From Candidatus Omnitrophota bacterium (GTDB lineage Bacteria > Omnitrophota > Gorgyraeia > B26-G9), in NCBI GenBank assembly GCA_018895275.1, contig JAHIOQ010000051.1, positions 46,409 through 110,408 of the forward strand: a stretch of 64,000 nucleotides of DNA, written 5' to 3'. The notes under the pieces are model-generated. The model was not told the DNA's origin. It was given only the letters and a program-made list of their open reading frames with translations, and ran no database searches. Below, one piece after another: positions 1 to 64,000 of the stretch; within the stretch, counting starts at the first letter, position 1, and each line of letters begins with the position of its first letter. The position numbers and the translations under genes were made by a program.

Positions 1-213
1 CGACTCTTCTTCTGATGATCTCAATCGTACGGTCGACAATATCGGAACGCAAATCGTCGCTTGCCTTTTCCGGCAGTTTAGAAAGGTCAACGCGTAAGGT
101 CAGAAAAATCCCGCCCTGCAAATCAAGCCCGAGATTTATCTTCTGCTGCAGCGGATAAATAACCCACACACAAAACAATACCAGTAAAGCAGTTAATAAC
201 AACTTTATTTTCA
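1..213 (-). CDS. secD: protein translocase subunit SecD, N-terminal portion (gene continues beyond window start)
   Basis: Reverse-strand translation from the ATG at 211-213 reads MKIKLLLTALLVLFCVWVIYPLQQKINLGLDLQGGIFLTLRVD..., i.e. the SecD N-terminal TM helix followed by the NLGLDL(K/Q)GG motif. It lies immediately downstream of yajC, as in yajC-secDF operons. Confidence 0.6.
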
Positions 214-265
214 TGTTCTTCGGCATTTCTTCCTCCTGTAGAAAATTTTAACCAATGCGTCCCCG

Positions 266-595
266 TTATGACTGGCGTGCTTTCTTAACCGTGGAAATAG
301 CGCTCTTGTCAAACTCAATCTTCACGTTATCATCAACCTTAAGCACAATCGTCTTTTCCTTAACATTAACCACCGTTCCGTGAATGCCGCCGGCAGTAAT
401 CACCTCATCGTTCTTTTTAAGCTGGCTGGCCATATCCTGCTTTTCCTTTTGCTGCTTTTGCTGCGGCCTGATAAGAAAAAAATAAAAAACCAGAAAAATA
501 ATCAGATACATGGGAAACAAAACCAAAAATCCTCCCTGCCCCTGCGGCACTGCTTCATTAGCGCCCTGCGCATATACTGCCGAAATAAAATCCAC
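266..595 (-). CDS. yajC: preprotein translocase subunit YajC
   Basis: 109 aa with a single N-terminal TM helix and the conserved C-terminal segment GDEVITAGGIHGTVVNVKEKTIVLKVDDNVKIEF typical of YajC. Confidence 0.85.
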   Translation of the reverse strand: MDFISAVYAQGANEAVPQGQGGFLVLFPMYLIIFLVFYFFLIRPQQKQQKEKQDMASQLKKNDEVITAGGIHGTVVNVKEKTIVLKVDDNVKIEFDKSAISTVKKARQS

Positions 596-627
596 TTTGC
601 TTTCCTCCTCCTGCTTTGCCGTTATAA

Positions 628-777
628 CAAGTTAATAGGACGCAGATTTTCGCAGATAAATCAGGATTTAAAAATTCTATGCATCTGCGCCTTAATCAAT
701 TTATTTCCTTGAACTCTTTATTCTTAAAATCTTGATAATCTGCGCTCATCTGCGTCCAAAAAGGAAATTCCTATACC
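628..777. mobile_element. miniature TIR-bounded element, copy A (about 150 bp); a shortened relative of the element at 63086-63296
   Basis: The left end GGACGCAGATTTTCGCAGATAAATCAGGATTTAAAAAT (638-675) and the right end at 720-757 are inverted repeats with about 30 of 38 matches. The flanks CAAGTTAATAG and AAAAAGGAAATTCCTATAC are also shared with the 63 kb copy. The right TIR encodes ATGAGCGCAGATTATCAAGATTTT (MSADYQDF) on the minus strand. Confidence 0.55.
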
Positions 778-1234
778 ATAAATTTATTTTCATTTTCCCT
801 TTATTCACAAAAACGTAAACGGAATAATTATACAATATATTGCAATATTTTGCTACCTTTTTGTTTATAGAAAATAGATACTTAGACCGCGGCTTGCCTG
901 CCTCTCGCATCCCGTAGTAGTTAACCCGGTATAATTCAGCGCCAATGCGTTTCTATCCATGCAGCTGCCTGCCTATTCAATTCCAACGGTGCAGGCGCAT
1001 GGCCGCCCTCAAATTCAAACCATGCGGTTTGCCAATTGCGTTCTTCTAAAAACCGGCGGTCATCCTTCATATGTTCAGCCGATACCGGCAAGAAAAATTA
1101 TTATACTCAGCGATATTATTATCAGTATCTTCATGAAAATATTATACTGCATGAAATCGGAAATCGACAACTTTTTTTTGAATACCATTTTTGAATACCG
1201 GGAATCGAAGATTGAAAAATATAATGGCTTTCAA

Positions 1235-3438
<2,204 letters not shown>

Positions 3439-3541
3439 TTTTTAATCCTGGAAATTAGCCACAATATAAAAGAAAGCAGCGCACTCAACAATAAAAAGCT
3501 TTCCCATCTGACTTATCTGATTCATGTTTTCATCCAATTTT

Positions 3542-4096
3542 TTATAAAACTTTGACTCTGCGTTCCTCGCGGCTAAGATTGCATCCGCAGTATTTCTGGC
3601 GGTATAATCCTTCCTGCCGGGAAATGCCTACGGCCTCCTGATACCCCTGCCGGAAATCGCAATAATAAAAATCAACGCCCGTATCCAGCGCGGCCATTTC
3701 TCCGGCCTCTTTCAGCAACACATGGTCCTGATATGGACTCACCAGCAAGGTCGTGGAAAAAACACCGGCGTTTATCCGTTTCGCGTATTCGGCGGTTTTT
3801 TTAAGCCGCAGATACCAGCATATACGGCAGCGCTGCGGCCGCTGCGCGCTATCGGCAATCATCCGCGTAAATTCATCCTGCGCATCATCCTCGAAAAAAC
3901 AAACCGTGCAGTCAATCTTCTGCGCGTAACCTTGCAGCGTCTGTTTTCTTAAGGCATATTCCTGTGCGGAATATATGTTCGGATTATAAAAAAAACCTTT
4001 AATCGCAAAGCCGGCTCCGCTTAACTTCCGGAAGGGATAAATCAGGCAGGGCGCGCAGCAAATATGCAGTACGATATCCTGCTCACTCATCCTCAA
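3542..4096 (-). CDS. queH: epoxyqueuosine reductase QueH (DUF208 family)
   Basis: 184 aa with the HICCAPC motif near the N-terminus and a CGC motif near the C-terminus. It completes a tgt-queA-queH queuosine cluster. Confidence 0.75.
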   Translation of the reverse strand: MRMSEQDIVLHICCAPCLIYPFRKLSGAGFAIKGFFYNPNIYSAQEYALRKQTLQGYAQKIDCTVCFFEDDAQDEFTRMIADSAQRPQRCRICWYLRLKKTAEYAKRINAGVFSTTLLVSPYQDHVLLKEAGEMAALDTGVDFYYCDFRQGYQEAVGISRQEGLYRQKYCGCNLSREERRVKVL

Positions 4097-5165
4097 ACAA
4101 CCCCTTTTGCGTCTTATCCGGGCCAGGCCTTCCCAGATGCCGGTACGCGGCCTCCGTTGCCTGCCTGCCGCGCGGCGTGCGTTTCAACAGTCCTATCTTT
4201 AAAAGATACGGCTCAACCACATCGACAATCGTATCGCTTTCTTCGTTCAAGGTCGCGGCCAGGGATTCTATGCCCACCGGCCCTCCCTCATAAGTATCGA
4301 TTATCACCGCCAGCACGCGGCGGTCAATATCATCAAGCCCAAGACTGTCTATCCCCTGCAGGTTAAGCGCTGCCTCCGATACCGCGGGATTTATCCTGCC
4401 GTCCTCCTTAACCTGAGAATAGTCGCGCACTCGGCGAAGAAGGCGGTTTGCCACGCGCGGCGTGCCGCGGGAGCGGCGAGCGATCAGTTCCGCGCTCTCT
4501 TCATCCAGGGGCATGGACAATACCTCTGCCGATTTCTTAACAATCTTCACCAGCTCCGGCCACGGATAAAAATCAAGGTGGTAATACATGCCGAAGCGGC
4601 TGCGCAGGGCGCCGGTAAGCAGCCCGGAACGCGTCGTCGCTCCAATCAGCGTAAACGGTTTCAGGTTGAACTTAATCGTCTTCGCGTATGGCCCCTTATC
4701 AATGATGAAATCTATCTTGTAATCCTCCATCGCCGGATAAAGAAATTCTTCCACTATATTCGACAACCGGTGTATCTCGTCGATAAAAAGAATATCGCCG
4801 TGCTCGAGATTCGTAAGTATGCCGATAAGGTCTCCGGCGCGTTCTATCGCCGGCCCGGAGGTCGTCGTAATTTTCGTGCCCATCTCATGGGCGATAATAT
4901 GCGCCAGTGTCGTCTTGCCCAGCCCCGGCGGCCCGGAAAAGATCAGGTGTTCCAAAGGCTCATGCCGCGCCTGCGCGGCCTGGATACCGATATTAAGATT
5001 ATCTTTAATCTTATCCTGTCCGATAAAGTCGTTGAATTTCAGCGGCCGCAAAGAAAGATTAAGAACAATATCTTCCTCGGTCTCCTCCTGCGAGAGCACC
5101 GGCTCGCGCAGCAATTTTTCCTCTTCGTTATTCGGATTGAGCTGATCTCTGTCTATAGACTTCAT
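4083..5165 (-). CDS. ruvB: Holliday junction branch migration DNA helicase RuvB
   Basis: The predicted product has an AAA+ Walker A motif GPPGLGKTTLAHIIAHEMG, the segment LFIDEIHRL and a RuvB C-terminal winged-helix region. Confidence 0.9.
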   Translation of the reverse strand: MKSIDRDQLNPNNEEEKLLREPVLSQEETEEDIVLNLSLRPLKFNDFIGQDKIKDNLNIGIQAAQARHEPLEHLIFSGPPGLGKTTLAHIIAHEMGTKITTTSGPAIERAGDLIGILTNLEHGDILFIDEIHRLSNIVEEFLYPAMEDYKIDFIIDKGPYAKTIKFNLKPFTLIGATTRSGLLTGALRSRFGMYYHLDFYPWPELVKIVKKSAEVLSMPLDEESAELIARRSRGTPRVANRLLRRVRDYSQVKEDGRINPAVSEAALNLQGIDSLGLDDIDRRVLAVIIDTYEGGPVGIESLAATLNEESDTIVDVVEPYLLKIGLLKRTPRGRQATEAAYRHLGRPGPDKTQKGLFEDE

Positions 5166-5754
5166 TTAATAATTCTTCCGCATTTTTGACCTGGGGATTT
5201 CTCTCCATCGCCTTTTTAATCATTGTTTCCGCTTCCGGGCGCTTATACTGCAGCTGCAGCAGCACGGACAAGGCCTCCTGCTCAATATCCGCCTTTTCGT
5301 CTTTTTTTATTGCCTGCTGCGGCAAAGAGCGTATCAAGCCAAACTTGCCGACCTTGCCCTGTAGTTTGGCGACAATCTCCCGCGCGCGCTGATTGCCAAT
5401 ACCGGGAAGCGCTTTTAAAAAATTAACATCCCCGGCATCTATCGCGCGGGCGATATCGGATATCGGCTCGCTGATTGCTCTTACTGCCGCCTTGGGACCG
5501 ATGCCGGATACGGTAATAAATTTCTCAAAAAACTCTTTTTCCACTTCGTTCAAAAATCCCACTAAAATGGGAATACTTTTGGAAGGGTCGGTCTGGTAAT
5601 AATGATAGGTGACAAATTCCGCATGGGTCTCATTCTGCGCTAGAGAGCGCATAATGCCCTGAGGCAGGAGCACCTCATAGCCGATACCGTTGACCTCAAG
5701 CAATACGGAATTTTCTTCCTTACCTATAATCTTACCGGAAATCCTGCAAATCAT
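5128..5754 (-). CDS. ruvA: Holliday junction DNA helicase RuvA
   Basis: The N-terminus MICRISGKIIGKEENSVLLEVNGIGYEV aligns with RuvA domain I, and helix-hairpin-helix GIG motifs follow. Its 3' end overlaps the ruvB start. Confidence 0.85.
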   Translation of the reverse strand: MICRISGKIIGKEENSVLLEVNGIGYEVLLPQGIMRSLAQNETHAEFVTYHYYQTDPSKSIPILVGFLNEVEKEFFEKFITVSGIGPKAAVRAISEPISDIARAIDAGDVNFLKALPGIGNQRAREIVAKLQGKVGKFGLIRSLPQQAIKKDEKADIEQEALSVLLQLQYKRPEAETMIKKAMERNPQVKNAEELLNEVYRQRSAQSE

Positions 5755-6233
5755 AACTGCCTCTTTGTTACATTTATATGCGTAATCGCCAAGGCCAGCG
5801 CATCGGCAACATCATAAGGCGCCGGGTCCTTTTTTAATCCCAACATTTCTTTAATCACTCTCTGTACCTGCAGTTTCTTTGCCCCGCCTGTGCCGGTAAC
5901 CGCCTTCTTCACCTTTTTTGCCGCGTAACCGGCAACCGGAATACGCGACTGTCCTGCCAGCAGGCAAATCGCGCCGCGCGCGTGCGCCATAAGAATCGCT
6001 GTCCGCGGATTTTTATAATGTGAATACAATTCCTCCAGGGCAATTACCTGCGGACGATAAATCTCAATAACCTGGCGCAGGCCTTTATAAATCTTATCCA
6101 GCCTGAGGCTCATGGGCTCTTTACACGAACTGCGGACAACCCCAGCTTCCAGCAGAACCATTCTCCCTGCCTTGGCCTCGATCAGGCCGTATCCGGTGCA
6201 TTGCAAACCTGGATCTATTCCCAAGACGCGCAT
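5751..6233 (-). CDS. ruvC: crossover junction endodeoxyribonuclease RuvC
   Basis: The product contains MRVLGIDPGLQCTGYGLIE, the RuvC catalytic N-terminus. The start was moved to the ATG giving MRVLGID. It overlaps ruvA by 4 nt. Confidence 0.85.
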   Translation of the reverse strand: MRVLGIDPGLQCTGYGLIEAKAGRMVLLEAGVVRSSCKEPMSLRLDKIYKGLRQVIEIYRPQVIALEELYSHYKNPRTAILMAHARGAICLLAGQSRIPVAGYAAKKVKKAVTGTGGAKKLQVQRVIKEMLGLKKDPAPYDVADALALAITHINVTKRQL

Positions 6234-6240
6234 GTATTTC

Positions 6241-6996
6241 CTATACCTCAATCTCTTTTAATATTTCATCCGGGATATCGAAATTCGCGTAAACATTCTG
6301 CACGTCGTCGTGGTCTTCCAGGGTACTGATAAGATTTAGTATCTGCTGCGCCGTGGACTTATCGTTTATCTTTACCGTGTTTGCCGGCACCTTGGTTATT
6401 TCCGCGGAGACGGCAATAACACCATTGTCTTCCACGGCCTTTTTCACGTTTTCAAAATCCTTTACCGCGGTGCTGATTTCATACGTTTCATCCTGAACAG
6501 TCATGTCTTCGGCGCCGTTTTCCAGGATAATATTCATCAGCTTATCTTCCGCGCACTCTTTTTTCTCAACGATAATCATCCCCTTGGGCTGAAACATCCA
6601 GCTTACGGACCCGGCTCCGGCCATGTTCGCGCCCCTCTTCGAAAAGATATTACGGATCTCGGACGCGGCGCGGTTTTTATTATCCGTGAGCACGTCCACG
6701 AGCATCGCCACGCCGCCGGGGCCATAGCCCTCGTACGTTACTTCCTCGTATATGACGCCGGGCAATTCACCCGTGCCTTTTTTAATCGCCTTTTCGATGT
6801 TGTCCTTAGGCATATTCGATTCTTTCGCGCGGCTTATCGCCAGGCGAAGGCGCGGATTGGCGTCCGGATTACCGCCGCCGCCGAAACGCGCGGCAACCGT
6901 CAGTTCCTTAATCAATTTCGTAAAGACCTTTCCCCGTTTCGAATCTGTTGCTGCCTTTTTGTGTTTAATACTTGCCCATTTTGAATGTCCCGACAT
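6241..6996 (-). CDS. YebC/PmpR family DNA-binding transcriptional regulator
   Basis: The N-terminus MSGHSKWASIKHKKAATDSKRGKVFTKLIKEL is the hallmark of the YebC family. It overlaps ruvC. Confidence 0.85.
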   Translation of the reverse strand: MSGHSKWASIKHKKAATDSKRGKVFTKLIKELTVAARFGGGGNPDANPRLRLAISRAKESNMPKDNIEKAIKKGTGELPGVIYEEVTYEGYGPGGVAMLVDVLTDNKNRAASEIRNIFSKRGANMAGAGSVSWMFQPKGMIIVEKKECAEDKLMNIILENGAEDMTVQDETYEISTAVKDFENVKKAVEDNGVIAVSAEITKVPANTVKINDKSTAQQILNLISTLEDHDDVQNVYANFDIPDEILKEIEV

Positions 6997-7059
6997 ACAC
7001 GATCTCTCCTGTTTTATATGTTATATTTATTCCTCTGTTCCGTATTGCACATTAACCGA

Positions 7060-7476
7060 TTATCCCGGATTATACTTGGCGATTCTTGTTTGAAACGACT
7101 CCTCTAATAATTTCCCCTTTAACCTCCAGCGCACGGTTACCTTAACATCCTTGAACGTCGCCGCGCCCGTAGGATTAATCTCTATCTTATACTCAAATCC
7201 CGCGTATTCCGCGGATGGGACAAAATCGGTTATCTTAGTATCGGCTTTAGTTATATCATCATAGGCCGCGGCGCGCACATTCTCTATCCATTCGCGCGCA
7301 AGCAGGGTTGCCTTCGTCAAATCCGAGGCACGCCGTGATGCATCCAGCGCTACCGGCAGATATGCCATCACGGAAATAAGCCCGATGCCGAGTATGGTCA
7401 GGGCAATAATAATCTCAATAAGCGTAAACCCCGTTAGAGAACTTCGTTCCCTAACGGTTTCCGCTGACATTGGCAT
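7060..7476 (-). CDS. prepilin-type N-terminal cleavage/methylation domain protein (type IV pilin or T2SS pseudopilin)
   Basis: It carries the GFTLIEIIIALTILGIGL class III signal motif after a short basic leader. The longer ORF up to 7629 has no coding features, so the start was placed at the internal ATG (MPMSAETVRERSSLTGFTLIE). Confidence 0.6.
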   Translation of the reverse strand: MPMSAETVRERSSLTGFTLIEIIIALTILGIGLISVMAYLPVALDASRRASDLTKATLLAREWIENVRAAAYDDITKADTKITDFVPSAEYAGFEYKIEINPTGAATFKDVKVTVRWRLKGKLLEESFQTRIAKYNPG

Positions 7477-7606
7477 TAAACCACCGGCAGCGTCTATATT
7501 TTTCCCACCACCGACTTCGTCGGTAGCTTTCTCTAACGGGGTAAACGCCCTAGCTGAAGCGAAAGATATTTTTTTTCGAAACAATAATCTCATACATGAA
7601 AAAGGT

Positions 7607-9661
7607 CTATTCCTCATGTTCATGTTCAAATTTCGCCTGCGCGATTATCTTTTCCGCGATGCGGCCGGGAACCTCTTCGTAATGAGAAAAAGTCATTGAG
7701 TACGAGCCTCTGCCCTGCGTCATCGAGCGCAGTTCCGTAGCATAACGCAGCATCTCGGAGAGCGGCACCTGCGCCTTTATCTTCTCATATTTACCGGACA
7801 GTTCCATGCCCTGCACCCTGCCGCGGCGCGAACTTAAGTCGCCGTTAATCGCGCCCATGTATTCGTCGGGAATAACGATTTCCACGTCCATTAGCGGTTC
7901 CAGGAGGATCGGAGAGGCCTCCACAACGCCTTTGCGCAACGCCATACCCGCGGCGATTTGAAACGCCATATCCGAAGAATCCACTTCGTGATAAGAACCG
8001 TCAAAGATGGTCACGCTTAAATCCACAAGCGGATACCCGGCAATCGCGCCGCCGCCCAGTGCCTTGCGCACGCCCTTTTCCACGGAAGGGATATACTGGC
8101 GCGGCACAACACCGCCGACGACTTTATCCAGGAACACAAACTCCTGTCCGCGCGCAAGCGGATGCAGCTCCAGCCATACGTCGGCATACTGCCCCCTGCC
8201 GCCGGATTGTTTTTTGTATTTTTGATGAATCTTTGTCGACTTCTTTATCGTCTCTTTATAAGGAACCTTCGGCATTCCCACCTCCACTTCCACGTGATAA
8301 CGCTGTTTTAAGCGCTCGATAGCGATTTCCAGGTGCATATCTCCCATGCCGGAAAGAATCAGCTCCTTGGTCTGAGAATCGCGGGAAACACGCAGACCCT
8401 GGTCCTCGGTAGTCATCTTTGCCAATGACTGCGAAATCTTTTCTTCATCCTGGCGCGTCTTCGGCTTCAGGGAAAACGATATCGCCGGTTCCATGAATAC
8501 TTTCTTATTAAACAATAACGGGTGCTTTGCATCGGTAAGGCTGTCGCCGGTATGCGTATTCTTCAATTTCGCCACCGCCGCGATATCGCCGGCGCAAACA
8601 CTCTCCACCGAAAGCTGCTCCTTGCCCTGCATTATATAAATCTGGCCGAAACGCTCCGCAGTGTCCTGCTCCACATTAAAAAATTCCGTATTCGAATTCA
8701 ACACACCGGAGACCACCCGGAACAAACTCAACTGTCCGACATAAGGGTCGGAAATCGTCTTGAACACAAACGCGCTAAAAGGCCGGCTGCTATCGGCAAT
8801 AACCGTCTTTTTTTCTTTTGTCCGCGCGTCAAACGCGTCCACCTGCGTAGTGCTTGCCGCTGCCGGAAAATAGGCAATAATCGCGCTAATCAATTCCTTG
8901 ATGCCCAGTTGCGCAAGCGGATTGCCGCAGAATATCGGCACAATCTGCTGCTGTTTTAGCGCCGTCTTAAACGCGTTATCAATTTCCGCATCGCTTAATT
9001 CCTCGCCGCCAAGATATTTTTCCACCAGCGCGTCATCGGATTCGGCGATAATCTCCACCAGTTTTTCCCGGTATTTCCCTGCCTCCGCCTGCTGTTCCGC
9101 GGAAAGGCCGCTCCATCCTGACTTAGAAAGAAGACTGATTATTCCTTTAAAGCTTGAGATACTGCCTATGGGAAGAAATACCGGAGTACACCTGTCCCCG
9201 AAAACAGCGCGTATAGTATCCACGATACCGTAAAAATCGGAATTATCCTTATCCAACTTATTGATAAAGATTGCCCGCGGCAGAGAATTGGCATCAAGAA
9301 TTCCCCAGGCACGCTGAGTACCAACTTCTATACCGTCCACTCCGCTGATCACCACGATACCAGCCTCCGCGGCAGGCACGGCATTGCGCAGCTCCACGAT
9401 AAAGTCGGCATAACCGGGAGTATCAAGCATATTAATTTTCGTACCGCCGGAAATACAATGCAGTAAAGAAGTATTAATGGAAATTTTGCGCGCTATCTCT
9501 ATCGGGTCATAATCACTAATCGAATTACCGCTGTCAACGCTGCCCTGCCGGGTAACCTGGCCCGCAGCAAAAAGCATGGAATCGACAAGGGTTGTCTTTC
9601 CCGCCCCGGAATGAGAAACAAAGACCACATTACGAATCATATTTTCCGCGTATCTTTCCAT
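7607..9661 (-). CDS. elongation factor G family GTPase (EF-G paralog)
   Basis: 684 aa. It has a G1 motif SHSGAGKTTL, then DTPGYADF and NKLD, followed by EF-G domains III-V. The G1 context diverges from canonical fusA. Confidence 0.75.
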   Translation of the reverse strand: MERYAENMIRNVVFVSHSGAGKTTLVDSMLFAAGQVTRQGSVDSGNSISDYDPIEIARKISINTSLLHCISGGTKINMLDTPGYADFIVELRNAVPAAEAGIVVISGVDGIEVGTQRAWGILDANSLPRAIFINKLDKDNSDFYGIVDTIRAVFGDRCTPVFLPIGSISSFKGIISLLSKSGWSGLSAEQQAEAGKYREKLVEIIAESDDALVEKYLGGEELSDAEIDNAFKTALKQQQIVPIFCGNPLAQLGIKELISAIIAYFPAAASTTQVDAFDARTKEKKTVIADSSRPFSAFVFKTISDPYVGQLSLFRVVSGVLNSNTEFFNVEQDTAERFGQIYIMQGKEQLSVESVCAGDIAAVAKLKNTHTGDSLTDAKHPLLFNKKVFMEPAISFSLKPKTRQDEEKISQSLAKMTTEDQGLRVSRDSQTKELILSGMGDMHLEIAIERLKQRYHVEVEVGMPKVPYKETIKKSTKIHQKYKKQSGGRGQYADVWLELHPLARGQEFVFLDKVVGGVVPRQYIPSVEKGVRKALGGGAIAGYPLVDLSVTIFDGSYHEVDSSDMAFQIAAGMALRKGVVEASPILLEPLMDVEIVIPDEYMGAINGDLSSRRGRVQGMELSGKYEKIKAQVPLSEMLRYATELRSMTQGRGSYSMTFSHYEEVPGRIAEKIIAQAKFEHEHEE

Positions 9662-9696
9662 TGTCTATACCCTCCCTCGCCTGGTTAATAATAAAA

Positions 9697-11226
9697 TTAT
9701 TCATTAATTATTCTGTCTTTCGGCTCAACCTTCCACGGATGCGCGGCAACGATAATCGCAAAGAACAACGTATAAATAAGCCAGTCCCTGCCGATCATAA
9801 TGATTGCCACCCAGGAATACCCTCCATACGGCTTCGCCAGCTCCTGCACCAGCGACGAAATAAAAAGGATAATCAACACCAGCGGACAGATAAAGCGTAT
9901 GGACACATCCCACCACTTATTCAGCTTCCAATCACTGAAATGATTGATGTGTTCGCGCAGGCGCTTTGTTTTAAATATCCATCCCACGGCAATACACTCC
10001 AGAATACCCGCCAACACCAGGCCGTATTGCGTAAGGAAATGATCCACGATATCCAACCAGTACAATCCGGCGTGCGTCGTGAAAATGATACTGCCGAGAA
10101 ACCCGATCACACTGAGAACCGAAACCACCACTTTTCTCGGATAGTGAAATTTATCGATAATCGCCGAGGTAAACGCCTCGAGTATGGAAATCGCCGAGGA
10201 TAAACCGGCAATAACCAGTGTGGCAAAAAACATAACGCCGAAAAGTTTCGAAAAATGCGGCAGCAGGCTGATGGCCTTTGGATAGGCGACAAAGGCAAGG
10301 CCGATTGAATCACTGACTACCTCGCTGATATCCTTGCCTGAAGTACCCGCCATATAACCGAGCACGGAAAAGACACCTAACCCGGCAAACAAGGAATACA
10401 GGCAGTTAACTATACATATCACAAACGAATCCTTAACAATCTGGCTCTTTTTCGGCAGGTAAGAGGCATAGGCGATCATAATCCCGAATCCCAGGCTTAG
10501 AGTAAAGAAAATCTGGCTGAAGGCGTCTATCCATACCCCCGGCTCGCGCAGGCGCGGGAAATCAGGGCGCAGATACAGCATTATCCCCTCTTTTGCTCCC
10601 GGCAGCCGGATGCTCCATAAGACTATCACCGCGGTTAAAACAAAAAGCAGCGGCATAAATATCTTATTCGCGCGTTCCAGGCCTTTTTGCACGCCGCCGA
10701 AGACAATCAGCCAGGTCATCCCCCAAACCCCCAGCAGTGAAAACAATATCGGCATACGGAAATCCCGCAGATTAAACGGGCTGTCGCTGAGCATGAGGAA
10801 CTGCTTGAAGAAAAAGGCATTCGGGTTATCCGTCCAGCCCGCGTTAAAAGACAAGAAAAAATAATTCAAACACCAGGAAATGACTACCGAATAATACATG
10901 ATAATGCCGAACATCACAAAGATAACCTGCCACCAGCCCAGCCACTCCCATTTTTTCGATACAACGGCCATACTTGCCGGCGCCGAACCTTTCATCTTAT
11001 GCCCAAGGCCTATTTCCAGGATCATCAGCGGAATCCCGACGATAAGCAAGGCCGTAAAATACGAGATAAGGAACGCGCCGCCGCCGTTCTTATAGCATAG
11101 ATAGGGAAAGCGCCAGATATTTCCTAACCCGATCGCGGAACCGATAGCCGCCAGCAAAAATCCAATATGAGACTTCCATTGAGGACGATGATGGATAAAA
11201 ACATCCTTACTCATACGAACATTCAC
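9697..11226 (-). CDS. sodium-dependent transporter, neurotransmitter:sodium symporter (NSS/SNF) family
   Basis: 509 aa with about 11-12 TM helices. The N-terminal NSS signature is GSAIGLGNIWRFPYLCYKNGGGAFLISY. Confidence 0.8.
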   Translation of the reverse strand: MNVRMSKDVFIHHRPQWKSHIGFLLAAIGSAIGLGNIWRFPYLCYKNGGGAFLISYFTALLIVGIPLMILEIGLGHKMKGSAPASMAVVSKKWEWLGWWQVIFVMFGIIMYYSVVISWCLNYFFLSFNAGWTDNPNAFFFKQFLMLSDSPFNLRDFRMPILFSLLGVWGMTWLIVFGGVQKGLERANKIFMPLLFVLTAVIVLWSIRLPGAKEGIMLYLRPDFPRLREPGVWIDAFSQIFFTLSLGFGIMIAYASYLPKKSQIVKDSFVICIVNCLYSLFAGLGVFSVLGYMAGTSGKDISEVVSDSIGLAFVAYPKAISLLPHFSKLFGVMFFATLVIAGLSSAISILEAFTSAIIDKFHYPRKVVVSVLSVIGFLGSIIFTTHAGLYWLDIVDHFLTQYGLVLAGILECIAVGWIFKTKRLREHINHFSDWKLNKWWDVSIRFICPLVLIILFISSLVQELAKPYGGYSWVAIIMIGRDWLIYTLFFAIIVAAHPWKVEPKDRIINE

Positions 11227-11358
11227 CTCGCTTTTTGCAAAAATACCTAAGGTTTTAACTTTAAGGACATAACAATATATATATCAAAAATTTAGAAAAA
11301 GGTCAACCAAAAACAGCGTTTATGTAGATAGATTATATGGAGTAGCAAGAATGACATG

Positions 11359-11395
11359 GGACGCAGATGAACGCAGATTTACAGGATTTTAAAAT
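11359..11395. repeat. solo TIR of the GACGCAGAT..CGCAGAT element family (third copy, one end only)
   Basis: The sequence GGACGCAGATGAACGCAGATTTACAGGATTTTAAAAT matches the TIRs at 638-675 and 63099-63136. Confidence 0.5.
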
Positions 11396-11480
11396 AATTC
11401 TTATGCAGAGCATATGCTGCATCTACAATTCTTTCAGCAATGGATTCCTCTTTTTCTGACAAGGGTTCAAAATTCATACC
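11379..11480 (-). pseudogene. GxxExxY family gene fragment (first about 27 codons) fused to a TIR repeat
   Basis: Minus-strand MNFEPLSEKEESIAERIVDAAYALHK matches the N-terminal helix of GxxExxY proteins (compare the intact gene 33258-33671, LTEKVIGAAMEVHRILG). It is cut off just before the GxxExxY motif where the TIR begins. The 66-aa ORF 11379-11579 in the track is a chimera of a repeat plus this fragment. Confidence 0.5.
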
Positions 11481-11653
11481 TGTGCCCGTAAGGGTATCTT
11501 TCCTTTGTGCCTTGGTGCCTTGGTGGCTAAAATTTCTACAATTATCCGCCAAATTTTTATTTTTTCTCGCCATGAACATATTCTAGAAATCTCTATTTAT
11601 CTATCCTTATCATCTGAGCTATCAGCGATGAGACAGGAGACAGGAAGATCCAC

Positions 11654-13750
11654 TCAAGGCCTTAGCCGCCGCGGAAAAAGTTCTGCCGCCTTGTCCCGTG
11701 CCTTGCGCGCCTTGTCCTTAGAGCCCTTACGCTCGTAAAAGGCAGCAAGATTATAATATGCCTCAAAATAAGCCGGGTTTATTTCCACCGCCTTAAGATA
11801 GGCTTCTTCAGCCGCGTCATCCTGCCTCATATTTTCATAGATAATACCCAGGTGATTAAATACCGGCGCAAAATTCTCATTAAGCTCCTGTGCCTGTTTA
11901 AGCAGCCTTAACGCATCGTCAAAATCACCTTTTGTACCGTAAGCAGCGGCCAGATTTACCATTGTGCCCACGTCCTCATGGTCGATCGATAATGCCTGCC
12001 CGTAATACTGCATTGCCTCATCGGTCTTGCCCTGACGGGACAATGCCAGGCCGATATTCGTGTACGCGGCCGTATCCTGGGGGTCTTTGTCGATTACCTT
12101 TTGGAAATGCTTAATCGCCGCGTCAAAATTCCCCCGTTCAAGCTCAAGCACGGCTAAATTGTATAATGTATCCGGATTATTTTGATTCATGCGCCAGGCC
12201 TGTTCAAATGACTTTTTCGCCCGTGCATAATCGCCCTTATATTGAAATGCCGTACCCAGATTAAAAAACCAGCGGGATGTATCCTCATCAGCCACGCCGA
12301 ACAAGCGCGAATTACAATATATAAACATTAACAAGAAAACAGCCAGTGAAATAAAAAAGGCCTTATATTTTTTTTCTTTTAAAATACGGCACCACCACAA
12401 AAGCCCCGCACCCGCGAACATAATAAAATACGGCAATATCGGCGCGCGGTAGCGGCTGACGACAAAGAAGATGAGCATAAGCAGCAGATGCGCGGCAATA
12501 AATAAAATCAGCAGCATGATTCCCTTATCTCTTTTAAATGAAACCCCGATGCCGAGCAGCGCCAAGGGGCAAATTATGCCGAACGGAAACAAAATGAGCG
12601 GATGCGCAAAAACCAGCATCTGCAGCAGCGGCGACCATAACCGGAAAAAATAGATGCTTTGGTTTTCCGGAATTTCATAGCCGTTGAACAGGTAATAGAA
12701 TTTACGCATCAGCAGGCCTATAAAATGCATCGGTTGAGTAAAAACATATTCCCCTGTTTTTATCATCCAGTAATTGGAAACCTCGGAAGGCTGCATCTTT
12801 CTTCCGGTAGCGCGTTCTGCCGCTTTTATGGAAGAAACCCAGACATTATCCTCCCAGCCCTTATAAGAAAAATCCCGTGTCGGCGGCACCGCGCTCTTCC
12901 CGTCAGCCATAGGATTATTGCCGATATAAAGATTGATGCCGGCTGAGGAAGAAAGCAGGACAAAGTTTCCGCCTCCCAGATAATTACGTAAAGAAAAAGG
13001 CAGCACCGACAAAACAGTGCCCAGAAAAAGAAAAATCACCGACTGAAAGGCAATTTTATTAACGATTATCTTCAGCTTGCCTGCGAGTTTTTGTGGAGGC
13101 ACTGCCGTTTGCTCTTGTTTCTGCTCTTTTTCCAAGCTGAAGAAATATACCCAAACGCAAAGCATCGGAAAAAACATAATGATATTCACGCTGGTTTGCA
13201 GGCTAATGCCGAAGAGTACACCGCAGCTGGCCCATTTCCATAAGGCGGGTTTTTCCATGCAGCGCAAAAGCGCAAGCAGAAGAATAAGATTAAGGCAGAT
13301 TGTCAGGCCGACACTTAGAAACTCCGCGTCAAAATAGATCAAGACCCCGGAAAGGCTGCAGACAAGCGCAGCCCATGCGCCGATGCAACGGTTAAACACT
13401 TTTTTACCCAGCATATAGACCAGCACACAGTTAAAAGCTCCCATGATCATCTGCGCTACACGGGCAGCAACAAAGCCCTTACCTAAAAATTTAAAAAGTA
13501 ACGCCAGAAAATAAATATAGAGCGGAACCCTTGGCATAACAACCCCTTTAACAAACCAGTCCCCCGCAGAAAGACGTAAAGCCCCACCATAGTGAGAAAG
13601 AGCATCAATAATCGGGCTTGTAAAAAAAGGCGAGTTCCTGTATTGGTAAAGGTATACTAATCGTAAAAAAAACCCGACAAGAAAGATTCCCCAAACAAAG
13701 AATAGTTCTTTGAGCCGTAAATACTTTATTTCTTTTTTTTCCATATCCAT
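11654..13750 (-). CDS. GT-C fold glycosyltransferase (PMT_2/ArnT-like, GT39/GT83-type) with a C-terminal TPR repeat domain
   Basis: 698 aa. About 11 N-terminal TM helices resemble dolichyl/undecaprenyl-phosphate-sugar dependent transferases. The C-terminal 230 aa consist of 6-7 TPR repeats (AxxYxxLGxxY patterns). Confidence 0.65.
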   Translation of the reverse strand: MDMEKKEIKYLRLKELFFVWGIFLVGFFLRLVYLYQYRNSPFFTSPIIDALSHYGGALRLSAGDWFVKGVVMPRVPLYIYFLALLFKFLGKGFVAARVAQMIMGAFNCVLVYMLGKKVFNRCIGAWAALVCSLSGVLIYFDAEFLSVGLTICLNLILLLALLRCMEKPALWKWASCGVLFGISLQTSVNIIMFFPMLCVWVYFFSLEKEQKQEQTAVPPQKLAGKLKIIVNKIAFQSVIFLFLGTVLSVLPFSLRNYLGGGNFVLLSSSAGINLYIGNNPMADGKSAVPPTRDFSYKGWEDNVWVSSIKAAERATGRKMQPSEVSNYWMIKTGEYVFTQPMHFIGLLMRKFYYLFNGYEIPENQSIYFFRLWSPLLQMLVFAHPLILFPFGIICPLALLGIGVSFKRDKGIMLLILFIAAHLLLMLIFFVVSRYRAPILPYFIMFAGAGLLWWCRILKEKKYKAFFISLAVFLLMFIYCNSRLFGVADEDTSRWFFNLGTAFQYKGDYARAKKSFEQAWRMNQNNPDTLYNLAVLELERGNFDAAIKHFQKVIDKDPQDTAAYTNIGLALSRQGKTDEAMQYYGQALSIDHEDVGTMVNLAAAYGTKGDFDDALRLLKQAQELNENFAPVFNHLGIIYENMRQDDAAEEAYLKAVEINPAYFEAYYNLAAFYERKGSKDKARKARDKAAELFPRRLRP

Positions 13751-15246
13751 AATTTTAGAGTGGGAAAAACAAGTTTATCAAAAATAGTACGCAAAACAAA
13801 CAAGGGCTTCTTAAATATAAACATATTATATTTACTGAAAAATTTAAACGGATTTCTTAAAATTAATTTAAGATTATATGTCCAGTACCATTTTCGCCTT
13901 AAGTTTTCAAGAAAATTGCCGTCAAACTCCTCTGTCTGAAATTTGGACTTGAAGTAATCGAAACAGGTATCATCTTTATTGTCTTTGAAATAGCCTTTTT
14001 TTTTGCAGTAATCATATATTTCAGTTCCCGGCAAAGGATTCGCGATAAACAAGGAAACTCTATCCAGCCTGATCTTATCCATAAACTCCAGGGTACGATA
14101 AATCTGAGCCTTAGACTCTCCAGGAAAGCCGATCATAAAAAAACCATATGTATCAATCCCATAGTCCTTAATCAGTTTTACTGTTCTTACTATCTGCCGC
14201 AAATCTGTAGGCTTTTTCAGGACATCACGCAATATCTGTTCATCACCGCTTTCAACCGCAAGCGTTAGCTCATAACAACCGCTTTGTTTCATAAGGCTGA
14301 CCATTTCTTCATCAAGTGTCTGCGCGGCAATCCCATTGGGAGTATTCCAGCTAAAGTTAAATTCGCGTTCGATCATGCCGCGGAAAATATCTTTTGCCCT
14401 TTGAGAATCTAAAGTCAGGTTATCATCGAAAAATTTAAGTTCTCGAATACCAATGGATTTAAGGTGTTCCATTTCTTTGAGCACGCCCTTAACTGAACGC
14501 GGCCTGTAAGTTCTGCCCCAGAAATGACAGGAACTGCAGAAAGCGCATTGAAAAGGACAACCGCGGGAGGTAATCATATTCATTGCCGGAGACTGACGGC
14601 TAATCAGCCCCATGGGTAGCCCAATACGAAAATATTTTTCTAAAGGAAGCAAATCTCTTGCCGGCATTGGAATTGAATCAATATCTTCAATTAAGCGCGC
14701 CCGGGGGTTTATCCTCACCTTTTCGTTATCTCGGAAAGCAATCCCGTCTATAAGGCTAAAATCATCGCCCGATGAAATAGAATCCATAAGTAATTTAAAA
14801 GGCTTCTCACCTTCCCCGAGCACGACAAAATCAATGTTTTGATCGTTTAAGCACTCATGCGGTAAAAAGGTGGGATGCGTGCCGCCGATAACAGTGATGA
14901 TATCCTTTGATACTGATTTTGCAGCTTCGCATATCTGCGCTACCACGGAAAACTGGCTGGAGTAAAGACAAGAAATCCCGACTGCGCCCGGATCAAATCT
15001 GCTTATATGATTTTTGATCTGTTCTATGGACAGTCCGTAGCAAAGAAATTCCCCCTTTATCTTCCTTTCTGAATTATAGCCTTCTACAGCAGCATCAAGC
15101 AGCCGTACATCATAATCATTGCGTAAAAAAGCGCCAAGATACGTTATCCCCAAAGGCGGCATTATCTGCTTTGGGCTTTCCGAGGAAAAAACCACGGGAG
15201 GAAAAATCAGAAGAATTTTTTTTATATCCCGGCTCGAGATTATCAT
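13726..15246 (-). CDS. B12-binding domain-containing radical SAM protein (class B)
   Basis: It has an N-terminal cobalamin-binding Rossmann-like region (ILLIFPPVVF..PPLGITYLGAFL) and a radical SAM core with SRGCPFQCAFCSS. It overlaps both neighbouring genes. Confidence 0.8.
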   Translation of the reverse strand: MIISSRDIKKILLIFPPVVFSSESPKQIMPPLGITYLGAFLRNDYDVRLLDAAVEGYNSERKIKGEFLCYGLSIEQIKNHISRFDPGAVGISCLYSSQFSVVAQICEAAKSVSKDIITVIGGTHPTFLPHECLNDQNIDFVVLGEGEKPFKLLMDSISSGDDFSLIDGIAFRDNEKVRINPRARLIEDIDSIPMPARDLLPLEKYFRIGLPMGLISRQSPAMNMITSRGCPFQCAFCSSCHFWGRTYRPRSVKGVLKEMEHLKSIGIRELKFFDDNLTLDSQRAKDIFRGMIEREFNFSWNTPNGIAAQTLDEEMVSLMKQSGCYELTLAVESGDEQILRDVLKKPTDLRQIVRTVKLIKDYGIDTYGFFMIGFPGESKAQIYRTLEFMDKIRLDRVSLFIANPLPGTEIYDYCKKKGYFKDNKDDTCFDYFKSKFQTEEFDGNFLENLRRKWYWTYNLKLILRNPFKFFSKYNMFIFKKPLFVLRTIFDKLVFPTLKLWIWKKKK

Positions 15247-16745
15247 TGTTTTATAATTCTGTTAATATCCGCAAGCGTGGTCCGTATTGTCATAACCGGA
15301 TGCGTGACAATCATCGTAAAAAACTTTTTAAAAAAACGGATGGGATGACGAAATAACAGCGTCAACAGATAAAGATTAAATTGCGACAACACCAGCTTTT
15401 CGACCTCACGGGAACTCATGTCTTCAGTTTCTATATTAGCATAATCAAATGCGATATCCTCAAAGGAAAAATCTTCCTTCAAGAAGCCCTTCTTTTTACA
15501 AATCTCGTATAGTTCAGAACCAGGCACAGGATTGGCAATGAAAAACCATGCGCAATCAAGGTCTTGTTTCTTAGCAAAGTCAAACGTATTCAATATATGT
15601 TCTTTTTTTTCCCCGGGCAACCCCGCGATAAAATATCCATTAACCTGTATTTCTAATTTTTTCATTTTTTCTGCCATAGAGCTTGCGTGTTTTAGATTTA
15701 ACGGTTTTTTAATTATTTTATCCAAGACTTCCTGGTTTCCGCTTTCAAAAGGAATGTTTACCTCATAACATCCGCTTGCCTTCATAAGTTCAAGCATCTC
15801 CTCGTCGATTGTCCACATCGCGATTCCGCTCGGCGCCGACCAATAAACCTTAAACCTGCGGTCTATAATTCCCTGAAAAATCTGCCGAGCCCGTTTTTTA
15901 TCAAGCGTTAAATTATCATCGACAAACTGTATCTCTTTTATTCCGTATTGCTTAACCAAAACCTCGATCTCATCCAAAACATTCTTCGCCGAACGACCTC
16001 GATAAATATTACCCCAGTAATTATTTGTTGCACAAAAAATACATTTTGACGTACAACCACGGCTTGTCAGGACAGAAGCATTCTTCCGGCTTTTAAAGGT
16101 GATGCTAAAAGGCACGCCTTTTTTTTCGTAAAACTTTAACGGAAGCAGGTCAATTGCCGGAAACGGCAGGACATCAAGATCTTTAATAAATTTTGTCTTC
16201 GGATTAATCGCAAAAGAACCATTTTTGCGAAAAGCCAGCCCGTCAATATCTGTATAATTTTGGCCTGTATCTATCTTCTGCAGCAATAGTTTAAATGAAT
16301 CTTCCCCTTCCCCTAAAATAATGAAATCAATATCACCATTCTTAGACATCGTCTCCTCTGCTAAAAATGTAGGGTGAGTGCCTCCGAGAACTGTTATGAT
16401 TTTTTGGTCATTTTTTTTAATAAGCCTGCAAAGCTTACTGATTTCTGGAAAATGAAAAGAAGACAAACAGCTAATACCAACAACGTCCGGTCCGTAAGCT
16501 GTGATTTTTCGAATAATTTCTTCTAAGGTATAGCCGTAATAGTCCCATTTGCTCTTCCGGGAAGTAATCGTTTGAAACTTTGCTCTGCCGTCTATAATCC
16601 GCACATCAAAATCATTCCGAATAACCGCCGCAAGGTAGGCCAGCCCTAATGGCGATTCGCAGTGTTGAAAATGGCCTCTGAGGACTTTCCCCGGCGGATA
16701 CATGAGCAAAACATTTTTTATTTTCTTTTTAATCAGCCCCGGCAT
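15243..16745 (-). CDS. B12-binding domain-containing radical SAM protein (class B)
   Basis: It has the same architecture, with LLMYPP..PLGLAYLAAV and TSRGCTSKCIFCAT. The ATGA stop and start overlap with the upstream gene. Confidence 0.8.
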   Translation of the reverse strand: MPGLIKKKIKNVLLMYPPGKVLRGHFQHCESPLGLAYLAAVIRNDFDVRIIDGRAKFQTITSRKSKWDYYGYTLEEIIRKITAYGPDVVGISCLSSFHFPEISKLCRLIKKNDQKIITVLGGTHPTFLAEETMSKNGDIDFIILGEGEDSFKLLLQKIDTGQNYTDIDGLAFRKNGSFAINPKTKFIKDLDVLPFPAIDLLPLKFYEKKGVPFSITFKSRKNASVLTSRGCTSKCIFCATNNYWGNIYRGRSAKNVLDEIEVLVKQYGIKEIQFVDDNLTLDKKRARQIFQGIIDRRFKVYWSAPSGIAMWTIDEEMLELMKASGCYEVNIPFESGNQEVLDKIIKKPLNLKHASSMAEKMKKLEIQVNGYFIAGLPGEKKEHILNTFDFAKKQDLDCAWFFIANPVPGSELYEICKKKGFLKEDFSFEDIAFDYANIETEDMSSREVEKLVLSQFNLYLLTLLFRHPIRFFKKFFTMIVTHPVMTIRTTLADINRIIKQ

Positions 16746-16803
16746 AAGATTTTCCTTTTAAAACCGCTCAATTTAATTTTAAAGGCGCTCAACAAAAAAT
16801 AAT

Positions 16804-17847
16804 TTATGCTCCCTTAAAAAGATGCGCGTATTCTTCCCTGAATTTTTTGTCATTTAAAGGACATTCATTCCATTCTTTTCTTTTTTTTATCATTTCCGAA
16901 TCCCACATGCGTTTCAGGATTGCCGGCAAAGGCTCCTGCCGCACATTGCCGAAAGGCACGGGCATAAAACAGCACGGTTGAACATCTCCGTAAGCGGAAA
17001 CATAAAACCACATTCTTTTAAACGCGCTGCAAAGAAAGGGGATATTCTCATCATCAATATATTTTATTTCCCAGAATACCTTGTTATGCTTCAGCTTCTG
17101 CCGTAACAACTTCATCTCTTTTTCTCCCAGCATCACATCATCCCGCTGCGTAAATCTTCCGCTGCGTATCGGCGAAAGGACTCTCAAACACACCCCCAAC
17201 TCGCCGGCTAAAGCGATTAGCCGGTCTAAAGACCCATCCTGCAAAGATTTTTTCACGGCATAAGTAGAGATATACGCTTCTATATTCCTATCCCGGCAAT
17301 GAGATATCCCCTGAACCGCCTTCTCGAAAAGCCCGTTCACTCCGCGTAAACCATCGTGGATATCCCCGGAAGCGCTGTCAATGCTCACGCCGACAAAGTC
17401 TATGCCGCTTTTTTTTAAACGGGAAACATTCTCCTCATTAAGCAAAAAACCATTGGTATCAATGCGGGTTATCATCCCCTTTTCCCTCGCGTAGGAAATT
17501 ATATCAAAAATATGTCCGGCAAGCAGCGGCTCTCCGCCGAGAAAATGAATTTCACTTACACCCATACTCACTGCTTCATCTATAACCCGGATAATTTCCT
17601 CGCGGGTCAATTCCTGTTTAGAATCATCCTTTCTGTATGAGGCATAACAATGCGCGCATTTGCACTGGCAATTATAATTCAAGGCAATCATCATCGTAGA
17701 GTCAAACAAAAATACAACTGCCGGGAAATAACGCGCGATTATTTTATAATAGGCGTAGAGCAGAAACTTCACCGCCCGGTTGTGATAAAAAGGAATTACA
17801 AACGAACGTTTTAAACGATTAAACAGTCTTAAAAGCATTAATTTCAA
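16804..17847 (-). CDS. radical SAM protein with a C-terminal SPASM/twitch-like domain
   Basis: It has the CxxxCxxC motif NCQCKCAHCY, a glycine-rich SAM motif GGEPLL, and C-terminal cysteines CSAF...GDVQPCCFMPVPFGN typical of SPASM domains. Confidence 0.6.
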   Translation of the reverse strand: MKLMLLRLFNRLKRSFVIPFYHNRAVKFLLYAYYKIIARYFPAVVFLFDSTMMIALNYNCQCKCAHCYASYRKDDSKQELTREEIIRVIDEAVSMGVSEIHFLGGEPLLAGHIFDIISYAREKGMITRIDTNGFLLNEENVSRLKKSGIDFVGVSIDSASGDIHDGLRGVNGLFEKAVQGISHCRDRNIEAYISTYAVKKSLQDGSLDRLIALAGELGVCLRVLSPIRSGRFTQRDDVMLGEKEMKLLRQKLKHNKVFWEIKYIDDENIPFLCSAFKRMWFYVSAYGDVQPCCFMPVPFGNVRQEPLPAILKRMWDSEMIKKRKEWNECPLNDKKFREEYAHLFKGA

Positions 17848-17962
17848 TTTTAATCCGCCTTACTACGGAAAGATCCAAATTTCAAAATATAAAATAGTAT
17901 AACATAAAAGCCGATACAGCACAATTTGACATAAAAATCCGGCTGTGTTACATTAAATCTCT

Positions 17963-19381
17963 ATGAATATAGCACTCATTCGACCTCCCAAAATCAGCGG
18001 CGCCTTTGAGAAGATATTGATTCAGGAGCCGGTCAATATTGCCTATCTGGCCGCTTTCCTCAAGGCAAAGGGGTATCAGGTCTGCATCTGGGACTTTGAG
18101 GTCGAGCCGTTTACCGAGAGCGCGGTGCGGGAAAAAATCTCCCGGTTTTCAGCGGATGTTGCCGCGATAACCGCGATGACTCCGACGATAAATAACGCGC
18201 ACGAAACAGCGCTAATGCTTAAGAAAATCAAACCCTCAATAGTTATCGTTGCCGGAGGCGCGCATGTATCGGCTTTACCGGAAGAAACTTTGCGCGACTT
18301 TCCCGCGTTTGATTATGTTGTCGCCGGCGAGGGAGAAATTCCCCTGGCTGAGCTTTGCCGGAAAGTCGCGAAAAAACAGGCCCCCTCGGAGGTTCCCTGC
18401 GTTGCCTGGCGAAATAACGGGACAATAACCTTAAACAAACCGGGCTTGCCGATAGAAGACCTGGACTCCATCCCCTTTCCACAGCGCAGCCTTTTTAATC
18501 CGCTGCTCTATAAGAACGCCTATGCCGCGGGGATTTCCATGTACGGAAAACGCTCCACGGTTGTATTTACTTCCCGCGGCTGTGCGCAGGATTGCACCTT
18601 TTGCGCCGTGAAAAAGACATCCGGGCCCCGCGTAAGATTCCGCAGCGCGGAGAATGTGATTAAGGAGCTCACCGAATGCCGCGACATATTCGGATATAAT
18701 CACATTACATTTGAGGATACAAACCTCACCCTTAACCGCGAACGCTTCCTTAATATATGCGCAGGCCTGCGCAAACTAAAACTTACCTGGGACTGCCAGA
18801 CAAAGGTGAGCCTTGTTGATAAAGAATTAATCGATATAATGAAGGCCGGCGGCTGTTTGAAGATCGCTTACGGCGTAGAATCAGGAAGCCCGAAAATGCT
18901 CGCTTTAATGAAGAAAAACATAACCCCGGAACAAATCCGACGCGCGTTTCAACTCACGCATCAGGCCGGGATTGTCGCCTGCGGTTTTTTTATCCTCGGC
19001 ACGCACCCGGAAGAAACGAACGATGATGTGCGGCAAACAGAAGCCCTGATTCATGAAATCAAGCCCGATGTGTTTCAACTGGGGATTATTTGCCCTTATC
19101 CGGGTACCGAGATATATTCGATCATGAAAAAAGAAGGGCTTCTTCCGCAGGCCGACTGGAAAAAGTTCAACTTCATGCACAGCCGTCCGCAATGGGGAAC
19201 AAAACATCTTAGCCCTGCCGCGCTTGTGTCCTGGCAAAAAAAGATTTATATGCGTTATATCTTAACACCGCATTTCATTCTATTCGTATTCAGGAAAATG
19301 CTCAATCCGCGCGAAATCCCGCAGACAATCCGATTAGGCCTGTCCCTGCTCAAATACCTTCTCCTTGAAAAACGCGGCTGA
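17963..19381 (+). CDS. B12-binding domain-containing radical SAM protein (class B)
   Basis: It has IALIRPP..PVNIAYLAAFL and TSRGCAQDCTFCAV. It is the only plus-strand gene of the cluster. Confidence 0.8.
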   Translation: MNIALIRPPKISGAFEKILIQEPVNIAYLAAFLKAKGYQVCIWDFEVEPFTESAVREKISRFSADVAAITAMTPTINNAHETALMLKKIKPSIVIVAGGAHVSALPEETLRDFPAFDYVVAGEGEIPLAELCRKVAKKQAPSEVPCVAWRNNGTITLNKPGLPIEDLDSIPFPQRSLFNPLLYKNAYAAGISMYGKRSTVVFTSRGCAQDCTFCAVKKTSGPRVRFRSAENVIKELTECRDIFGYNHITFEDTNLTLNRERFLNICAGLRKLKLTWDCQTKVSLVDKELIDIMKAGGCLKIAYGVESGSPKMLALMKKNITPEQIRRAFQLTHQAGIVACGFFILGTHPEETNDDVRQTEALIHEIKPDVFQLGIICPYPGTEIYSIMKKEGLLPQADWKKFNFMHSRPQWGTKHLSPAALVSWQKKIYMRYILTPHFILFVFRKMLNPREIPQTIRLGLSLLKYLLLEKRG

Positions 19382-20114
19382 GAACGGCCCTGTACTGCTT
19401 CGCGATGAACCCCGGATATTCAAATATCGTGCGGAATATCTTCATTTTGCTCTTTCCCGAACGCAGGTCAAAGCGCAGGGAGACCGGCACTTCCGATACC
19501 TGCGGGGCAAAAACGCGCAGTTTCACGAGAATCTCCGCCATGCAGGAAAACCCCGCCTGCTCAACAAAATTCCCGCCGAAAACCGACAATGCCTTTTTTA
19601 CGAGCCCTACCCGATAGGCACGGAAAAACGTCGTGTAATCCCGCGCGCCTTTTAACGGAAAACAAACACGAAGCAGGCCGTTAATCGAATCGCTGAAAAC
19701 CAGCCGCAGAAACGGCAATTTCACAGCCTCGCTCTTTTCATGATAACGCGAAGCGATAACGATATCGCTGCCGCCTTCCACGGCCTTGATCATCGCCGGA
19801 AACGTATCCGCGGGATGCGTGCGGTCGCAATCCAGGGAAATGAGGATATCCTCATCCGCGGCCTCTGAGCAAACAGCCTTAAACCCGGCCTTAAAAACAT
19901 TTCCCACGCCGCGGTTCGTTTTAAAATCAATAACTTCCAGAGGCAAACGCCCGTGCCATTTCCCTAAAATATCTCCGGTCGCGTCGGTGCTGCCGTCGTT
20001 AACCACGTAAACCTTAAACGGCTTTTTTAATCCGGACAAAACTTCATTTATACGGACAAGCACCGCGGTAATGTTTTTTTCTTCGTTATAGGCCGGTAAT
20101 AAAACAAATATCAT
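19350..20114 (-). CDS. family 2 glycosyltransferase, DPM1/ArnC-like polyprenyl-phosphate sugar synthase type
   Basis: 254 aa. It has the GT-A N-terminus LLPAYNEEKNI and the DxD-type region VVNDGSTDAT. There are no C-terminal TM helices. Confidence 0.75.
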   Translation of the reverse strand: MIFVLLPAYNEEKNITAVLVRINEVLSGLKKPFKVYVVNDGSTDATGDILGKWHGRLPLEVIDFKTNRGVGNVFKAGFKAVCSEAADEDILISLDCDRTHPADTFPAMIKAVEGGSDIVIASRYHEKSEAVKLPFLRLVFSDSINGLLRVCFPLKGARDYTTFFRAYRVGLVKKALSVFGGNFVEQAGFSCMAEILVKLRVFAPQVSEVPVSLRFDLRSGKSKMKIFRTIFEYPGFIAKQYRAVLSRVFQGEGI

Positions 20115-21019
20115 GTTCCCTCTTTTATTTTTTCCACGAGCATCTGCGTGGTCAGAAGCTCATACGTTTGACACATCTTTTTAAGCATCATTTCACAGCG
20201 GCGCTCCCTTTCGGCTAAACTGCCGAAAAAAGGAATTTTAACCTTGTGTTTTTTAAGATCAACCAAATCTATGCCGTGAAACAGATAGGATAGCATTATA
20301 TTTCTTTTTTCAAGCGAGCGCAACCCGTAATCGAATAAAGGCATTCCGAATATAAACACATACGTGCTGTGCATCGGCAGCCGCCAACGGGGAAGAACGC
20401 TTATCCCTACCTCGTACAGCGCTGCCTTTCCGGCAGAGGCCGGGTCCAGTTCATCCGGGGTATATACGCCTAACGGAGCACGTCCGAAGCAAACACCGCC
20501 GCCCTGCATTCTCACCGGTTTTTTTTGCAAAAGCGAATGCAACAAGTTAATAATCGCCGGCATATACGCGGACGGGATAACCGACGCATCATATAAATAC
20601 CCCATCTCCCGGAGAATACGCATAACCCGCGCATTGATACTAAACATCGGCGCGCGAAACCCCACCGGCCCCTTACCGGTCAATCCCTGCAGCTGCGCAT
20701 GCGCCTGCCGGATCTCTCTTTCCTGTTCCTTTACGCTAAGACTGCGGAAATGAAGCGGATGCGTCATGCTGTGATTGGCAATTTCATGCCCTTGCGCGAT
20801 TATTCGCCGCAGGATCCGCTGCCTCGCGGGTATAGCGGCATCCTTACCCACGACAAAAAAAGTCGCCTTTATCCCGCAGCGGCTGAACATCCCTAAAAAC
20901 CGTTCCAAGCCTTCCGCAAAAACCGGGTCATTTGCGTTATCCGCGGCAAACCGCTGACACGGCAGATAACGCTGATACGTCCACAAGGCATCAAGGTCAA
21001 CCTGTATTGTCCCGAACAT
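20111..21019 (-). CDS. polysaccharide deacetylase family protein (NodB homology domain)
   Basis: The product has NodB-type motifs including HEIANHSMTHP and a later Arg/Pro motif. The ATGA overlap with the GT2 gene indicates coupling. Confidence 0.7.
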   Translation of the reverse strand: MFGTIQVDLDALWTYQRYLPCQRFAADNANDPVFAEGLERFLGMFSRCGIKATFFVVGKDAAIPARQRILRRIIAQGHEIANHSMTHPLHFRSLSVKEQEREIRQAHAQLQGLTGKGPVGFRAPMFSINARVMRILREMGYLYDASVIPSAYMPAIINLLHSLLQKKPVRMQGGGVCFGRAPLGVYTPDELDPASAGKAALYEVGISVLPRWRLPMHSTYVFIFGMPLFDYGLRSLEKRNIMLSYLFHGIDLVDLKKHKVKIPFFGSLAERERRCEMMLKKMCQTYELLTTQMLVEKIKEGT

Positions 21020-22265
21020 ATTTACTCCTGATGTATCCGGCGATGATTCGGCTTTTAACCGCCGCGGTGTTAAATGTTTTCAGCAGGCGGCCTTCGGCGA
21101 GTAATTCCGGGATAAAAAGCCCGGCCGGGAATTCGGCAACATCCTTCCTGGCTAGGAGAAACTCCGGCGTAAGCACCGGCTCCACATCGCAATCGGAAAA
21201 AACAAAATACTCATTCACCCAATCCGGCTTAAATCCCGGCGCAATCAGCTTTAGATACTCAATACATTCAGCCAAAAAAATCTCCGGCGTTTTGTTTTCC
21301 AAAACGCGCTGATAAACCGGAAAATAAACAACCGGCATTCCGTTAATCGCGGAGGTATCGATAACCACCTTCATGCCCTTTTGCGGATGCCGAACCATAA
21401 ACAGCCAGTATCCTTTTTTTAAGGGCTGTTTAAGCGATAAAAGCAGCGAGCGTACGCATAAATATTCCGGCGCGCAGGCATGGCCGATAACCCGCGTAAA
21501 ATCCGGACAGAGCAATTTCGTTTGCTTAACCGGCAGACAGCAAACCACACAGTCATATGTTATTGTTCCGGTTTTCGTTTTCAGCTGCCATTTATCCGCG
21601 CCGGCCGGGGCTATCTGCTCTACGTCCGTATCAAACATGAATTTCCCGCCCCGGCAGGATATCACCTCTTCCAAACGCTGCCATAACATATTCAATCCGC
21701 CGCGCAGGCTACCGATGCGCGTATTTTTTTTCTCTTTTAGCCGCGCCCAGATATACGCGGCACTCACATTTTCCGCGGCCCCAAATTTAAATTCCAGCAA
21801 AGGCCGAAAAAAACGTTCATAGCAATCAAGGCCGCATTCATTTTTAAGCCATTGCGCGGCGTCCTTCTCCAGCAACGCTCCGCTGTGTTTACGGCGATAA
21901 TTACGCAGCATAAACCAGGCCAGGCGCAATAAAGCCATTTTTGAGGCTGAGGAGCGGTTCCCGTCTACGTATGCCTCTTTTACCTTTGCCCAATACAATG
22001 AACCGCTCAGCCCAAGCGCGGCAATTACGCGGATAAGCTCCGTGTCGGATTTTGAGAAAAAATGGTTATACCGTTCTATAGTGGCTCCATCATGCCTGAA
22101 AATACCGCCCAGTCCGCCGCAGCGAGCCTCCTTTTCATAAATCGTTACCGCGCATTCCGGCAGCAAATGATACGCGCTCAGCAAGCCGCTGATTCCGGCC
22201 CCGATTACCGCTACCTTCATGTCATGGCCCTGTCCCGGCCTTTGCGCGCAAACAGCAAAGACCAA
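20997..22265 (-). CDS. FAD/NAD(P)-binding oxidoreductase (amine oxidase / UDP-galactopyranose mutase-like fold)
   Basis: It has the N-terminal dinucleotide-binding motif KVAVIGAGISGLLSAYHL followed by EKEARCGGLGG. The specific function is not clear. Confidence 0.55.
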   Translation of the reverse strand: MVFAVCAQRPGQGHDMKVAVIGAGISGLLSAYHLLPECAVTIYEKEARCGGLGGIFRHDGATIERYNHFFSKSDTELIRVIAALGLSGSLYWAKVKEAYVDGNRSSASKMALLRLAWFMLRNYRRKHSGALLEKDAAQWLKNECGLDCYERFFRPLLEFKFGAAENVSAAYIWARLKEKKNTRIGSLRGGLNMLWQRLEEVISCRGGKFMFDTDVEQIAPAGADKWQLKTKTGTITYDCVVCCLPVKQTKLLCPDFTRVIGHACAPEYLCVRSLLLSLKQPLKKGYWLFMVRHPQKGMKVVIDTSAINGMPVVYFPVYQRVLENKTPEIFLAECIEYLKLIAPGFKPDWVNEYFVFSDCDVEPVLTPEFLLARKDVAEFPAGLFIPELLAEGRLLKTFNTAAVKSRIIAGYIRSKYVRDNTG

Positions 22266-23623
22266 AAAATTTTACACGCCGTAATAAACCGCCGAAAGTT
22301 TCCAATTGACCGCAGCCTTTTCCAAACATAGCCGGGACGAAAATAGAATTCGCGGACTGCCTGGTTTCGCATTAGCCATATCTTCTGCCTGCTCAAAAAT
22401 TCATTCCCCAGCACCGGAAACTTTGTGCGGTCAAAGGAATAATTGTCCTTTAGATGCGGATTCGCCTCCTCCAAGCGGCCGCGCAGCGCTGAACCGAAAT
22501 CCGGCACAAACACGGAGAATGCCGCGTAATCGCAGTCAAGCTCGCGGGCAAAGCCGATTGTCTGCCGCATGCTCGCCTCGTCTTCTCCCGGCAGGCCGAT
22601 TATAAAGAATCCGATCGTTTCGATGCCTTCTTTTTTGCAAAGTGAAAAGGCCTGTTTTACCGCACTGTTTTTTATCGGCTTTGCCAAGGCCCGCAATACG
22701 GTTTCATTCTTTGATTCCACGCCGAACTGTATCGTATGACATCCCGCCCGTTTCATAAGCCCTGCTAATTGCGCGTCAAAACAATCTGCCCGTGTCAAAC
22801 AATCCCAGCTTAGGTTGGTTTTTTCTTTAATCATCGCCCGGCAGATTTCCGCCGCATGCTCCCGGTCGGCGGTAAACGTAAAATCGGGGAAATGGATTTC
22901 GCTTATGCCCGCCCTGCGCAGCGCGATTAATTCCTCCAGGACATCGCCCCGGTTACGCAAACGAAAAGGCACGCCGGCACTCGAACAAAAACGGCATGCG
23001 TAGGGACAGCCGCTGCTGATAATCGCGCAGGTAAACGGAAACCTTCTTGCCTGCGGAGTACGGTAAGCGCGTAAAGGAAAAAGCTCATGGCGCGGCATTG
23101 GATAGGAAAACTCTTTCCCAGACATATCCCGTGCATTGTTAATAACAACACGCCGGCCGCGGCGGTAACCTAATCCGGGATAATCAGTGCACGGCCCCTG
23201 CACGAGGAAATCAATAATCCCTTTTTGCGTATAGTCAAGGATTAGCGCATCCAGAAAATCAAACCTTTCCAGAAAATCAGCGGGCTTCTCGCGCAAAAAC
23301 CCTCCGTTCGCGATCATCAGCGGCCCGCCATCGCTTTTTATTTTAGCGAATAAGGCAAAATCCTCATCCCGGCTTGCCGAAGAGGTAAGCGCGATAACCG
23401 CGTAAAAATCCCCCTCACGGATAATATCCAGGACGTGCTTCATCCCGTATCCCTGGACAATGGCATCGATAACCTTAATTTCGAAAACGTTATGCAGCAT
23501 ACCGCTTAAAACTAAAAGGTCAGCGGCCGGCCAGTAGTAATCGGCTTTTGCCGCGGAACTACAGTGCTGGTCGCGCAGATAACGGTTTCTGCCGGGAGGA
23601 TTTAAGAGAAGTATTTTTTTCAT
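22217..23623 (-). CDS. B12-binding domain-containing radical SAM protein (class B)
   Basis: It has the KKILLLNPP N-terminus and a SSGCPYACRFCSS cluster motif. It is the first gene of the minus-strand cluster, diverging from rpoN. Confidence 0.8.
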   Translation of the reverse strand: MKKILLLNPPGRNRYLRDQHCSSAAKADYYWPAADLLVLSGMLHNVFEIKVIDAIVQGYGMKHVLDIIREGDFYAVIALTSSASRDEDFALFAKIKSDGGPLMIANGGFLREKPADFLERFDFLDALILDYTQKGIIDFLVQGPCTDYPGLGYRRGRRVVINNARDMSGKEFSYPMPRHELFPLRAYRTPQARRFPFTCAIISSGCPYACRFCSSAGVPFRLRNRGDVLEELIALRRAGISEIHFPDFTFTADREHAAEICRAMIKEKTNLSWDCLTRADCFDAQLAGLMKRAGCHTIQFGVESKNETVLRALAKPIKNSAVKQAFSLCKKEGIETIGFFIIGLPGEDEASMRQTIGFARELDCDYAAFSVFVPDFGSALRGRLEEANPHLKDNYSFDRTKFPVLGNEFLSRQKIWLMRNQAVREFYFRPGYVWKRLRSIGNFRRFITACKIFWSLLFARKGRDRAMT

Positions 23624-23976
23624 CTCGCTAAGAGTATAACATAAGCGACCGTTGCGAGCAAACCCGGATACTTTCGGCGTGAAAGATTCCCGTAGCTCCT
23701 AAGAGCTATTTACCTTGCAAATTTATTGAGGAAAAATATAGTTGTTTGTTAATATTATTTCTTTTGACTGCCTCTTCTGTGTTTCCTGCTTGCTTTAACA
23801 TGGGACTTCATATATAATTAAATTAGTAATGGCACAATTTGCATGAAAATCACAATTTTCAAGCACCAAATTATGCCGTCACTATGGGATACCGAAGAAA
23901 TTTTTAAAAGAAGCGCTTCATTCGGGACAAATAGTTACCAAAACTAAATTTTCATTTAAATCCATACAGAGGTAAA

Positions 23977-25425
23977 ATGGCCTTTAAGCAGCGTTTGCTT
24001 CAAAAACAAATACAAAAAATGATTATGTCGGTTAAGATGCAGCAATCAATGCAGATACTGCAGCTGCCGATTGTCGAGATTGATCAGTTGATCGCGGAAG
24101 AAATAGCCTCCAATCCTCTACTGGAAGATAATTCGATATCCTTAAAAAATGACGCCGGGCCGGAACAAAGCCAAAACACGGACCCGGAGGCCGATTCCGA
24201 AGCAAAAATTCCCGACAATACCGTCTCGGAAACATCCCCCCTGGACTATGAAAAAAACAAAAATTTCGATTTGGACGAAAACATCTGGTCTTCAGACTTC
24301 ACGGATAGAAATAAGGTCGCCCAGGCGATAGAATCGCATAATTTTCAGGAAACGCTTATAACCAAGCCTTCCACGTTTCAGGAGGAACTTTTACTGCAAT
24401 TCCGTTTTATAAATGATGCCCCGGAAGACGTTGCCGTTGCCGAAGAAATCATCGGCAATATCGATGAAAACGGATATCTGGCGGCAAGCCTGGAAGAAAT
24501 CGCCGCTGCGATTGACTGCTCTATGGAAAAAACGGAAAAAATCCTAAAACAGATACAAAGCCTTGACCCCGCGGGTATCGGCGCGCGCGATTTAAAAGAA
24601 TGCCTGCTGATTCAGCTTCGCCGCCAGGGAAAATCCACTTCTATCGAGGCGGAAATCGTAGAAAAGTTCTTAAACGAATTGGCGGCAAAAAAATACGCGC
24701 TAATCAGCAAGGCCTTAAAAATTTCCCTGCCGCAGGTAAAAAAACACTCGGAACACATCAGCCGGCTGGACCCAAAACCCTGCCGTAATTATGCGCCCGG
24801 CACTTTAAGAATAGTGCCCGACGTAATTCTGGAGAAAACACCGGAGGGATACGAAATAATTATAAACACAAAAAATATCCCCGAACTTTCTATCAGCCAG
24901 ATGTACAAAAAGCTTATTAAGGACAAGGCCTGCCCGAAAGAAACGGTGCAATTCATAAAGGAAAAGCTCACCAGCGCGCAAAATCTTATTAACGGCCTGC
25001 AGCAGCGGCATCAGACCCTTGAAAAAGTAACCACCTGCATCTTTGAGTATCAGGATGAATTTCTTGAAAAGGGCTTAAATAGTATTAACCCCCTCACGCA
25101 CAAGGATGTCGCGGAAAAACTGGGGGTACACCCTTCGACTATCAGCAGAACCGTCGCGAATAAGTATATCCAAACGCCGTTTGGAACTTACGCGTTAAAG
25201 GTATTTTTCTCGCAGGCAATTCCCTCGGAAAAAGGCGGGATGTCAAACCAAAAGGTAAAGGCCGCCCTGGATGAAATCATTAAAACCGAACCCGATGATT
25301 CTCCCCTGAGAGACCAGGAGATTGTCGATATCCTAACGGGTAAAGGAATGCGCATTTCCCGGCGAACTGCGACAAAATACCGCAACGCGCTTAAGATACC
25401 TCCGGCGCATTTACGGCGAAAATAG
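23977..25425 (+). CDS. rpoN: RNA polymerase sigma-54 factor
   Basis: 482 aa. It has the glutamine-rich N-terminus MAFKQRLLQKQIQKM..MQQSMQILQL, a core-binding region, and a C-terminal HTH plus RpoN box (ISRRTATKYRNALKIP). Confidence 0.85.
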   Translation: MAFKQRLLQKQIQKMIMSVKMQQSMQILQLPIVEIDQLIAEEIASNPLLEDNSISLKNDAGPEQSQNTDPEADSEAKIPDNTVSETSPLDYEKNKNFDLDENIWSSDFTDRNKVAQAIESHNFQETLITKPSTFQEELLLQFRFINDAPEDVAVAEEIIGNIDENGYLAASLEEIAAAIDCSMEKTEKILKQIQSLDPAGIGARDLKECLLIQLRRQGKSTSIEAEIVEKFLNELAAKKYALISKALKISLPQVKKHSEHISRLDPKPCRNYAPGTLRIVPDVILEKTPEGYEIIINTKNIPELSISQMYKKLIKDKACPKETVQFIKEKLTSAQNLINGLQQRHQTLEKVTTCIFEYQDEFLEKGLNSINPLTHKDVAEKLGVHPSTISRTVANKYIQTPFGTYALKVFFSQAIPSEKGGMSNQKVKAALDEIIKTEPDDSPLRDQEIVDILTGKGMRISRRTATKYRNALKIPPAHLRRK

Positions 25426-26682
25426 CTTTTGCGTATTTGAACTTTTTGACCAGGAAACAGACGTATAGCGAGAATCTATATCGGCAATCTTTTCCTTTGT
25501 CAAACCGTCCGCGCTCATTATCCACAATTGAGCGGAATTGTCCTTATCATAAAGCGGCAATACATAACTAAGGTATTTACCCTTATCGATCCAGCAGGGA
25601 TTACCGCCTGCCGTGGCTACCTGTATCTCATTGCTGCCGTCGGCATCCATAATCGTTAATCCGTCCGATTCAAAAACAACTTTATTATACTGTGACCAGT
25701 CAAGCGCTCCTGTTTTCGGATTATCAAAGGATAGTTTTTTCAGTTCTGACGAATAGATATCTCCCACCCAGACATTTTCTTTCCCGCCGAAGGTGATCTT
25801 CACGCCGCCCGGCGACCAGGCAAAGTTGCTTTTACAGGTAAGGTCAGTGGTTGTCAGTTTACGCATATCCTTGCCGTCCCGGTTCATAATCCATATTTGC
25901 CCTGAACGCAGAAAAGCCAGGTATAATCCGTCCGGGGACCAGCGCAGAAAATCAATGGACATAGGTTCATAAAAAGCGGTTAACTGCTGCACGGCTTTTG
26001 TCTGCGGCTCTATCGTATAAACATTATCCGCGCCGGCATCATTCGTTCCGATAAAAGCAACCAGATCCATAACCGGATTATAAGCCGGGCGGCCGGATTT
26101 ATAGGTTTCATCATCATCAATAAGCTGAATTTTATCCCTGGCCGCGGCATCTATCTGCCACAGCTTGCCATCCCAATCATAAACGATACTACGTTTATCT
26201 ACCGACCAAACGGGATTGCGGCCATCCACCAGCATCCGCTCTACCCGCGCATTGATACTGACAATAATAATTTTACCATCGGCGCCCACGCAAAGCGCCT
26301 GGGCCGGTGTCGAAAAAGCGGTTATAACAAGGGGCGTTCCTCCCGCTGACTTTATCTGCGGTGAGCAGCTTACATAATAAGACGTCGAAGGCAGCAGCGG
26401 TTCGAGCGGCTTAAAAAACAGCGTATTTTCTTTCCAACAAAATTTCCCCTTAACTTCCGGGTAGACATAAAAATTCTTTTCCACGGACTTCTTATCCATC
26501 GCTGCGCTGAACGTCACGGAAATTTCCGTTAAAGTATCCACATTCTCCGCGCCGAATTCCGGAGAAACCGCGCTGATATGCGGAATATTTTCCTGCGCGG
26601 CCGCCGGCAATACTGCCGCAACAACAGCAATCAGCAATAACATACCCTTTAGAAAACAATCAAGAATTCTCACTGTTCTCAC
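25411..26682 (-). CDS. secreted protein with an N-terminal Ig-like domain and a TolB-like beta-propeller (PD40 repeats)
   Basis: It has a signal-peptide-like N-terminus. WSPDG-type repeats (LRWSPDGLYLAF, FAWSPGG) suggest a beta-propeller. Confidence 0.45.
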   Translation of the reverse strand: MRTVRILDCFLKGMLLLIAVVAAVLPAAAQENIPHISAVSPEFGAENVDTLTEISVTFSAAMDKKSVEKNFYVYPEVKGKFCWKENTLFFKPLEPLLPSTSYYVSCSPQIKSAGGTPLVITAFSTPAQALCVGADGKIIIVSINARVERMLVDGRNPVWSVDKRSIVYDWDGKLWQIDAAARDKIQLIDDDETYKSGRPAYNPVMDLVAFIGTNDAGADNVYTIEPQTKAVQQLTAFYEPMSIDFLRWSPDGLYLAFLRSGQIWIMNRDGKDMRKLTTTDLTCKSNFAWSPGGVKITFGGKENVWVGDIYSSELKKLSFDNPKTGALDWSQYNKVVFESDGLTIMDADGSNEIQVATAGGNPCWIDKGKYLSYVLPLYDKDNSAQLWIMSADGLTKEKIADIDSRYTSVSWSKSSNTQKLFSP

Positions 26683-26691
26683 CGTTTATGA

Positions 26692-28119
26692 TTAGTCAAG
26701 GGTGCGTACCTCCATAATATTTGATGAAAAAAGCATATTATCGCTTGTGAGCATAATCACAACACGCTCGTGCCTGGCTGCCAGCCTATGCGTCTTGACC
26801 AATTCCACGCACTGCCGCAGTGTTTTCGGCAGGTCCTTGAATCCTTCTATCTTTATCGGAAATACCCCCCAGAACAGGATTAATTTTTTGTACACGGCAT
26901 CCTCGGAGGTAATTGCCGCCACCGCGCATCCCGGACGCAGACGGCTTAACCAGGATAAAGAACCGGCATTAAGGGTCGGCACGATAATAACCTTCGCCTT
27001 TATATTTGCGGCTACTTTTACGGCAGACAGGCTGAATGCCTCCAGCAATCCTTCCTCCTGTAGCGCTAATACATCATTCTTTGCCTGACGTATCCGGTGC
27101 AACTCAGATTCGGCCTTTTCCGCGATACGCACCATCGCCAACAGTGCCTCAACAGGAAAATTTCCCATTGCCGTTTCCTCGGAAAGCATCAGCGCATCGG
27201 TGCCGTCTATTATCGCGTTTGCCACGTCCGAAACCTCTGCCCGCGTCGGCTGCGGAGAGTTCACCATGGATTCGAGCATCTGGGTGGCGGTAATAACCGG
27301 CCGGCCGTACCGATTGCATTTTTTTATCAGTTCTTTCTGCAAAAACGGCACCTCGGAATAATCCGCCTCAATCCCGAGATCCCCGCGGGCGACCATAACC
27401 GCGTCGCTGGCGCGGATAATCCCATCAATCTCCTGAAACGCGATTTTTCTCTCTATTTTAGCGATAACAAAGATATTTTTGTTTTTTCTTTTAAGGAAAT
27501 TCTTCACTTTTATAATATCCCCGGGCCGTTGCACAAAAGATACCGCCACGAAGTCCACCCCGTTTTCCATCCCAAAGCGCAGGCATTTCATATCAAAAGG
27601 CGTTACGGAGGCGGTACGCAATATCCTCGTCGGGCAATTCACTCCTTTTCGCGGGTATATCCTTCCGCCTGTAAGCACCTCGCAAAACACCTCTTCGCGA
27701 TTGCGCGAGACCACCACAAGCTTCACCAGTGCGTCATTGAGATAAACAATATCTTTTTTCTTTAAATCCCGCACAAAAGCCGGGTCGTTAATCCCTACCC
27801 CCGCGGCATCACCGGCGATGTTTTTTGAAGTCAGGAAAAACCGCTGTCCCTTCCGCAACTCGACAAAATCACTTTTCAGCAGGCCGATACGGATTTTCGG
27901 GCCGGGAAGATCCTGTAAGACAGCTACCGATGCCCGCAGTTTTAGCGCCAGGCCACGCACGTTTTTCATACTTGCCCCATGTTCGGCAAAAACCCCGTGG
28001 GAAAAATTAAATCTGGCAATATCCATTCCGCCAAGAATCATCTTCTTTATTGTATCGGCATTTTTACAGGCCGGGCCTATCGTACAAACAACCTTAGTTT
28101 TATTCCAATACTGTTTCAT
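26692..28119 (-). CDS. pyk: pyruvate kinase
   Basis: It has KTKVVCTIGPA, MDIARFNFSHG and MVARGDLGIE motifs. The start was set to the ATG at 28119 (MKQYWNKTKVV), which has a GGAGGAAAGA Shine-Dalgarno. This ATG overlaps the stop of the upstream PilZ gene (ATGA). Confidence 0.85.
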   Translation of the reverse strand: MKQYWNKTKVVCTIGPACKNADTIKKMILGGMDIARFNFSHGVFAEHGASMKNVRGLALKLRASVAVLQDLPGPKIRIGLLKSDFVELRKGQRFFLTSKNIAGDAAGVGINDPAFVRDLKKKDIVYLNDALVKLVVVSRNREEVFCEVLTGGRIYPRKGVNCPTRILRTASVTPFDMKCLRFGMENGVDFVAVSFVQRPGDIIKVKNFLKRKNKNIFVIAKIERKIAFQEIDGIIRASDAVMVARGDLGIEADYSEVPFLQKELIKKCNRYGRPVITATQMLESMVNSPQPTRAEVSDVANAIIDGTDALMLSEETAMGNFPVEALLAMVRIAEKAESELHRIRQAKNDVLALQEEGLLEAFSLSAVKVAANIKAKVIIVPTLNAGSLSWLSRLRPGCAVAAITSEDAVYKKLILFWGVFPIKIEGFKDLPKTLRQCVELVKTHRLAARHERVVIMLTSDNMLFSSNIMEVRTLD

Positions 28120-28478
28120 TCTTTCCTCCGGTACGATCGCCAATGCTCATAGGCAAACTCCATCAGGCGGTATCTATCCTCCGGATTTATCTCCAGAACC
28201 TTGATGCCTGCGTCAAAGTCATAAGTCCATTCCTTGCTGCTTTTCGTTATCCAGACGACCTTGCCTTTCATAAACGTGGGAATTATACTTCCCGGCAGCC
28301 ATATCTCCAACTTAAGTATTTTGCCGTTTTCGACGATTCTGTTCAAAGAGGCCTTCAGCCCTTCTTTGCTGAAATTAGTAAGCATTATCAAACCGTTAAT
28401 CCCGTCATCGGTCGCAAAAGTGCCTTCAAGAAACCCGCTCAGCCGCAAATACTTTCTCTTATCCGCATGTTCATCCAT
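28116..28478 (-). CDS. PilZ domain protein (c-di-GMP binding)
   Basis: 120 aa. It has the RxxxR motif (DKRKYLRL) and a D/NxSxxG motif (LTNFSKEGLKA). It has an AAGGAGG Shine-Dalgarno, and its stop overlaps the pyk start. Confidence 0.65.
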   Translation of the reverse strand: MDEHADKRKYLRLSGFLEGTFATDDGINGLIMLTNFSKEGLKASLNRIVENGKILKLEIWLPGSIIPTFMKGKVVWITKSSKEWTYDFDAGIKVLEINPEDRYRLMEFAYEHWRSYRRKE

Positions 28479-28507
28479 TATCCGCCTCCTTAACCTAATA
28501 TCCTTTA

Positions 28508-28567
28508 GCCACTAAGACACTAAATTACAAAATATTTATTTTCTTCGTGCCTTGGTGTCTTCGTGGC
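28508..28567. promoter_or_regulatory. inverted pair of the 13-nt motif GCCACTAAGACAC / GTGTCTTCGTGGC, about 30 nt upstream of PilZ
   Basis: Motif at 28508-28520 and its near-perfect reverse complement at 28555-28567. The same motif recurs at six or more other intergenic sites. Confidence 0.4.
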
Positions 28568-28654
28568 AAATTTATTCGCCAAAAGTCAAAAGTATTTTAT
28601 TTATTTTATCACAACCATCTTAAAAATAAAAGCTTTTGAAAGTGAACAGCCTTA

Positions 28655-30334
28655 CTACATCTCCAGATCCTTCAATGCCCGCGTCCCGGCCGACAAGGAC
28701 ACCCCGATTGTAATTATGCTCAAAAAAACAATAAATATCGCGGCATAAACTATAAGCTTTTTAAATAAAACCTCCGTTATTTGTTCCGTGATAAATAGAT
28801 GGAAAGGCAAAGCCAGCGCCGTAACGTTGACCGCTATATACAATAAGCACAATACCAAGGTTAAAGTTCCGCCGAATCCGGAAACAATCTGCGCCGGGTT
28901 ATCCTCCTTAAAATTCGGGAATAACGCCCCCAGCCCCGTACATAAACTAATCAAGGAAAAACACATTACCACCACGACCATCACGGACAACCACATAAGT
29001 TCAGGTGAAACGGACAGCATGGAATTAGACAGGAGAATCAAAGGCAGGCTTATACATAAAGCCGCAATGCTGTTAAACCAAAACTTTTCAAACAAAATAT
29101 CCCGCTTTTCCAAGGGCGCCAGGCCCAAAATCCAAAAACGCTTTCCCTCCAGACTGATTTGCGGAAAAACAAATCGCACGGATAAAGACGCTAAGGTCAA
29201 ATTAGTTGAGGATAGATTAAGAAAACAAATTATATTTTTCCAGAACGGAAGCACCTGCTCATAGCCTAAATTACGGATATTGGCAAAATAAATCGCCAGC
29301 AGCCCGAAAAATACCGTAAACTGCGACCATTGCACCGGGTCCCGCCAGAAAATCTTTATATCCTTAACCACCAAAGCTTGCGTTGCCAAAGGTAAAAAGC
29401 GCAGGCCGCGGCAGAATTTCGAGATTATATCCTTCTGCGGCAAAAATTCCCGCATCGTTCCGGAAGAACCGCTTCTAAGCCACCCTTCATAATAAAGCCT
29501 CCTCGCGAAAGCAATCCCGATATAGCTGAAAAAAAGCGCGTTACTCAGCAGCAAGAGCCACCAAAAAAGGCTTTCTACATAGAGGCCGGCAATAAATTTC
29601 ATAATTCCTTCGCTGATCCAGAAATTCGGAGCAAAAGCAAATTGGGAGAACCCAAAATGAGGGATAAAGTTAGTAAGCAGGAAAGACACCTCATTTTCCG
29701 ACTGAGAAACCGACCTCCCGGCAAGAAAGAGCCAAACGCACCCGGCAAAAAACAACCCGCTGACCGTCCAGCCGAGGACCTGATAAAATCTGCGCGGCAG
29801 GAATCGGATCAGCAATAAGGTAATTAAACAGCCGATTGCCGCGGCGATAACCGCGAACGGTACAAAAAAAACCAGTAAAAATACGTAAAACGTCCACTCC
29901 AGCTCTTTCACAAAAGCGTAAGCGCTGAGAATCGGCAATAAAAAACATAAAAACGTCCAGGAACTGAGGAAAATCGAATCGATAAATTTTATAAAGTATA
30001 TTTGCGCGTATTCCAACGGCAGGCTGAAAAAAAATGTGGTTTCCCGGGCGCGGTAACCGGTTGAATAACAGATAATACAATTGGAAAAGATAAGCATCAC
30101 AAACAGTCCCATGAAAAACAGATAAAGCAGCCGGTCGACAATTACCAATCCCAGGCTGCCCATAGATTCAAGAAACAAAAACGCGCGGTACGGCACATAA
30201 AACGCAGCGCTAATCAGGCCGATAAATACCAGCCACACGATAAAAATTTTAAGCCGGGAATGCTTCTTTATTCCGGCCAGCCTGTTTTTTACCGCTGATA
30301 CGCGGGCTCTAAATACCTGTTCCACCGCAGCCAT
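28655..30334 (-). CDS. ABC exporter permease (large ABC-2 type, about 12 TM)
   Basis: 559 aa and hydrophobic throughout. It lies immediately downstream of, and 1 nt from, the ABC ATPase gene. Confidence 0.55.
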   Translation of the reverse strand: MAAVEQVFRARVSAVKNRLAGIKKHSRLKIFIVWLVFIGLISAAFYVPYRAFLFLESMGSLGLVIVDRLLYLFFMGLFVMLIFSNCIICYSTGYRARETTFFFSLPLEYAQIYFIKFIDSIFLSSWTFLCFLLPILSAYAFVKELEWTFYVFLLVFFVPFAVIAAAIGCLITLLLIRFLPRRFYQVLGWTVSGLFFAGCVWLFLAGRSVSQSENEVSFLLTNFIPHFGFSQFAFAPNFWISEGIMKFIAGLYVESLFWWLLLLSNALFFSYIGIAFARRLYYEGWLRSGSSGTMREFLPQKDIISKFCRGLRFLPLATQALVVKDIKIFWRDPVQWSQFTVFFGLLAIYFANIRNLGYEQVLPFWKNIICFLNLSSTNLTLASLSVRFVFPQISLEGKRFWILGLAPLEKRDILFEKFWFNSIAALCISLPLILLSNSMLSVSPELMWLSVMVVVVMCFSLISLCTGLGALFPNFKEDNPAQIVSGFGGTLTLVLCLLYIAVNVTALALPFHLFITEQITEVLFKKLIVYAAIFIVFLSIITIGVSLSAGTRALKDLEM

Positions 30335-30335
30335 T

Positions 30336-31064
30336 TCAAGATTCCTCTTCGGTTAGGCGCAGGAAGACATCTTCCAATTTTCCGTGTACGCCTGAGGACA
30401 CCTTTAATTCCTCCAGGGTTCCCACGGCAATAAGCCGGCCTTTATCGATGATTCCGATGCGGTCGGCGATTTCCTCGGCAACATTCAGCGTATGCGTGGA
30501 CAAGAATATCGTTACCCCCTGCCTTGACTTCTGTTTCAGGATATCCTTTACGATACGGCTTGAATGCGGGTCCAATCCGACCATCGGCTCATCGATAATC
30601 ATCACCTTAGGTTCATGCAAAAGCGCCGCGGCAAATACCAGCTTCTGCCGCATGCCGTGAGAATAATTTTCGATCAGGTGATATTTATGATTATCGAGCC
30701 CGAATTGAAAGAGAAGTTCATCCTTCATTTTCATTTGTTTTTCCCGGTTCGAACTAGGATAAAGGTTCAGGACAAAATCCAGGAACTCCGCCCCCGTCAG
30801 CTTGTCGTAAAGAAAAGGAGCATCCGGGATATAGCTCAAAAGCGTTTTTGCTTTCAGATAATCCCTTTGGATATCATACCCGCACAGCTGCGCGCGGCCC
30901 TGTGTCGGCTTTAACAGCCCGACAAGCGTCTTAATCGTCGTCGTCTTGCCCGCGGCATTCGGCCCTAAAAAAGCGAAAAACTCTCCCGTGCCTATTTCCA
31001 GATTAAGCGCATCAACCGCGACCAGCTCCCCAAACCGTTTCGTAAGATTTTCAATCAGGATCAT
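30336..31064 (-). CDS. ABC transporter ATP-binding protein
   Basis: It has Walker A GPNAAGKTTTIKTL, the signature-like YSHGMRQKL and Walker B VMIIDEP. Confidence 0.85.
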   Translation of the reverse strand: MILIENLTKRFGELVAVDALNLEIGTGEFFAFLGPNAAGKTTTIKTLVGLLKPTQGRAQLCGYDIQRDYLKAKTLLSYIPDAPFLYDKLTGAEFLDFVLNLYPSSNREKQMKMKDELLFQFGLDNHKYHLIENYSHGMRQKLVFAAALLHEPKVMIIDEPMVGLDPHSSRIVKDILKQKSRQGVTIFLSTHTLNVAEEIADRIGIIDKGRLIAVGTLEELKVSSGVHGKLEDVFLRLTEEES

Positions 31065-32569
31065 CGGTATTCAATTACCTCCACTTTGATTTTACCCAAC
31101 AGCCGTACAACATCCAGCTGTTTATTTAAATCGCCCTCAATAAGCCTTATATGCGCCGCATCGGCGATATCCTGTCCGAAAGTCGGATCCATATCCACCC
31201 ATCTGCCGACATAAACACTCGGCCAGGCATGATAATAAAAACGGCCGTTCGCGTACGCCAACCCGACGTTAATCCTTGCGGGAATCCCGGCCGAACGCGC
31301 CAATGCCGTAAAAAGCGCGGTATGCTCATTACAATCTCCCTCGCGCGTTTTAAGCACGTCCACGGCAGAGGGAACACTTACCACCGCCACCTTGCTGATG
31401 TGCTCAAAAACCCATTTATTAATCTTTTTCGCCGCTAAAAAACTGTTCCGTTCTCCTTGCACGATATCGCGGGAATACCTTTGTATCTGCGCATCGAAAA
31501 CCTGGATAAAATCATCCGCGCTCAGGAATTCTTTCATCCCTTCTATGGGTAAGGCCAGGGCATTTTCCGGCTGAATAGTATCCTTGTTTATTTCAAGAAT
31601 CATCTTTCCGTCTTTGTTTGCGATAATTTTTTGCCTCTGGTTTTCCAGGGAAAACCCTTCAGGGATACCGCTAAGCGCCAGCTTCATATACGTCATGCTT
31701 TCCGGGGCCAGCGGCATATTACAGGCAACGGAAACCAATTCCGCCAATTCCACATCCGTTTTCTCCGCGTTATGATACATACGGCTGACTTTACCCGCCT
31801 CTTCCCTGATCAATACCCAGCCCATACCGGTTTCTTGCTTTAAAATTTCTCCCCGCTCATTCACCCATGCCTTTTGTTCCAGTCCGCGGTAAACAGATTT
31901 TACGACAAATACCTCTACCGGCTGTCCCTCAAACTCCATGGTCTCCTTAGGGCCGACCGCGATATCCAGGGGCTCCAGATCCAGGGTGAACGGATTAAAA
32001 ACCTTGATACTATATCTTTCTCCCTCTTTTAATGCTCCGAACGAACTGAACGGACTGATGATATTCGCGATAACTATCCCTTTATCCTGAGGCAGGGTGA
32101 TCTGTTTTTGCGTGGTTCTCCCCGGGGATTCTATTTCCAGGAGAAGCTGCTGTTTACCTTTCATCTTTCCCTTGACCTTCAAGGTATGCAGGCCGGAATT
32201 CAGCTCAAAACTGAAATTCTGCAGCTGATAATCCTCGTCGACTATTGCCTCGGCATTAAACCAGACCTTGTTTCTGCGCTGCATCAGCAAAAAATTCATC
32301 CATGTACGGTTGGAAATACGGTATCCGGAAAGCCCTTTACCGATCATCACCGGCTCAACCGAGGAATGGACAAACCCTATAGGCGCATTGTTGAAATATA
32401 TACCCATCCAATCATCGCTAAGCAGCCTGTTGCGGGAAAGAAACGGCTGATAAGCAGAGGCCTTGCGCACGGAAACAACCTCGCGGTTGATCAGCGCCCC
32501 CATCATAACCAGCCAGAATAATATAATCAAACCCGGCAGTGATTTTTTAAAAAAACGTTTTATCCGCAT
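31061..32569 (-). CDS. transglutaminase-like domain membrane-anchored protein
   Basis: It has an N-terminal TM helix. The C-terminal transglutaminase-like core has the Cys motif REGDCNEHTALFTALARSAGIPAR and downstream His/Asp residues. It overlaps the ATPase gene start (ATGA). Confidence 0.65.
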   Translation of the reverse strand: MRIKRFFKKSLPGLIILFWLVMMGALINREVVSVRKASAYQPFLSRNRLLSDDWMGIYFNNAPIGFVHSSVEPVMIGKGLSGYRISNRTWMNFLLMQRRNKVWFNAEAIVDEDYQLQNFSFELNSGLHTLKVKGKMKGKQQLLLEIESPGRTTQKQITLPQDKGIVIANIISPFSSFGALKEGERYSIKVFNPFTLDLEPLDIAVGPKETMEFEGQPVEVFVVKSVYRGLEQKAWVNERGEILKQETGMGWVLIREEAGKVSRMYHNAEKTDVELAELVSVACNMPLAPESMTYMKLALSGIPEGFSLENQRQKIIANKDGKMILEINKDTIQPENALALPIEGMKEFLSADDFIQVFDAQIQRYSRDIVQGERNSFLAAKKINKWVFEHISKVAVVSVPSAVDVLKTREGDCNEHTALFTALARSAGIPARINVGLAYANGRFYYHAWPSVYVGRWVDMDPTFGQDIADAAHIRLIEGDLNKQLDVVRLLGKIKVEVIEYR

Positions 32570-32600
32570 CTATAAAATAGCCACCCAGACTCATTAAATT

Positions 32601-32915
32601 CTATTCCAACCCCAGGGCAAAATTTATTGCTTTATTAACCGCCTCCATTTTCTCTGCCCGAAGCGCGCAAATCCTTTCGGTGATAATACTCTTTCTAACC
32701 GTAGTAACCGTATCGAGATTTATCACGCAGGCTTGCGGCAAACCGTCCTTTTTATCCAAAAAAACTTCTACCGGAATATTCCGAACCGTAGTCGTAATTT
32801 GAGCCACGGTTACGGCATTGCGTACATTATAGGCCTCGTCACGAGAAAGTAAAAGCACCGGGCGTCTGCCCACCGGCTCCGGCTGCTGCGACCACCAAAC
32901 CTCTCCCCGTCTCAT
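32601..32915 (-). CDS. type II toxin-antitoxin system toxin, PemK/MazF family endoribonuclease
   Basis: MRRGEVWWSQQPEPVGRRPVLLLSRD..AVTVAQITTTVRNIPVEV..ACVINLDTVTTVRKS follows the MazF/PemK pattern. It overlaps the upstream antitoxin gene by 4 nt. Confidence 0.75.
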   Translation of the reverse strand: MRRGEVWWSQQPEPVGRRPVLLLSRDEAYNVRNAVTVAQITTTVRNIPVEVFLDKKDGLPQACVINLDTVTTVRKSIITERICALRAEKMEAVNKAINFALGLE

Positions 32916-33169
32916 TTCCAGCCCTCTTCTTCAAAGGCATCCGCGGAAAGCTTCTCATAAACCTTTATTTCGGAAACAGACTCCGGTTTATTGAGATATC
33001 CTTCCTGATACTGTTTTATCAGCTTCTTCTCTTCCATGTTTTTTAGCCAGAAACGAATCGCCGTATCTATAATTGCGCTTCTTTGCATCCCCAATCCTTT
33101 GCGGATTTTTTCAATGCGCATTAAATCTTCCTTCGGTATGCTGATGGCAATTTTAGCGAATTTCTGCAT
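32912..33169 (-). CDS. ribbon-helix-helix (CopG-like) antitoxin
   Basis: KIAISIPKEDLMRIEKIRKGLGMQRSAIIDTAIRFWL is an RHH fold pattern. The start was set to the ATG at 33169, which has an AAGGAG Shine-Dalgarno 6 nt upstream. Confidence 0.65.
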   Translation of the reverse strand: MQKFAKIAISIPKEDLMRIEKIRKGLGMQRSAIIDTAIRFWLKNMEEKKLIKQYQEGYLNKPESVSEIKVYEKLSADAFEEEGWK

Positions 33170-33257
33170 CTCAATCTCCTTCATACTAAAGTATAACATA
33201 TTTCATACCACTTGGCAAGTTGAATGCAAAACTAAACCACACGATTACACGCGATTT

Positions 33258-33671
33258 TCACCAGATTCTTCTTTTTACTTCCAAACTTTCCGTGCCAAAA
33301 TTCAACAATAAACCAACTCTATTCTTTGTAGCTTTGAGATAGTTTAAAAGCTGGGCTTCATCGTTTTTAGTTAAGCCGGTAGTAGCTTTTATTTCTAATA
33401 TTACTTTGTCCTCAATAATCAAATCAGGCGTATATTTCCTTGGAATCAGTAACTCTTTATACCAAATATCTAATTCTTTCTGTAACTCAAAAGGTATCTT
33501 GCTTATTTTCAGTTCGTAGCATAATGCTTCCTGATAGACATATTCCAGGAAGCCATTCCCTAATATCCTATGGACTTCCATGGCTGCGCCTATAACCTTC
33601 TCGGTTAAGTCATGATAAAGCCACTTGTCTGCCTTATCGTGTGTTAATCTAGTGAAATCTTGTGGTTTCAT
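33258..33671 (-). CDS. GxxExxY family protein (intact copy)
   Basis: 137 aa with the eponymous motif GNGFLEYVYQEAL. The N-terminus MKPQDFTRL resembles the peptides encoded by the TIR elements. Confidence 0.75.
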   Translation of the reverse strand: MKPQDFTRLTHDKADKWLYHDLTEKVIGAAMEVHRILGNGFLEYVYQEALCYELKISKIPFELQKELDIWYKELLIPRKYTPDLIIEDKVILEIKATTGLTKNDEAQLLNYLKATKNRVGLLLNFGTESLEVKRRIW

Positions 33672-33747
33672 TTTTTAATATCGTTATATCCATTTCGTGG
33701 TTTATTTTCTTAGTGCTTGGTGAGTTTATGATTAAAACCGGATTTTA

Positions 33748-34062
33748 TTAAAACCCTTTTGTTTCCGACTTGCTGACAATGCGCACAAAACGTATGCCCA
33801 TCTCAAATTTTTTGTTGCCGGAATTTTTATTTTCTTTAAGCCAGACCACCTCAGCGAGGGCATAATAAGGGCTGCTCATGCGTGATATGGCCACTTCAAC
33901 CTCAAGCCGGGAACCGAGGCTAAGCTGCCTATCCGTACAAATGCACACCCCGCCCGCGGAAATGTCCTTTGTCATTGTATTTTCCACGTCATTACTCTGC
34001 TCCAAACAATGCCTAAGCGGCATCTCCTGAACTAAACGCATATGTTTTCTTTTTTCAGCCAA
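33748..34062 (-). CDS. PilZ domain protein (c-di-GMP binding)
   Basis: It has RxxxR (EKRKHMRL) and DxSxGG (KDISAGGVCI) motifs. The likely start is the TTG at 34062, which has a GGGAGGAG Shine-Dalgarno. The 13-nt motif lies just upstream at 34085-34097. Confidence 0.65.
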   Translation of the reverse strand: MAEKRKHMRLVQEMPLRHCLEQSNDVENTMTKDISAGGVCICTDRQLSLGSRLEVEVAISRMSSPYYALAEVVWLKENKNSGNKKFEMGIRFVRIVSKSETKGF

Positions 34063-34108
34063 TGTAAACTCCTCCCTTCTTTTCGACACCAAGACACTAA
34101 ATTTTATT

Positions 34109-36532
34109 TTAATTATTGCTTTGCGACAATACCACGGTTTTCGGCATATAGGTTATCGTGACGTCCTCGAGCACGGGAATCTCTTCATAATTAGTCGCGG
34201 TATCATTATATCCGCTATAAAAGTAGGCCCTGTATGTAATAGACGGATTTGTACTTGAATCAATATATCCACCGCCGGCCTGCAATGCTCCCGCCGGATG
34301 AACAACCTCCGGCCCGGGACTAATCGACATATCCTCTCCTGCGGTAAAGCCGGTAGTAACATAAATCCGTTCCGTGTATCCTGCCGCGTATCCTCCTACG
34401 GCATTAGAAGACAGCGTTGTCCCGGCAGAAATAGTACCCCATTCAATTGTGTCCCAGGCCAGCGTCTCTGTAGGGTCTAAAATGTTTGATGTATACACAG
34501 CCTGCTTGGGGATAACGCGCACATTATCGATATTCGGACGATTATTCGAGCCGTACAAACAAATGGGCCCTTCACCAGGAAGTGACGCCCAGCTATGAGA
34601 GATGTTAAGCGGCGCCGCTCCCCAATATGCATCTGCGGTCGCGGTATTGCCCTTCACTACCAAATGAAATGTCTTATTCGGCTGATACGAACAATCCACG
34701 GATTTATTATTATTCACACAATCCAAAATCAATTTATTGCTCAATGCCGCCATCTCCGGCTTGAAATAGACGTAGTTACCAACATTAAACCATCCGCTTT
34801 CATTCTGTAAAATAGAGATATAAAGAGTTGCTTCCGCGCTAGCTCCCTGGGAACGAAAAAGTAGATGCCCGACATTCATTGCCTTTTGATAAATCGGCCC
34901 GTGCCAATACCACATACCTTGAGAATATGCTGGGTCCGGATTTGGTGGAGGCGCTGGCGGCACCGGAACCTCTGAATCCTCCCAGTTCTCCGGTATTGAA
35001 CGTAATGGTAATCCCGACCGTGACTTAGAGCCATCCACTTCATCTTCAATATACATAATAGCCGAAAAATCCGACAGCCGCCATTCCAGTCCGGTTCCTA
35101 ATCTAATAATCGGCCAATAATTGGTACCAGTAGTTACCAGTTTCCCTCCGGAAATCGCATAATTGCCCTTAACTTTCAGCCATACGGCAGAGCTCATTGC
35201 CGCATCGCTGAAATCATCCCAGAATCCGGGTTTTACGGCGTTTTTCACTATGCGGGCCTTTGTTGAATCATAGGCACTTGCCGGATACAATCCCGGATAA
35301 CATACACTTAAATTCAGCGGGAAATCATCACGCGTAGTGCAGCGGCCATAATTAGTAAAGGAATCAAACTCCGCTTTTGTCGTTTCATATATTTTCCGGT
35401 AAATACGCACCGTCTTTGTAATCCGCTTTTTCGCGCCACGATATTCTCCCAATGCCTCTATTTCATAGCAGCCCCCGGAATCAAAACAAAAATAGGTCGT
35501 GGGCGAACGCGTGGTAGAATCCAGCGGGTCATAACGATTGGGATCGGTGAAAATCAATAAATTATCCAGATCAGCGCCGGAAATAATAGTCGCAAGGAAC
35601 CGCTGAAATTCGCCGCGCGCGGACAAAAAGTTATTAACATTTACATCCGGATCCTTTCCGTCAAACGGATTCAGGTTCCGCCGGCTGACAATCTTGTCGG
35701 CCAAGTCATCCTCATCACCGCTGATCATCGGCCCAAGCACGGCTTTAAGCACTTCTTTCGGCGCGGTATTCACGTTTACAAACACCTTACGCGTATGCCC
35801 GGCAACCGGAGTTTTCCCTGATTTATTCAGATAAAAAATGCCGTCATCTTCGTCTCCGTATAAGGTTATAAAATTCTTTAACGCATTATACTTACCCTGG
35901 GCGATACCTGCAGTCAGTTTTATTTCTTCTTTTGAACGAAATATCTTATCAGGAAGACTCTTCCGGCAAACGATAAGCGCTTGCGCCTCTGCTTGGGAAA
36001 GTCCCAAATTATCAAGAATCTGCACTAACTCAGCCTCAGCAGCGGAATCCGGTAAAGGCGTATTGATATTTATCAGGCTGGCGCAGTCAATTACTTTAAG
36101 TTTACAGGTAATATCCTCGGAAAATTTATAGGATATGCCATTACCCACCTCTCCATCGAGGTTATCAAATGAAGGATATTTTGCGTCGGCAAGGTCTACC
36201 GTGTTTTCATTTCCCGGCTCGGTATTGTTTCCGTTATAAAACCAACTCTCGCCAGTCGTATCACAGGGATCATTTTTTGCTCCTCCCGTGCCATTACTTC
36301 CCATAGTCCCATATTTCAATTCTTCAATCGCGCGGCTAATCCCGGCCTCGGCAATCAACTCCGCCCTGAACTGATTCACGTAATTCCGCGTTGCCTGCAG
36401 CTCGAGGCGGCTGAAAGCGGAAAACCCTACGCTAACCATCGCCAGGATGGAAAGCACTCCCACGACCAAAACCAATGCTATTCCTGAGTTTCTTTTATAA
36501 ATATTCATCATCTTTTTTAAATTATAACACAA
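34109..36532 (-). CDS. large extracellular protein with a GspK-like minor pseudopilin N-terminus
   Basis: 807 aa. The N-terminus KRNSGIALVLVVGVLSILAMVSVGFSAF resembles T2SS GspK / minor pilin anchors that lack Glu+5. The rest is Gly/Asn/Thr-rich with no recognisable catalytic motifs. Confidence 0.45.
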   Translation of the reverse strand: MCYNLKKMMNIYKRNSGIALVLVVGVLSILAMVSVGFSAFSRLELQATRNYVNQFRAELIAEAGISRAIEELKYGTMGSNGTGGAKNDPCDTTGESWFYNGNNTEPGNENTVDLADAKYPSFDNLDGEVGNGISYKFSEDITCKLKVIDCASLININTPLPDSAAEAELVQILDNLGLSQAEAQALIVCRKSLPDKIFRSKEEIKLTAGIAQGKYNALKNFITLYGDEDDGIFYLNKSGKTPVAGHTRKVFVNVNTAPKEVLKAVLGPMISGDEDDLADKIVSRRNLNPFDGKDPDVNVNNFLSARGEFQRFLATIISGADLDNLLIFTDPNRYDPLDSTTRSPTTYFCFDSGGCYEIEALGEYRGAKKRITKTVRIYRKIYETTKAEFDSFTNYGRCTTRDDFPLNLSVCYPGLYPASAYDSTKARIVKNAVKPGFWDDFSDAAMSSAVWLKVKGNYAISGGKLVTTGTNYWPIIRLGTGLEWRLSDFSAIMYIEDEVDGSKSRSGLPLRSIPENWEDSEVPVPPAPPPNPDPAYSQGMWYWHGPIYQKAMNVGHLLFRSQGASAEATLYISILQNESGWFNVGNYVYFKPEMAALSNKLILDCVNNNKSVDCSYQPNKTFHLVVKGNTATADAYWGAAPLNISHSWASLPGEGPICLYGSNNRPNIDNVRVIPKQAVYTSNILDPTETLAWDTIEWGTISAGTTLSSNAVGGYAAGYTERIYVTTGFTAGEDMSISPGPEVVHPAGALQAGGGYIDSSTNPSITYRAYFYSGYNDTATNYEEIPVLEDVTITYMPKTVVLSQSNN

Positions 36533-36612
36533 GTCCCGGTATTCTTACAACCAACAAAAAAGGGGCAGGATAATCCTGCCCCTTTTTTATTCAGCATTAG
36601 ACCGTTATACGG

Positions 36613-37254
36613 TTATGCCTTCTTTTTTCTTCTTGTGGAAGTAAGCATACCTATAATACCGGTTCCTAACAACAATAAACTGCTCGGCTCAGGAATAACA
36701 TCGCCATCAATATCATCATAATAAGCAGACCCCGCCCCGGGGAAATACGGGTCGACTGCTCCCCACATAGCCAATGTATAACGAACCGAAAGAGTTCCTG
36801 CAGGAGCCGGGGTTGAAGTAAGCTCAACATATTGCCACCCCTGCGTCCCGCCAATCACGGGTGTAGTGTCAATTGCTGCAATAGGTTCTATAGCATATCC
36901 CGGATTAGTAACGTTAAAATATGCTATCTGTAATGTAGCATTTGCCTGGTCATTAAGATTTTGCACATTAATCCAACCCTTCAAGTAATTTACAGCACCT
37001 GCAGTGGCCGGACGATTCTGATACCTACCTCCCCATCCATCACCCGCAACCGGTGACTCCATGTTCATCTGTAAACCATAACTACCTGAATGAGCAGCCG
37101 CAGAATTAATATTAACTGTGTGAAATCCAAGTAATGTCCATGGCGTTACATAACCTGTTTCAAAACCAGAATTTGTCAACGTGTTCGCGCGAGCTATTGC
37201 CGGGCACACCAACATCACCACAACCAATAAAATAACTATTCTTTTCATATTCAT
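36613..37254 (-). CDS. PEP-CTERM sorting domain protein
   Basis: The C-terminus VIPEPSSLLLLGTGIIGMLTSTRRKKKA has the PEP motif, a TM helix and a basic tail. It has a signal peptide. The start was set at MNMKRIV, which has an AAAGGAGGTGA Shine-Dalgarno. Confidence 0.8.
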   Translation of the reverse strand: MNMKRIVILLVVVMLVCPAIARANTLTNSGFETGYVTPWTLLGFHTVNINSAAAHSGSYGLQMNMESPVAGDGWGGRYQNRPATAGAVNYLKGWINVQNLNDQANATLQIAYFNVTNPGYAIEPIAAIDTTPVIGGTQGWQYVELTSTPAPAGTLSVRYTLAMWGAVDPYFPGAGSAYYDDIDGDVIPEPSSLLLLGTGIIGMLTSTRRKKKA

Positions 37255-37326
37255 TTCACCTCCTTTCATTTTAGCGTTAGTAATCATATTTAATTTTTTC
37301 ATTTTTTTCACCCCCCTCTATAGTTT

Positions 37327-37989
37327 TTATTCATACCTAATGTCATCAAGATAAAAAGTGCATCCGTCCGGATTGGCCATCGAGCTGGTCACCCAGACAA
37401 AACCGCCGCTGATATAAGACAAGTCAAGGTCCGCAAGGTCTATACTATACTCCTGCCAATCTGCGGTTAGTTCAATCGGCCCTATACTCGCGGAATCCGT
37501 ATCGGAATACGTGCCGGTAATCCCGCCCATCTTGAACTCTGTAATCTGTTCGCCGCCTTTTTCACCGCGCGCCCAAAAGACAACCTTCTTCGCGCCGCTT
37601 AAATCATAACCACCCTTTTTCTCGCCCCAGTTATTCGGCGGCCACTGCCAGTAAATTCCCGCCCAATTCGCCCCCTGTTTTCCTTCGGCGCTGTAATTAA
37701 TCTTAATGCATGTTTTTCCGGAATACGGATTATCCTTACATCCTTCGGTATACTTGATATCACCATAATCCCCCATCCATCCGGAAGGGCAATAATGGTT
37801 GCGCTTGTTCCCGCGGTCAAAATAGACTCCGAAGCCGTTAAACGAACCTTTCTGCTCCGCGGCAATTACAATTGACCAAGCCGAGATACCGAACACTACT
37901 GCAAGTAGAATCAACACCACTCTTTTTCCCACGTTTCTGTACCCCCCTTTCATTATTTGAGAATATTTTTTTTGCTTTAGCATAATCAC
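37327..37989 (-). CDS. secreted hypothetical protein (possible carbohydrate-binding beta-sandwich)
   Basis: It has a signal-peptide-like N-terminus. It is Trp/Gly-rich and has no PEP-CTERM tail. It is probably co-transcribed with the PEP-CTERM gene. Confidence 0.35.
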   Translation of the reverse strand: MIMLKQKKYSQIMKGGYRNVGKRVVLILLAVVFGISAWSIVIAAEQKGSFNGFGVYFDRGNKRNHYCPSGWMGDYGDIKYTEGCKDNPYSGKTCIKINYSAEGKQGANWAGIYWQWPPNNWGEKKGGYDLSGAKKVVFWARGEKGGEQITEFKMGGITGTYSDTDSASIGPIELTADWQEYSIDLADLDLSYISGGFVWVTSSMANPDGCTFYLDDIRYE

Positions 37990-38038
37990 GCTCTGTTTTG
38001 TTAATAGTTTGCAATCAGTAATTTTAAAATGCTAGAAA

Positions 38039-38067
38039 AGTATACCATATAAAAAAAAAATTGTCAA
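38039..38067 (-). promoter_or_regulatory. sigma70-like promoter (TTGACA-N17-TATACT) reading into 37989-36613
   Basis: The plus strand reads AGTATA at 38039-38044 and TGTCAA at 38062-38067, giving -35 TTGACA and -10 TATACT with a 17-nt spacer on the minus strand. Confidence 0.4.
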
Positions 38068-38094
38068 TATTAATTAAATAATTTTAAAAAGACT

Positions 38095-38730
38095 TTAATT
38101 GAAAATTTTCATTTCTATAACTACTGATTTTGCAACATGTTGCAATCCTAAAAATTCTTCTTCAGAATTATTTTGGGAATAAATTTTAGAAATTCTTATC
38201 AAGCTGCCTTCAATATTCTTACCGGCCAACCGTTTTATTAAAAAATAAAGCTGTTGTTTGTAGTAGCTGTTGGTTATTAATTCATTCGCCGTATAAAAAT
38301 ATAAAACGCTTTGAAATCCTTTCTCCGTCTGCACCAGGAGATAATTTACCGGCACCTTATGGCCGGCACCTATATCCAAAATTACAGTTTCCTTGCGTAA
38401 CAACTCATTCTTACCCGAGCCCAGATAGCAATACTCCGGCGGATGTATGCTGGAACGCCGGCTCGCGCTCTTAAGGATATAGAGATATATTTTTTCGCCC
38501 TCGCTATTGCCATATTCAGCGAGGACTGCGCCGCGCGTGCCGAGAATATTGAGAAACTCTTCATTGATCGGAATATCACGCGAAAAAATCCATTCGCCCA
38601 GACGGCCCGGAACCTGCGGCTTTTCCACGTCATTGCCCTCCTGCACCTTGGCCGTTTTAATCCAGGCAATAAAAATTGCGCAGAACAGTAAAATAATAAT
38701 ACTAATCGTTAAGCTATCGATTTTCTTCAT
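38095..38730 (-). CDS. exosortase-associated EpsI family protein
   Basis: 211 aa with a single N-terminal TM helix then a periplasmic domain. It is located next to the exosortase gene, as is typical for EpsI. Confidence 0.55.
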   Translation of the reverse strand: MKKIDSLTISIIILLFCAIFIAWIKTAKVQEGNDVEKPQVPGRLGEWIFSRDIPINEEFLNILGTRGAVLAEYGNSEGEKIYLYILKSASRRSSIHPPEYCYLGSGKNELLRKETVILDIGAGHKVPVNYLLVQTEKGFQSVLYFYTANELITNSYYKQQLYFLIKRLAGKNIEGSLIRISKIYSQNNSEEEFLGLQHVAKSVVIEMKIFN

Positions 38731-39005
38731 AATGTAGACTCAAATATCCTTTAGCTACTAAGTCACAAAGGCTCTAAAAATACAAACAGATAAGATATTT
38801 CCATTTTATTCCTCTCACAAAGTTCACCAAGCACACAGAGAAATCAAATTACTCCATTGATAACTCTTTTTATTCCGTTTTCAATATTTCTCTGTGGACT
38901 TTGCCCGCTAAGTATTTCTCTGCGATTGCCCGCAGCTAGGTCTCGCCATGTTTTTTGGCGGATGCCCTCTGTGAGAGACTATTAAGCTGCCGCTATTTCC
39001 TTCTT

Positions 39006-39052
39006 GCCTTGGTGCCTTCGTGGCTAATTTATCCGCCAAAAGTCAAAAAACC
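39006..39052. repeat. 47-nt repeat element CCTTGGTGCCTTCGTGGCTAATTTATCCGCCAAAAGTCAAAA containing the 13-nt motif
   Basis: It is near-identical to 28547-28594 and similar to 11509-11565. It contains TTGACT on the minus strand and overlaps the exosortase stop codon. Confidence 0.5.
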
Positions 39053-39855
39053 ATAAAAAATTTCCGCAGTAAGGCCAGGCCTAAAAAAGCAAAAACAAAT
39101 ACAAGCATCCCGGAAAAATCGTGAAACCAGCCCATTGCCACGCCGGCACCGTATACATAATAGACAAGTATAAGCAGTATAATGCGCACGACATTGGAGA
39201 TAAAGGCAACCGGCAAGGCGGCTAAGAAAAACAAGATTCTTCTTTTAAACGAAAATCCGGTCAAATAAGCAAACAACAAACTTAATGCCGAAAGCGCGAT
39301 AAGCGATTTTAACCCGCTGCAGGGGGTCCCCACGGTCAAAACTCCGTTCGGCAGATAAACCAGGCTTCCGGCATTTTTTAAGGGGACGATAATTCCGATG
39401 ACTGAACATGCCATACGCGCCGCAAGAATCTTCAGGTAAAAACTCAATCCCAGCGTCATCGCATTCGGCAAAGGTATCATAAAAAACAAAAATCCCAAAG
39501 GAAACGCAAGTGTCCGCAGGCATGGAGCCCCGTAATTATAGAGCACCAAACCGCAAACAGCCGCGATAAAAAACAAGCCGCTGAGGAAATTAATCTCAAA
39601 ATAAAAGGCGAAAAGATGCACAGCCAGGGAAACAAGCAGCAAAATCAGGCCGGCATTGCTGGGGTTCGGGGAAAGATTCCGAAGTTGTTCTTTTTTTAAA
39701 AAAATCAGATACGCGACAACAAACGGGATTAAATACCCATGGGCATAAAAGGATTCCGCCTCGGAAAAACGATATCGCATCCATGATAACGTCGGCAGAA
39801 AAACCAACAGCGTCAAAAGGATCACTAAAACCAACTTGATAAATTTAACAACCAT
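39043..39855 (-). CDS. exosortase (Xrt family transpeptidase)
   Basis: 270 aa with 8 predicted TM helices. The N-terminal segment FYAHGYLIPF, the active-site region TPCSGLKS (conserved Cys) and the downstream NVVRI (conserved Arg) are exosortase hallmarks. Confidence 0.7.
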   Translation of the reverse strand: MVVKFIKLVLVILLTLLVFLPTLSWMRYRFSEAESFYAHGYLIPFVVAYLIFLKKEQLRNLSPNPSNAGLILLLVSLAVHLFAFYFEINFLSGLFFIAAVCGLVLYNYGAPCLRTLAFPLGFLFFMIPLPNAMTLGLSFYLKILAARMACSVIGIIVPLKNAGSLVYLPNGVLTVGTPCSGLKSLIALSALSLLFAYLTGFSFKRRILFFLAALPVAFISNVVRIILLILVYYVYGAGVAMGWFHDFSGMLVFVFAFLGLALLRKFFMVF

Positions 39856-40709
39856 TATTCCTTACTAAGCTCTTTAATCTCTTCAATTGCTTTTTTGGCC
39901 AAATCTCCTTCGGGATATTTTTCCACGATTTGTTGATAATATTTTACCGCTTCTTCTTTATTTTTAAGATGATAGTGATAGATTTTAGCTATATTAAAAA
40001 CAGCGCATGCTTGAATAATCGGGCCAACCTCTCTATCGCTAAGCGACTTGAGGAAAGCTATCGCTTCCTCTTCTCCTTCAAGATAAAGCATGCAACTAAC
40101 CGCATAATTGAGCGAAACGATCTTCACCATTTCCGATTGACTATTCTCTATCGCATCTTTATAAGTTTTTAGCGCGCTTCGAAAAGCAAGGCCAGATTTT
40201 TCGGATTCCCCTCTTTTTTTATACTGCTGAGCTAAATAAAAAGGAACCATCAATCCAATTTCAGTATAAGGATACGCCGTGGATATTTTCTTATAGGTCT
40301 TCTCCGCCTCATCCCAGTTATCCGCTCGTTCGTAAAGCACGGCAATGTTTTTTAATGCAGCTACACAAATGGCATCTTGATGGGGAAAAGTCTTGCAAAT
40401 AAGTTCATATTGTTTACGCGCCCCTTCAGAATCATTTTTCATCTCATAAATCATCGCCAGATTAAAATAAGCCAGCGGAGCGCTCTTCCAATACGGGTAC
40501 CGCAGCGTTATCTCTTTAAAAGAAAAAATCAGGGCATCCATCTCCTCTTTTTCAATGTTTTCATTATGCTTTTCTTTTTCAACCAATTTCTGTAATTTAT
40601 TATTGGCCTTCCAGAACATCTTTTCCGCAACATAAGTACCGTCGCCGCACCCGGAACACAAGAAATTTACAAGTAGAAACATTAATATGAATATTTTAAT
40701 ATGTTTCAT
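39855..40709 (-). CDS. TPR repeat lipoprotein
   Basis: It has a lipobox FLCSGC after a signal peptide and multiple TPR-like helical repeats. Its stop overlaps the exosortase start. Confidence 0.55.
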   Translation of the reverse strand: MKHIKIFILMFLLVNFLCSGCGDGTYVAEKMFWKANNKLQKLVEKEKHNENIEKEEMDALIFSFKEITLRYPYWKSAPLAYFNLAMIYEMKNDSEGARKQYELICKTFPHQDAICVAALKNIAVLYERADNWDEAEKTYKKISTAYPYTEIGLMVPFYLAQQYKKRGESEKSGLAFRSALKTYKDAIENSQSEMVKIVSLNYAVSCMLYLEGEEEAIAFLKSLSDREVGPIIQACAVFNIAKIYHYHLKNKEEAVKYYQQIVEKYPEGDLAKKAIEEIKELSKE

Positions 40710-41545
40710 TTATTCCCCTCTTTTGTTAACAAAAGATGGCAAGCCGAGGCAATGATAAAATAATTTGAAATAAGCAGGAAGAAAATTTCAGCGCCTAAAA
40801 TTACCAACGTAAATTCAGGGAAAAACGGGAAAAACTTATTTATTATAGAAACGATTTTAAATTTAGCCAAAACTAAAGCAAAATTTATGACCCTGAAAGA
40901 AAAAACTAAAAACAGCGTAAAAGCAAAGTGATTTTTAAAGAACAAGGTTGATTTTTTGATGCTGGAAAATAATCCGTGTTTATAAACAATCAAAAACGCT
41001 ACTGCATAAACAAGAGCGGATTCCATTACAACAAAAAATATGAATGAAAAAAAATAAGCGCCATAATAACCTATAGTTAAAAAACGCTCCGATCCAACAA
41101 GGTGAAGCACAATAAGTTTTGGAATTATGTAAATCAGAAATAGCCCTATGGCATATATTATTCCAAGCATAAATAAAGCGGGAATTTTTCTAACCGCTCG
41201 GTTAAAGTTTCCCCAGTATCTAACAGAACTTTTTTCCACCTCTTTTTGAAAAACCGCGGCAACCGTAGCCGCAATGCTCACTCCTGCAAAAGCTAAATAA
41301 ATAAAAACTCTTCCTAAAAACACAAGCCTTGGCAATGCAAGAAAGTTCAGCGGATAATGCAAAAAATGCTCTCCCATAAACGCCTTGATTAACGGCGCCA
41401 GAACAATAGATACCGGAGGCCGCGGCGCGTAATACCAAATAGCAAGCCACGAGACTTCAAACAAAGCGAGAATCAAAAAAGGCAGTACGATCGAAAAATT
41501 GTTTAATGAAAATTTAATGCTGTTAAATATATTTACCTTATGCAT
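40706..41545 (-). CDS. polytopic membrane protein of unknown function
   Basis: 279 aa with about 8 hydrophobic segments. It overlaps the TPR gene start and is the first structural gene of the exosortase operon. Confidence 0.4.
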   Translation of the reverse strand: MHKVNIFNSIKFSLNNFSIVLPFLILALFEVSWLAIWYYAPRPPVSIVLAPLIKAFMGEHFLHYPLNFLALPRLVFLGRVFIYLAFAGVSIAATVAAVFQKEVEKSSVRYWGNFNRAVRKIPALFMLGIIYAIGLFLIYIIPKLIVLHLVGSERFLTIGYYGAYFFSFIFFVVMESALVYAVAFLIVYKHGLFSSIKKSTLFFKNHFAFTLFLVFSFRVINFALVLAKFKIVSIINKFFPFFPEFTLVILGAEIFFLLISNYFIIASACHLLLTKEGNK

Positions 41546-41650
41546 ATCTTTTCCTCGGATATCTGGATTAAATTTTATTTCTTACGATTTCGATTATTTC
41601 CGCGGCTAAAGCAATCGCCTCCACGGAATCTTCTTTCCGATATTTAGGAA

Positions 41651-41983
41651 TTAAGCGGCCTCATATAATACTTTCCCATCTCTCAGCGCTCGTCTGATAA
41701 AACTGTTCCATCGGCTCATATCATTTATCTCTCGCGGCGTATAAACGAATATATCCACTCCGACATTCGGCTCGATATCCATATATACACTATCCAGCCT
41801 ATCCAAAAACCGCTGTTTCGTATTTTTAACAATGATTAGATCTATATCACTGGTTAAACCGACCCTGCCGGTAGCTAAGGAACCGAAAAGTATTATTTTC
41901 CGCACGCCGGTTTTATCTATTTTCTTTATAATCCTGGTAAGTTCTTCCTGTAACCTTTTTAGTCTCGGCCCTCTTCCAATCAT
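41651..41983 (-). CDS. nucleotidyltransferase domain protein (MNT-type, minimal nucleotidyltransferase)
   Basis: ILFGSLATGRVGLTSDIDLIIV matches the GS...G...DxD polymerase-beta-like NTase motif. Confidence 0.7.
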   Translation of the reverse strand: MIGRGPRLKRLQEELTRIIKKIDKTGVRKIILFGSLATGRVGLTSDIDLIIVKNTKQRFLDRLDSVYMDIEPNVGVDIFVYTPREINDMSRWNSFIRRALRDGKVLYEAA

Positions 41984-42027
41984 TTTTCCCTGCTCTCTTG
42001 TTTCCCAAACTCCCGCATACTCAACTA

Positions 42028-42056
42028 ACTATACCTAATCAACCGGCCATTGTCAA
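42028..42056 (-). promoter_or_regulatory. sigma70-like promoter (TTGACA-N17-TATAGT) upstream of the MNT/exosortase operon
   Basis: The plus strand reads ACTATA at 42028-42033 and TGTCAA at 42051-42056, giving a consensus -35 and a near-consensus -10 with a 17-nt spacer, about 45 nt upstream of the start at 41983. Confidence 0.45.
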
Positions 42057-42211
42057 CCCTAATGGGCACTTGTTCTTTGGCCACCAAGACACTAAAATAT
42101 TCTTTATTCTCACACAGAGCCGCAAAGTTCACAAAGAATATCTTTAAATTCTATTAATTTGTTTTTTTATTTCTCGCGCCAAGACGCAAAGTCTGCCAGG
42201 ATTAATTATAA

Positions 42212-43255
42212 TTATTTGAACTCCAAAAACCCCCAATCCCGCAGCCATTTAAATGTAGTCAAAATAACCAGTATCAATCCCAGCACGGCATAAACTCCGT
42301 TCAAACGGGCAAAACTAAGGGCTATAAGCCCAAAACAAAATGTCAAAAAATATAGCAGTAAAACTACGCGCACCTGTGTTTTTTCTTCACGCAGGATTCT
42401 ATGGTGAATATGTTCTTTATCTGCTGTAAATACAGGCTTTTTTTGCAGAAATCTCCTTATAATCGATAAGCAGGTATCCATAATCGGCACGGCCATGGCC
42501 ATTAACGGCACGAATAACGTGAACAATGCCGTCCGCTTTTGAAACCCGGCAAGCGCGATCACGGATAGAACCAGTCCGATAAACATACTGCCCGTATTGC
42601 CCATAAATATCCTTGCCGGGAAAAAATTATGCGGCAAGAACCCGATGATTGCCCCCATCAGGCAAAGACACAATACGGCTACCGGAATTATTTTCATTTC
42701 CAGTGCCGCGATAAACAGGAAAAACACGGCAATGCCGCTGACCCCCGCGGCCAAACCGTCAAGCCCGTCCAATAGATTTATGGCATTAACCATACCGACA
42801 ATCCATAACACGGTTATGGCCATGCTCAAAGCCCCTAAAGGCAGGCTGCCTCCCAGCGGTTTAGTAATGATATTGATTTCAAAGCCGAAACTAACCACGA
42901 TAATCGCGGCCAGAAGCTGTATTACCAGTTTTATCTGCGCCTTCATATCATGCAGGTCATCATAGATTCCGGTCATGAGAATAATTAGAACCGCGAGGCT
43001 AAAACCGCAAAATGGCAGAAAAAAATCATAACGCAGCCCAGGCACAAAAATAAATGCCGCAGCCATGCCAAGATAAAACCCCAAAAACAAGGCAATCCCT
43101 CCCAGGGTAGGAACCGGCCGCACATGCACTTTGCGCTTTGAAGGGCTATCCACATAGTGTTTTTTCAAAGCAATCTTGCGTACAACAAAAGTGCTGATGT
43201 ACGAAGTTAACGCGGATATAATCAGAATTATGAGATACGTTTTCAAATGAATCAT
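42212..43255 (-). CDS. MraY/WecA family polyprenyl-phosphate N-acetylhexosamine-1-phosphate transferase
   Basis: 347 aa with about 10 TM helices and family motifs (VDSPSKRKVHVRPVPTLGGIA, NLLDGLDGLA). Confidence 0.8.
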   Translation of the reverse strand: MIHLKTYLIILIISALTSYISTFVVRKIALKKHYVDSPSKRKVHVRPVPTLGGIALFLGFYLGMAAAFIFVPGLRYDFFLPFCGFSLAVLIILMTGIYDDLHDMKAQIKLVIQLLAAIIVVSFGFEINIITKPLGGSLPLGALSMAITVLWIVGMVNAINLLDGLDGLAAGVSGIAVFFLFIAALEMKIIPVAVLCLCLMGAIIGFLPHNFFPARIFMGNTGSMFIGLVLSVIALAGFQKRTALFTLFVPLMAMAVPIMDTCLSIIRRFLQKKPVFTADKEHIHHRILREEKTQVRVVLLLYFLTFCFGLIALSFARLNGVYAVLGLILVILTTFKWLRDWGFLEFK

Positions 43256-43278
43256 CGTGTACTCTCTTTACCAAAAAC

Positions 43279-43953
43279 CTAAATAGCCGACCCCGTATTT
43301 CCATTCTCCATATAAACAGTAACAAACAAATCGCGGCTGATTTTTTCCACTTCAAGTTTTTTATAATTTAAGTTTGCAAATAACTCGTGTAATTGTTCTA
43401 TGTTGTACATAAATAAATTGCATTTCTTTTTATATCGTAACTTTCGCTGCCAGGCAAGAACCCCTCCCTCTACAGGAAAACTAAAAAATGCTTTTGCTTT
43501 CGTTATGGATAACACTTTCTCTATAACTTTCCATGGTTCTTCAATATAATCCATAAAACCCATAACAATTGAATAATCAAATTTATCTTTTATAACAGTG
43601 TTCATAAAATCACCCAAAATAAAATTGCATTTATTCTCTACACCAGTATTCTTGGCATTCTGTCTCGCTAAGTCAATCATTGCCTCTGCAAAATCTATCC
43701 CGGATATATAGTCAGCTCCTTTCTTTGCCAGTGTGATACTGTAATGCCCCGGTCCACAACCTATATCGATAACTGTCTTCCCTTTAATCGGGTAACAGCC
43801 CTCGATAGTTTTGTCATATCTAAGTTTCATGCTTTCTCTGAAATATTTGTTTATGAGATTATTCAAAAAAGTATTTTTATTCCCATAAATTGCATTAAAA
43901 CCATGCGCATAAGAATCAAAAAATTCCGCGGTGCTTTTTTTTGACATCAGCAA
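43279..43953 (-). CDS. class I SAM-dependent methyltransferase
   Basis: It has motif I VIDIGCGPGHYS. Confidence 0.75.
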   Translation of the reverse strand: MLMSKKSTAEFFDSYAHGFNAIYGNKNTFLNNLINKYFRESMKLRYDKTIEGCYPIKGKTVIDIGCGPGHYSITLAKKGADYISGIDFAEAMIDLARQNAKNTGVENKCNFILGDFMNTVIKDKFDYSIVMGFMDYIEEPWKVIEKVLSITKAKAFFSFPVEGGVLAWQRKLRYKKKCNLFMYNIEQLHELFANLNYKKLEVEKISRDLFVTVYMENGNTGSAI

Positions 43954-44795
43954 CCATCTCCTATCTTTATGTTGTTGGCAATAAATCTTTCAAAAGTTGT
44001 AATTTTAAATTCATCAAGTAGTTTTAATATTTTCCCTTCCATTGTTTTTAAATTAACATAAGTTTTAAATTTCCTTTTGATGCCCATAGGCAAACGAGGG
44101 TGATTCAAATCAATCTCTCTGGGATGTATATAAAAAATTACCGGCCTGCCTTCCTTTAATACTTTTAAAGTCATTTTTTTAATAATAAAATATGGGAAAA
44201 ATCTTAAATAACCGCCTCCAAAGAAGCACATTGGTTTTCCGAATACTTTTGTAACCGTAATCGGAAATTCTAAAATGCGTTTTAAATTATTGCCGGCTAA
44301 ATAAGGCGAGTATTGCTTAGTGTTTAATCCACCATGTCCCCTTGCAGCAGGAAATACACTTGAATCGTAGGTGTATCCTGCCTCAATTAGTTTATCAAAA
44401 AACCACGGGGTATCTTTTGTAACCGAAAAGCCTGAAGAACGATATCCCAAAATCGGCGCTCCTATAATATCTTCAATAATATTTTTAGATTTTAAAGCAT
44501 CCTGGAAAAATTCCTCTTCTCTCAACTTATAAACAAGCTCATGGGAATATCCATGAGAAGCTATTTCGTGCCCTCGATTACGCGCTTCCTTCACAAGATG
44601 GGGAAACTTTTTCGCAATCCATCCCAGAAAAAAGCAGGTAACCTGGATATTCTTCTCACTGAATATATCAAGAAGCTTTTTGAAATTATTTTCTATATGA
44701 GAAGGCAAGGAATCCCATTCTGATTTTTTGGGAGCAGATGATATGTCCAAAATGTGAAACCATTCTTCAACATCTACTGAAAAAATACACTCCAT
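43947..44795 (-). CDS. polysaccharide deacetylase family protein, XrtA/PEP-CTERM locus type
   Basis: The N-terminus FSVDVEEWFH matches the exosortase-A-locus deacetylase subfamily, and a NodB-like core follows. Confidence 0.65.
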   Translation of the reverse strand: MECIFSVDVEEWFHILDISSAPKKSEWDSLPSHIENNFKKLLDIFSEKNIQVTCFFLGWIAKKFPHLVKEARNRGHEIASHGYSHELVYKLREEEFFQDALKSKNIIEDIIGAPILGYRSSGFSVTKDTPWFFDKLIEAGYTYDSSVFPAARGHGGLNTKQYSPYLAGNNLKRILEFPITVTKVFGKPMCFFGGGYLRFFPYFIIKKMTLKVLKEGRPVIFYIHPREIDLNHPRLPMGIKRKFKTYVNLKTMEGKILKLLDEFKITTFERFIANNIKIGDGC

Positions 44796-44844
44796 TTTTA
44801 AAATCTCCTAACCGTGTAATTCACGATTTGTTGCAAAAAATATT

Positions 44845-45984
44845 TCATCTTGTGCTTTCTGCCTTTTCCCAGGTTGCTTTTATGCCAATTGTTAAAAACC
44901 TTAATAAACCAATGAATGAAGCTATATTGACCATACAAAAATAGAATGGCACGTCAAAAATTTTTATTTTAATCATCTTTTTTTCTAAAAAATATCCGAT
45001 TAACGCCGCTGAATAAAATAACACTTGGACAATAAACGTAACACGGTAAAACCAATAATCCAAGAGAAATAAATTAGAAACAAATATACTCATCAAAAAT
45101 AAAAATGTCAACCATCTTATGAATTTGTGAAAAGCAAATTGCAATATTCGTAAGAGTCCGGTGGAGAGTATTATTCCGCATATTGCAAAACTTGCTTTAA
45201 ACCCCTGGGAAATAATTCGGACTTTCCGATTAAATTCTTCTTTAGCCCTTTCAGCTATTTTTTCAACCGCTATTGCTTCAGATTCATAGATCAAACCATA
45301 ACCCTTTTTCGCTATTCTCATCGGTATAACAAAATCATCGGCTAAGGATTCATCGACGGGCTCGAATAGTTTTTTCCTAATTGCATAAATTGGACCATTA
45401 ACTACCAGCAGAGATTGTAATTGACTCTCGCTTATCTTTAGAAACCTCTCGTATTTCCAATAGAGACTCTCCCCTTCATTTGTGGAAGAACCACCTATAT
45501 ACCTTAATTCTCCACATACACAACCGATTTTTTCATCAGCAAAGTTTCTAATTAACTTTTTGATAGCATCCTTTTTATAAATTGCATTAGCGTCCGTAAA
45601 GATTAAAATATCCCCTTTGGCCTCAGATACAGATGTATTTAACGCCATCATTTTGCCTTTCCTGGGTTTTTGTTCAATTATCTTTACTCCTTGATTTACA
45701 TATCTATCAGCAATATTCCTGCTTCTATCCGTGCATCCATCCAGGATTACTATGATTTCGAATTTATCCTTTGGATAATCTAACGAAAGACTATTTTCAA
45801 TTTTTTCGCTAATAATTTTTTCTTCATTATATGCCGGAATTAATAAAGATACTTCAGGCATGAAATTTTCATCAACGTTATGCGGCTTTTTAAAAATAAA
45901 ACCCAGCACTGTTAAAATCAGCGGATACCCAAGATAGATAAAAAGCACCAAATTAAAACTGAACCAGAATAAAAATTTAATCAT
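44845..45984 (-). CDS. family 2 glycosyltransferase with C-terminal TM helices
   Basis: It has LLIPAYNEEKII and ILDGCTDRS (a GT-A DxD region) with a hydrophobic C-terminus. It overlaps wecB. Confidence 0.75.
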   Translation of the reverse strand: MIKFLFWFSFNLVLFIYLGYPLILTVLGFIFKKPHNVDENFMPEVSLLIPAYNEEKIISEKIENSLSLDYPKDKFEIIVILDGCTDRSRNIADRYVNQGVKIIEQKPRKGKMMALNTSVSEAKGDILIFTDANAIYKKDAIKKLIRNFADEKIGCVCGELRYIGGSSTNEGESLYWKYERFLKISESQLQSLLVVNGPIYAIRKKLFEPVDESLADDFVIPMRIAKKGYGLIYESEAIAVEKIAERAKEEFNRKVRIISQGFKASFAICGIILSTGLLRILQFAFHKFIRWLTFLFLMSIFVSNLFLLDYWFYRVTFIVQVLFYSAALIGYFLEKKMIKIKIFDVPFYFCMVNIASFIGLLRFLTIGIKATWEKAESTR

Positions 45985-47099
45985 CGAAATCCGTTTATTA
46001 TTGCTTTTACTATTCTTTCCGCGGCATGGCCGTCACCGTAAGGATTTACGGACTTAGCCATTTTATCATATGCGGATTTAGAAAAAAGCAGTTTTTTTGC
46101 TTCCGCGACTATCCTTTCACTATTCATTCCTACCAGGCGCGCTACCCCAGAATCCACTCCTTCCGGGCGCTCGGTAACTTCACGCATTACCAGAATAGGC
46201 TTACCAAATGCCGGCGCCTCTTCCTGCACTCCGCCCGAATCCGTAAGAGCAAAATAGCAGTTTTTCAAAACGTAAACAAATGATTCGTAATCCAAGGGGC
46301 TCAACAGATGAATATTACGCCTGTTATTAAGCAATTTCTGCACCGGCTTTTGAACATTCGGATTAAGATGCACGGGGTAAATGATCTCCACGTCCTTAAA
46401 AGCGGAAATTTCTTTTAATGCCCGGCAAATCGACAATAACGACCCGCCAAAACTTTCCCGTCTGTGTGCAGTAACCAAAATAACCTTTTTATTTTTAAAA
46501 TCAATTTTTCTCAATTGTTTATTTTTAACTGGATAATCTTTGCCGGCTATCGCATATATGGCGTCAATAACGGTATTACCGGTCAAATAAATCTTTTTTT
46601 TATCTATCCCTTCTTTTAATAAATTTTCCCTTGCCCGTTTTGTCGGCGCAAAATGCAAGTCAGCAACCACAGTTATAAGGCAACGATTAATCTCTTCCGG
46701 GAAAGGACGATATTTATCATGGGTACGCAGTCCCGCTTCCACATGCCCCACGGAAATTTTTAAATAAAAGGCGCAAAGACTGGCAATAAACGCGGTCGTT
46801 GTATCTCCTTCCACAAGCATTAAATCCGGTCTTTCTTTTTCCAAAACCTTTGCTAATCTCTCCATGCAGCGGCTGGACACATCAAAAAGAGTCTGATTTT
46901 TAAGCATAATATCCAAATCATAATCCGGCTTTATCTGAAAGAACTCCAGAAACTGATCAACCATTACCCGGTGCTGGCCGGTAAGAACCACTTTTGAGAT
47001 TATTTTTGAGTTATGCTTTTCCAGTTCCTTTATAACCGGAGCCAGTTTTATAACCTCAGGACGCGTGCCGAGTACGGTTATAATTTTGATCTTACGCAT
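45981..47099 (-). CDS. wecB: UDP-N-acetylglucosamine 2-epimerase (non-hydrolysing)
   Basis: KIITVLGTRPEVIKLAPV and HVEAGLRT motifs. Confidence 0.85.
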   Translation of the reverse strand: MRKIKIITVLGTRPEVIKLAPVIKELEKHNSKIISKVVLTGQHRVMVDQFLEFFQIKPDYDLDIMLKNQTLFDVSSRCMERLAKVLEKERPDLMLVEGDTTTAFIASLCAFYLKISVGHVEAGLRTHDKYRPFPEEINRCLITVVADLHFAPTKRARENLLKEGIDKKKIYLTGNTVIDAIYAIAGKDYPVKNKQLRKIDFKNKKVILVTAHRRESFGGSLLSICRALKEISAFKDVEIIYPVHLNPNVQKPVQKLLNNRRNIHLLSPLDYESFVYVLKNCYFALTDSGGVQEEAPAFGKPILVMREVTERPEGVDSGVARLVGMNSERIVAEAKKLLFSKSAYDKMAKSVNPYGDGHAAERIVKAIINGFR

Positions 47100-48324
47100 A
47101 TAATCTCCTATCGGTAATCTTTTTTATTTCCTTATTGTAAAGTAATTCAATTTCTCCGGCAACCCTCTCCCACGAATAATTCTCTAAAATAAATTGTCTG
47201 CATTTCTTTCCAAACTCCGCCAAATCATTCGTGCGTTTTACAAAACTAATGATCCCTTGAGCGATATCTCTCGGGCTTGTTCCGGCAAAGATTAAACTCT
47301 CATCAAAACGGCTTAAGATTTCCAAAGAACCTCCCGTGGGTGTGCTTAATACCGGCAACCCTGATGATAATCCTTCCAAAGCAACCAATCCGAACCATTC
47401 ATCCTGCTCTGAAGGTAAAATAAAAATATCGGCTGCCTGGTAATAATCAGATATCATTTTAAAATCAACAAAACCCAATAATTCTACCTTTTCCTCCAAT
47501 CCTTCCTTGCTAATTAAACGCTTTAATTCCTTTTTTAAAAATCCGTCCCCCAATATTAACAGAAAAATGCGCGGAATCTCTTCTGAAATAATAGGCATCG
47601 CAAGGATTAGATTTTCCAATCCCATCCGCGCAACAAGTCTTCGTGCGGTTAACAATATTAATTTATTATCCGGAAGATTGAGCTTATTTCTCAAAATAGT
47701 CTTATCCAACAATGGACTAAAATTACTTGAATCCACCCCGCCGGGTATTAATATTATTTTCTCAGAACTATGAAGATAAGTATCCACAATATATCTTTTG
47801 CTAAAATTACTTAAAACGATAATCCTATCCGCAGCCTTAAGCGACATACATTCAACATGTTTGACGAGCAAGAAAATCAGTTCGTTCAACAATGGGAAGG
47901 CATACCTCTTTTTTTTACTCTGGATCAAAATATCTTTATATGCCGACGAATGAAACGTATAAATTCGCGGTATATTTTTTATTTTAAACAAGAGATTTAT
48001 TCCGTAAGCAGGAAATATCGAATGAAAATTAATAACGTCAAATTCGATTTTTTTTACTAATTTAGAGAATAACCGTCTCCCATTGATTATGCTTAAAATA
48101 AAACGCCTGATATACACCAAGTTACCCGAAATACCCTCATCATATCGATAAACCTTCATTCCTTCTATAACTTCTTCATCAGGCGCGTCTTTTTTCATTT
48201 TTACCGTTATTACATATACATCATGCCCTTTTTTTATCAGCTCTTTCCCTAAATTATAAACATAAGAATGCATACCTCCTATGCCGTCAGGATAAAAAGA
48301 AAAAGTCACCATTAAAATTTTCAT
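47092..48324 (-). CDS. family 4 (GT-B) glycosyltransferase
   Basis: It has an N-terminal GT4 domain and the C-terminal EQDEWFGLVALEGLSSGLPVL motif. Confidence 0.8.
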   Translation of the reverse strand: MKILMVTFSFYPDGIGGMHSYVYNLGKELIKKGHDVYVITVKMKKDAPDEEVIEGMKVYRYDEGISGNLVYIRRFILSIINGRRLFSKLVKKIEFDVINFHSIFPAYGINLLFKIKNIPRIYTFHSSAYKDILIQSKKKRYAFPLLNELIFLLVKHVECMSLKAADRIIVLSNFSKRYIVDTYLHSSEKIILIPGGVDSSNFSPLLDKTILRNKLNLPDNKLILLTARRLVARMGLENLILAMPIISEEIPRIFLLILGDGFLKKELKRLISKEGLEEKVELLGFVDFKMISDYYQAADIFILPSEQDEWFGLVALEGLSSGLPVLSTPTGGSLEILSRFDESLIFAGTSPRDIAQGIISFVKRTNDLAEFGKKCRQFILENYSWERVAGEIELLYNKEIKKITDRRLYA

Positions 48325-48393
48325 CTGTTAATAATCACCCCTTAAAATCCAGAATAAAACTATGCGTATTTATTTAACATTCTTAAATTACTC

Positions 48394-50598
48394 TTACTGC
48401 CCGGACCAACTCAGCTTAGCTGTATATTCAATTCCTTCTATATTATTATCCCATCCATCCCAGGTTGTTACAATTATTCCCTTACATTCCTCGTTGTCTT
48501 TTACAATCCTTATCCAATTCTTGATGTTTTTCTTATCCTTCCATCCAGTGACTAAATAACTAAAGCCTTTAGATTTAAAACAATCCGGAGTATTTTTCAT
48601 TTTATTCATGTGATCATTTGAATCAAACCACCAAGTCATAAGAATAATATCTTTTGAGATTAAATTTATAGCGTTACAGGATTTGCCCGGCAAGCCGCCA
48701 TAATGCATTTGAAAATTATTTTTACCTCCGGTATGCCATGGATTAAACATATCATCCCATACCATCATTTTGACATTTGAATCTATAGTGTGTATATAAT
48801 CATTTAGTTTATTTATGTCTTCGGATAGTAGTTTGTCAAGCGTCATATTTCTTTTTTTACATCTTGAATCCCGGCCTATACCATATATGTCATCGTGTCC
48901 TATAGCTATATAATTCGGTTTTAAAAGATGAATAATATCATTTACTGTTTTAAAAAAGATTTTATATGTTCTCGGCTCAGAAGGACAGTAAGGGGTCATC
49001 CAGGTAGCGGGATGGAATCTTAAAACAAAATCATAACTGATCAATACCGGCTCATTTTCATTAATCTTCCCTGTTTCTAATCTTTCTATTCTCGCAGGTC
49101 TATTATAATTAACAAAATAAGGATGTTTTATTTCTCCATCAAACACTCTATAATCTTTGCCTTCTGTATAGATTTTAGTCTTCGCTGAATCCGTGATACT
49201 AATATTTGAAGACTCCGTTCTTATAACATTCACCAATTCGCCATTCATTCTCTTCAGTTTAAATTCGTCAAGCCAGACTGTTCCGTAGCCATCAATGATG
49301 GACGCCCCAATGTATATTTTAGCAGTATCCGGCCGGGTTACAAAATTAAATTCGAGTTTTTCCCATGATGTGTTTGCATATTGAAGCGGCAGATAATTCT
49401 CCACCAGGAAATTACCACTCCTATCATATTGGAAAATCCGTATCGCAAAACCTCTATCGACAGCGGTGTTTACCTCTCTTTTCTTTGCGTAAAAACTAAG
49501 CGTATAGGCCGTGTCCCGATCAACCATGATCAATTTTGACTGCAAAGTATTGCTGGAAATATTAAGCGGAGAAGGGACATTAATCATTACTGAACAACGG
49601 CCCTCGTAGGCCGAAGTTTTATCCCTGCACCAATCGTTTCTTCCATATTCGTTACCAAAAGTCCATCCCGCAGGTATTCCAGCCACTCCCCCTATTTCAA
49701 AGCCGGAATTTTCCAGGAAGACTTCGGAGGATTTTACAGGCACAGCCATATTATTTATCCATTTAAACGGCTCATCCTGTACCCAAATACCTTCTGCGGC
49801 ATGCGGATCTTTTTGTAAGATAGTTAAAGCAACACCAAAACTCTGTAGTTCTGGTATCGGTTCTATATGTCTTTCCCTACAATAAGCAAATAATTCCTGC
49901 AAAAAAGAACTATTTTCCCGCCCGGGCTGCAAGTTGTCTTTTTCTAATTTCCAAAATGCCTGCTCACTGAAAATAACCGTATTAATTCTTAAGCCGGCAA
50001 TAAAATCCAGCTTTTCTTTTAATTCATTCAAACTCCCTTGCAAATCTAACATGTGAACCGCTCTTATAGCCGTATCAGGGTAATCTACAATCTTAACGCC
50101 TGGGATGCTGATTACATTTCCATTTACTTCCATTAGCTGGAGAAGCGCCTGAACCCCGTAGAATACTCCTGCGGAAGTATGAGCTGTTATAACTATAGAT
50201 GAAGGAAAAACTTCTAAAACATATCCTTCTTTTCCAATCTTATCTGTTATGCGTAGTTCTTTTTTTTCTTTAAAATTATCTTTAGACATAGCAAGTATAA
50301 TGCGCCGGGTTTGAAACTTCGAATTAATATCTGTAATCATTAATTTATTATTTAATTTTTCATTAAGTAATTTTGCAGAAAATATATTTTCCTTATTAGA
50401 TGTATTAACCGATATATCCCAATTTTTATCTACTTTTACTTTAAAGTTTTTAAATTCCATATGTTGAGGCTGTGGAACGATAGAAATATTCTTCTCTGAC
50501 AAACCCGATTGTAAGGTTAGCGCCAAAAGAAAAAATATATTAGCAACGCAAAACATGAAAAGAAATTTATAATTAAACTTCGTTGTAAACTTTTTCAT
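48394..50598 (-). CDS. secreted glycoside hydrolase family 20-like domain protein
   Basis: It has a signal peptide. IVPQPQHMEF resembles the GH20 N-terminal domain start. RAVHMLDLQGS...ELFAYCRERHIEPIPELQ resembles the GH20 catalytic TIM-barrel beginning. A canonical HxGGDE motif is not evident. Confidence 0.4.
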   Translation of the reverse strand: MKKFTTKFNYKFLFMFCVANIFFLLALTLQSGLSEKNISIVPQPQHMEFKNFKVKVDKNWDISVNTSNKENIFSAKLLNEKLNNKLMITDINSKFQTRRIILAMSKDNFKEKKELRITDKIGKEGYVLEVFPSSIVITAHTSAGVFYGVQALLQLMEVNGNVISIPGVKIVDYPDTAIRAVHMLDLQGSLNELKEKLDFIAGLRINTVIFSEQAFWKLEKDNLQPGRENSSFLQELFAYCRERHIEPIPELQSFGVALTILQKDPHAAEGIWVQDEPFKWINNMAVPVKSSEVFLENSGFEIGGVAGIPAGWTFGNEYGRNDWCRDKTSAYEGRCSVMINVPSPLNISSNTLQSKLIMVDRDTAYTLSFYAKKREVNTAVDRGFAIRIFQYDRSGNFLVENYLPLQYANTSWEKLEFNFVTRPDTAKIYIGASIIDGYGTVWLDEFKLKRMNGELVNVIRTESSNISITDSAKTKIYTEGKDYRVFDGEIKHPYFVNYNRPARIERLETGKINENEPVLISYDFVLRFHPATWMTPYCPSEPRTYKIFFKTVNDIIHLLKPNYIAIGHDDIYGIGRDSRCKKRNMTLDKLLSEDINKLNDYIHTIDSNVKMMVWDDMFNPWHTGGKNNFQMHYGGLPGKSCNAINLISKDIILMTWWFDSNDHMNKMKNTPDCFKSKGFSYLVTGWKDKKNIKNWIRIVKDNEECKGIIVTTWDGWDNNIEGIEYTAKLSWSGQ

Positions 50599-51703
50599 AT
50601 TCCTTAACCATTCTCTCTAAATTAAAATATTCTTCTACGCGCCTCCGTCCAGCTTCTCCCATCTGTTTTGCTTCTTCCTTGTTTTTCAATAACCTAACAA
50701 TGCCATCGGCTAAGGCCTTAACATCCTTAATAGGAACTAATATTCCCGTTACCCCGTCAACTACTAACTCGGGAACGCCGCCCACATTAAAGCAAACCAT
50801 GGGTTTACTCATCGCCATTGCTTCGACAATAGTCACAGGTACTCCTTCACTAAGCGAGGAAAGAGCGGCAACATCTAAATCTGCCAGTATTCGCGCTGTA
50901 TCTTTTCTATAGCCGGCAAAAATAACCTGTTCCTCTAACCCGAGTTCCCGGCATAATGCCCCGTGTTTTTCTTTCAACGGGCCGTCACCGACAATTAAAA
51001 ATTTTGTCAGGGGAACAGCTTTTAACACTTCCACAGCCGCAGATAAAAAGTATTGGTGGGCCTTTTGCTCATTTAACCTCGCTATTACGCCAACCAATGG
51101 AATCTCGGAGCCTAATCCAAATTCTTTGCGAACCTCACCGATACTTATCCCTTTTCTATAATTTTCCAGATCTATACCTGCATAAATAACTTTAGTTTTG
51201 TAAGAATCCGCATTTTCCTTCGCTATAAGGTTGCCTGCTATGTCTTTGGAAACGGCGACTATCTTTTTCGCATATTTTACTGTAACTATTCTATCTATAT
51301 ACATATATGATTGTTTCTTCCAATGAGAGGAGCTGAGGTCACTTATCGATAAATGACGCGTAAAAATAAAAGGAATACCAGCAAACTTAGCTGCGATACA
51401 GCCAAAAAAGTCCAAGCGGGTTTGATGGGAATGAACGATGGAAATTTTTTTAAGTTTAATTATTCGGACCAACCTATTAATCGCGCCCATATCAAATTTA
51501 CTCTTTGTTTCAAAAGAAATAACCTCCGCTCCGTTCTTCCGGAACTCTTCACTCAATACTCCGTCATGCGGGTAAGCTATTTTAAATTCAAACCGGAATT
51601 TATTAATTTTCTTTAATAGGCACAGCAATAAAATCTCTGCCCCGCCCACAGCTTTCTTCTGTTCTACATCACTAATTAAATGAAGAACTTTAACGATACT
51701 CAT
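50573..51703 (-). CDS. family 4 (GT-B) glycosyltransferase
   Basis: C-terminal EGVPVTIVEAMAMSKPMV and GVPELVVDGVTG motifs. Confidence 0.8.
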   Translation of the reverse strand: MSIVKVLHLISDVEQKKAVGGAEILLLCLLKKINKFRFEFKIAYPHDGVLSEEFRKNGAEVISFETKSKFDMGAINRLVRIIKLKKISIVHSHQTRLDFFGCIAAKFAGIPFIFTRHLSISDLSSSHWKKQSYMYIDRIVTVKYAKKIVAVSKDIAGNLIAKENADSYKTKVIYAGIDLENYRKGISIGEVRKEFGLGSEIPLVGVIARLNEQKAHQYFLSAAVEVLKAVPLTKFLIVGDGPLKEKHGALCRELGLEEQVIFAGYRKDTARILADLDVAALSSLSEGVPVTIVEAMAMSKPMVCFNVGGVPELVVDGVTGILVPIKDVKALADGIVRLLKNKEEAKQMGEAGRRRVEEYFNLERMVKEYEKVYNEV

Positions 51704-51707
51704 AAGT

Positions 51708-53102
51708 TTACCTATTCTCCTTCTTGGATAAGTGCCTCAGCATAACAGCCATCGGGACTATTACCCAAAACTGAAGAATTCGTAAATAAGTTATAAACAT
51801 GCCTCCCACCAAACAAATAATTAAGGATACCTGGAATCCAGAAGTTATATCAGCAAGCAAAAAATCTTTTTTTTCTAAAAATTTCTTTTTTGCTTGCCTG
51901 AAATATTTAAAACTCCATATAAATAAAAACAGCATAAAAATCAGTCCACCTATACCCATTTCGGCGGCAATCAAAATAAATGTATTATGCGCATCCAGTA
52001 ATTTATGTGGACGATTACCCGCTCCAAAAGATTCTTTCAAAAATTCCCACTGGGATATCCCCCATCCCACTCCGCGGAACGGGTTTTTCAAAGCCATTTC
52101 AATTCCCGCCTTAGCAGCTATTACGCGTTCATTAATAGCCGGATCACTCAAATTCAAAATACTACCGACTCTTTCCCAATATATTGAGGGGATAATGAGT
52201 CCAACTATTATAAGAAGCAAAACAATAAAAATAATGCTTGCAATAAAGTTACTTTTTTTCCAAAATCTACCCCCTACAGTAAAAAGGAGGACAAATAATA
52301 ACATCACAAATCCACCCCGAGAATAGGTTAAAGCAATACCGGTAATGATAAATAACGTCATAATAAAAAACAAAATTCTTAAATTTAATTTACGATAGTG
52401 CAACAATAAACTTATTACTACCGGCAGGGGGATAATTGACTCAAAGGCAAAATAATTAGGATCATGAGATAGCCCTTTTATTCTGAGCATCATATCTTGT
52501 TGATATCCGATACCATGAAAATACTGGTAAATACCTATAAGTGATAGTGTTACGGTTATAAAACATAAAAACCATGTTAAAAAAATAACCTCTTTGCGTG
52601 TTTTTATTATATTTACAATAGCAAAATACAAGATTATCGCTTTGGGTGCGAGTTCAAAAAAATATGGCAAGCTAAAATCCGGCCATTTAAAGCAGGACAA
52701 TAGCGCTATGGAAAAAAAACTTAATACCAGTAAATTCTGTGGTGCTTTAACCAATTTAAAATCGCGGTATATTATGGCATGGAATAACCAAATTAATAAA
52801 ACTAAAAATGCTAAAGACTTTGCCGGACTTATTACCGCTAATTCACGAAACCAAAATGTCGGATGGAAGAATATTCCGATTAAAAAAACCAACAGTCCTA
52901 CGTAAAGTTTGAAAAAGATAATAACGCTTAAAGCTATACCAAAAAAAATACCAACTGAAATATACAACGGGAAATATAAAATGCTCAGTCCAATCAGAAA
53001 AGAAATACAACTGATAAGGATGATAACCAATGCGGGAAGTTCAATGATCGGACTTTCTTCTAAAAAATTATTTTCTTCCACTTCAAGGATATTCTTTTTC
53101 AT
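51708..53102 (-). CDS. O-antigen ligase/polymerase (Wzy-like) family membrane protein
   Basis: 464 aa with about 12 TM helices and a large loop containing an R...G motif typical of the Wzy_C family. Confidence 0.55.
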   Translation of the reverse strand: MKKNILEVEENNFLEESPIIELPALVIILISCISFLIGLSILYFPLYISVGIFFGIALSVIIFFKLYVGLLVFLIGIFFHPTFWFRELAVISPAKSLAFLVLLIWLFHAIIYRDFKLVKAPQNLLVLSFFSIALLSCFKWPDFSLPYFFELAPKAIILYFAIVNIIKTRKEVIFLTWFLCFITVTLSLIGIYQYFHGIGYQQDMMLRIKGLSHDPNYFAFESIIPLPVVISLLLHYRKLNLRILFFIMTLFIITGIALTYSRGGFVMLLFVLLFTVGGRFWKKSNFIASIIFIVLLLIIVGLIIPSIYWERVGSILNLSDPAINERVIAAKAGIEMALKNPFRGVGWGISQWEFLKESFGAGNRPHKLLDAHNTFILIAAEMGIGGLIFMLFLFIWSFKYFRQAKKKFLEKKDFLLADITSGFQVSLIICLVGGMFITYLRILQFWVIVPMAVMLRHLSKKENR

Positions 53103-53111
53103 CTTTTTGTC

Positions 53112-54056
53112 TCATTTCGGCAGATTCAGCGCCCAGCGCAGTACAGCATTACTGCGCATAAATATATTTTTGACTTTACTCTTAATTGTTCGCGAGCAGA
53201 AGACATAAACAAAAGGAGCAATAAGCTGGATACAAACGTTAACCAAAATCAACATTATTCGATGCCGGATAACCGCCTTCATTCCATACTGCTTTTTAAA
53301 AAATATCTCTATTGCCTTATGCATCTCTATCAGTGTCTTAAAAGGAATTTGTTCTGCGCTTTTGTTCCAAAAATGAATTATTTGTGCCGTTGGCAAAAAA
53401 TAGATCTTCCAGCCCTTCTTCTTTGTTCTATAGCACGTATCGACATCTTCTCCATACATAAAAAACGCTTCGTCAAACAACAATCCAATATCATCCAGGA
53501 TACCAGCTCTGATCATCATACATGCACCGGTAATCGCATTTACTTCTCTCATATCATTATGATCCCAATATGACATTAGATAATGTCCAAAAATCCTGCT
53601 TTGGGGAAATCTTTTATAAAGTGAAGTTAAAACACAAAACTGGGTAAATGGCGTATTATAATTCCGGGCACATTCGTAACGAATTCTCCCTTCCTGGTCC
53701 ACAATTTTAGGACCTACCATACCTGCCTCTTTGTGTTCTTTCAGAAAATTATACATTTTCAGAATACTATCTTTTAAAACAATAGTATCGGGATTCAATA
53801 GTAAAATAAATTCTCCTTTACTCTCCTTTATCGCTTGGTTATTTGCTTTGGCAAAACCAATATTTTCTTTGTTTTCAATTAAAATTACTTGCGAAAATTT
53901 GTTTTTTATCATTTCCACGCTAGCATCAATAGAATTATTATCCACTACGATAATTTCAAAGGAAATATTTTTCACCGTATTATAAAGAGAAGCGATACAA
54001 TTCTCCAAATAATTTTTTACATTCCAATTAACTATTATTATAGAAAGGGTTAACAT
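53112..54056 (-). CDS. family 2 glycosyltransferase
   Basis: LSIIIVNWNVKNYL and VVDNNSIDAS motifs. Confidence 0.8.
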   Translation of the reverse strand: MLTLSIIIVNWNVKNYLENCIASLYNTVKNISFEIIVVDNNSIDASVEMIKNKFSQVILIENKENIGFAKANNQAIKESKGEFILLLNPDTIVLKDSILKMYNFLKEHKEAGMVGPKIVDQEGRIRYECARNYNTPFTQFCVLTSLYKRFPQSRIFGHYLMSYWDHNDMREVNAITGACMMIRAGILDDIGLLFDEAFFMYGEDVDTCYRTKKKGWKIYFLPTAQIIHFWNKSAEQIPFKTLIEMHKAIEIFFKKQYGMKAVIRHRIMLILVNVCIQLIAPFVYVFCSRTIKSKVKNIFMRSNAVLRWALNLPK

Positions 54057-55126
54057 TTTTCTGCGATTATTTCGTTTAAGGCTCTCTCAAATTGTTCTGT
54101 AGATTTTTCCCAGGTAAACTGCTTTATATAGTTATACCCTTCTTCAGAAATCCGCTTTAATTTTTCTTCATCATCTAATAAAGATAGTAAGTTTTTTGCT
54201 AAAGCTTCCGGTTCTTTCGGCGAGGAAATCAAAGCAGTTTTACCGGGAATGGTATAGTAAAGGATACCTCCGACATTTGTCGCAACAACCGCGCATTTAC
54301 ATGCCATTGCTTCCATAGGTGGCAGCCCCCATCCTTCTGTCCAGCTGGGGAAAAGAAAAATATCACAGGAACAATATAATTTTCTTAAATCTTCACCTTG
54401 TGGAGCTAAATGAAATTCAGCATATAAAGGGATATCTTTATCTTTATGAGTTCCAAATAAAACTAACTTTATTCCCGAATGTTTCGTTCGGGCAAGTTCA
54501 AACGCCTTTATACCATCCTTTGCTCCTTTCCATTCATAGAGACTATAAAGCATGAGAATTCTTTTATTCTTATTATAAATTTTATTCCCATTATAAAATT
54601 GACCTAAGTTGACTCCATTCGGAACTAAATAAGGCTCCTTTTTATTAAATTTTTCAATCATTAACTCTTTAAGCCATGAAGCAATAACAAGTTGATGAAG
54701 ATTGAATTTATAGGTTTCGTTTACTAAGCTTTCCACACCCATCACAACTTCATAATGTTGAATAAAGTATACTTTTCTGCCCTTTTTAAAATGATATCTA
54801 TTTACATAATATGCTGTCGGCCAGGCAGTAGCAATTACTACGTCCCCATCAGGAATGTATCTTTCGGAAAGAGAAGGAATACCGATAACCGGAACCTCAA
54901 CATTAAACCAATCTATCTTATTGCCTTTTCTCAGATTATCAAAAAAAATTCGTATTTTATGAATATGCATACGCAAATTTATCCATTTCTCTCCGAAATT
55001 CAAGGGAAATAACGGATAAAAGATAAGAACTTTATGCCCCCTTACTTTAAGACGGTTAGCGTACTCAAAAACAACCCTAATACCCCCGCATATTTCCAAA
55101 CATGGGAGAAGAAAAATAATTTTCAT
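54050..55126 (-). CDS. family 4 (GT-B) glycosyltransferase
   Basis: EGWGLPPMEAMACKCAVVATNVGG motif. Confidence 0.8.
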   Translation of the reverse strand: MKIIFLLPCLEICGGIRVVFEYANRLKVRGHKVLIFYPLFPLNFGEKWINLRMHIHKIRIFFDNLRKGNKIDWFNVEVPVIGIPSLSERYIPDGDVVIATAWPTAYYVNRYHFKKGRKVYFIQHYEVVMGVESLVNETYKFNLHQLVIASWLKELMIEKFNKKEPYLVPNGVNLGQFYNGNKIYNKNKRILMLYSLYEWKGAKDGIKAFELARTKHSGIKLVLFGTHKDKDIPLYAEFHLAPQGEDLRKLYCSCDIFLFPSWTEGWGLPPMEAMACKCAVVATNVGGILYYTIPGKTALISSPKEPEALAKNLLSLLDDEEKLKRISEEGYNYIKQFTWEKSTEQFERALNEIIAEKC

Positions 55127-55195
55127 TCTTGTCTTTTAACCTCTCTTCTATTTTTAAAACTTTCTTGCACTTTTTTCGCGATTTAAAATCTTCGT

Positions 55196-56638
55196 TTACA
55201 CAATTTTACTATTCATTAATTGACACCTAATCACCTTTATATCTTCTTTAGAAATCCCCTTTGTCAAAAATAACCCACTTACATAAACACCAATACCTAT
55301 CGCAATAAGCAAAAATAAATTTTTATTCATATTTAAATATAAAATCTCTCCCATCAATACAGCACTAAACAAAGGTTTCAAAAAAAACTTTTTAATCTCA
55401 AGTTTAATTATTTTATTAAATTCTATGTAAGAATAAATGAGTAGCACAACCTCACTTACAACAGTGGCAAATGCCGCACCTTTCAGACTGAAACGCGGTA
55501 TCAACAGTGCGTTTAAACCAATATTGATTATAGCTGAAAAGGCTACACCCATAGCATATTTTTTTTCTCTATTACAAGCTAATAATGAATTGGCATAAAT
55601 CATACAAATGAAACTGACGACAACATACCAAATTAAAATCCGGAAGGCAATAATTCCTCCATCATATTGCGGGCCATAAAAAAAATCCATGATTGGTTTC
55701 GCTAAAACCATTCCTCCTACTCCCAGAGGCAACCCTAATATAATCATCAACTTAGCAGAGTAAGAGAGTAAAGTTTTTAACTTTTCCATTGATTCTTTAT
55801 AATATTTAGAAATAACTGGAAAAATAGAAATAATATAAATTCCACCGATAAAAAATAAACCCAGTATTATCTTATATGCTGCATTATACAATCCGACCTC
55901 TTTATCGCTTTTCATAAAACTTAACATAACCGTATCAAAATTATTATATATTTGAATCATTAGCCAAGCAAATCCCATAGGAGATGCCTGTTTCAATAAT
56001 TTCCACCAATTCTGCGGATTAAAATTATATTTTATTACCCCAAATTTTTTAATTAAAACATAAAAAAGAAATATACTGGCAATCGCATTACCTGCTAAAA
56101 ACAAATACGGAAGAATCAATACTTGAGCAGAATTTTTCATTACGCCGATTACCAATAAAAAATACACCAAGCATCCTAATACTCTCGCGAATCCAACAAA
56201 TTCCATCCGTTCAATACCTTGGAAACACCATTCAAGTGACAATGCTAAAGGAAATAAAGAAAACCCGTAAAAAATTATCAAAAATTTAACATCAAGTGGT
56301 TTGGGAATCAAAAATACCACTAAAACTAGTAATAAAAAAGATATTGCTGCCAAAAAAAGCCTCAGGGGAATAATATCCCCAACATATATTCGCAAAACAC
56401 CTCTATTTCTTGCTACTTCGCGGGTTCCTAAAGTCATAAGTCCTGAATTGGAAATGAGCAAGAAATAAGCAAAAATTGCAGAGGCAAAATTAATTCTACC
56501 AAAATTTTCCACCTCTAATATTCTCGCTAAATAAATAGTCGCCAAAAAAGTAATTATTTTGCTTATTATTTCTGTAACCGACAGGGATAAAAAATTTCTT
56601 AAAATTCTTTTTGCCGTTGTCAAAAAAATAGTCTCCAT
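55196..56638 (-). CDS. oligosaccharide flippase (Wzx / MOP superfamily)
   Basis: 480 aa with about 12-14 TM helices and polysaccharide-biosynthesis-protein topology. Confidence 0.7.
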   Translation of the reverse strand: METIFLTTAKRILRNFLSLSVTEIISKIITFLATIYLARILEVENFGRINFASAIFAYFLLISNSGLMTLGTREVARNRGVLRIYVGDIIPLRLFLAAISFLLLVLVVFLIPKPLDVKFLIIFYGFSLFPLALSLEWCFQGIERMEFVGFARVLGCLVYFLLVIGVMKNSAQVLILPYLFLAGNAIASIFLFYVLIKKFGVIKYNFNPQNWWKLLKQASPMGFAWLMIQIYNNFDTVMLSFMKSDKEVGLYNAAYKIILGLFFIGGIYIISIFPVISKYYKESMEKLKTLLSYSAKLMIILGLPLGVGGMVLAKPIMDFFYGPQYDGGIIAFRILIWYVVVSFICMIYANSLLACNREKKYAMGVAFSAIINIGLNALLIPRFSLKGAAFATVVSEVVLLIYSYIEFNKIIKLEIKKFFLKPLFSAVLMGEILYLNMNKNLFLLIAIGIGVYVSGLFLTKGISKEDIKVIRCQLMNSKIV

Positions 56639-56747
56639 TAAAACGATTGCGTTTTATTCAGAATCGTAATTGTTTTATTATTTTTGTATCAAAAATTAGA
56701 ACAGCCACTTTTTGCTAATAAAAATTACATCTCCACTATCGTAAATT

Positions 56748-57704
56748 TTATTTTTTTTTAAAAAAAGTTTCCATATTAATTTTGTACTTGCTTAACATAT
56801 TACATATTAACGCCTTGCAGCATTTTTTTATTTGATTAACCCTCTTAATAAACTGTAAAATAGCGGTGCTGAGCAGGTCTGCCCACACAAGCATATTTCT
56901 CAAAATATTCGGTAACCGTTCGATATTAACTGGAAAATAATTGCAGTACGGGTGAAAAAATCTTGCCCCAGAAGGAATTAATAAGTTCTTAACAATGTTT
57001 TTAAGGGAAATTTGACGGCCTACGCTTATAACAGTATCAGAAATTTTGTCGCCAGGAAGGTAAGTTCTGAAGGGATGATTAGTGACAATTTCAATACCAA
57101 ATATTTGAGCGTATATGGGCAATCTATATTCAAGAAATCCAAGTTCTGGGTTCGTAATTTTAGAGTATTTTTCTAAAAAAATACGAGAAAGAACAACCAC
57201 TATAAATATGCAGAATACAGGATCATGACTATAATTATAATGTTTCTTTATGTAACTTAAAAACTGTAGGTATTTATCTCTTTTTTCTGGAGCTGTTACC
57301 CATTCCCACCCTTGGGCTTCCTTCTCAATTGATCGAACGCCTGATAGAAGAATTTGTCCATGCGGCAGATTAGAAAAAAGCTTCTCTATCGGGGCGAGAA
57401 TTAACATATCCCACTGCACTATAACAATGGAGTCCCAAGGTAAGTATTGACCGCACTGACGATACCACTCCGTGATTAATAAATCACCATTACACCATTT
57501 CCAATATGAGGCGGCATTATACTCAAAAGTATAACAATCATCAAGGTAATCAGTTAATTGAGATATAAATATATCCTTTTGAGCTGGATTTCCTCCATAA
57601 AGACCATAAATATGTATTTTGGGATTGTGCTTTCGTAAAATCTTAAGACGATTTTTGCAAATAAGAGGCTTTTTATAGAACCAGAATAATATAGCTAATT
57701 TCAT
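56748..57704 (-). CDS. hypothetical protein (possibly a glycosyltransferase-like accessory enzyme)
   Basis: It is a 318-aa ORF within the EPS locus with no motif I can name. Confidence 0.3.
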   Translation of the reverse strand: MKLAILFWFYKKPLICKNRLKILRKHNPKIHIYGLYGGNPAQKDIFISQLTDYLDDCYTFEYNAASYWKWCNGDLLITEWYRQCGQYLPWDSIVIVQWDMLILAPIEKLFSNLPHGQILLSGVRSIEKEAQGWEWVTAPEKRDKYLQFLSYIKKHYNYSHDPVFCIFIVVVLSRIFLEKYSKITNPELGFLEYRLPIYAQIFGIEIVTNHPFRTYLPGDKISDTVISVGRQISLKNIVKNLLIPSGARFFHPYCNYFPVNIERLPNILRNMLVWADLLSTAILQFIKRVNQIKKCCKALICNMLSKYKINMETFFKKK

Positions 57705-57760
57705 AATATCAACAGGGTGTAAATGGGGACAACGTCGTTTTTTATTCTAATACTTTAGCA

Positions 57761-57895
57761 ACTCTAACAAATCCCATCCGTTCAATACCTTAAAACCACC
57801 ATTCAAGCAAAAAGGACAGAAAAATAACAACGCAAATCCATAACAATTATGAAAGATTTAATTTCAAGTGGTTTGGAAATCAAAAATAAACTACT
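57761..57895 (-). pseudogene. degenerate duplicate of an internal wzx segment
   Basis: About 80 percent identical over 135 bp to 56181-56322 inside the flippase gene, in the same orientation. No intact reading frame. Confidence 0.5.
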
Positions 57896-58022
57896 CCAAT
57901 CCTAATGCGAATTTTATCGCTTTATTAATTGCCTCCATTTTCTCGGCCCGAAGCGCGCATATCCTTTCACTAATAATACTCTTCCTGACCGTGGTAATCA
58001 TATCAAGATTCACCACGCAAGA
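57896..58022 (-). pseudogene. duplicate 3' fragment of the mazF/pemK toxin gene
   Basis: About 85 percent identical to 32605-32740. The minus strand encodes ...VINLDMITTVRKSIISERICALRAEKMEAINKAIKFALGLE followed by a stop, but has no 5' part. Confidence 0.55.
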
Positions 58023-58727
58023 TTACAAATGCCGATGGATATATTCCGGTATATAATATTCCACCTGCGTCAAAATAACCCCGAGTAATTTAGTGTGGAG
58101 ATTTTTGATTTGCTCCTGCGTTCTCCATAGGACCTCACGCCGCGTCTTTCCGGCCTGAACCGTCAATAAAACCCCGTCTACACAGGGCGCCAGAATACGC
58201 GCGTCCGCAAAAGGTATGAGCGCCGGAGTATCGAATAGCACATAATCGAATTCTTTTTCAAGCTCTGCTATTAAATCTTTCATTTTCTGCGAAGCAAGCA
58301 GTTCCGCCGGATGAGCCGGAATCTCACCTGCCGGCACGAGGGTTAAATTATTAAAATATGTTTTTGTCAGGATATTATCCAGTTGAGCCTGTCCCTTAAG
58401 AAATTCGCTCAAGCCGAGGCCCGCCGGAGTATTCAGCAATTTTTCGATAACCGGGAAACGAAAATCCGCGTTAACCAGAACTATCTTCTTTTCTTTCTCT
58501 TCTGCCATGGCCAGCGCCAGGTTCACCGCCGTGATCGACTTGCCTTCCTGCCGATTCGCGCTGGCAATTATCATCGAACGGAAGGTTTCTCCTCCGTTTA
58601 TTGAGTTCAAATATGTACGGATATTGCGGTATTGTTCGAAAATCGTTGAGCCCGGATTATAATAGGCAACGACCCGCGGGTCAATCCCTGTTTCATTTTT
58701 GGAATTTGTAACAAAGACATTAAACAT
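58023..58727 (-). CDS. BY-kinase catalytic domain / CpsD-CapB-like P-loop ATPase (exopolysaccharide tyrosine autokinase)
   Basis: Walker A QEGKSITAVNLA, Walker A' VLVNADFRFP and Walker B VLFDTPA motifs. Confidence 0.75.
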   Translation of the reverse strand: MFNVFVTNSKNETGIDPRVVAYYNPGSTIFEQYRNIRTYLNSINGGETFRSMIIASANRQEGKSITAVNLALAMAEEKEKKIVLVNADFRFPVIEKLLNTPAGLGLSEFLKGQAQLDNILTKTYFNNLTLVPAGEIPAHPAELLASQKMKDLIAELEKEFDYVLFDTPALIPFADARILAPCVDGVLLTVQAGKTRREVLWRTQEQIKNLHTKLLGVILTQVEYYIPEYIHRHL

Positions 58728-58731
58728 AATT

Positions 58732-60333
58732 TTATATCTGGCCTTCCAATTGTTCCCGGATTATTCTTTCCGTTAATTTTTTATCCTGCAGATAAGAACT
58801 TATCGCCGCTATTATAATAAATACCAGTAAAACAAGCGTGGCCAAAATCATCGCCCGGCGCTGTTTTCGCCTTAGCGACACCGCCTCTTCACGCGTAATC
58901 ATTTTTACGGTAGAACCGATAACCGGAACATCGAGAAACCTATGCGCGTCTTCAATATTTCTAAACGAATGGTCACTGAATTCCACTAAAAAGACACATC
59001 CCAATCCGGACAATATCCCCAGAATCAAGGAAACCAGGGCAATAATAAGTTTTTGCGGCTTGGAAGGCTTTAAAGGCAGCCTGCCTTCTTCGATTATTTC
59101 ATAACGCATTCCCTTTTGCTGCACCTCTACCGCATCCAACCGGTTTTCTTCCACCTTAAGCCGCAGCATTTCATAGATATTGCTCGTTACCTTGCTGTCA
59201 CGGCTTAATCGCGCGTAGTCGCGGTCCTGTTCCGGCAGGCGTTCAATCCGCGATTCATAATCATCAACAAGTTTTTTAAGCTGTATGCGCTGTTTTTTGA
59301 GCGCCTCGTTTTTATTCTTAATATCTTTATATTTCTGTTCAATACTACGAAAAAAAAGCGGGTCGGTCTGGAGCGTCTGACTGCCGATAACCTTTTCCGA
59401 CTCCTCTATTATCCTGCGCCGGGTTTCATCAATCCTTAATTCCAGATCAGGTATTTTGGTCGAGCCCGGGTCACTCTGAAGCAGGCTGTAAACCTGCAAT
59501 TGAGTCCCCCTCAAGTCATTGTTCAAAGAATCAATAATCGGGTTTGCCCGCAGCAGCTCATCATTATTGAGAATCACCGGATCCCTTCCCTTCAGCTGGT
59601 CTTCTGTCTTTTTCAGCTCTTCCTCATTCCTTTGCAGCTCCAGCTCTGTGCCCGTCAATGACGTCTGATAATTAATCAGCAAAGACACATTGATATCCAA
59701 CTCCTTACCCGGCATCTGAAAAGGATTTTTTTTTCTATATTCATATAGCGCGTTCTCTGTTTCTTCCAGCTTTTTCTGATAAATCTCCGCCTGGGTTTCC
59801 GCGAATTTAACCCCGGTCAGCGCCAGTTCTTCTTTTTTTTGGATATTGTAGCTTATAAAGCTTTTTACCAGGGTATTCACTAAACGCTGGGCCATCCTCG
59901 GGTCTTTGTCTTCGTATATCACCTCAAATACCTCAGCCGACCGCAAACGCACGTCCGTATGTTTGATAATCCTTCTTACCAGCTTATCCAATTCCAAGGG
60001 ATTTGCCGCCTTTTTGCCCAACCCAACCGCTTCCAGCACCATAACCAGCTGCGGATAATTAAGGATCTTTTGCGTAAGAGTTTTCAATTGCTCTACGAGG
60101 TTATCCGAGGCCATAGCGATATAGGTGGGTTTCATTGACAATGGATTAATAGCCTTTTCCTCCTGTAACAGTATCAGAACAGATGAGGAATAATATTTCG
60201 GCATCAGAAAACTGCCGATTGAGGCGGTAAAAAAGACAATAAGGAAGGGAATGAGAAAATACTTTTTACGATGAAAGAGAATAAATAAATAATCTCTTAT
60301 GGAAACCTGTGATTGGGAGGTAGATTCCTTCAC
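58732..60333 (-). CDS. polysaccharide chain length determinant (Wzz/GumC, PCP family) protein
   Basis: It has N- and C-terminal TM helices flanking a long coiled-coil periplasmic region. It is adjacent to the BY-kinase. Confidence 0.7.
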   Translation of the reverse strand: MKESTSQSQVSIRDYLFILFHRKKYFLIPFLIVFFTASIGSFLMPKYYSSSVLILLQEEKAINPLSMKPTYIAMASDNLVEQLKTLTQKILNYPQLVMVLEAVGLGKKAANPLELDKLVRRIIKHTDVRLRSAEVFEVIYEDKDPRMAQRLVNTLVKSFISYNIQKKEELALTGVKFAETQAEIYQKKLEETENALYEYRKKNPFQMPGKELDINVSLLINYQTSLTGTELELQRNEEELKKTEDQLKGRDPVILNNDELLRANPIIDSLNNDLRGTQLQVYSLLQSDPGSTKIPDLELRIDETRRRIIEESEKVIGSQTLQTDPLFFRSIEQKYKDIKNKNEALKKQRIQLKKLVDDYESRIERLPEQDRDYARLSRDSKVTSNIYEMLRLKVEENRLDAVEVQQKGMRYEIIEEGRLPLKPSKPQKLIIALVSLILGILSGLGCVFLVEFSDHSFRNIEDAHRFLDVPVIGSTVKMITREEAVSLRRKQRRAMILATLVLLVFIIIAAISSYLQDKKLTERIIREQLEGQI

Positions 60334-60344
60334 TGATAATCTTT

Positions 60345-61844
60345 TTACTCCTGTTCGATAGCAACATTAATTTTTTGCCGCAGTATTAGGCTTCTTTTGG
60401 TTAATTCTTCGATTCGCTTTGCTTCCGCTTTGATCACAGCACTCTCTTTATCGATTTCGATAATATGCGGCGTAATAAATACAACCAGTTCCTGTTTGAC
60501 TTTTTCTTTAACGTCATTACGGAAGAACAGCCCGAGAAGCGGAATATCGCCGAGCAGCGGCACCTTGTTAACCGTTGTCTTATTTGAATCTTTTATCAAG
60601 CCGCCCAATATAACCGTATCGGAGTCTTTCACCATCAAAGTCGTGTCCGCCTGGGTCGTATCCACGGCCAAGGCATTATCTACCTCAGGGACACGGCGAG
60701 CTGAGCTGACCTCCGGATGAATCTTCATAATCACAAAGCCGCTTTCGGTAATTGTCGGCGTAACTATCAGTTTAATACCCACATCCAAAAACTTTGTTTC
60801 CGTTGTAATCAATCCGGTATCAACGTCCTTTTGCTGTACGGGATACGGTTCACTGCTGCCGACAAGGATACTCGCTTCTTTTCCGTCCATAACCACGATC
60901 CGCGGCGCGGAAAGCACATCGGTATCAGAGGAGGACTCCAGCATTTCCAGCACGGATTGATAATTCCGGCGGGAAAGCATGCCCACCTGAAAAATTCCGC
61001 CTGTGGTCAAATCCTGCGCAAAACTCCCTTTCAGGTCATACTTGCCTTTTAAGTACTCCCAGTCTATGCCTCTTTTTATATTCTTATCCAAAGTGACCTG
61101 CAGTATCTTTGCTTCGATAAGAACCTGTTTACTCTGGACGTCCCAGCCGCGGATAAGCTCATCGACATTCTCCAGAATAATCGGCGTTGCCCTTATAACC
61201 ACGCTATTCGTGCGTTCATCCGTAAATATCTCTCCCTTTTCCGCAGGAATAACCTGTTGGAGTTTAGTTTTTATATCCGCGGCCTGGGCAAAGATTAAGC
61301 GGTATTTTTTAAGAATCACCTCCAGATCAAGACACTGCACGGCAACCTCAATCTCGGAAATTTTTTCCAGGGTATCGGTTACGATTATCTGGTTGGCCTT
61401 CTCGTTTATTTCCACCCTGCCGCGGGGCGACTTAATCGACAATAAAGCCCGGCGCAAGTCGGACACACTCGCATGCTTTAGACTGTAAACCCTGGTTGTC
61501 GTTTTTGCAAAACGTTCTTCCTGCTGAATATTTTCATAGGAATACACATTAATAATATCCCCGGAACGCTCGTAAAAATAATTATTGGCCTTTAGCACAG
61601 CTTTAAGTGCCGCATCCAGGGAAACGTCCCTCAATACCAGGCTTACGGTTCCGGAGATTCCGTCACTGACCACAAGGTTGATATTGGTTTGTTCGGCAAT
61701 TGATTTTAAGACAGAAACAATATCCGCGTGTTCCGCCTCGATGGAGATAAGCTTTTCCGCGGAGAATACATTTGTGAAAGAGTACGCATAGAGGAAAAAA
61801 ACCGATAGTAAAACGGCACAAAATCCCTTTTTCACTTTCAACAT
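60345..61844 (-). CDS. secretin family outer-membrane channel (GspD/PilQ-like)
   Basis: The C-terminal secretin signature is VILGGLIKD...VNKVPLLGDIPLLGLFFRN...ELVVFITPHII. The N-terminus has an N0-like domain and a signal peptide. Confidence 0.7.
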   Translation of the reverse strand: MLKVKKGFCAVLLSVFFLYAYSFTNVFSAEKLISIEAEHADIVSVLKSIAEQTNINLVVSDGISGTVSLVLRDVSLDAALKAVLKANNYFYERSGDIINVYSYENIQQEERFAKTTTRVYSLKHASVSDLRRALLSIKSPRGRVEINEKANQIIVTDTLEKISEIEVAVQCLDLEVILKKYRLIFAQAADIKTKLQQVIPAEKGEIFTDERTNSVVIRATPIILENVDELIRGWDVQSKQVLIEAKILQVTLDKNIKRGIDWEYLKGKYDLKGSFAQDLTTGGIFQVGMLSRRNYQSVLEMLESSSDTDVLSAPRIVVMDGKEASILVGSSEPYPVQQKDVDTGLITTETKFLDVGIKLIVTPTITESGFVIMKIHPEVSSARRVPEVDNALAVDTTQADTTLMVKDSDTVILGGLIKDSNKTTVNKVPLLGDIPLLGLFFRNDVKEKVKQELVVFITPHIIEIDKESAVIKAEAKRIEELTKRSLILRQKINVAIEQE

Positions 61845-61973
61845 CCCTCTCCTTGGGTTAAAATAATGCTACGGATTTTATTATACAAAAAATTTATCAT
61901 AAGTCAATCTTTTTATTCCCGAGCTATTTCCGCTGTAAAAAATTTTAGCAATAATTGTTAATTGTTTTCCTTA

Positions 61974-62185
61974 TTACTTAACAACACTTCCCACAGCAAC
62001 ATCCTTATCCGGTGAAATTATCACAATTTTATCAACATCGGAAGCCGCCAAAAGCATCCCCTGGCTCTCCACTCCGCGCAGCACCGCCGGTTCAAGATTG
62101 TTGATAATCACAACCTGTTTATTAATAAGCTCTTCTTTAGTATAAAACAATTTTATCCCGGCAACAATCTGTTTAACCTGAATAG
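61974..62185 (-). pseudogene. truncated tRNA-binding domain gene fragment (CsaA / MetG C-terminal type)
   Basis: The minus strand encodes VKQIVAGIKLFYTKEELINKQVVIINNLEPAVLRGVESQGMLLAASDVDKIVIISPDKDVAVGSVVK followed by a stop. This matches the C-terminal half of the OB-fold tRNA-binding domain. An in-frame stop lies immediately upstream and there is no start codon. Confidence 0.6.
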
Positions 62186-62339
62186 GTTATGCGTTCAACT
62201 TAATTTTTCTAAAACATAGATTATATTAAAGCATCAGAAAGACTGTAATCTTAAAAAGCTTACGCCGTAGTCAGCATTTCGTGGGTACAGCGAAAGTGTA
62301 TCCATTTATCACGAAATAGGCAAAGCTGATTACGCGTCT

Positions 62340-62978
62340 TCATCGGTTAACCTTTGTTTTTTTCATCACGCATCCGGCCAAAAGTCCCATGCCCCACAAC
62401 AGCAGGCTTGAAGGCTCAGGGATAACGGCAATAGTCGTGCCGAACGTATCTCCCAATATTTCCGTGAAATTATCCGCTCCGACAAGCGTCGTATCTTTTA
62501 TCGGCGTACCTTCGGTATCAAACCAGATCAAGGTACCGGTTGTTGTATTTAAGGCCTCAAACGTAATCGTCGCAAATGTCCCGCTGCTGTTCAGGGGCGG
62601 ATCAAGTAAACCGACGGCCGCCTGATAATTGATTTCTCCCAGGGTGTTATCAACAGCATTCTCAAAATATTCTCCAAAAGAAAAGTTGGAATGATACGCG
62701 GCATCCGAAATATTCGTATCCGGACCGGTGATTCCGCTTCCGTCCTCGCCCGGGTCTATCACCTTTAAATACGACGGAATGAACTTGATCCAGTTTAAAA
62801 GATTTGTGAACCCCTCCTCCTGCGGATTTTCCAGGACCACATCAACCGTAAACTGCTCTCCCACATCCACATTTTGTTTCGACGGAACAAGCCGTAAATC
62901 AGGCGCGGCATTACTATCCCGCGAAAAACCGATGAGACATACTGCCATTACTATTAAGATAATACCCACGTTCTTCAT
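62340..62978 (-). CDS. PEP-CTERM sorting domain protein
   Basis: The C-terminus AVIPEPSSLLLWGMGLLAGCVMKKTKVNR has the PEP motif, a TM helix and a basic tail. The start is at MKNVGIILIV with a GGGAGG Shine-Dalgarno. Confidence 0.8.
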   Translation of the reverse strand: MKNVGIILIVMAVCLIGFSRDSNAAPDLRLVPSKQNVDVGEQFTVDVVLENPQEEGFTNLLNWIKFIPSYLKVIDPGEDGSGITGPDTNISDAAYHSNFSFGEYFENAVDNTLGEINYQAAVGLLDPPLNSSGTFATITFEALNTTTGTLIWFDTEGTPIKDTTLVGADNFTEILGDTFGTTIAVIPEPSSLLLWGMGLLAGCVMKKTKVNR

Positions 62979-63085
62979 AATTATCCTCCCTCTCGTAAAT
63001 ATGGTATTGTCAAAACTTAACCACAGAAGCACGGAAATATGGAAAAGGTCAATTCACTACTCTTTTTATTTTTAACACCCCTTTA

Positions 63086-63296
63086 GCACAAGTTAATAGG
63101 ACGCAGATTTTCGCAGATAAATCAGGATTAAAAAATTCTATCATCATTGCATTCTCATAAACCCTCTCCAAAAAACCATATCCAAGTTTGTTATAAACTA
63201 TATAGAAAATTTTGATGATTTTCTCAGTTAGCTCTTTATTCTTAAAATCTTGATAATCTGCGCTCATCTGCGTCCAAAAAGGAAATTCCTATACAA
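63086..63296. mobile_element. miniature TIR-bounded element, copy B, carrying a 5' GxxExxY gene fragment
   Basis: TIRs at 63099-63136 and 63238-63275. An internal minus-strand ORF (63136-63267) reads MSADYQDFKNKELTEKIIKIFYIVYNKLGYGFLERVYENAMMIEF, then runs into TIR sequence. Confidence 0.6.
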
Positions 63297-63301
63297 TTTA
63301 A

Positions 63302-64000
63302 TTAAATTGCTCCTGCTTTTCCGTAATTGGCACGTAATATCCCATAATCCTGCCAGGCGACAAATCCATCTGCATTAAAATCAGCCCGGCTGTCCCATCT
63401 GGCGTCGCCTTTTTTAGTTCCATAGCTATTACGCAAGATTCCATAATCCTGCCAGGCTACATAGTTATCATTGTTGGCGTCTCCGCCGAGCAAAGAAAAC
63501 CCCACATCTGCGGTAAGCCCGCTGTGCGCGATAGAAAGATTAGAGATTCTTGCCCTTAAACAGTTGGAGGTTTTCGCCGTCAGGTCATATGTGCCGGACG
63601 GAACTCCCTCGAGAATATAGCTGCCGTCCAGCGAAGCCTGTGCCTGAAATGTTTTTATTGCCGTTGTTTGTCCCAGATAATGCAATTCAAAAGTTACTGT
63701 TTCCGAATGGTCATTGCGTGCCTGCAGCCTCACTTTTCCGGAAACCTTTCCTCCGGAATTCGTTTCTAACACGCTCACCGCCGGAGACGCGCCATGGATA
63801 TTTACCCGATAATAACGGATCGGTATCTGGTCCGGATGCGTAGCGGTAAGCGATCCGTCATCAACCCACGCCGTACGTCCGACATCCGATGCAGGTATAT
63901 TCTGCAGCGCGGAACTCCAGCTTGCACCGTTATCACTATAAAAAACATCGTAGGAAATCCCCGGATAACTTTCCCAGCTGATTTGCATATTGCCGCTCGC
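63302..64000 (-). CDS. secreted protein with a carboxypeptidase-regulatory-like domain and C-terminal dockerin-type repeats (partial, continues beyond window)
   Basis: The C-terminal duplicated segments GDANNDNYVAWQDYGIL and DFNADGFVAWQDYGIL resemble dockerin calcium-binding repeats. GKVSGKV...SGTYDL resembles a CarbopepD_reg fold. Confidence 0.45.
   Translation of the reverse strand, partial: ASGNMQISWESYPGISYDVFYSDNGASWSSALQNIPASDVGRTAWVDDGSLTATHPDQIPIRYYRVNIHGASPAVSVLETNSGGKVSGKVRLQARNDHSETVTFELHYLGQTTAIKTFQAQASLDGSYILEGVPSGTYDLTAKTSNCLRARISNLSIAHSGLTADVGFSLLGGDANNDNYVAWQDYGILRNSYGTKKGDARWDSRADFNADGFVAWQDYGILRANYGKAGAI

Follow-up and report, generated by a model that had tools for sequence, protein, structure and literature searches.

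A T2SS-type secretin heads an exosortase-linked EPS operon in Omnitrophota and may take the place of Wza

A duplicated T2SS secretin occupies the place of Wza in exosortase-linked EPS loci throughout the phylum Omnitrophota, which points to the secretin as the exit through the outer membrane, unknown so far, for polysaccharide linked to the exosortase and for PEP-CTERM proteins. The gene identities, the operon structure, the phylum-wide linkage, the phylogeny of the paralogues and the lack of an OPX gene in the locus are shown. Whether the T2SS-derived secretin was indeed recruited as the dedicated outer-membrane exit of an XrtA-like exosortase/Wzx-Wzy EPS module, in the role of Wza, is a reading to which we give equal chances of being right or wrong. 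The window, i.e., the whole 64-kb stretch of DNA that was analysed, contains the following operon and promoter.

61907..61880, minus strand (61880..61907): sigma-70-like promoter, TTGACT, 16 nt, TATAAT, an 11/12 match to the consensus
61844..60345, minus strand: secretin, 499 aa (Pfam, NCBIfam, AF2 model, Foldseek)
60333..58732, minus strand: chain-length determinant (PCP), 533 aa, GTG start, of the PCP-2b type with the kinase as a separate protein
58727..58023, minus strand: bacterial tyrosine autokinase (BY-kinase), 234 aa (TIGR01007, motifs)

The secretin, PCP and BY-kinase genes follow each other in this order on one strand, with gaps of 11 nt and 4 nt. The first gap is 11 nt because the PCP start is taken as GTG, a choice backed by N-terminal residues that are invariant in 19 PCP homologues. 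The deposited annotation gives a truncated PCP product of 467 aa. The promoter-like site lies 36 nt 5′ of the secretin ATG and is strong, as judged by its consensus match only; expression has not been shown. A ribosome-binding site, AAGGAGAGGG, is found just before the secretin start codon, and a terminator-like hairpin (62277-62262) ends the PEP-CTERM gene upstream of the operon. Downstream, the three genes head an XrtA-like Wzx/Wzy-exosortase island of approximately 25 kb.

The first protein belongs to the Secretin superfamily (PF00263) by its C-terminal β-barrel domain (Pfam Secretin, E 1.2e-47, 162.1 bits, cutoff 27.5, model positions 2-169 of 169 covered). It also has the periplasmic N0 and ring-building N domains of this superfamily, with Secretin_N matching in two stretches (76.1 bits) and STN scoring 30.4 bits (cutoff 28.4); the GspD N0 model stays under its cutoff with 21.3 bits (all Pfam). 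The domains are organized as follows.

Secretin domains: signal peptide, N0/STN 33-101, N1 115-172, N3 177-234, barrel 240-462, C-terminal helix 469-498

The AF2 monomer model (pLDDT 84.8) shows three α/β N-domains and β-strands over residues 240-462. Its best Foldseek matches are PulD, InvG, GspD, ExeD and PilQ, with solved secretins at E 2e-25, and the XcpQ/GspD N0-N1 crystal structures are matched as well. In a sequence search of the PDB, Myxococcus xanthus PilQ is closest (2.9e-39). Neither subfamily cutoff is reached in NCBIfam, as the protein scores 267.6 bits with T4P PilQ (TIGR02515, cutoff 284.35) and 251.7 bits with T2SS GspD (TIGR02517, equivalog cutoff 351.35). No homologue of GspC, E, F, G, L or M was found in the 64-kb window by phmmer with Omnitrophota Gsp proteins, the sole match being a lone N_methyl protein at 7060-7629, and the PilM/N/O/P genes that would be expected as neighbors of a PilQ are not adjacent. 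By inference from solved homologues, the protein would form a gated outer-membrane channel of 12 to 15 subunits; pore size and gating cannot be read from a monomer model.

Most of this agrees with the original prediction, which was made from the sequence alone. It had placed a secretin, a PCP and a BY-kinase in this order between 61844 and 58023 with 11 nt between the first two, and all three ORFs are indeed found there on the minus strand. The C-terminal secretin signature it described is present (VPLLGDIPLLGLFF, residues 429-442). The N0 domain that it assigned is upheld by the STN match and the model, with the GspD N0 profile below cutoff. The secretin fold is supported by the AF2 monomer; pore size, which it had proposed to assess by modeling, is inferred only from solved homologues.

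The PCP meets the PCP-2 criterion, which asks for a large periplasmic coiled-coil domain between two TM helices and for a GNVR region. Hydropathy predicts TM segments at 26-44 and 429-447, which enclose a periplasmic domain of approximately 384 aa, and an extra segment at 494-512. Pfam GNVR is matched with 43.4 bits (cutoff 27.7), while Pfam Wzz remains at 22.9 bits, under its cutoff of 25.5. The best NCBIfam family is TIGR03007, the chain length determinant of the XrtA system (E 9.5e-63, 212.1 bits), of which the equivalog cutoff of 278.85 is not reached. The family profile of the PCP matches the solved octameric PslE (2.4e-18) as well as Wzc. Membership of the BY-kinase family is established by score (TIGR01007, 154.4 bits, cutoff 108.05), by the Walker A (ANRQEGKS), Walker A′ (IVLVNADFR) and Walker B (VLFDTP) motifs and by a C-terminal tyrosine cluster, EYYIPEY, with three tyrosines within the last 13 residues; with TIGR03018 the kinase scores 152.7 bits, under 230.65. 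The nearest solved structures are the split kinase CapA/CapB of Staphylococcus aureus (3.3e-26), Wzc and Etk.

The remainder of the island encodes the synthesis of a glycan and an exosortase system, and comprises the following features together with the gene directly upstream of the operon.

62340..63032, minus strand: PEP-CTERM protein with a cohesin-like domain, directly upstream of the secretin operon
42212..57704, minus strand: glycan assembly cassette (Pfam, NCBIfam)
38095..41545, minus strand: exosortase core (Pfam, NCBIfam)
41545..40706, minus strand: multi-TM unknown protein of the exosortase core
40709..39855, minus strand: TPR protein of the core with a lipoprotein-like N-terminus
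39855..39043, minus strand: exosortase (Pfam Exosortase_EpsH 8.2e-54; TIGR02602 151.9 bits, cutoff 105.55)
38730..38095, minus strand: EpsI (Pfam DUF3485; EpsI_fam 67 bits, cutoff 42.8)
36613..37989, minus strand: distal island end with a secreted unknown protein (220 aa) and a PEP-CTERM protein
37311..36613, minus strand: this PEP-CTERM protein (Pfam 26.5 bits; TIGR02595 27.4 bits, cutoff 16; both above cutoffs)

The cassette reads, in order, a 318-aa unknown protein, Wzx flippase (56638..55196), GT4, GT2, a Wzy_C polymerase/ligase-like protein (53102..51708), GT4, a GH20-like protein, GT4, UDP-GlcNAc 2-epimerase, GT2, the polysaccharide deacetylase of the XrtA system (44795..43947; TIGR03006, 286.6 bits, cutoff 276.2), a methyltransferase and a WecA-like priming transferase (43255..42212; NCBIfam WecA-like match). 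Its GC content is 0.32-0.40 vs. 0.43-0.45 for the secretin, PCP and kinase genes. XrtA (TIGR03109) is the best match of the exosortase (164.9 bits), yet it remains under the cutoff of 208. The upstream cohesin-like protein scores 27.4 bits with Pfam Cohesin, above cutoff, and 18.3 bits with PEP-CTERM, below cutoff, with the tail IPEPSSLLLWGMGLLAGCVMKKTK being evident. With an exosortase, EpsI and PEP-CTERM substrates within an EPS locus, the criterion for an XrtA/PEP-CTERM system is met. The exosortase gene itself lies approximately 20 kb from the secretin gene. The block from the secretin to the PEP-CTERM gene is complete in L001/L116 and is missing between the same flanking genes in a related locus (L117), whose assembly gave only a T2SS-type secretin in our scan. 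The island was thus gained or lost as one unit; its distal boundary is inferred from comparison with L116 and L117.

An OPX exporter was not found. Pfam scans of ORFs of at least 150 aa did not reveal Poly_export/OPX from position 4083 to 64000 of the window, and six-frame phmmer/jackhmmer searches of the window with E. coli Wza gave no matches at E≤10. The same six-frame search did find the kinase and the PCP when Wzc was used as control, and in an unrelated metagenome locus (L115) the Wza query does pick up an OPX. On the source contig, the adjoining 10 kb upstream encode SurE, DNA ligase, radical SAM enzymes and others but no OPX, and none is present in 87 related loci (approximately 1.1 Mb). 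The secretin itself has no Poly_export (PF02563) or SLBB homology in Pfam and Wza searches; it corresponds to Wza in position and presumably in function, without belonging to the OPX family. Within the source MAG only one contig of 82 kb was searched, and an OPX elsewhere in the genome is possible. We count the absence of an OPX from an otherwise complete XrtA-like Wzx/Wzy island as support for the secretin as exit.

The linkage between secretin and PCP is widely conserved. Searching with the secretin, a PCP was located directly downstream in 43/43 loci of the secretin-PCP-BY-kinase type, with a median gap of 3 nt (mostly 0-14, range -17 to 186). The reciprocal search with the PCP found a secretin upstream in all 21 metagenome loci with upstream DNA (21/21); next to a lone distant PCP (L115, 22% identity), a Wza homologue occupies the position of the secretin. 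The linkage persists at secretin identities down to approximately 45% and extends to MAGs labeled as other PVC-group phyla (Auribacterota, UBP3). No GspC/PilO-like gene was seen in EPS-type loci. PEP-CTERM genes lie within approximately 4 kb of 7/40 EPS-type secretins vs. 0/44 other secretin loci (Fisher p=0.004).

In phylogenetic trees, which are distance-based (NJ) only, the 38 PCP-linked secretins form one clade (bootstrap 88 and 94 in two trees). The sister group consists of secretins from complete GspE-F-G-K-L-M-C-D operons (bootstrap 95). At least 11 assemblies carry both EPS-linked and T2SS-type paralogues, the latter being located beside PilO/GspM and GspC-like genes or within a full T2SS operon. 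Between the two types there are no indels and just 10 substitutions that are fixed and clade-specific; the N0 domain has a single fixed change, Y89F, and core and gate motifs are essentially the same, with 121 conserved positions in common. Consequently, the sequences show no sign of having adapted to polysaccharide as cargo or to a gate that opens in the absence of a pseudopilus. A third Omnitrophota clade is found in T2SS operons (L056 and L118-L120) in which GspC/G/L/M-secretin-GspE(-F) leads straight into exosortase-EpsI-Bac_transf, followed by 2-3 PEP-CTERM genes, in 4/4 loci examined. Since the exosortase is here tied to a complete T2SS and not to a PCP, the feature shared by both arrangements is the presence of exosortase and PEP-CTERM genes, which favors a protein cargo.

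These results also bear on the wider claims of the original prediction. That no Wza/OPX gene lies in the EPS locus of approximately 25 kb held in the Pfam and Wza searches of the window. Two observations would have refuted the prediction: an OPX just outside the locus, which was found neither in the remaining window nor in the adjoining 10 kb upstream, and a secretin that belongs to a pilus/T2SS operon or lacks conserved synteny, which is contradicted by the 43 and 21/21 loci and by monophyly. The proposed neighborhood of secretin and PCP/BY-kinase is conserved in related loci. Exit of polysaccharide or PEP-CTERM proteins through the secretin is supported, without a decision between these cargoes; in view of the T2SS-exosortase operons, a protein cargo has to be taken more seriously than the prediction implied.

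Several known systems resemble parts of the locus. The group 1 capsule/colanic acid system of E. coli, with Wza (OPX) and Wzc (PCP-2a/BY-kinase), is likewise Wzx/Wzy-dependent, and in wza-wzb-wzc the outer-membrane exporter gene is also directly 5′ of the PCP/kinase. The Omnitrophota PCP and kinase are homologous to Wzc, whereas the exporter has no homology to Wza and is not a lipoprotein but a secretin. Moreover, PCP and kinase are split into two polypeptides, as in CapA/CapB and unlike in Wzc, and an adjacent gene for a Wzb phosphatase is lacking. T2SS GspD, including that of Omnitrophota operons (L044, L037), has the same domain order N0-N1-N3-secretin and the fold of PulD/GspD/ExeD; the EPS-linked secretin, in contrast, is encoded outside any T2SS operon with the PCP as its fixed neighbor. 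Cyanobacteria and myxobacteria need PilQ/GspD secretins to secrete slime (EPS) (PMC12475490). In these "slime nozzles" of filamentous cyanobacteria and Myxococcus, a secretin is likewise proposed as conduit for a non-protein polymer, although it is a housekeeping pilus/T2SS secretin for which no genetic link to a PCP/kinase is described, while Omnitrophota have a dedicated paralogue inside the EPS operon (Zuckerman, So & Hoiczyk 2025, PMC12475490). With the XrtA/PEP-CTERM system, the locus shares an XrtA-like exosortase, EpsI, deacetylase, chain-length determinant, tyrosine autokinase, PEP-CTERM proteins and TPR protein (Haft 2006, PMC1569441); it lacks the Wza-type export protein of canonical loci, and several members score below equivalog cutoffs. 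TIGR03027 is the TIGRFAMs family for this export protein. Canonical exosortase loci carry a Wza-type protein, which is also present in the cyanobacterial crtB locus (PMC12188702). Other C-terminal sorting tags, MYXO-CTERM and GlyGly-CTERM, use the T2SS (PMC12475490 citing Sah 2020; PMC11980579; PMC12889589): the tag is processed at the inner membrane by myxosortase or rhombosortase, respectively, and the cargo then passes the T2SS secretin. This scheme resembles the T2SS-exosortase operons of the third clade, with a different sorting enzyme and tag; beside the secretin of the window, however, there are no T2SS platform genes. A secretin replacing Wza in an exosortase EPS operon is not described in the literature that we searched.

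In the mechanism that we propose, the phylum's own T2SS secretin (GspD) would have been duplicated and the copy placed at the head of a split PCP-2b/BY-kinase operon. Repeat units would be built on undecaprenyl phosphate, with the WecA-like transferase acting first, flipped over the inner membrane by Wzx and polymerized by the Wzy-like protein. The PCP oligomer may form a periplasmic cage, controlled by autophosphorylation of the kinase, that meets the N0-N1-N3 rings of the secretin where the Wza octamer would otherwise be. The growing polymer would enter the vestibule and exit via the gate, and exosortase-cleaved PEP-CTERM proteins would probably use the same wide pore, either attached to the glycan or alongside it. 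The contact between PCP and secretin, the identity of the cargo and the opening of the gate are inferred, and no experiment or structure shows the contact. Against this reading, solved secretins are 12- to 15-mers vs. octamers for solved PCPs, judged by PDB chain counts, implying a symmetry mismatch between the two. The cargo could be polysaccharide, PEP-CTERM proteins or conjugates, and the data do not resolve between these.

A possible alternative is that the secretin is a protein-only port, i.e., an alternative gate for a T2SS platform encoded elsewhere that exports exosortase-processed PEP-CTERM proteins. Polysaccharide would then leave the cell elsewhere, and co-regulation of matrix protein and glycan would account for the position beside PCP and kinase. 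This is favored by the derivation from T2SS GspD with Y89F as only change in N0, by the third-clade T2SS operons that run into exosortase/PEP-CTERM genes (4/4), by the enrichment of PEP-CTERM genes near EPS-type secretins (7/40 vs. 0/44) and by the tags that already use the T2SS. The presence of both secretin types in the same assemblies means that a T2SS platform would be available. However, a complete Wzx/Wzy/PCP/kinase pathway would be left without an outer-membrane exporter in the locus, the island has no GspC-like adaptor, and it stays unexplained why, in 43 loci, the secretin is tightly joined to the PCP and not to the exosortase, which in this window is some 20 kb away. Conversely, the secretin could be a polysaccharide-only substitute for OPX, with PEP-CTERM proteins remaining cell-bound or using another route. 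It rests on the operon and synteny data that also support our preferred reading, and additionally on the published slime nozzles (PMC12475490). We consider it unlikely, given that links of this secretin lineage to exosortase and PEP-CTERM genes recur and that the entire island, exosortase included, comes and goes as a single unit. It differs from the preferred reading solely by excluding proteins.

Lastly, an ordinary T2SS/T4P secretin could lie beside EPS genes by chance, without functional link. The scores close to the PilQ/GspD models and the unaltered gate region would fit this. Against it, the linkage is kept in 43 and 21 loci, in Omnitrophota and other PVC-group MAGs, the linked secretins are monophyletic with a separate T2SS paralogue in the same genomes, and the secretin has its own promoter (by consensus match) at the operon head. 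Synteny and phylogeny effectively refute this explanation, leaving hardly any room for it.

A bolder version of the preferred reading, which we consider clearly less likely than not, is a hybrid "type II / Wzy" envelope machine in Omnitrophota and neighboring PVC lineages. Here, the PCP/BY-kinase cage would replace the GspC-pseudopilus platform under a T2SS-derived secretin, and the exosortase would put PEP-CTERM proteins onto nascent polysaccharide, the folded conjugates leaving via the wide secretin pore. Secretins have a gated β-barrel architecture with a lumen far wider than that of Wza. If true, this version would account for the replacement of the narrow Wza channel and would reveal the route by which the PEP-CTERM/exosortase system crosses the outer membrane, which is so far unknown.

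The outer-membrane exporter encoded by the operon at 58023-61844 belongs to the secretin superfamily; it is not a Wza-type outer-membrane polysaccharide exporter (OPX), and by score and context it falls outside the curated GspD and PilQ families. The operon comprises three genes:

61844..60345, minus strand: secretin, 499 aa (Pfam, AF2, Foldseek)
60333..58732, minus strand: polysaccharide co-polymerase (PCP), 533 aa, GTG start (GNVR, TIGR03007)
58727..58023, minus strand: bacterial tyrosine autokinase (BY-kinase), 234 aa (TIGR01007, motifs)

The original prediction had described a secretin-PCP-BY-kinase operon with a gap of 11 nt between secretin and PCP, and was correct in every detail; the gap between PCP and kinase measures 4 nt. 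That the 499-aa protein is a secretin is unambiguous. Pfam assigns Secretin (1.2e-47), Secretin_N in two stretches and STN above cutoff, and the AF2 monomer model (pLDDT 84.8) contains the N0, N1 and N3 domains, the beta-barrel and a C-terminal helix, with PulD, InvG, GspD, ExeD and PilQ as its top Foldseek matches. The protein scores slightly under the curated cutoffs of the PilQ and GspD family models. The PCP has a GNVR match, and its best NCBIfam model is TIGR03007, the chain length determinant of the XrtA system; its transmembrane helices (residues 26-44 and 429-447) flank approximately 384 periplasmic residues, and its family profile matches the solved octamers PslE and Wzc. The deposited gene call for this PCP (locus L005:11710-13113) gives only 467 aa without the first helix. 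Starting from the GTG at 60333 yields the 533-aa protein, the N-terminal residues of which match those invariant in 19 homologues. For the BY-kinase, the TIGR01007 score exceeds the cutoff, and the Walker A, A' and B motifs are present together with a C-terminal tyrosine cluster; among solved structures, the split CapA/CapB kinase is its nearest relative.

The secretin start is preceded, at a distance of 36 nt, by a strong sigma-70-like promoter (TTGACT-16-TATAAT), although this is a sequence match and expression has not been shown, and the preceding gene is closed by a terminator-like hairpin. By sequence, the secretin is a dedicated paralogue, co-transcribed with the PCP and BY-kinase genes, with translational coupling being probable. 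A sigma-54 promoter was considered as well and rejected: the pattern TGGCAC-N5-TTGCW with at most two mismatches gave 10 matches against 24.6 expected from shuffles, none of them convincing 5′ of the operon. A riboswitch or another RNA element 5′ of the operon was likewise considered; Rfam at gathering thresholds returned no match in the window.

Wzx/Wzy-PCP pathways of diderm bacteria are thought to export via OPX proteins. The original prediction had seen no Wza/OPX gene in the EPS locus, which held for the window, the 10 kb of the source contig that lie upstream and 87 related loci; the rest of the genome was not covered. No scanned ORF of the window has a Poly_export/OPX domain in Pfam. 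E. coli Wza, run as phmmer and jackhmmer query against all six frames, had no match at E<=10 in the window or the related loci; a Wzc control query gave 74 matches. The negative result carries weight, since the identical Wza query picked up an OPX from an unrelated metagenome locus (L115).

The synteny of secretin and PCP, which the original prediction had left to be checked, proved to be conserved. Secretin homologues at 46-71% identity share the order secretin-PCP-kinase-Wzx. GTDB species genomes were scanned with a secretin alignment, and the resulting 80 loci were typed by phmmer together with seven earlier ones. The PCP gene lies directly 3′ of the secretin gene in 43 of these, at a median gap of 3 nt, and the kinase gene comes next in every contig that extends far enough. 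Another 19 loci have PilO/GspM-like and GspC-like genes directly 5′ of the secretin instead, and the remaining 25 encode distant secretins in other contexts. In a reciprocal search of metagenome contigs that started from the PCP, a secretin was found upstream in 21/21 loci having upstream DNA; the sole distant PCP (22% identity) has a Wza homologue in the secretin's place. Both the PCP-linked and the T2SS-type secretin are present in at least 11 assemblies, and the PCP-linked type extends to MAGs that carry the labels Auribacterota and UBP3. Of the PCP-linked secretins, 7/40 have PEP-CTERM genes at a distance of up to about 4 kb, versus 0/44 other secretin loci (p=0.004). All datasets consist of MAGs and metagenome contigs.

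In most PCP-linked loci a gene for a REC-GAF-GGDEF diguanylate cyclase abuts or overlaps the secretin start (for example L002:7777-9774, L003:7990-9996 and L007:7963-10011, besides about 25 further loci), and it is absent from the window's own subclade (secretins with about 59% identity or more to that of the window). Its position might point to control by c-di-GMP.

Neighbor-joining trees, which are distance-based only and were built from 418-428 aligned columns, recover the PCP-linked secretins as monophyletic (38/38; bootstrap 88 and 94). Their sister group consists of the secretins of two related loci, L037 and L044 (bootstrap 95), the latter of which sits in a complete GspE-F-G-(three N_methyl pseudopilin genes)-K-L-M-C-D operon. 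This sister position to T2SS-operon secretins implies that the secretin of the window operon is a duplicated T2SS GspD, a derivation that is likely for the whole clade within the limits of distance-based trees. PCP-linked and T2SS-type secretins share 121 conserved positions, including the barrel and gate motifs. Adaptive pore or gate changes in the PCP-linked clade were considered, but the comparison of the two types showed no more than 10 fixed differences and not a single indel, hence no discriminating signal.

The operon heads an XrtA-like exosortase/EPS island that runs on the minus strand from 57.7 kb down to 36.6 kb. In order, it encodes Wzx, several GT2/GT4 glycosyltransferases, a Wzy_C protein, a GH20-like protein, a UDP-GlcNAc 2-epimerase, an XrtA-system polysaccharide deacetylase (above the equivalog cutoff), a methyltransferase, a WecA-like priming transferase, a TPR protein, an exosortase (best match XrtA), EpsI and a PEP-CTERM protein. 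Just upstream of the secretin lies the gene for another PEP-CTERM protein, which carries a cohesin-like domain. The entire block from secretin to PEP-CTERM protein is syntenic in GCA_004196255.1. In JAHITE01 the flanks are kept (tRNA_bind on one side; GspK-like, PilZ, transglutaminase and ABC genes on the other) and the whole island between them is missing; a scan of this assembly gave only a T2SS-type secretin. This presence or absence of the island as a whole indicates that the secretin travels with the EPS/exosortase module, and that the GspK-like protein does not.

The module is otherwise a complete Wzx/Wzy-exosortase system in which no further outer-membrane exporter is encoded. Most parsimoniously, the secretin would be its outer-membrane exit, replacing the OPX, with the PCP as periplasmic partner. 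That polysaccharide, with or without proteins, leaves through the secretin is about as likely as not; PCP-secretin contact, gating and cargo are all inferred. Polysaccharide as cargo is supported by the tight coupling to the PCP and by the missing OPX. Alternatively, only proteins could pass the secretin, using a T2SS platform encoded elsewhere. This remains possible, and PEP-CTERM proteins as cargo are supported by the T2SS ancestry, the essentially unchanged gate and N0 domain and the existence of T2SS-exosortase operons; the coupling to the PCP and the lack of an OPX speak for the other cargo. That the adjacency of secretin and EPS genes is a coincidence is very unlikely; the linkage is conserved in both search directions. 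Within the reading of the secretin as the module's exit, polysaccharide-protein conjugates would fit both lines of evidence and, if true, would rationalise swapping the narrow Wza for a wide secretin.

T2SS-exosortase operons were found, unexpectedly, in a third clade of Omnitrophota secretins, represented by that of L056, which is basal to the PCP-linked and T2SS groups (clade bootstrap 100; about 75 database proteins at >=58% identity). In 4/4 loci examined the secretin gene is part of a T2SS-like operon:

L056:2751-13898, T2SS-exosortase operon
L118:1-21000, T2SS-exosortase operon
L119:6464-19501, T2SS-exosortase operon
L120:4650-15977, T2SS-exosortase operon

The genes leading to the secretin encode GspC-PDZ, GspG, PilM/N (GspL-like), GspM-like and GspC-like proteins, and those after it a PDZ protein, GspE and GspF; GspG was annotated only in L118, and GspF in L056 and L118. 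The operon runs directly into genes for an exosortase, EpsI, a Bac_transf priming transferase and two to three PEP-CTERM proteins, followed in L119 and L120 by a TPR protein and a GAF histidine kinase and in L120 also by a sigma-54 activator. T2SS and exosortase system are thus directly linked genomically in this clade, possibly the first genomic link of exosortase cargo with type II secretion. The arrangement parallels the experimentally shown T2SS export of MYXO-CTERM and GlyGly-CTERM proteins (PMC12475490, citing Sah 2020; PMC11980579; PMC12889589).

Three known systems come closest. The Wza-Wzc complex has the same gene order and pathway as the window operon, with an unrelated exporter. 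The slime nozzles formed by PilQ/GspD (PMC12475490) embody the same idea but, unlike the window operon, involve neither a dedicated paralogue nor linkage to a PCP. The XrtA/PEP-CTERM system (PMC1569441) has a cyanobacterial relative with a Wza-type protein (PMC12188702), which the window island lacks. The literature searched, on secretins in connection with exosortases, PCP, Wzc or OPX proteins and on secretins, exosortases or the T2SS of Omnitrophota, gave no description of a secretin in an exosortase or PCP operon; one paper applies 'type II secretion' loosely to Sec export. A whole candidate phylum appears to place a secretin in the OPX position, against the textbook assumption. The window operon moreover lends genomic support to the recent and still debated claim that secretins carry non-protein polymers (PMC12475490). 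For the outer-membrane route of PEP-CTERM proteins there has been no answer since the 2006 description of the system (PMC1569441), and in 2025 it was still called unclear (PMC12188702); the PCP operon and the T2SS-exosortase operons are concrete candidate machines for this crossing that can be expressed and imaged.

Several further features of the island were observed. GC content is 0.32-0.40 in the glycosyltransferase/Wzx/Wzy cassette (38000-58000), 0.43-0.45 in the secretin-PCP-kinase genes and 0.43-0.52 in the remaining window, and the gene content of the cassette varies among related loci, a pattern consistent with an exchangeable, serotype-like glycan cassette flanked by conserved ends for export and exosortase functions. 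A 318-aa ORF between kinase and Wzx (56748-57704, minus strand) has no Pfam or NCBIfam match, nor a counterpart at that position among the related loci with inspected gene tables. The TPR protein (39855-40709, minus strand; 284 aa) has a lipoprotein-like N-terminus and weak matches to BamD/YfiO, YbgF and PrsT, and its gene shares one base with the exosortase start. Pilotins of T4P are TPR lipoproteins, and by this untested analogy the protein could aid secretin assembly. The cohesin-like PEP-CTERM protein (62340-63032, minus strand) adjoins a dockerin-like/CarboxypepD_reg-like protein (63302-63988, minus strand); the Pfam matches are weak, below or near cutoffs, and a cohesin-dockerin surface assembly anchored via the exosortase is no more than a possibility.

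Comparison of L117:7664-12682, the JAHITE01 locus, with window 36613-62200 delimits the island of about 25 kb as an insertion/deletion unit, flanked by a tRNA_bind remnant and the GspK-like gene; the JAHITE01 site holds only an epimerase and a 206-aa gene. The GspK-like protein (36532..34109, minus strand; 807 aa) combines a GspK-like N-terminus (T2SSK, NF037980) with a long unique C-terminal region, and its homologues are confined to Omnitrophota. Downstream lie a small PilZ-like gene (33748-34092, minus strand), a transglutaminase and an ABC transporter. A role of the GspK-like protein in the secretin system was rejected, as it is kept with these neighbours in the island-less L117, and the block belongs to the backbone. 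Inserted between transglutaminase and PilZ-like gene is a pair of genes for 104 and 95 aa (32601-33199, minus strand), tentatively read from the sequence as a toxin-antitoxin pair of a PemK/MazF-like and a ribbon-helix-helix protein. Further away, the region 13726-23623 encodes three B12-binding radical SAM enzymes, two other radical SAM proteins (one with a SPASM domain), a GT2, a polysaccharide deacetylase and an amine oxidase-like flavoprotein, and adjoins rpoN (23977-25425). A lone N_methyl pseudopilin-like gene (7060-7629, minus strand) beside EF-G is the only window gene that the T2SS proteins of L044 match.
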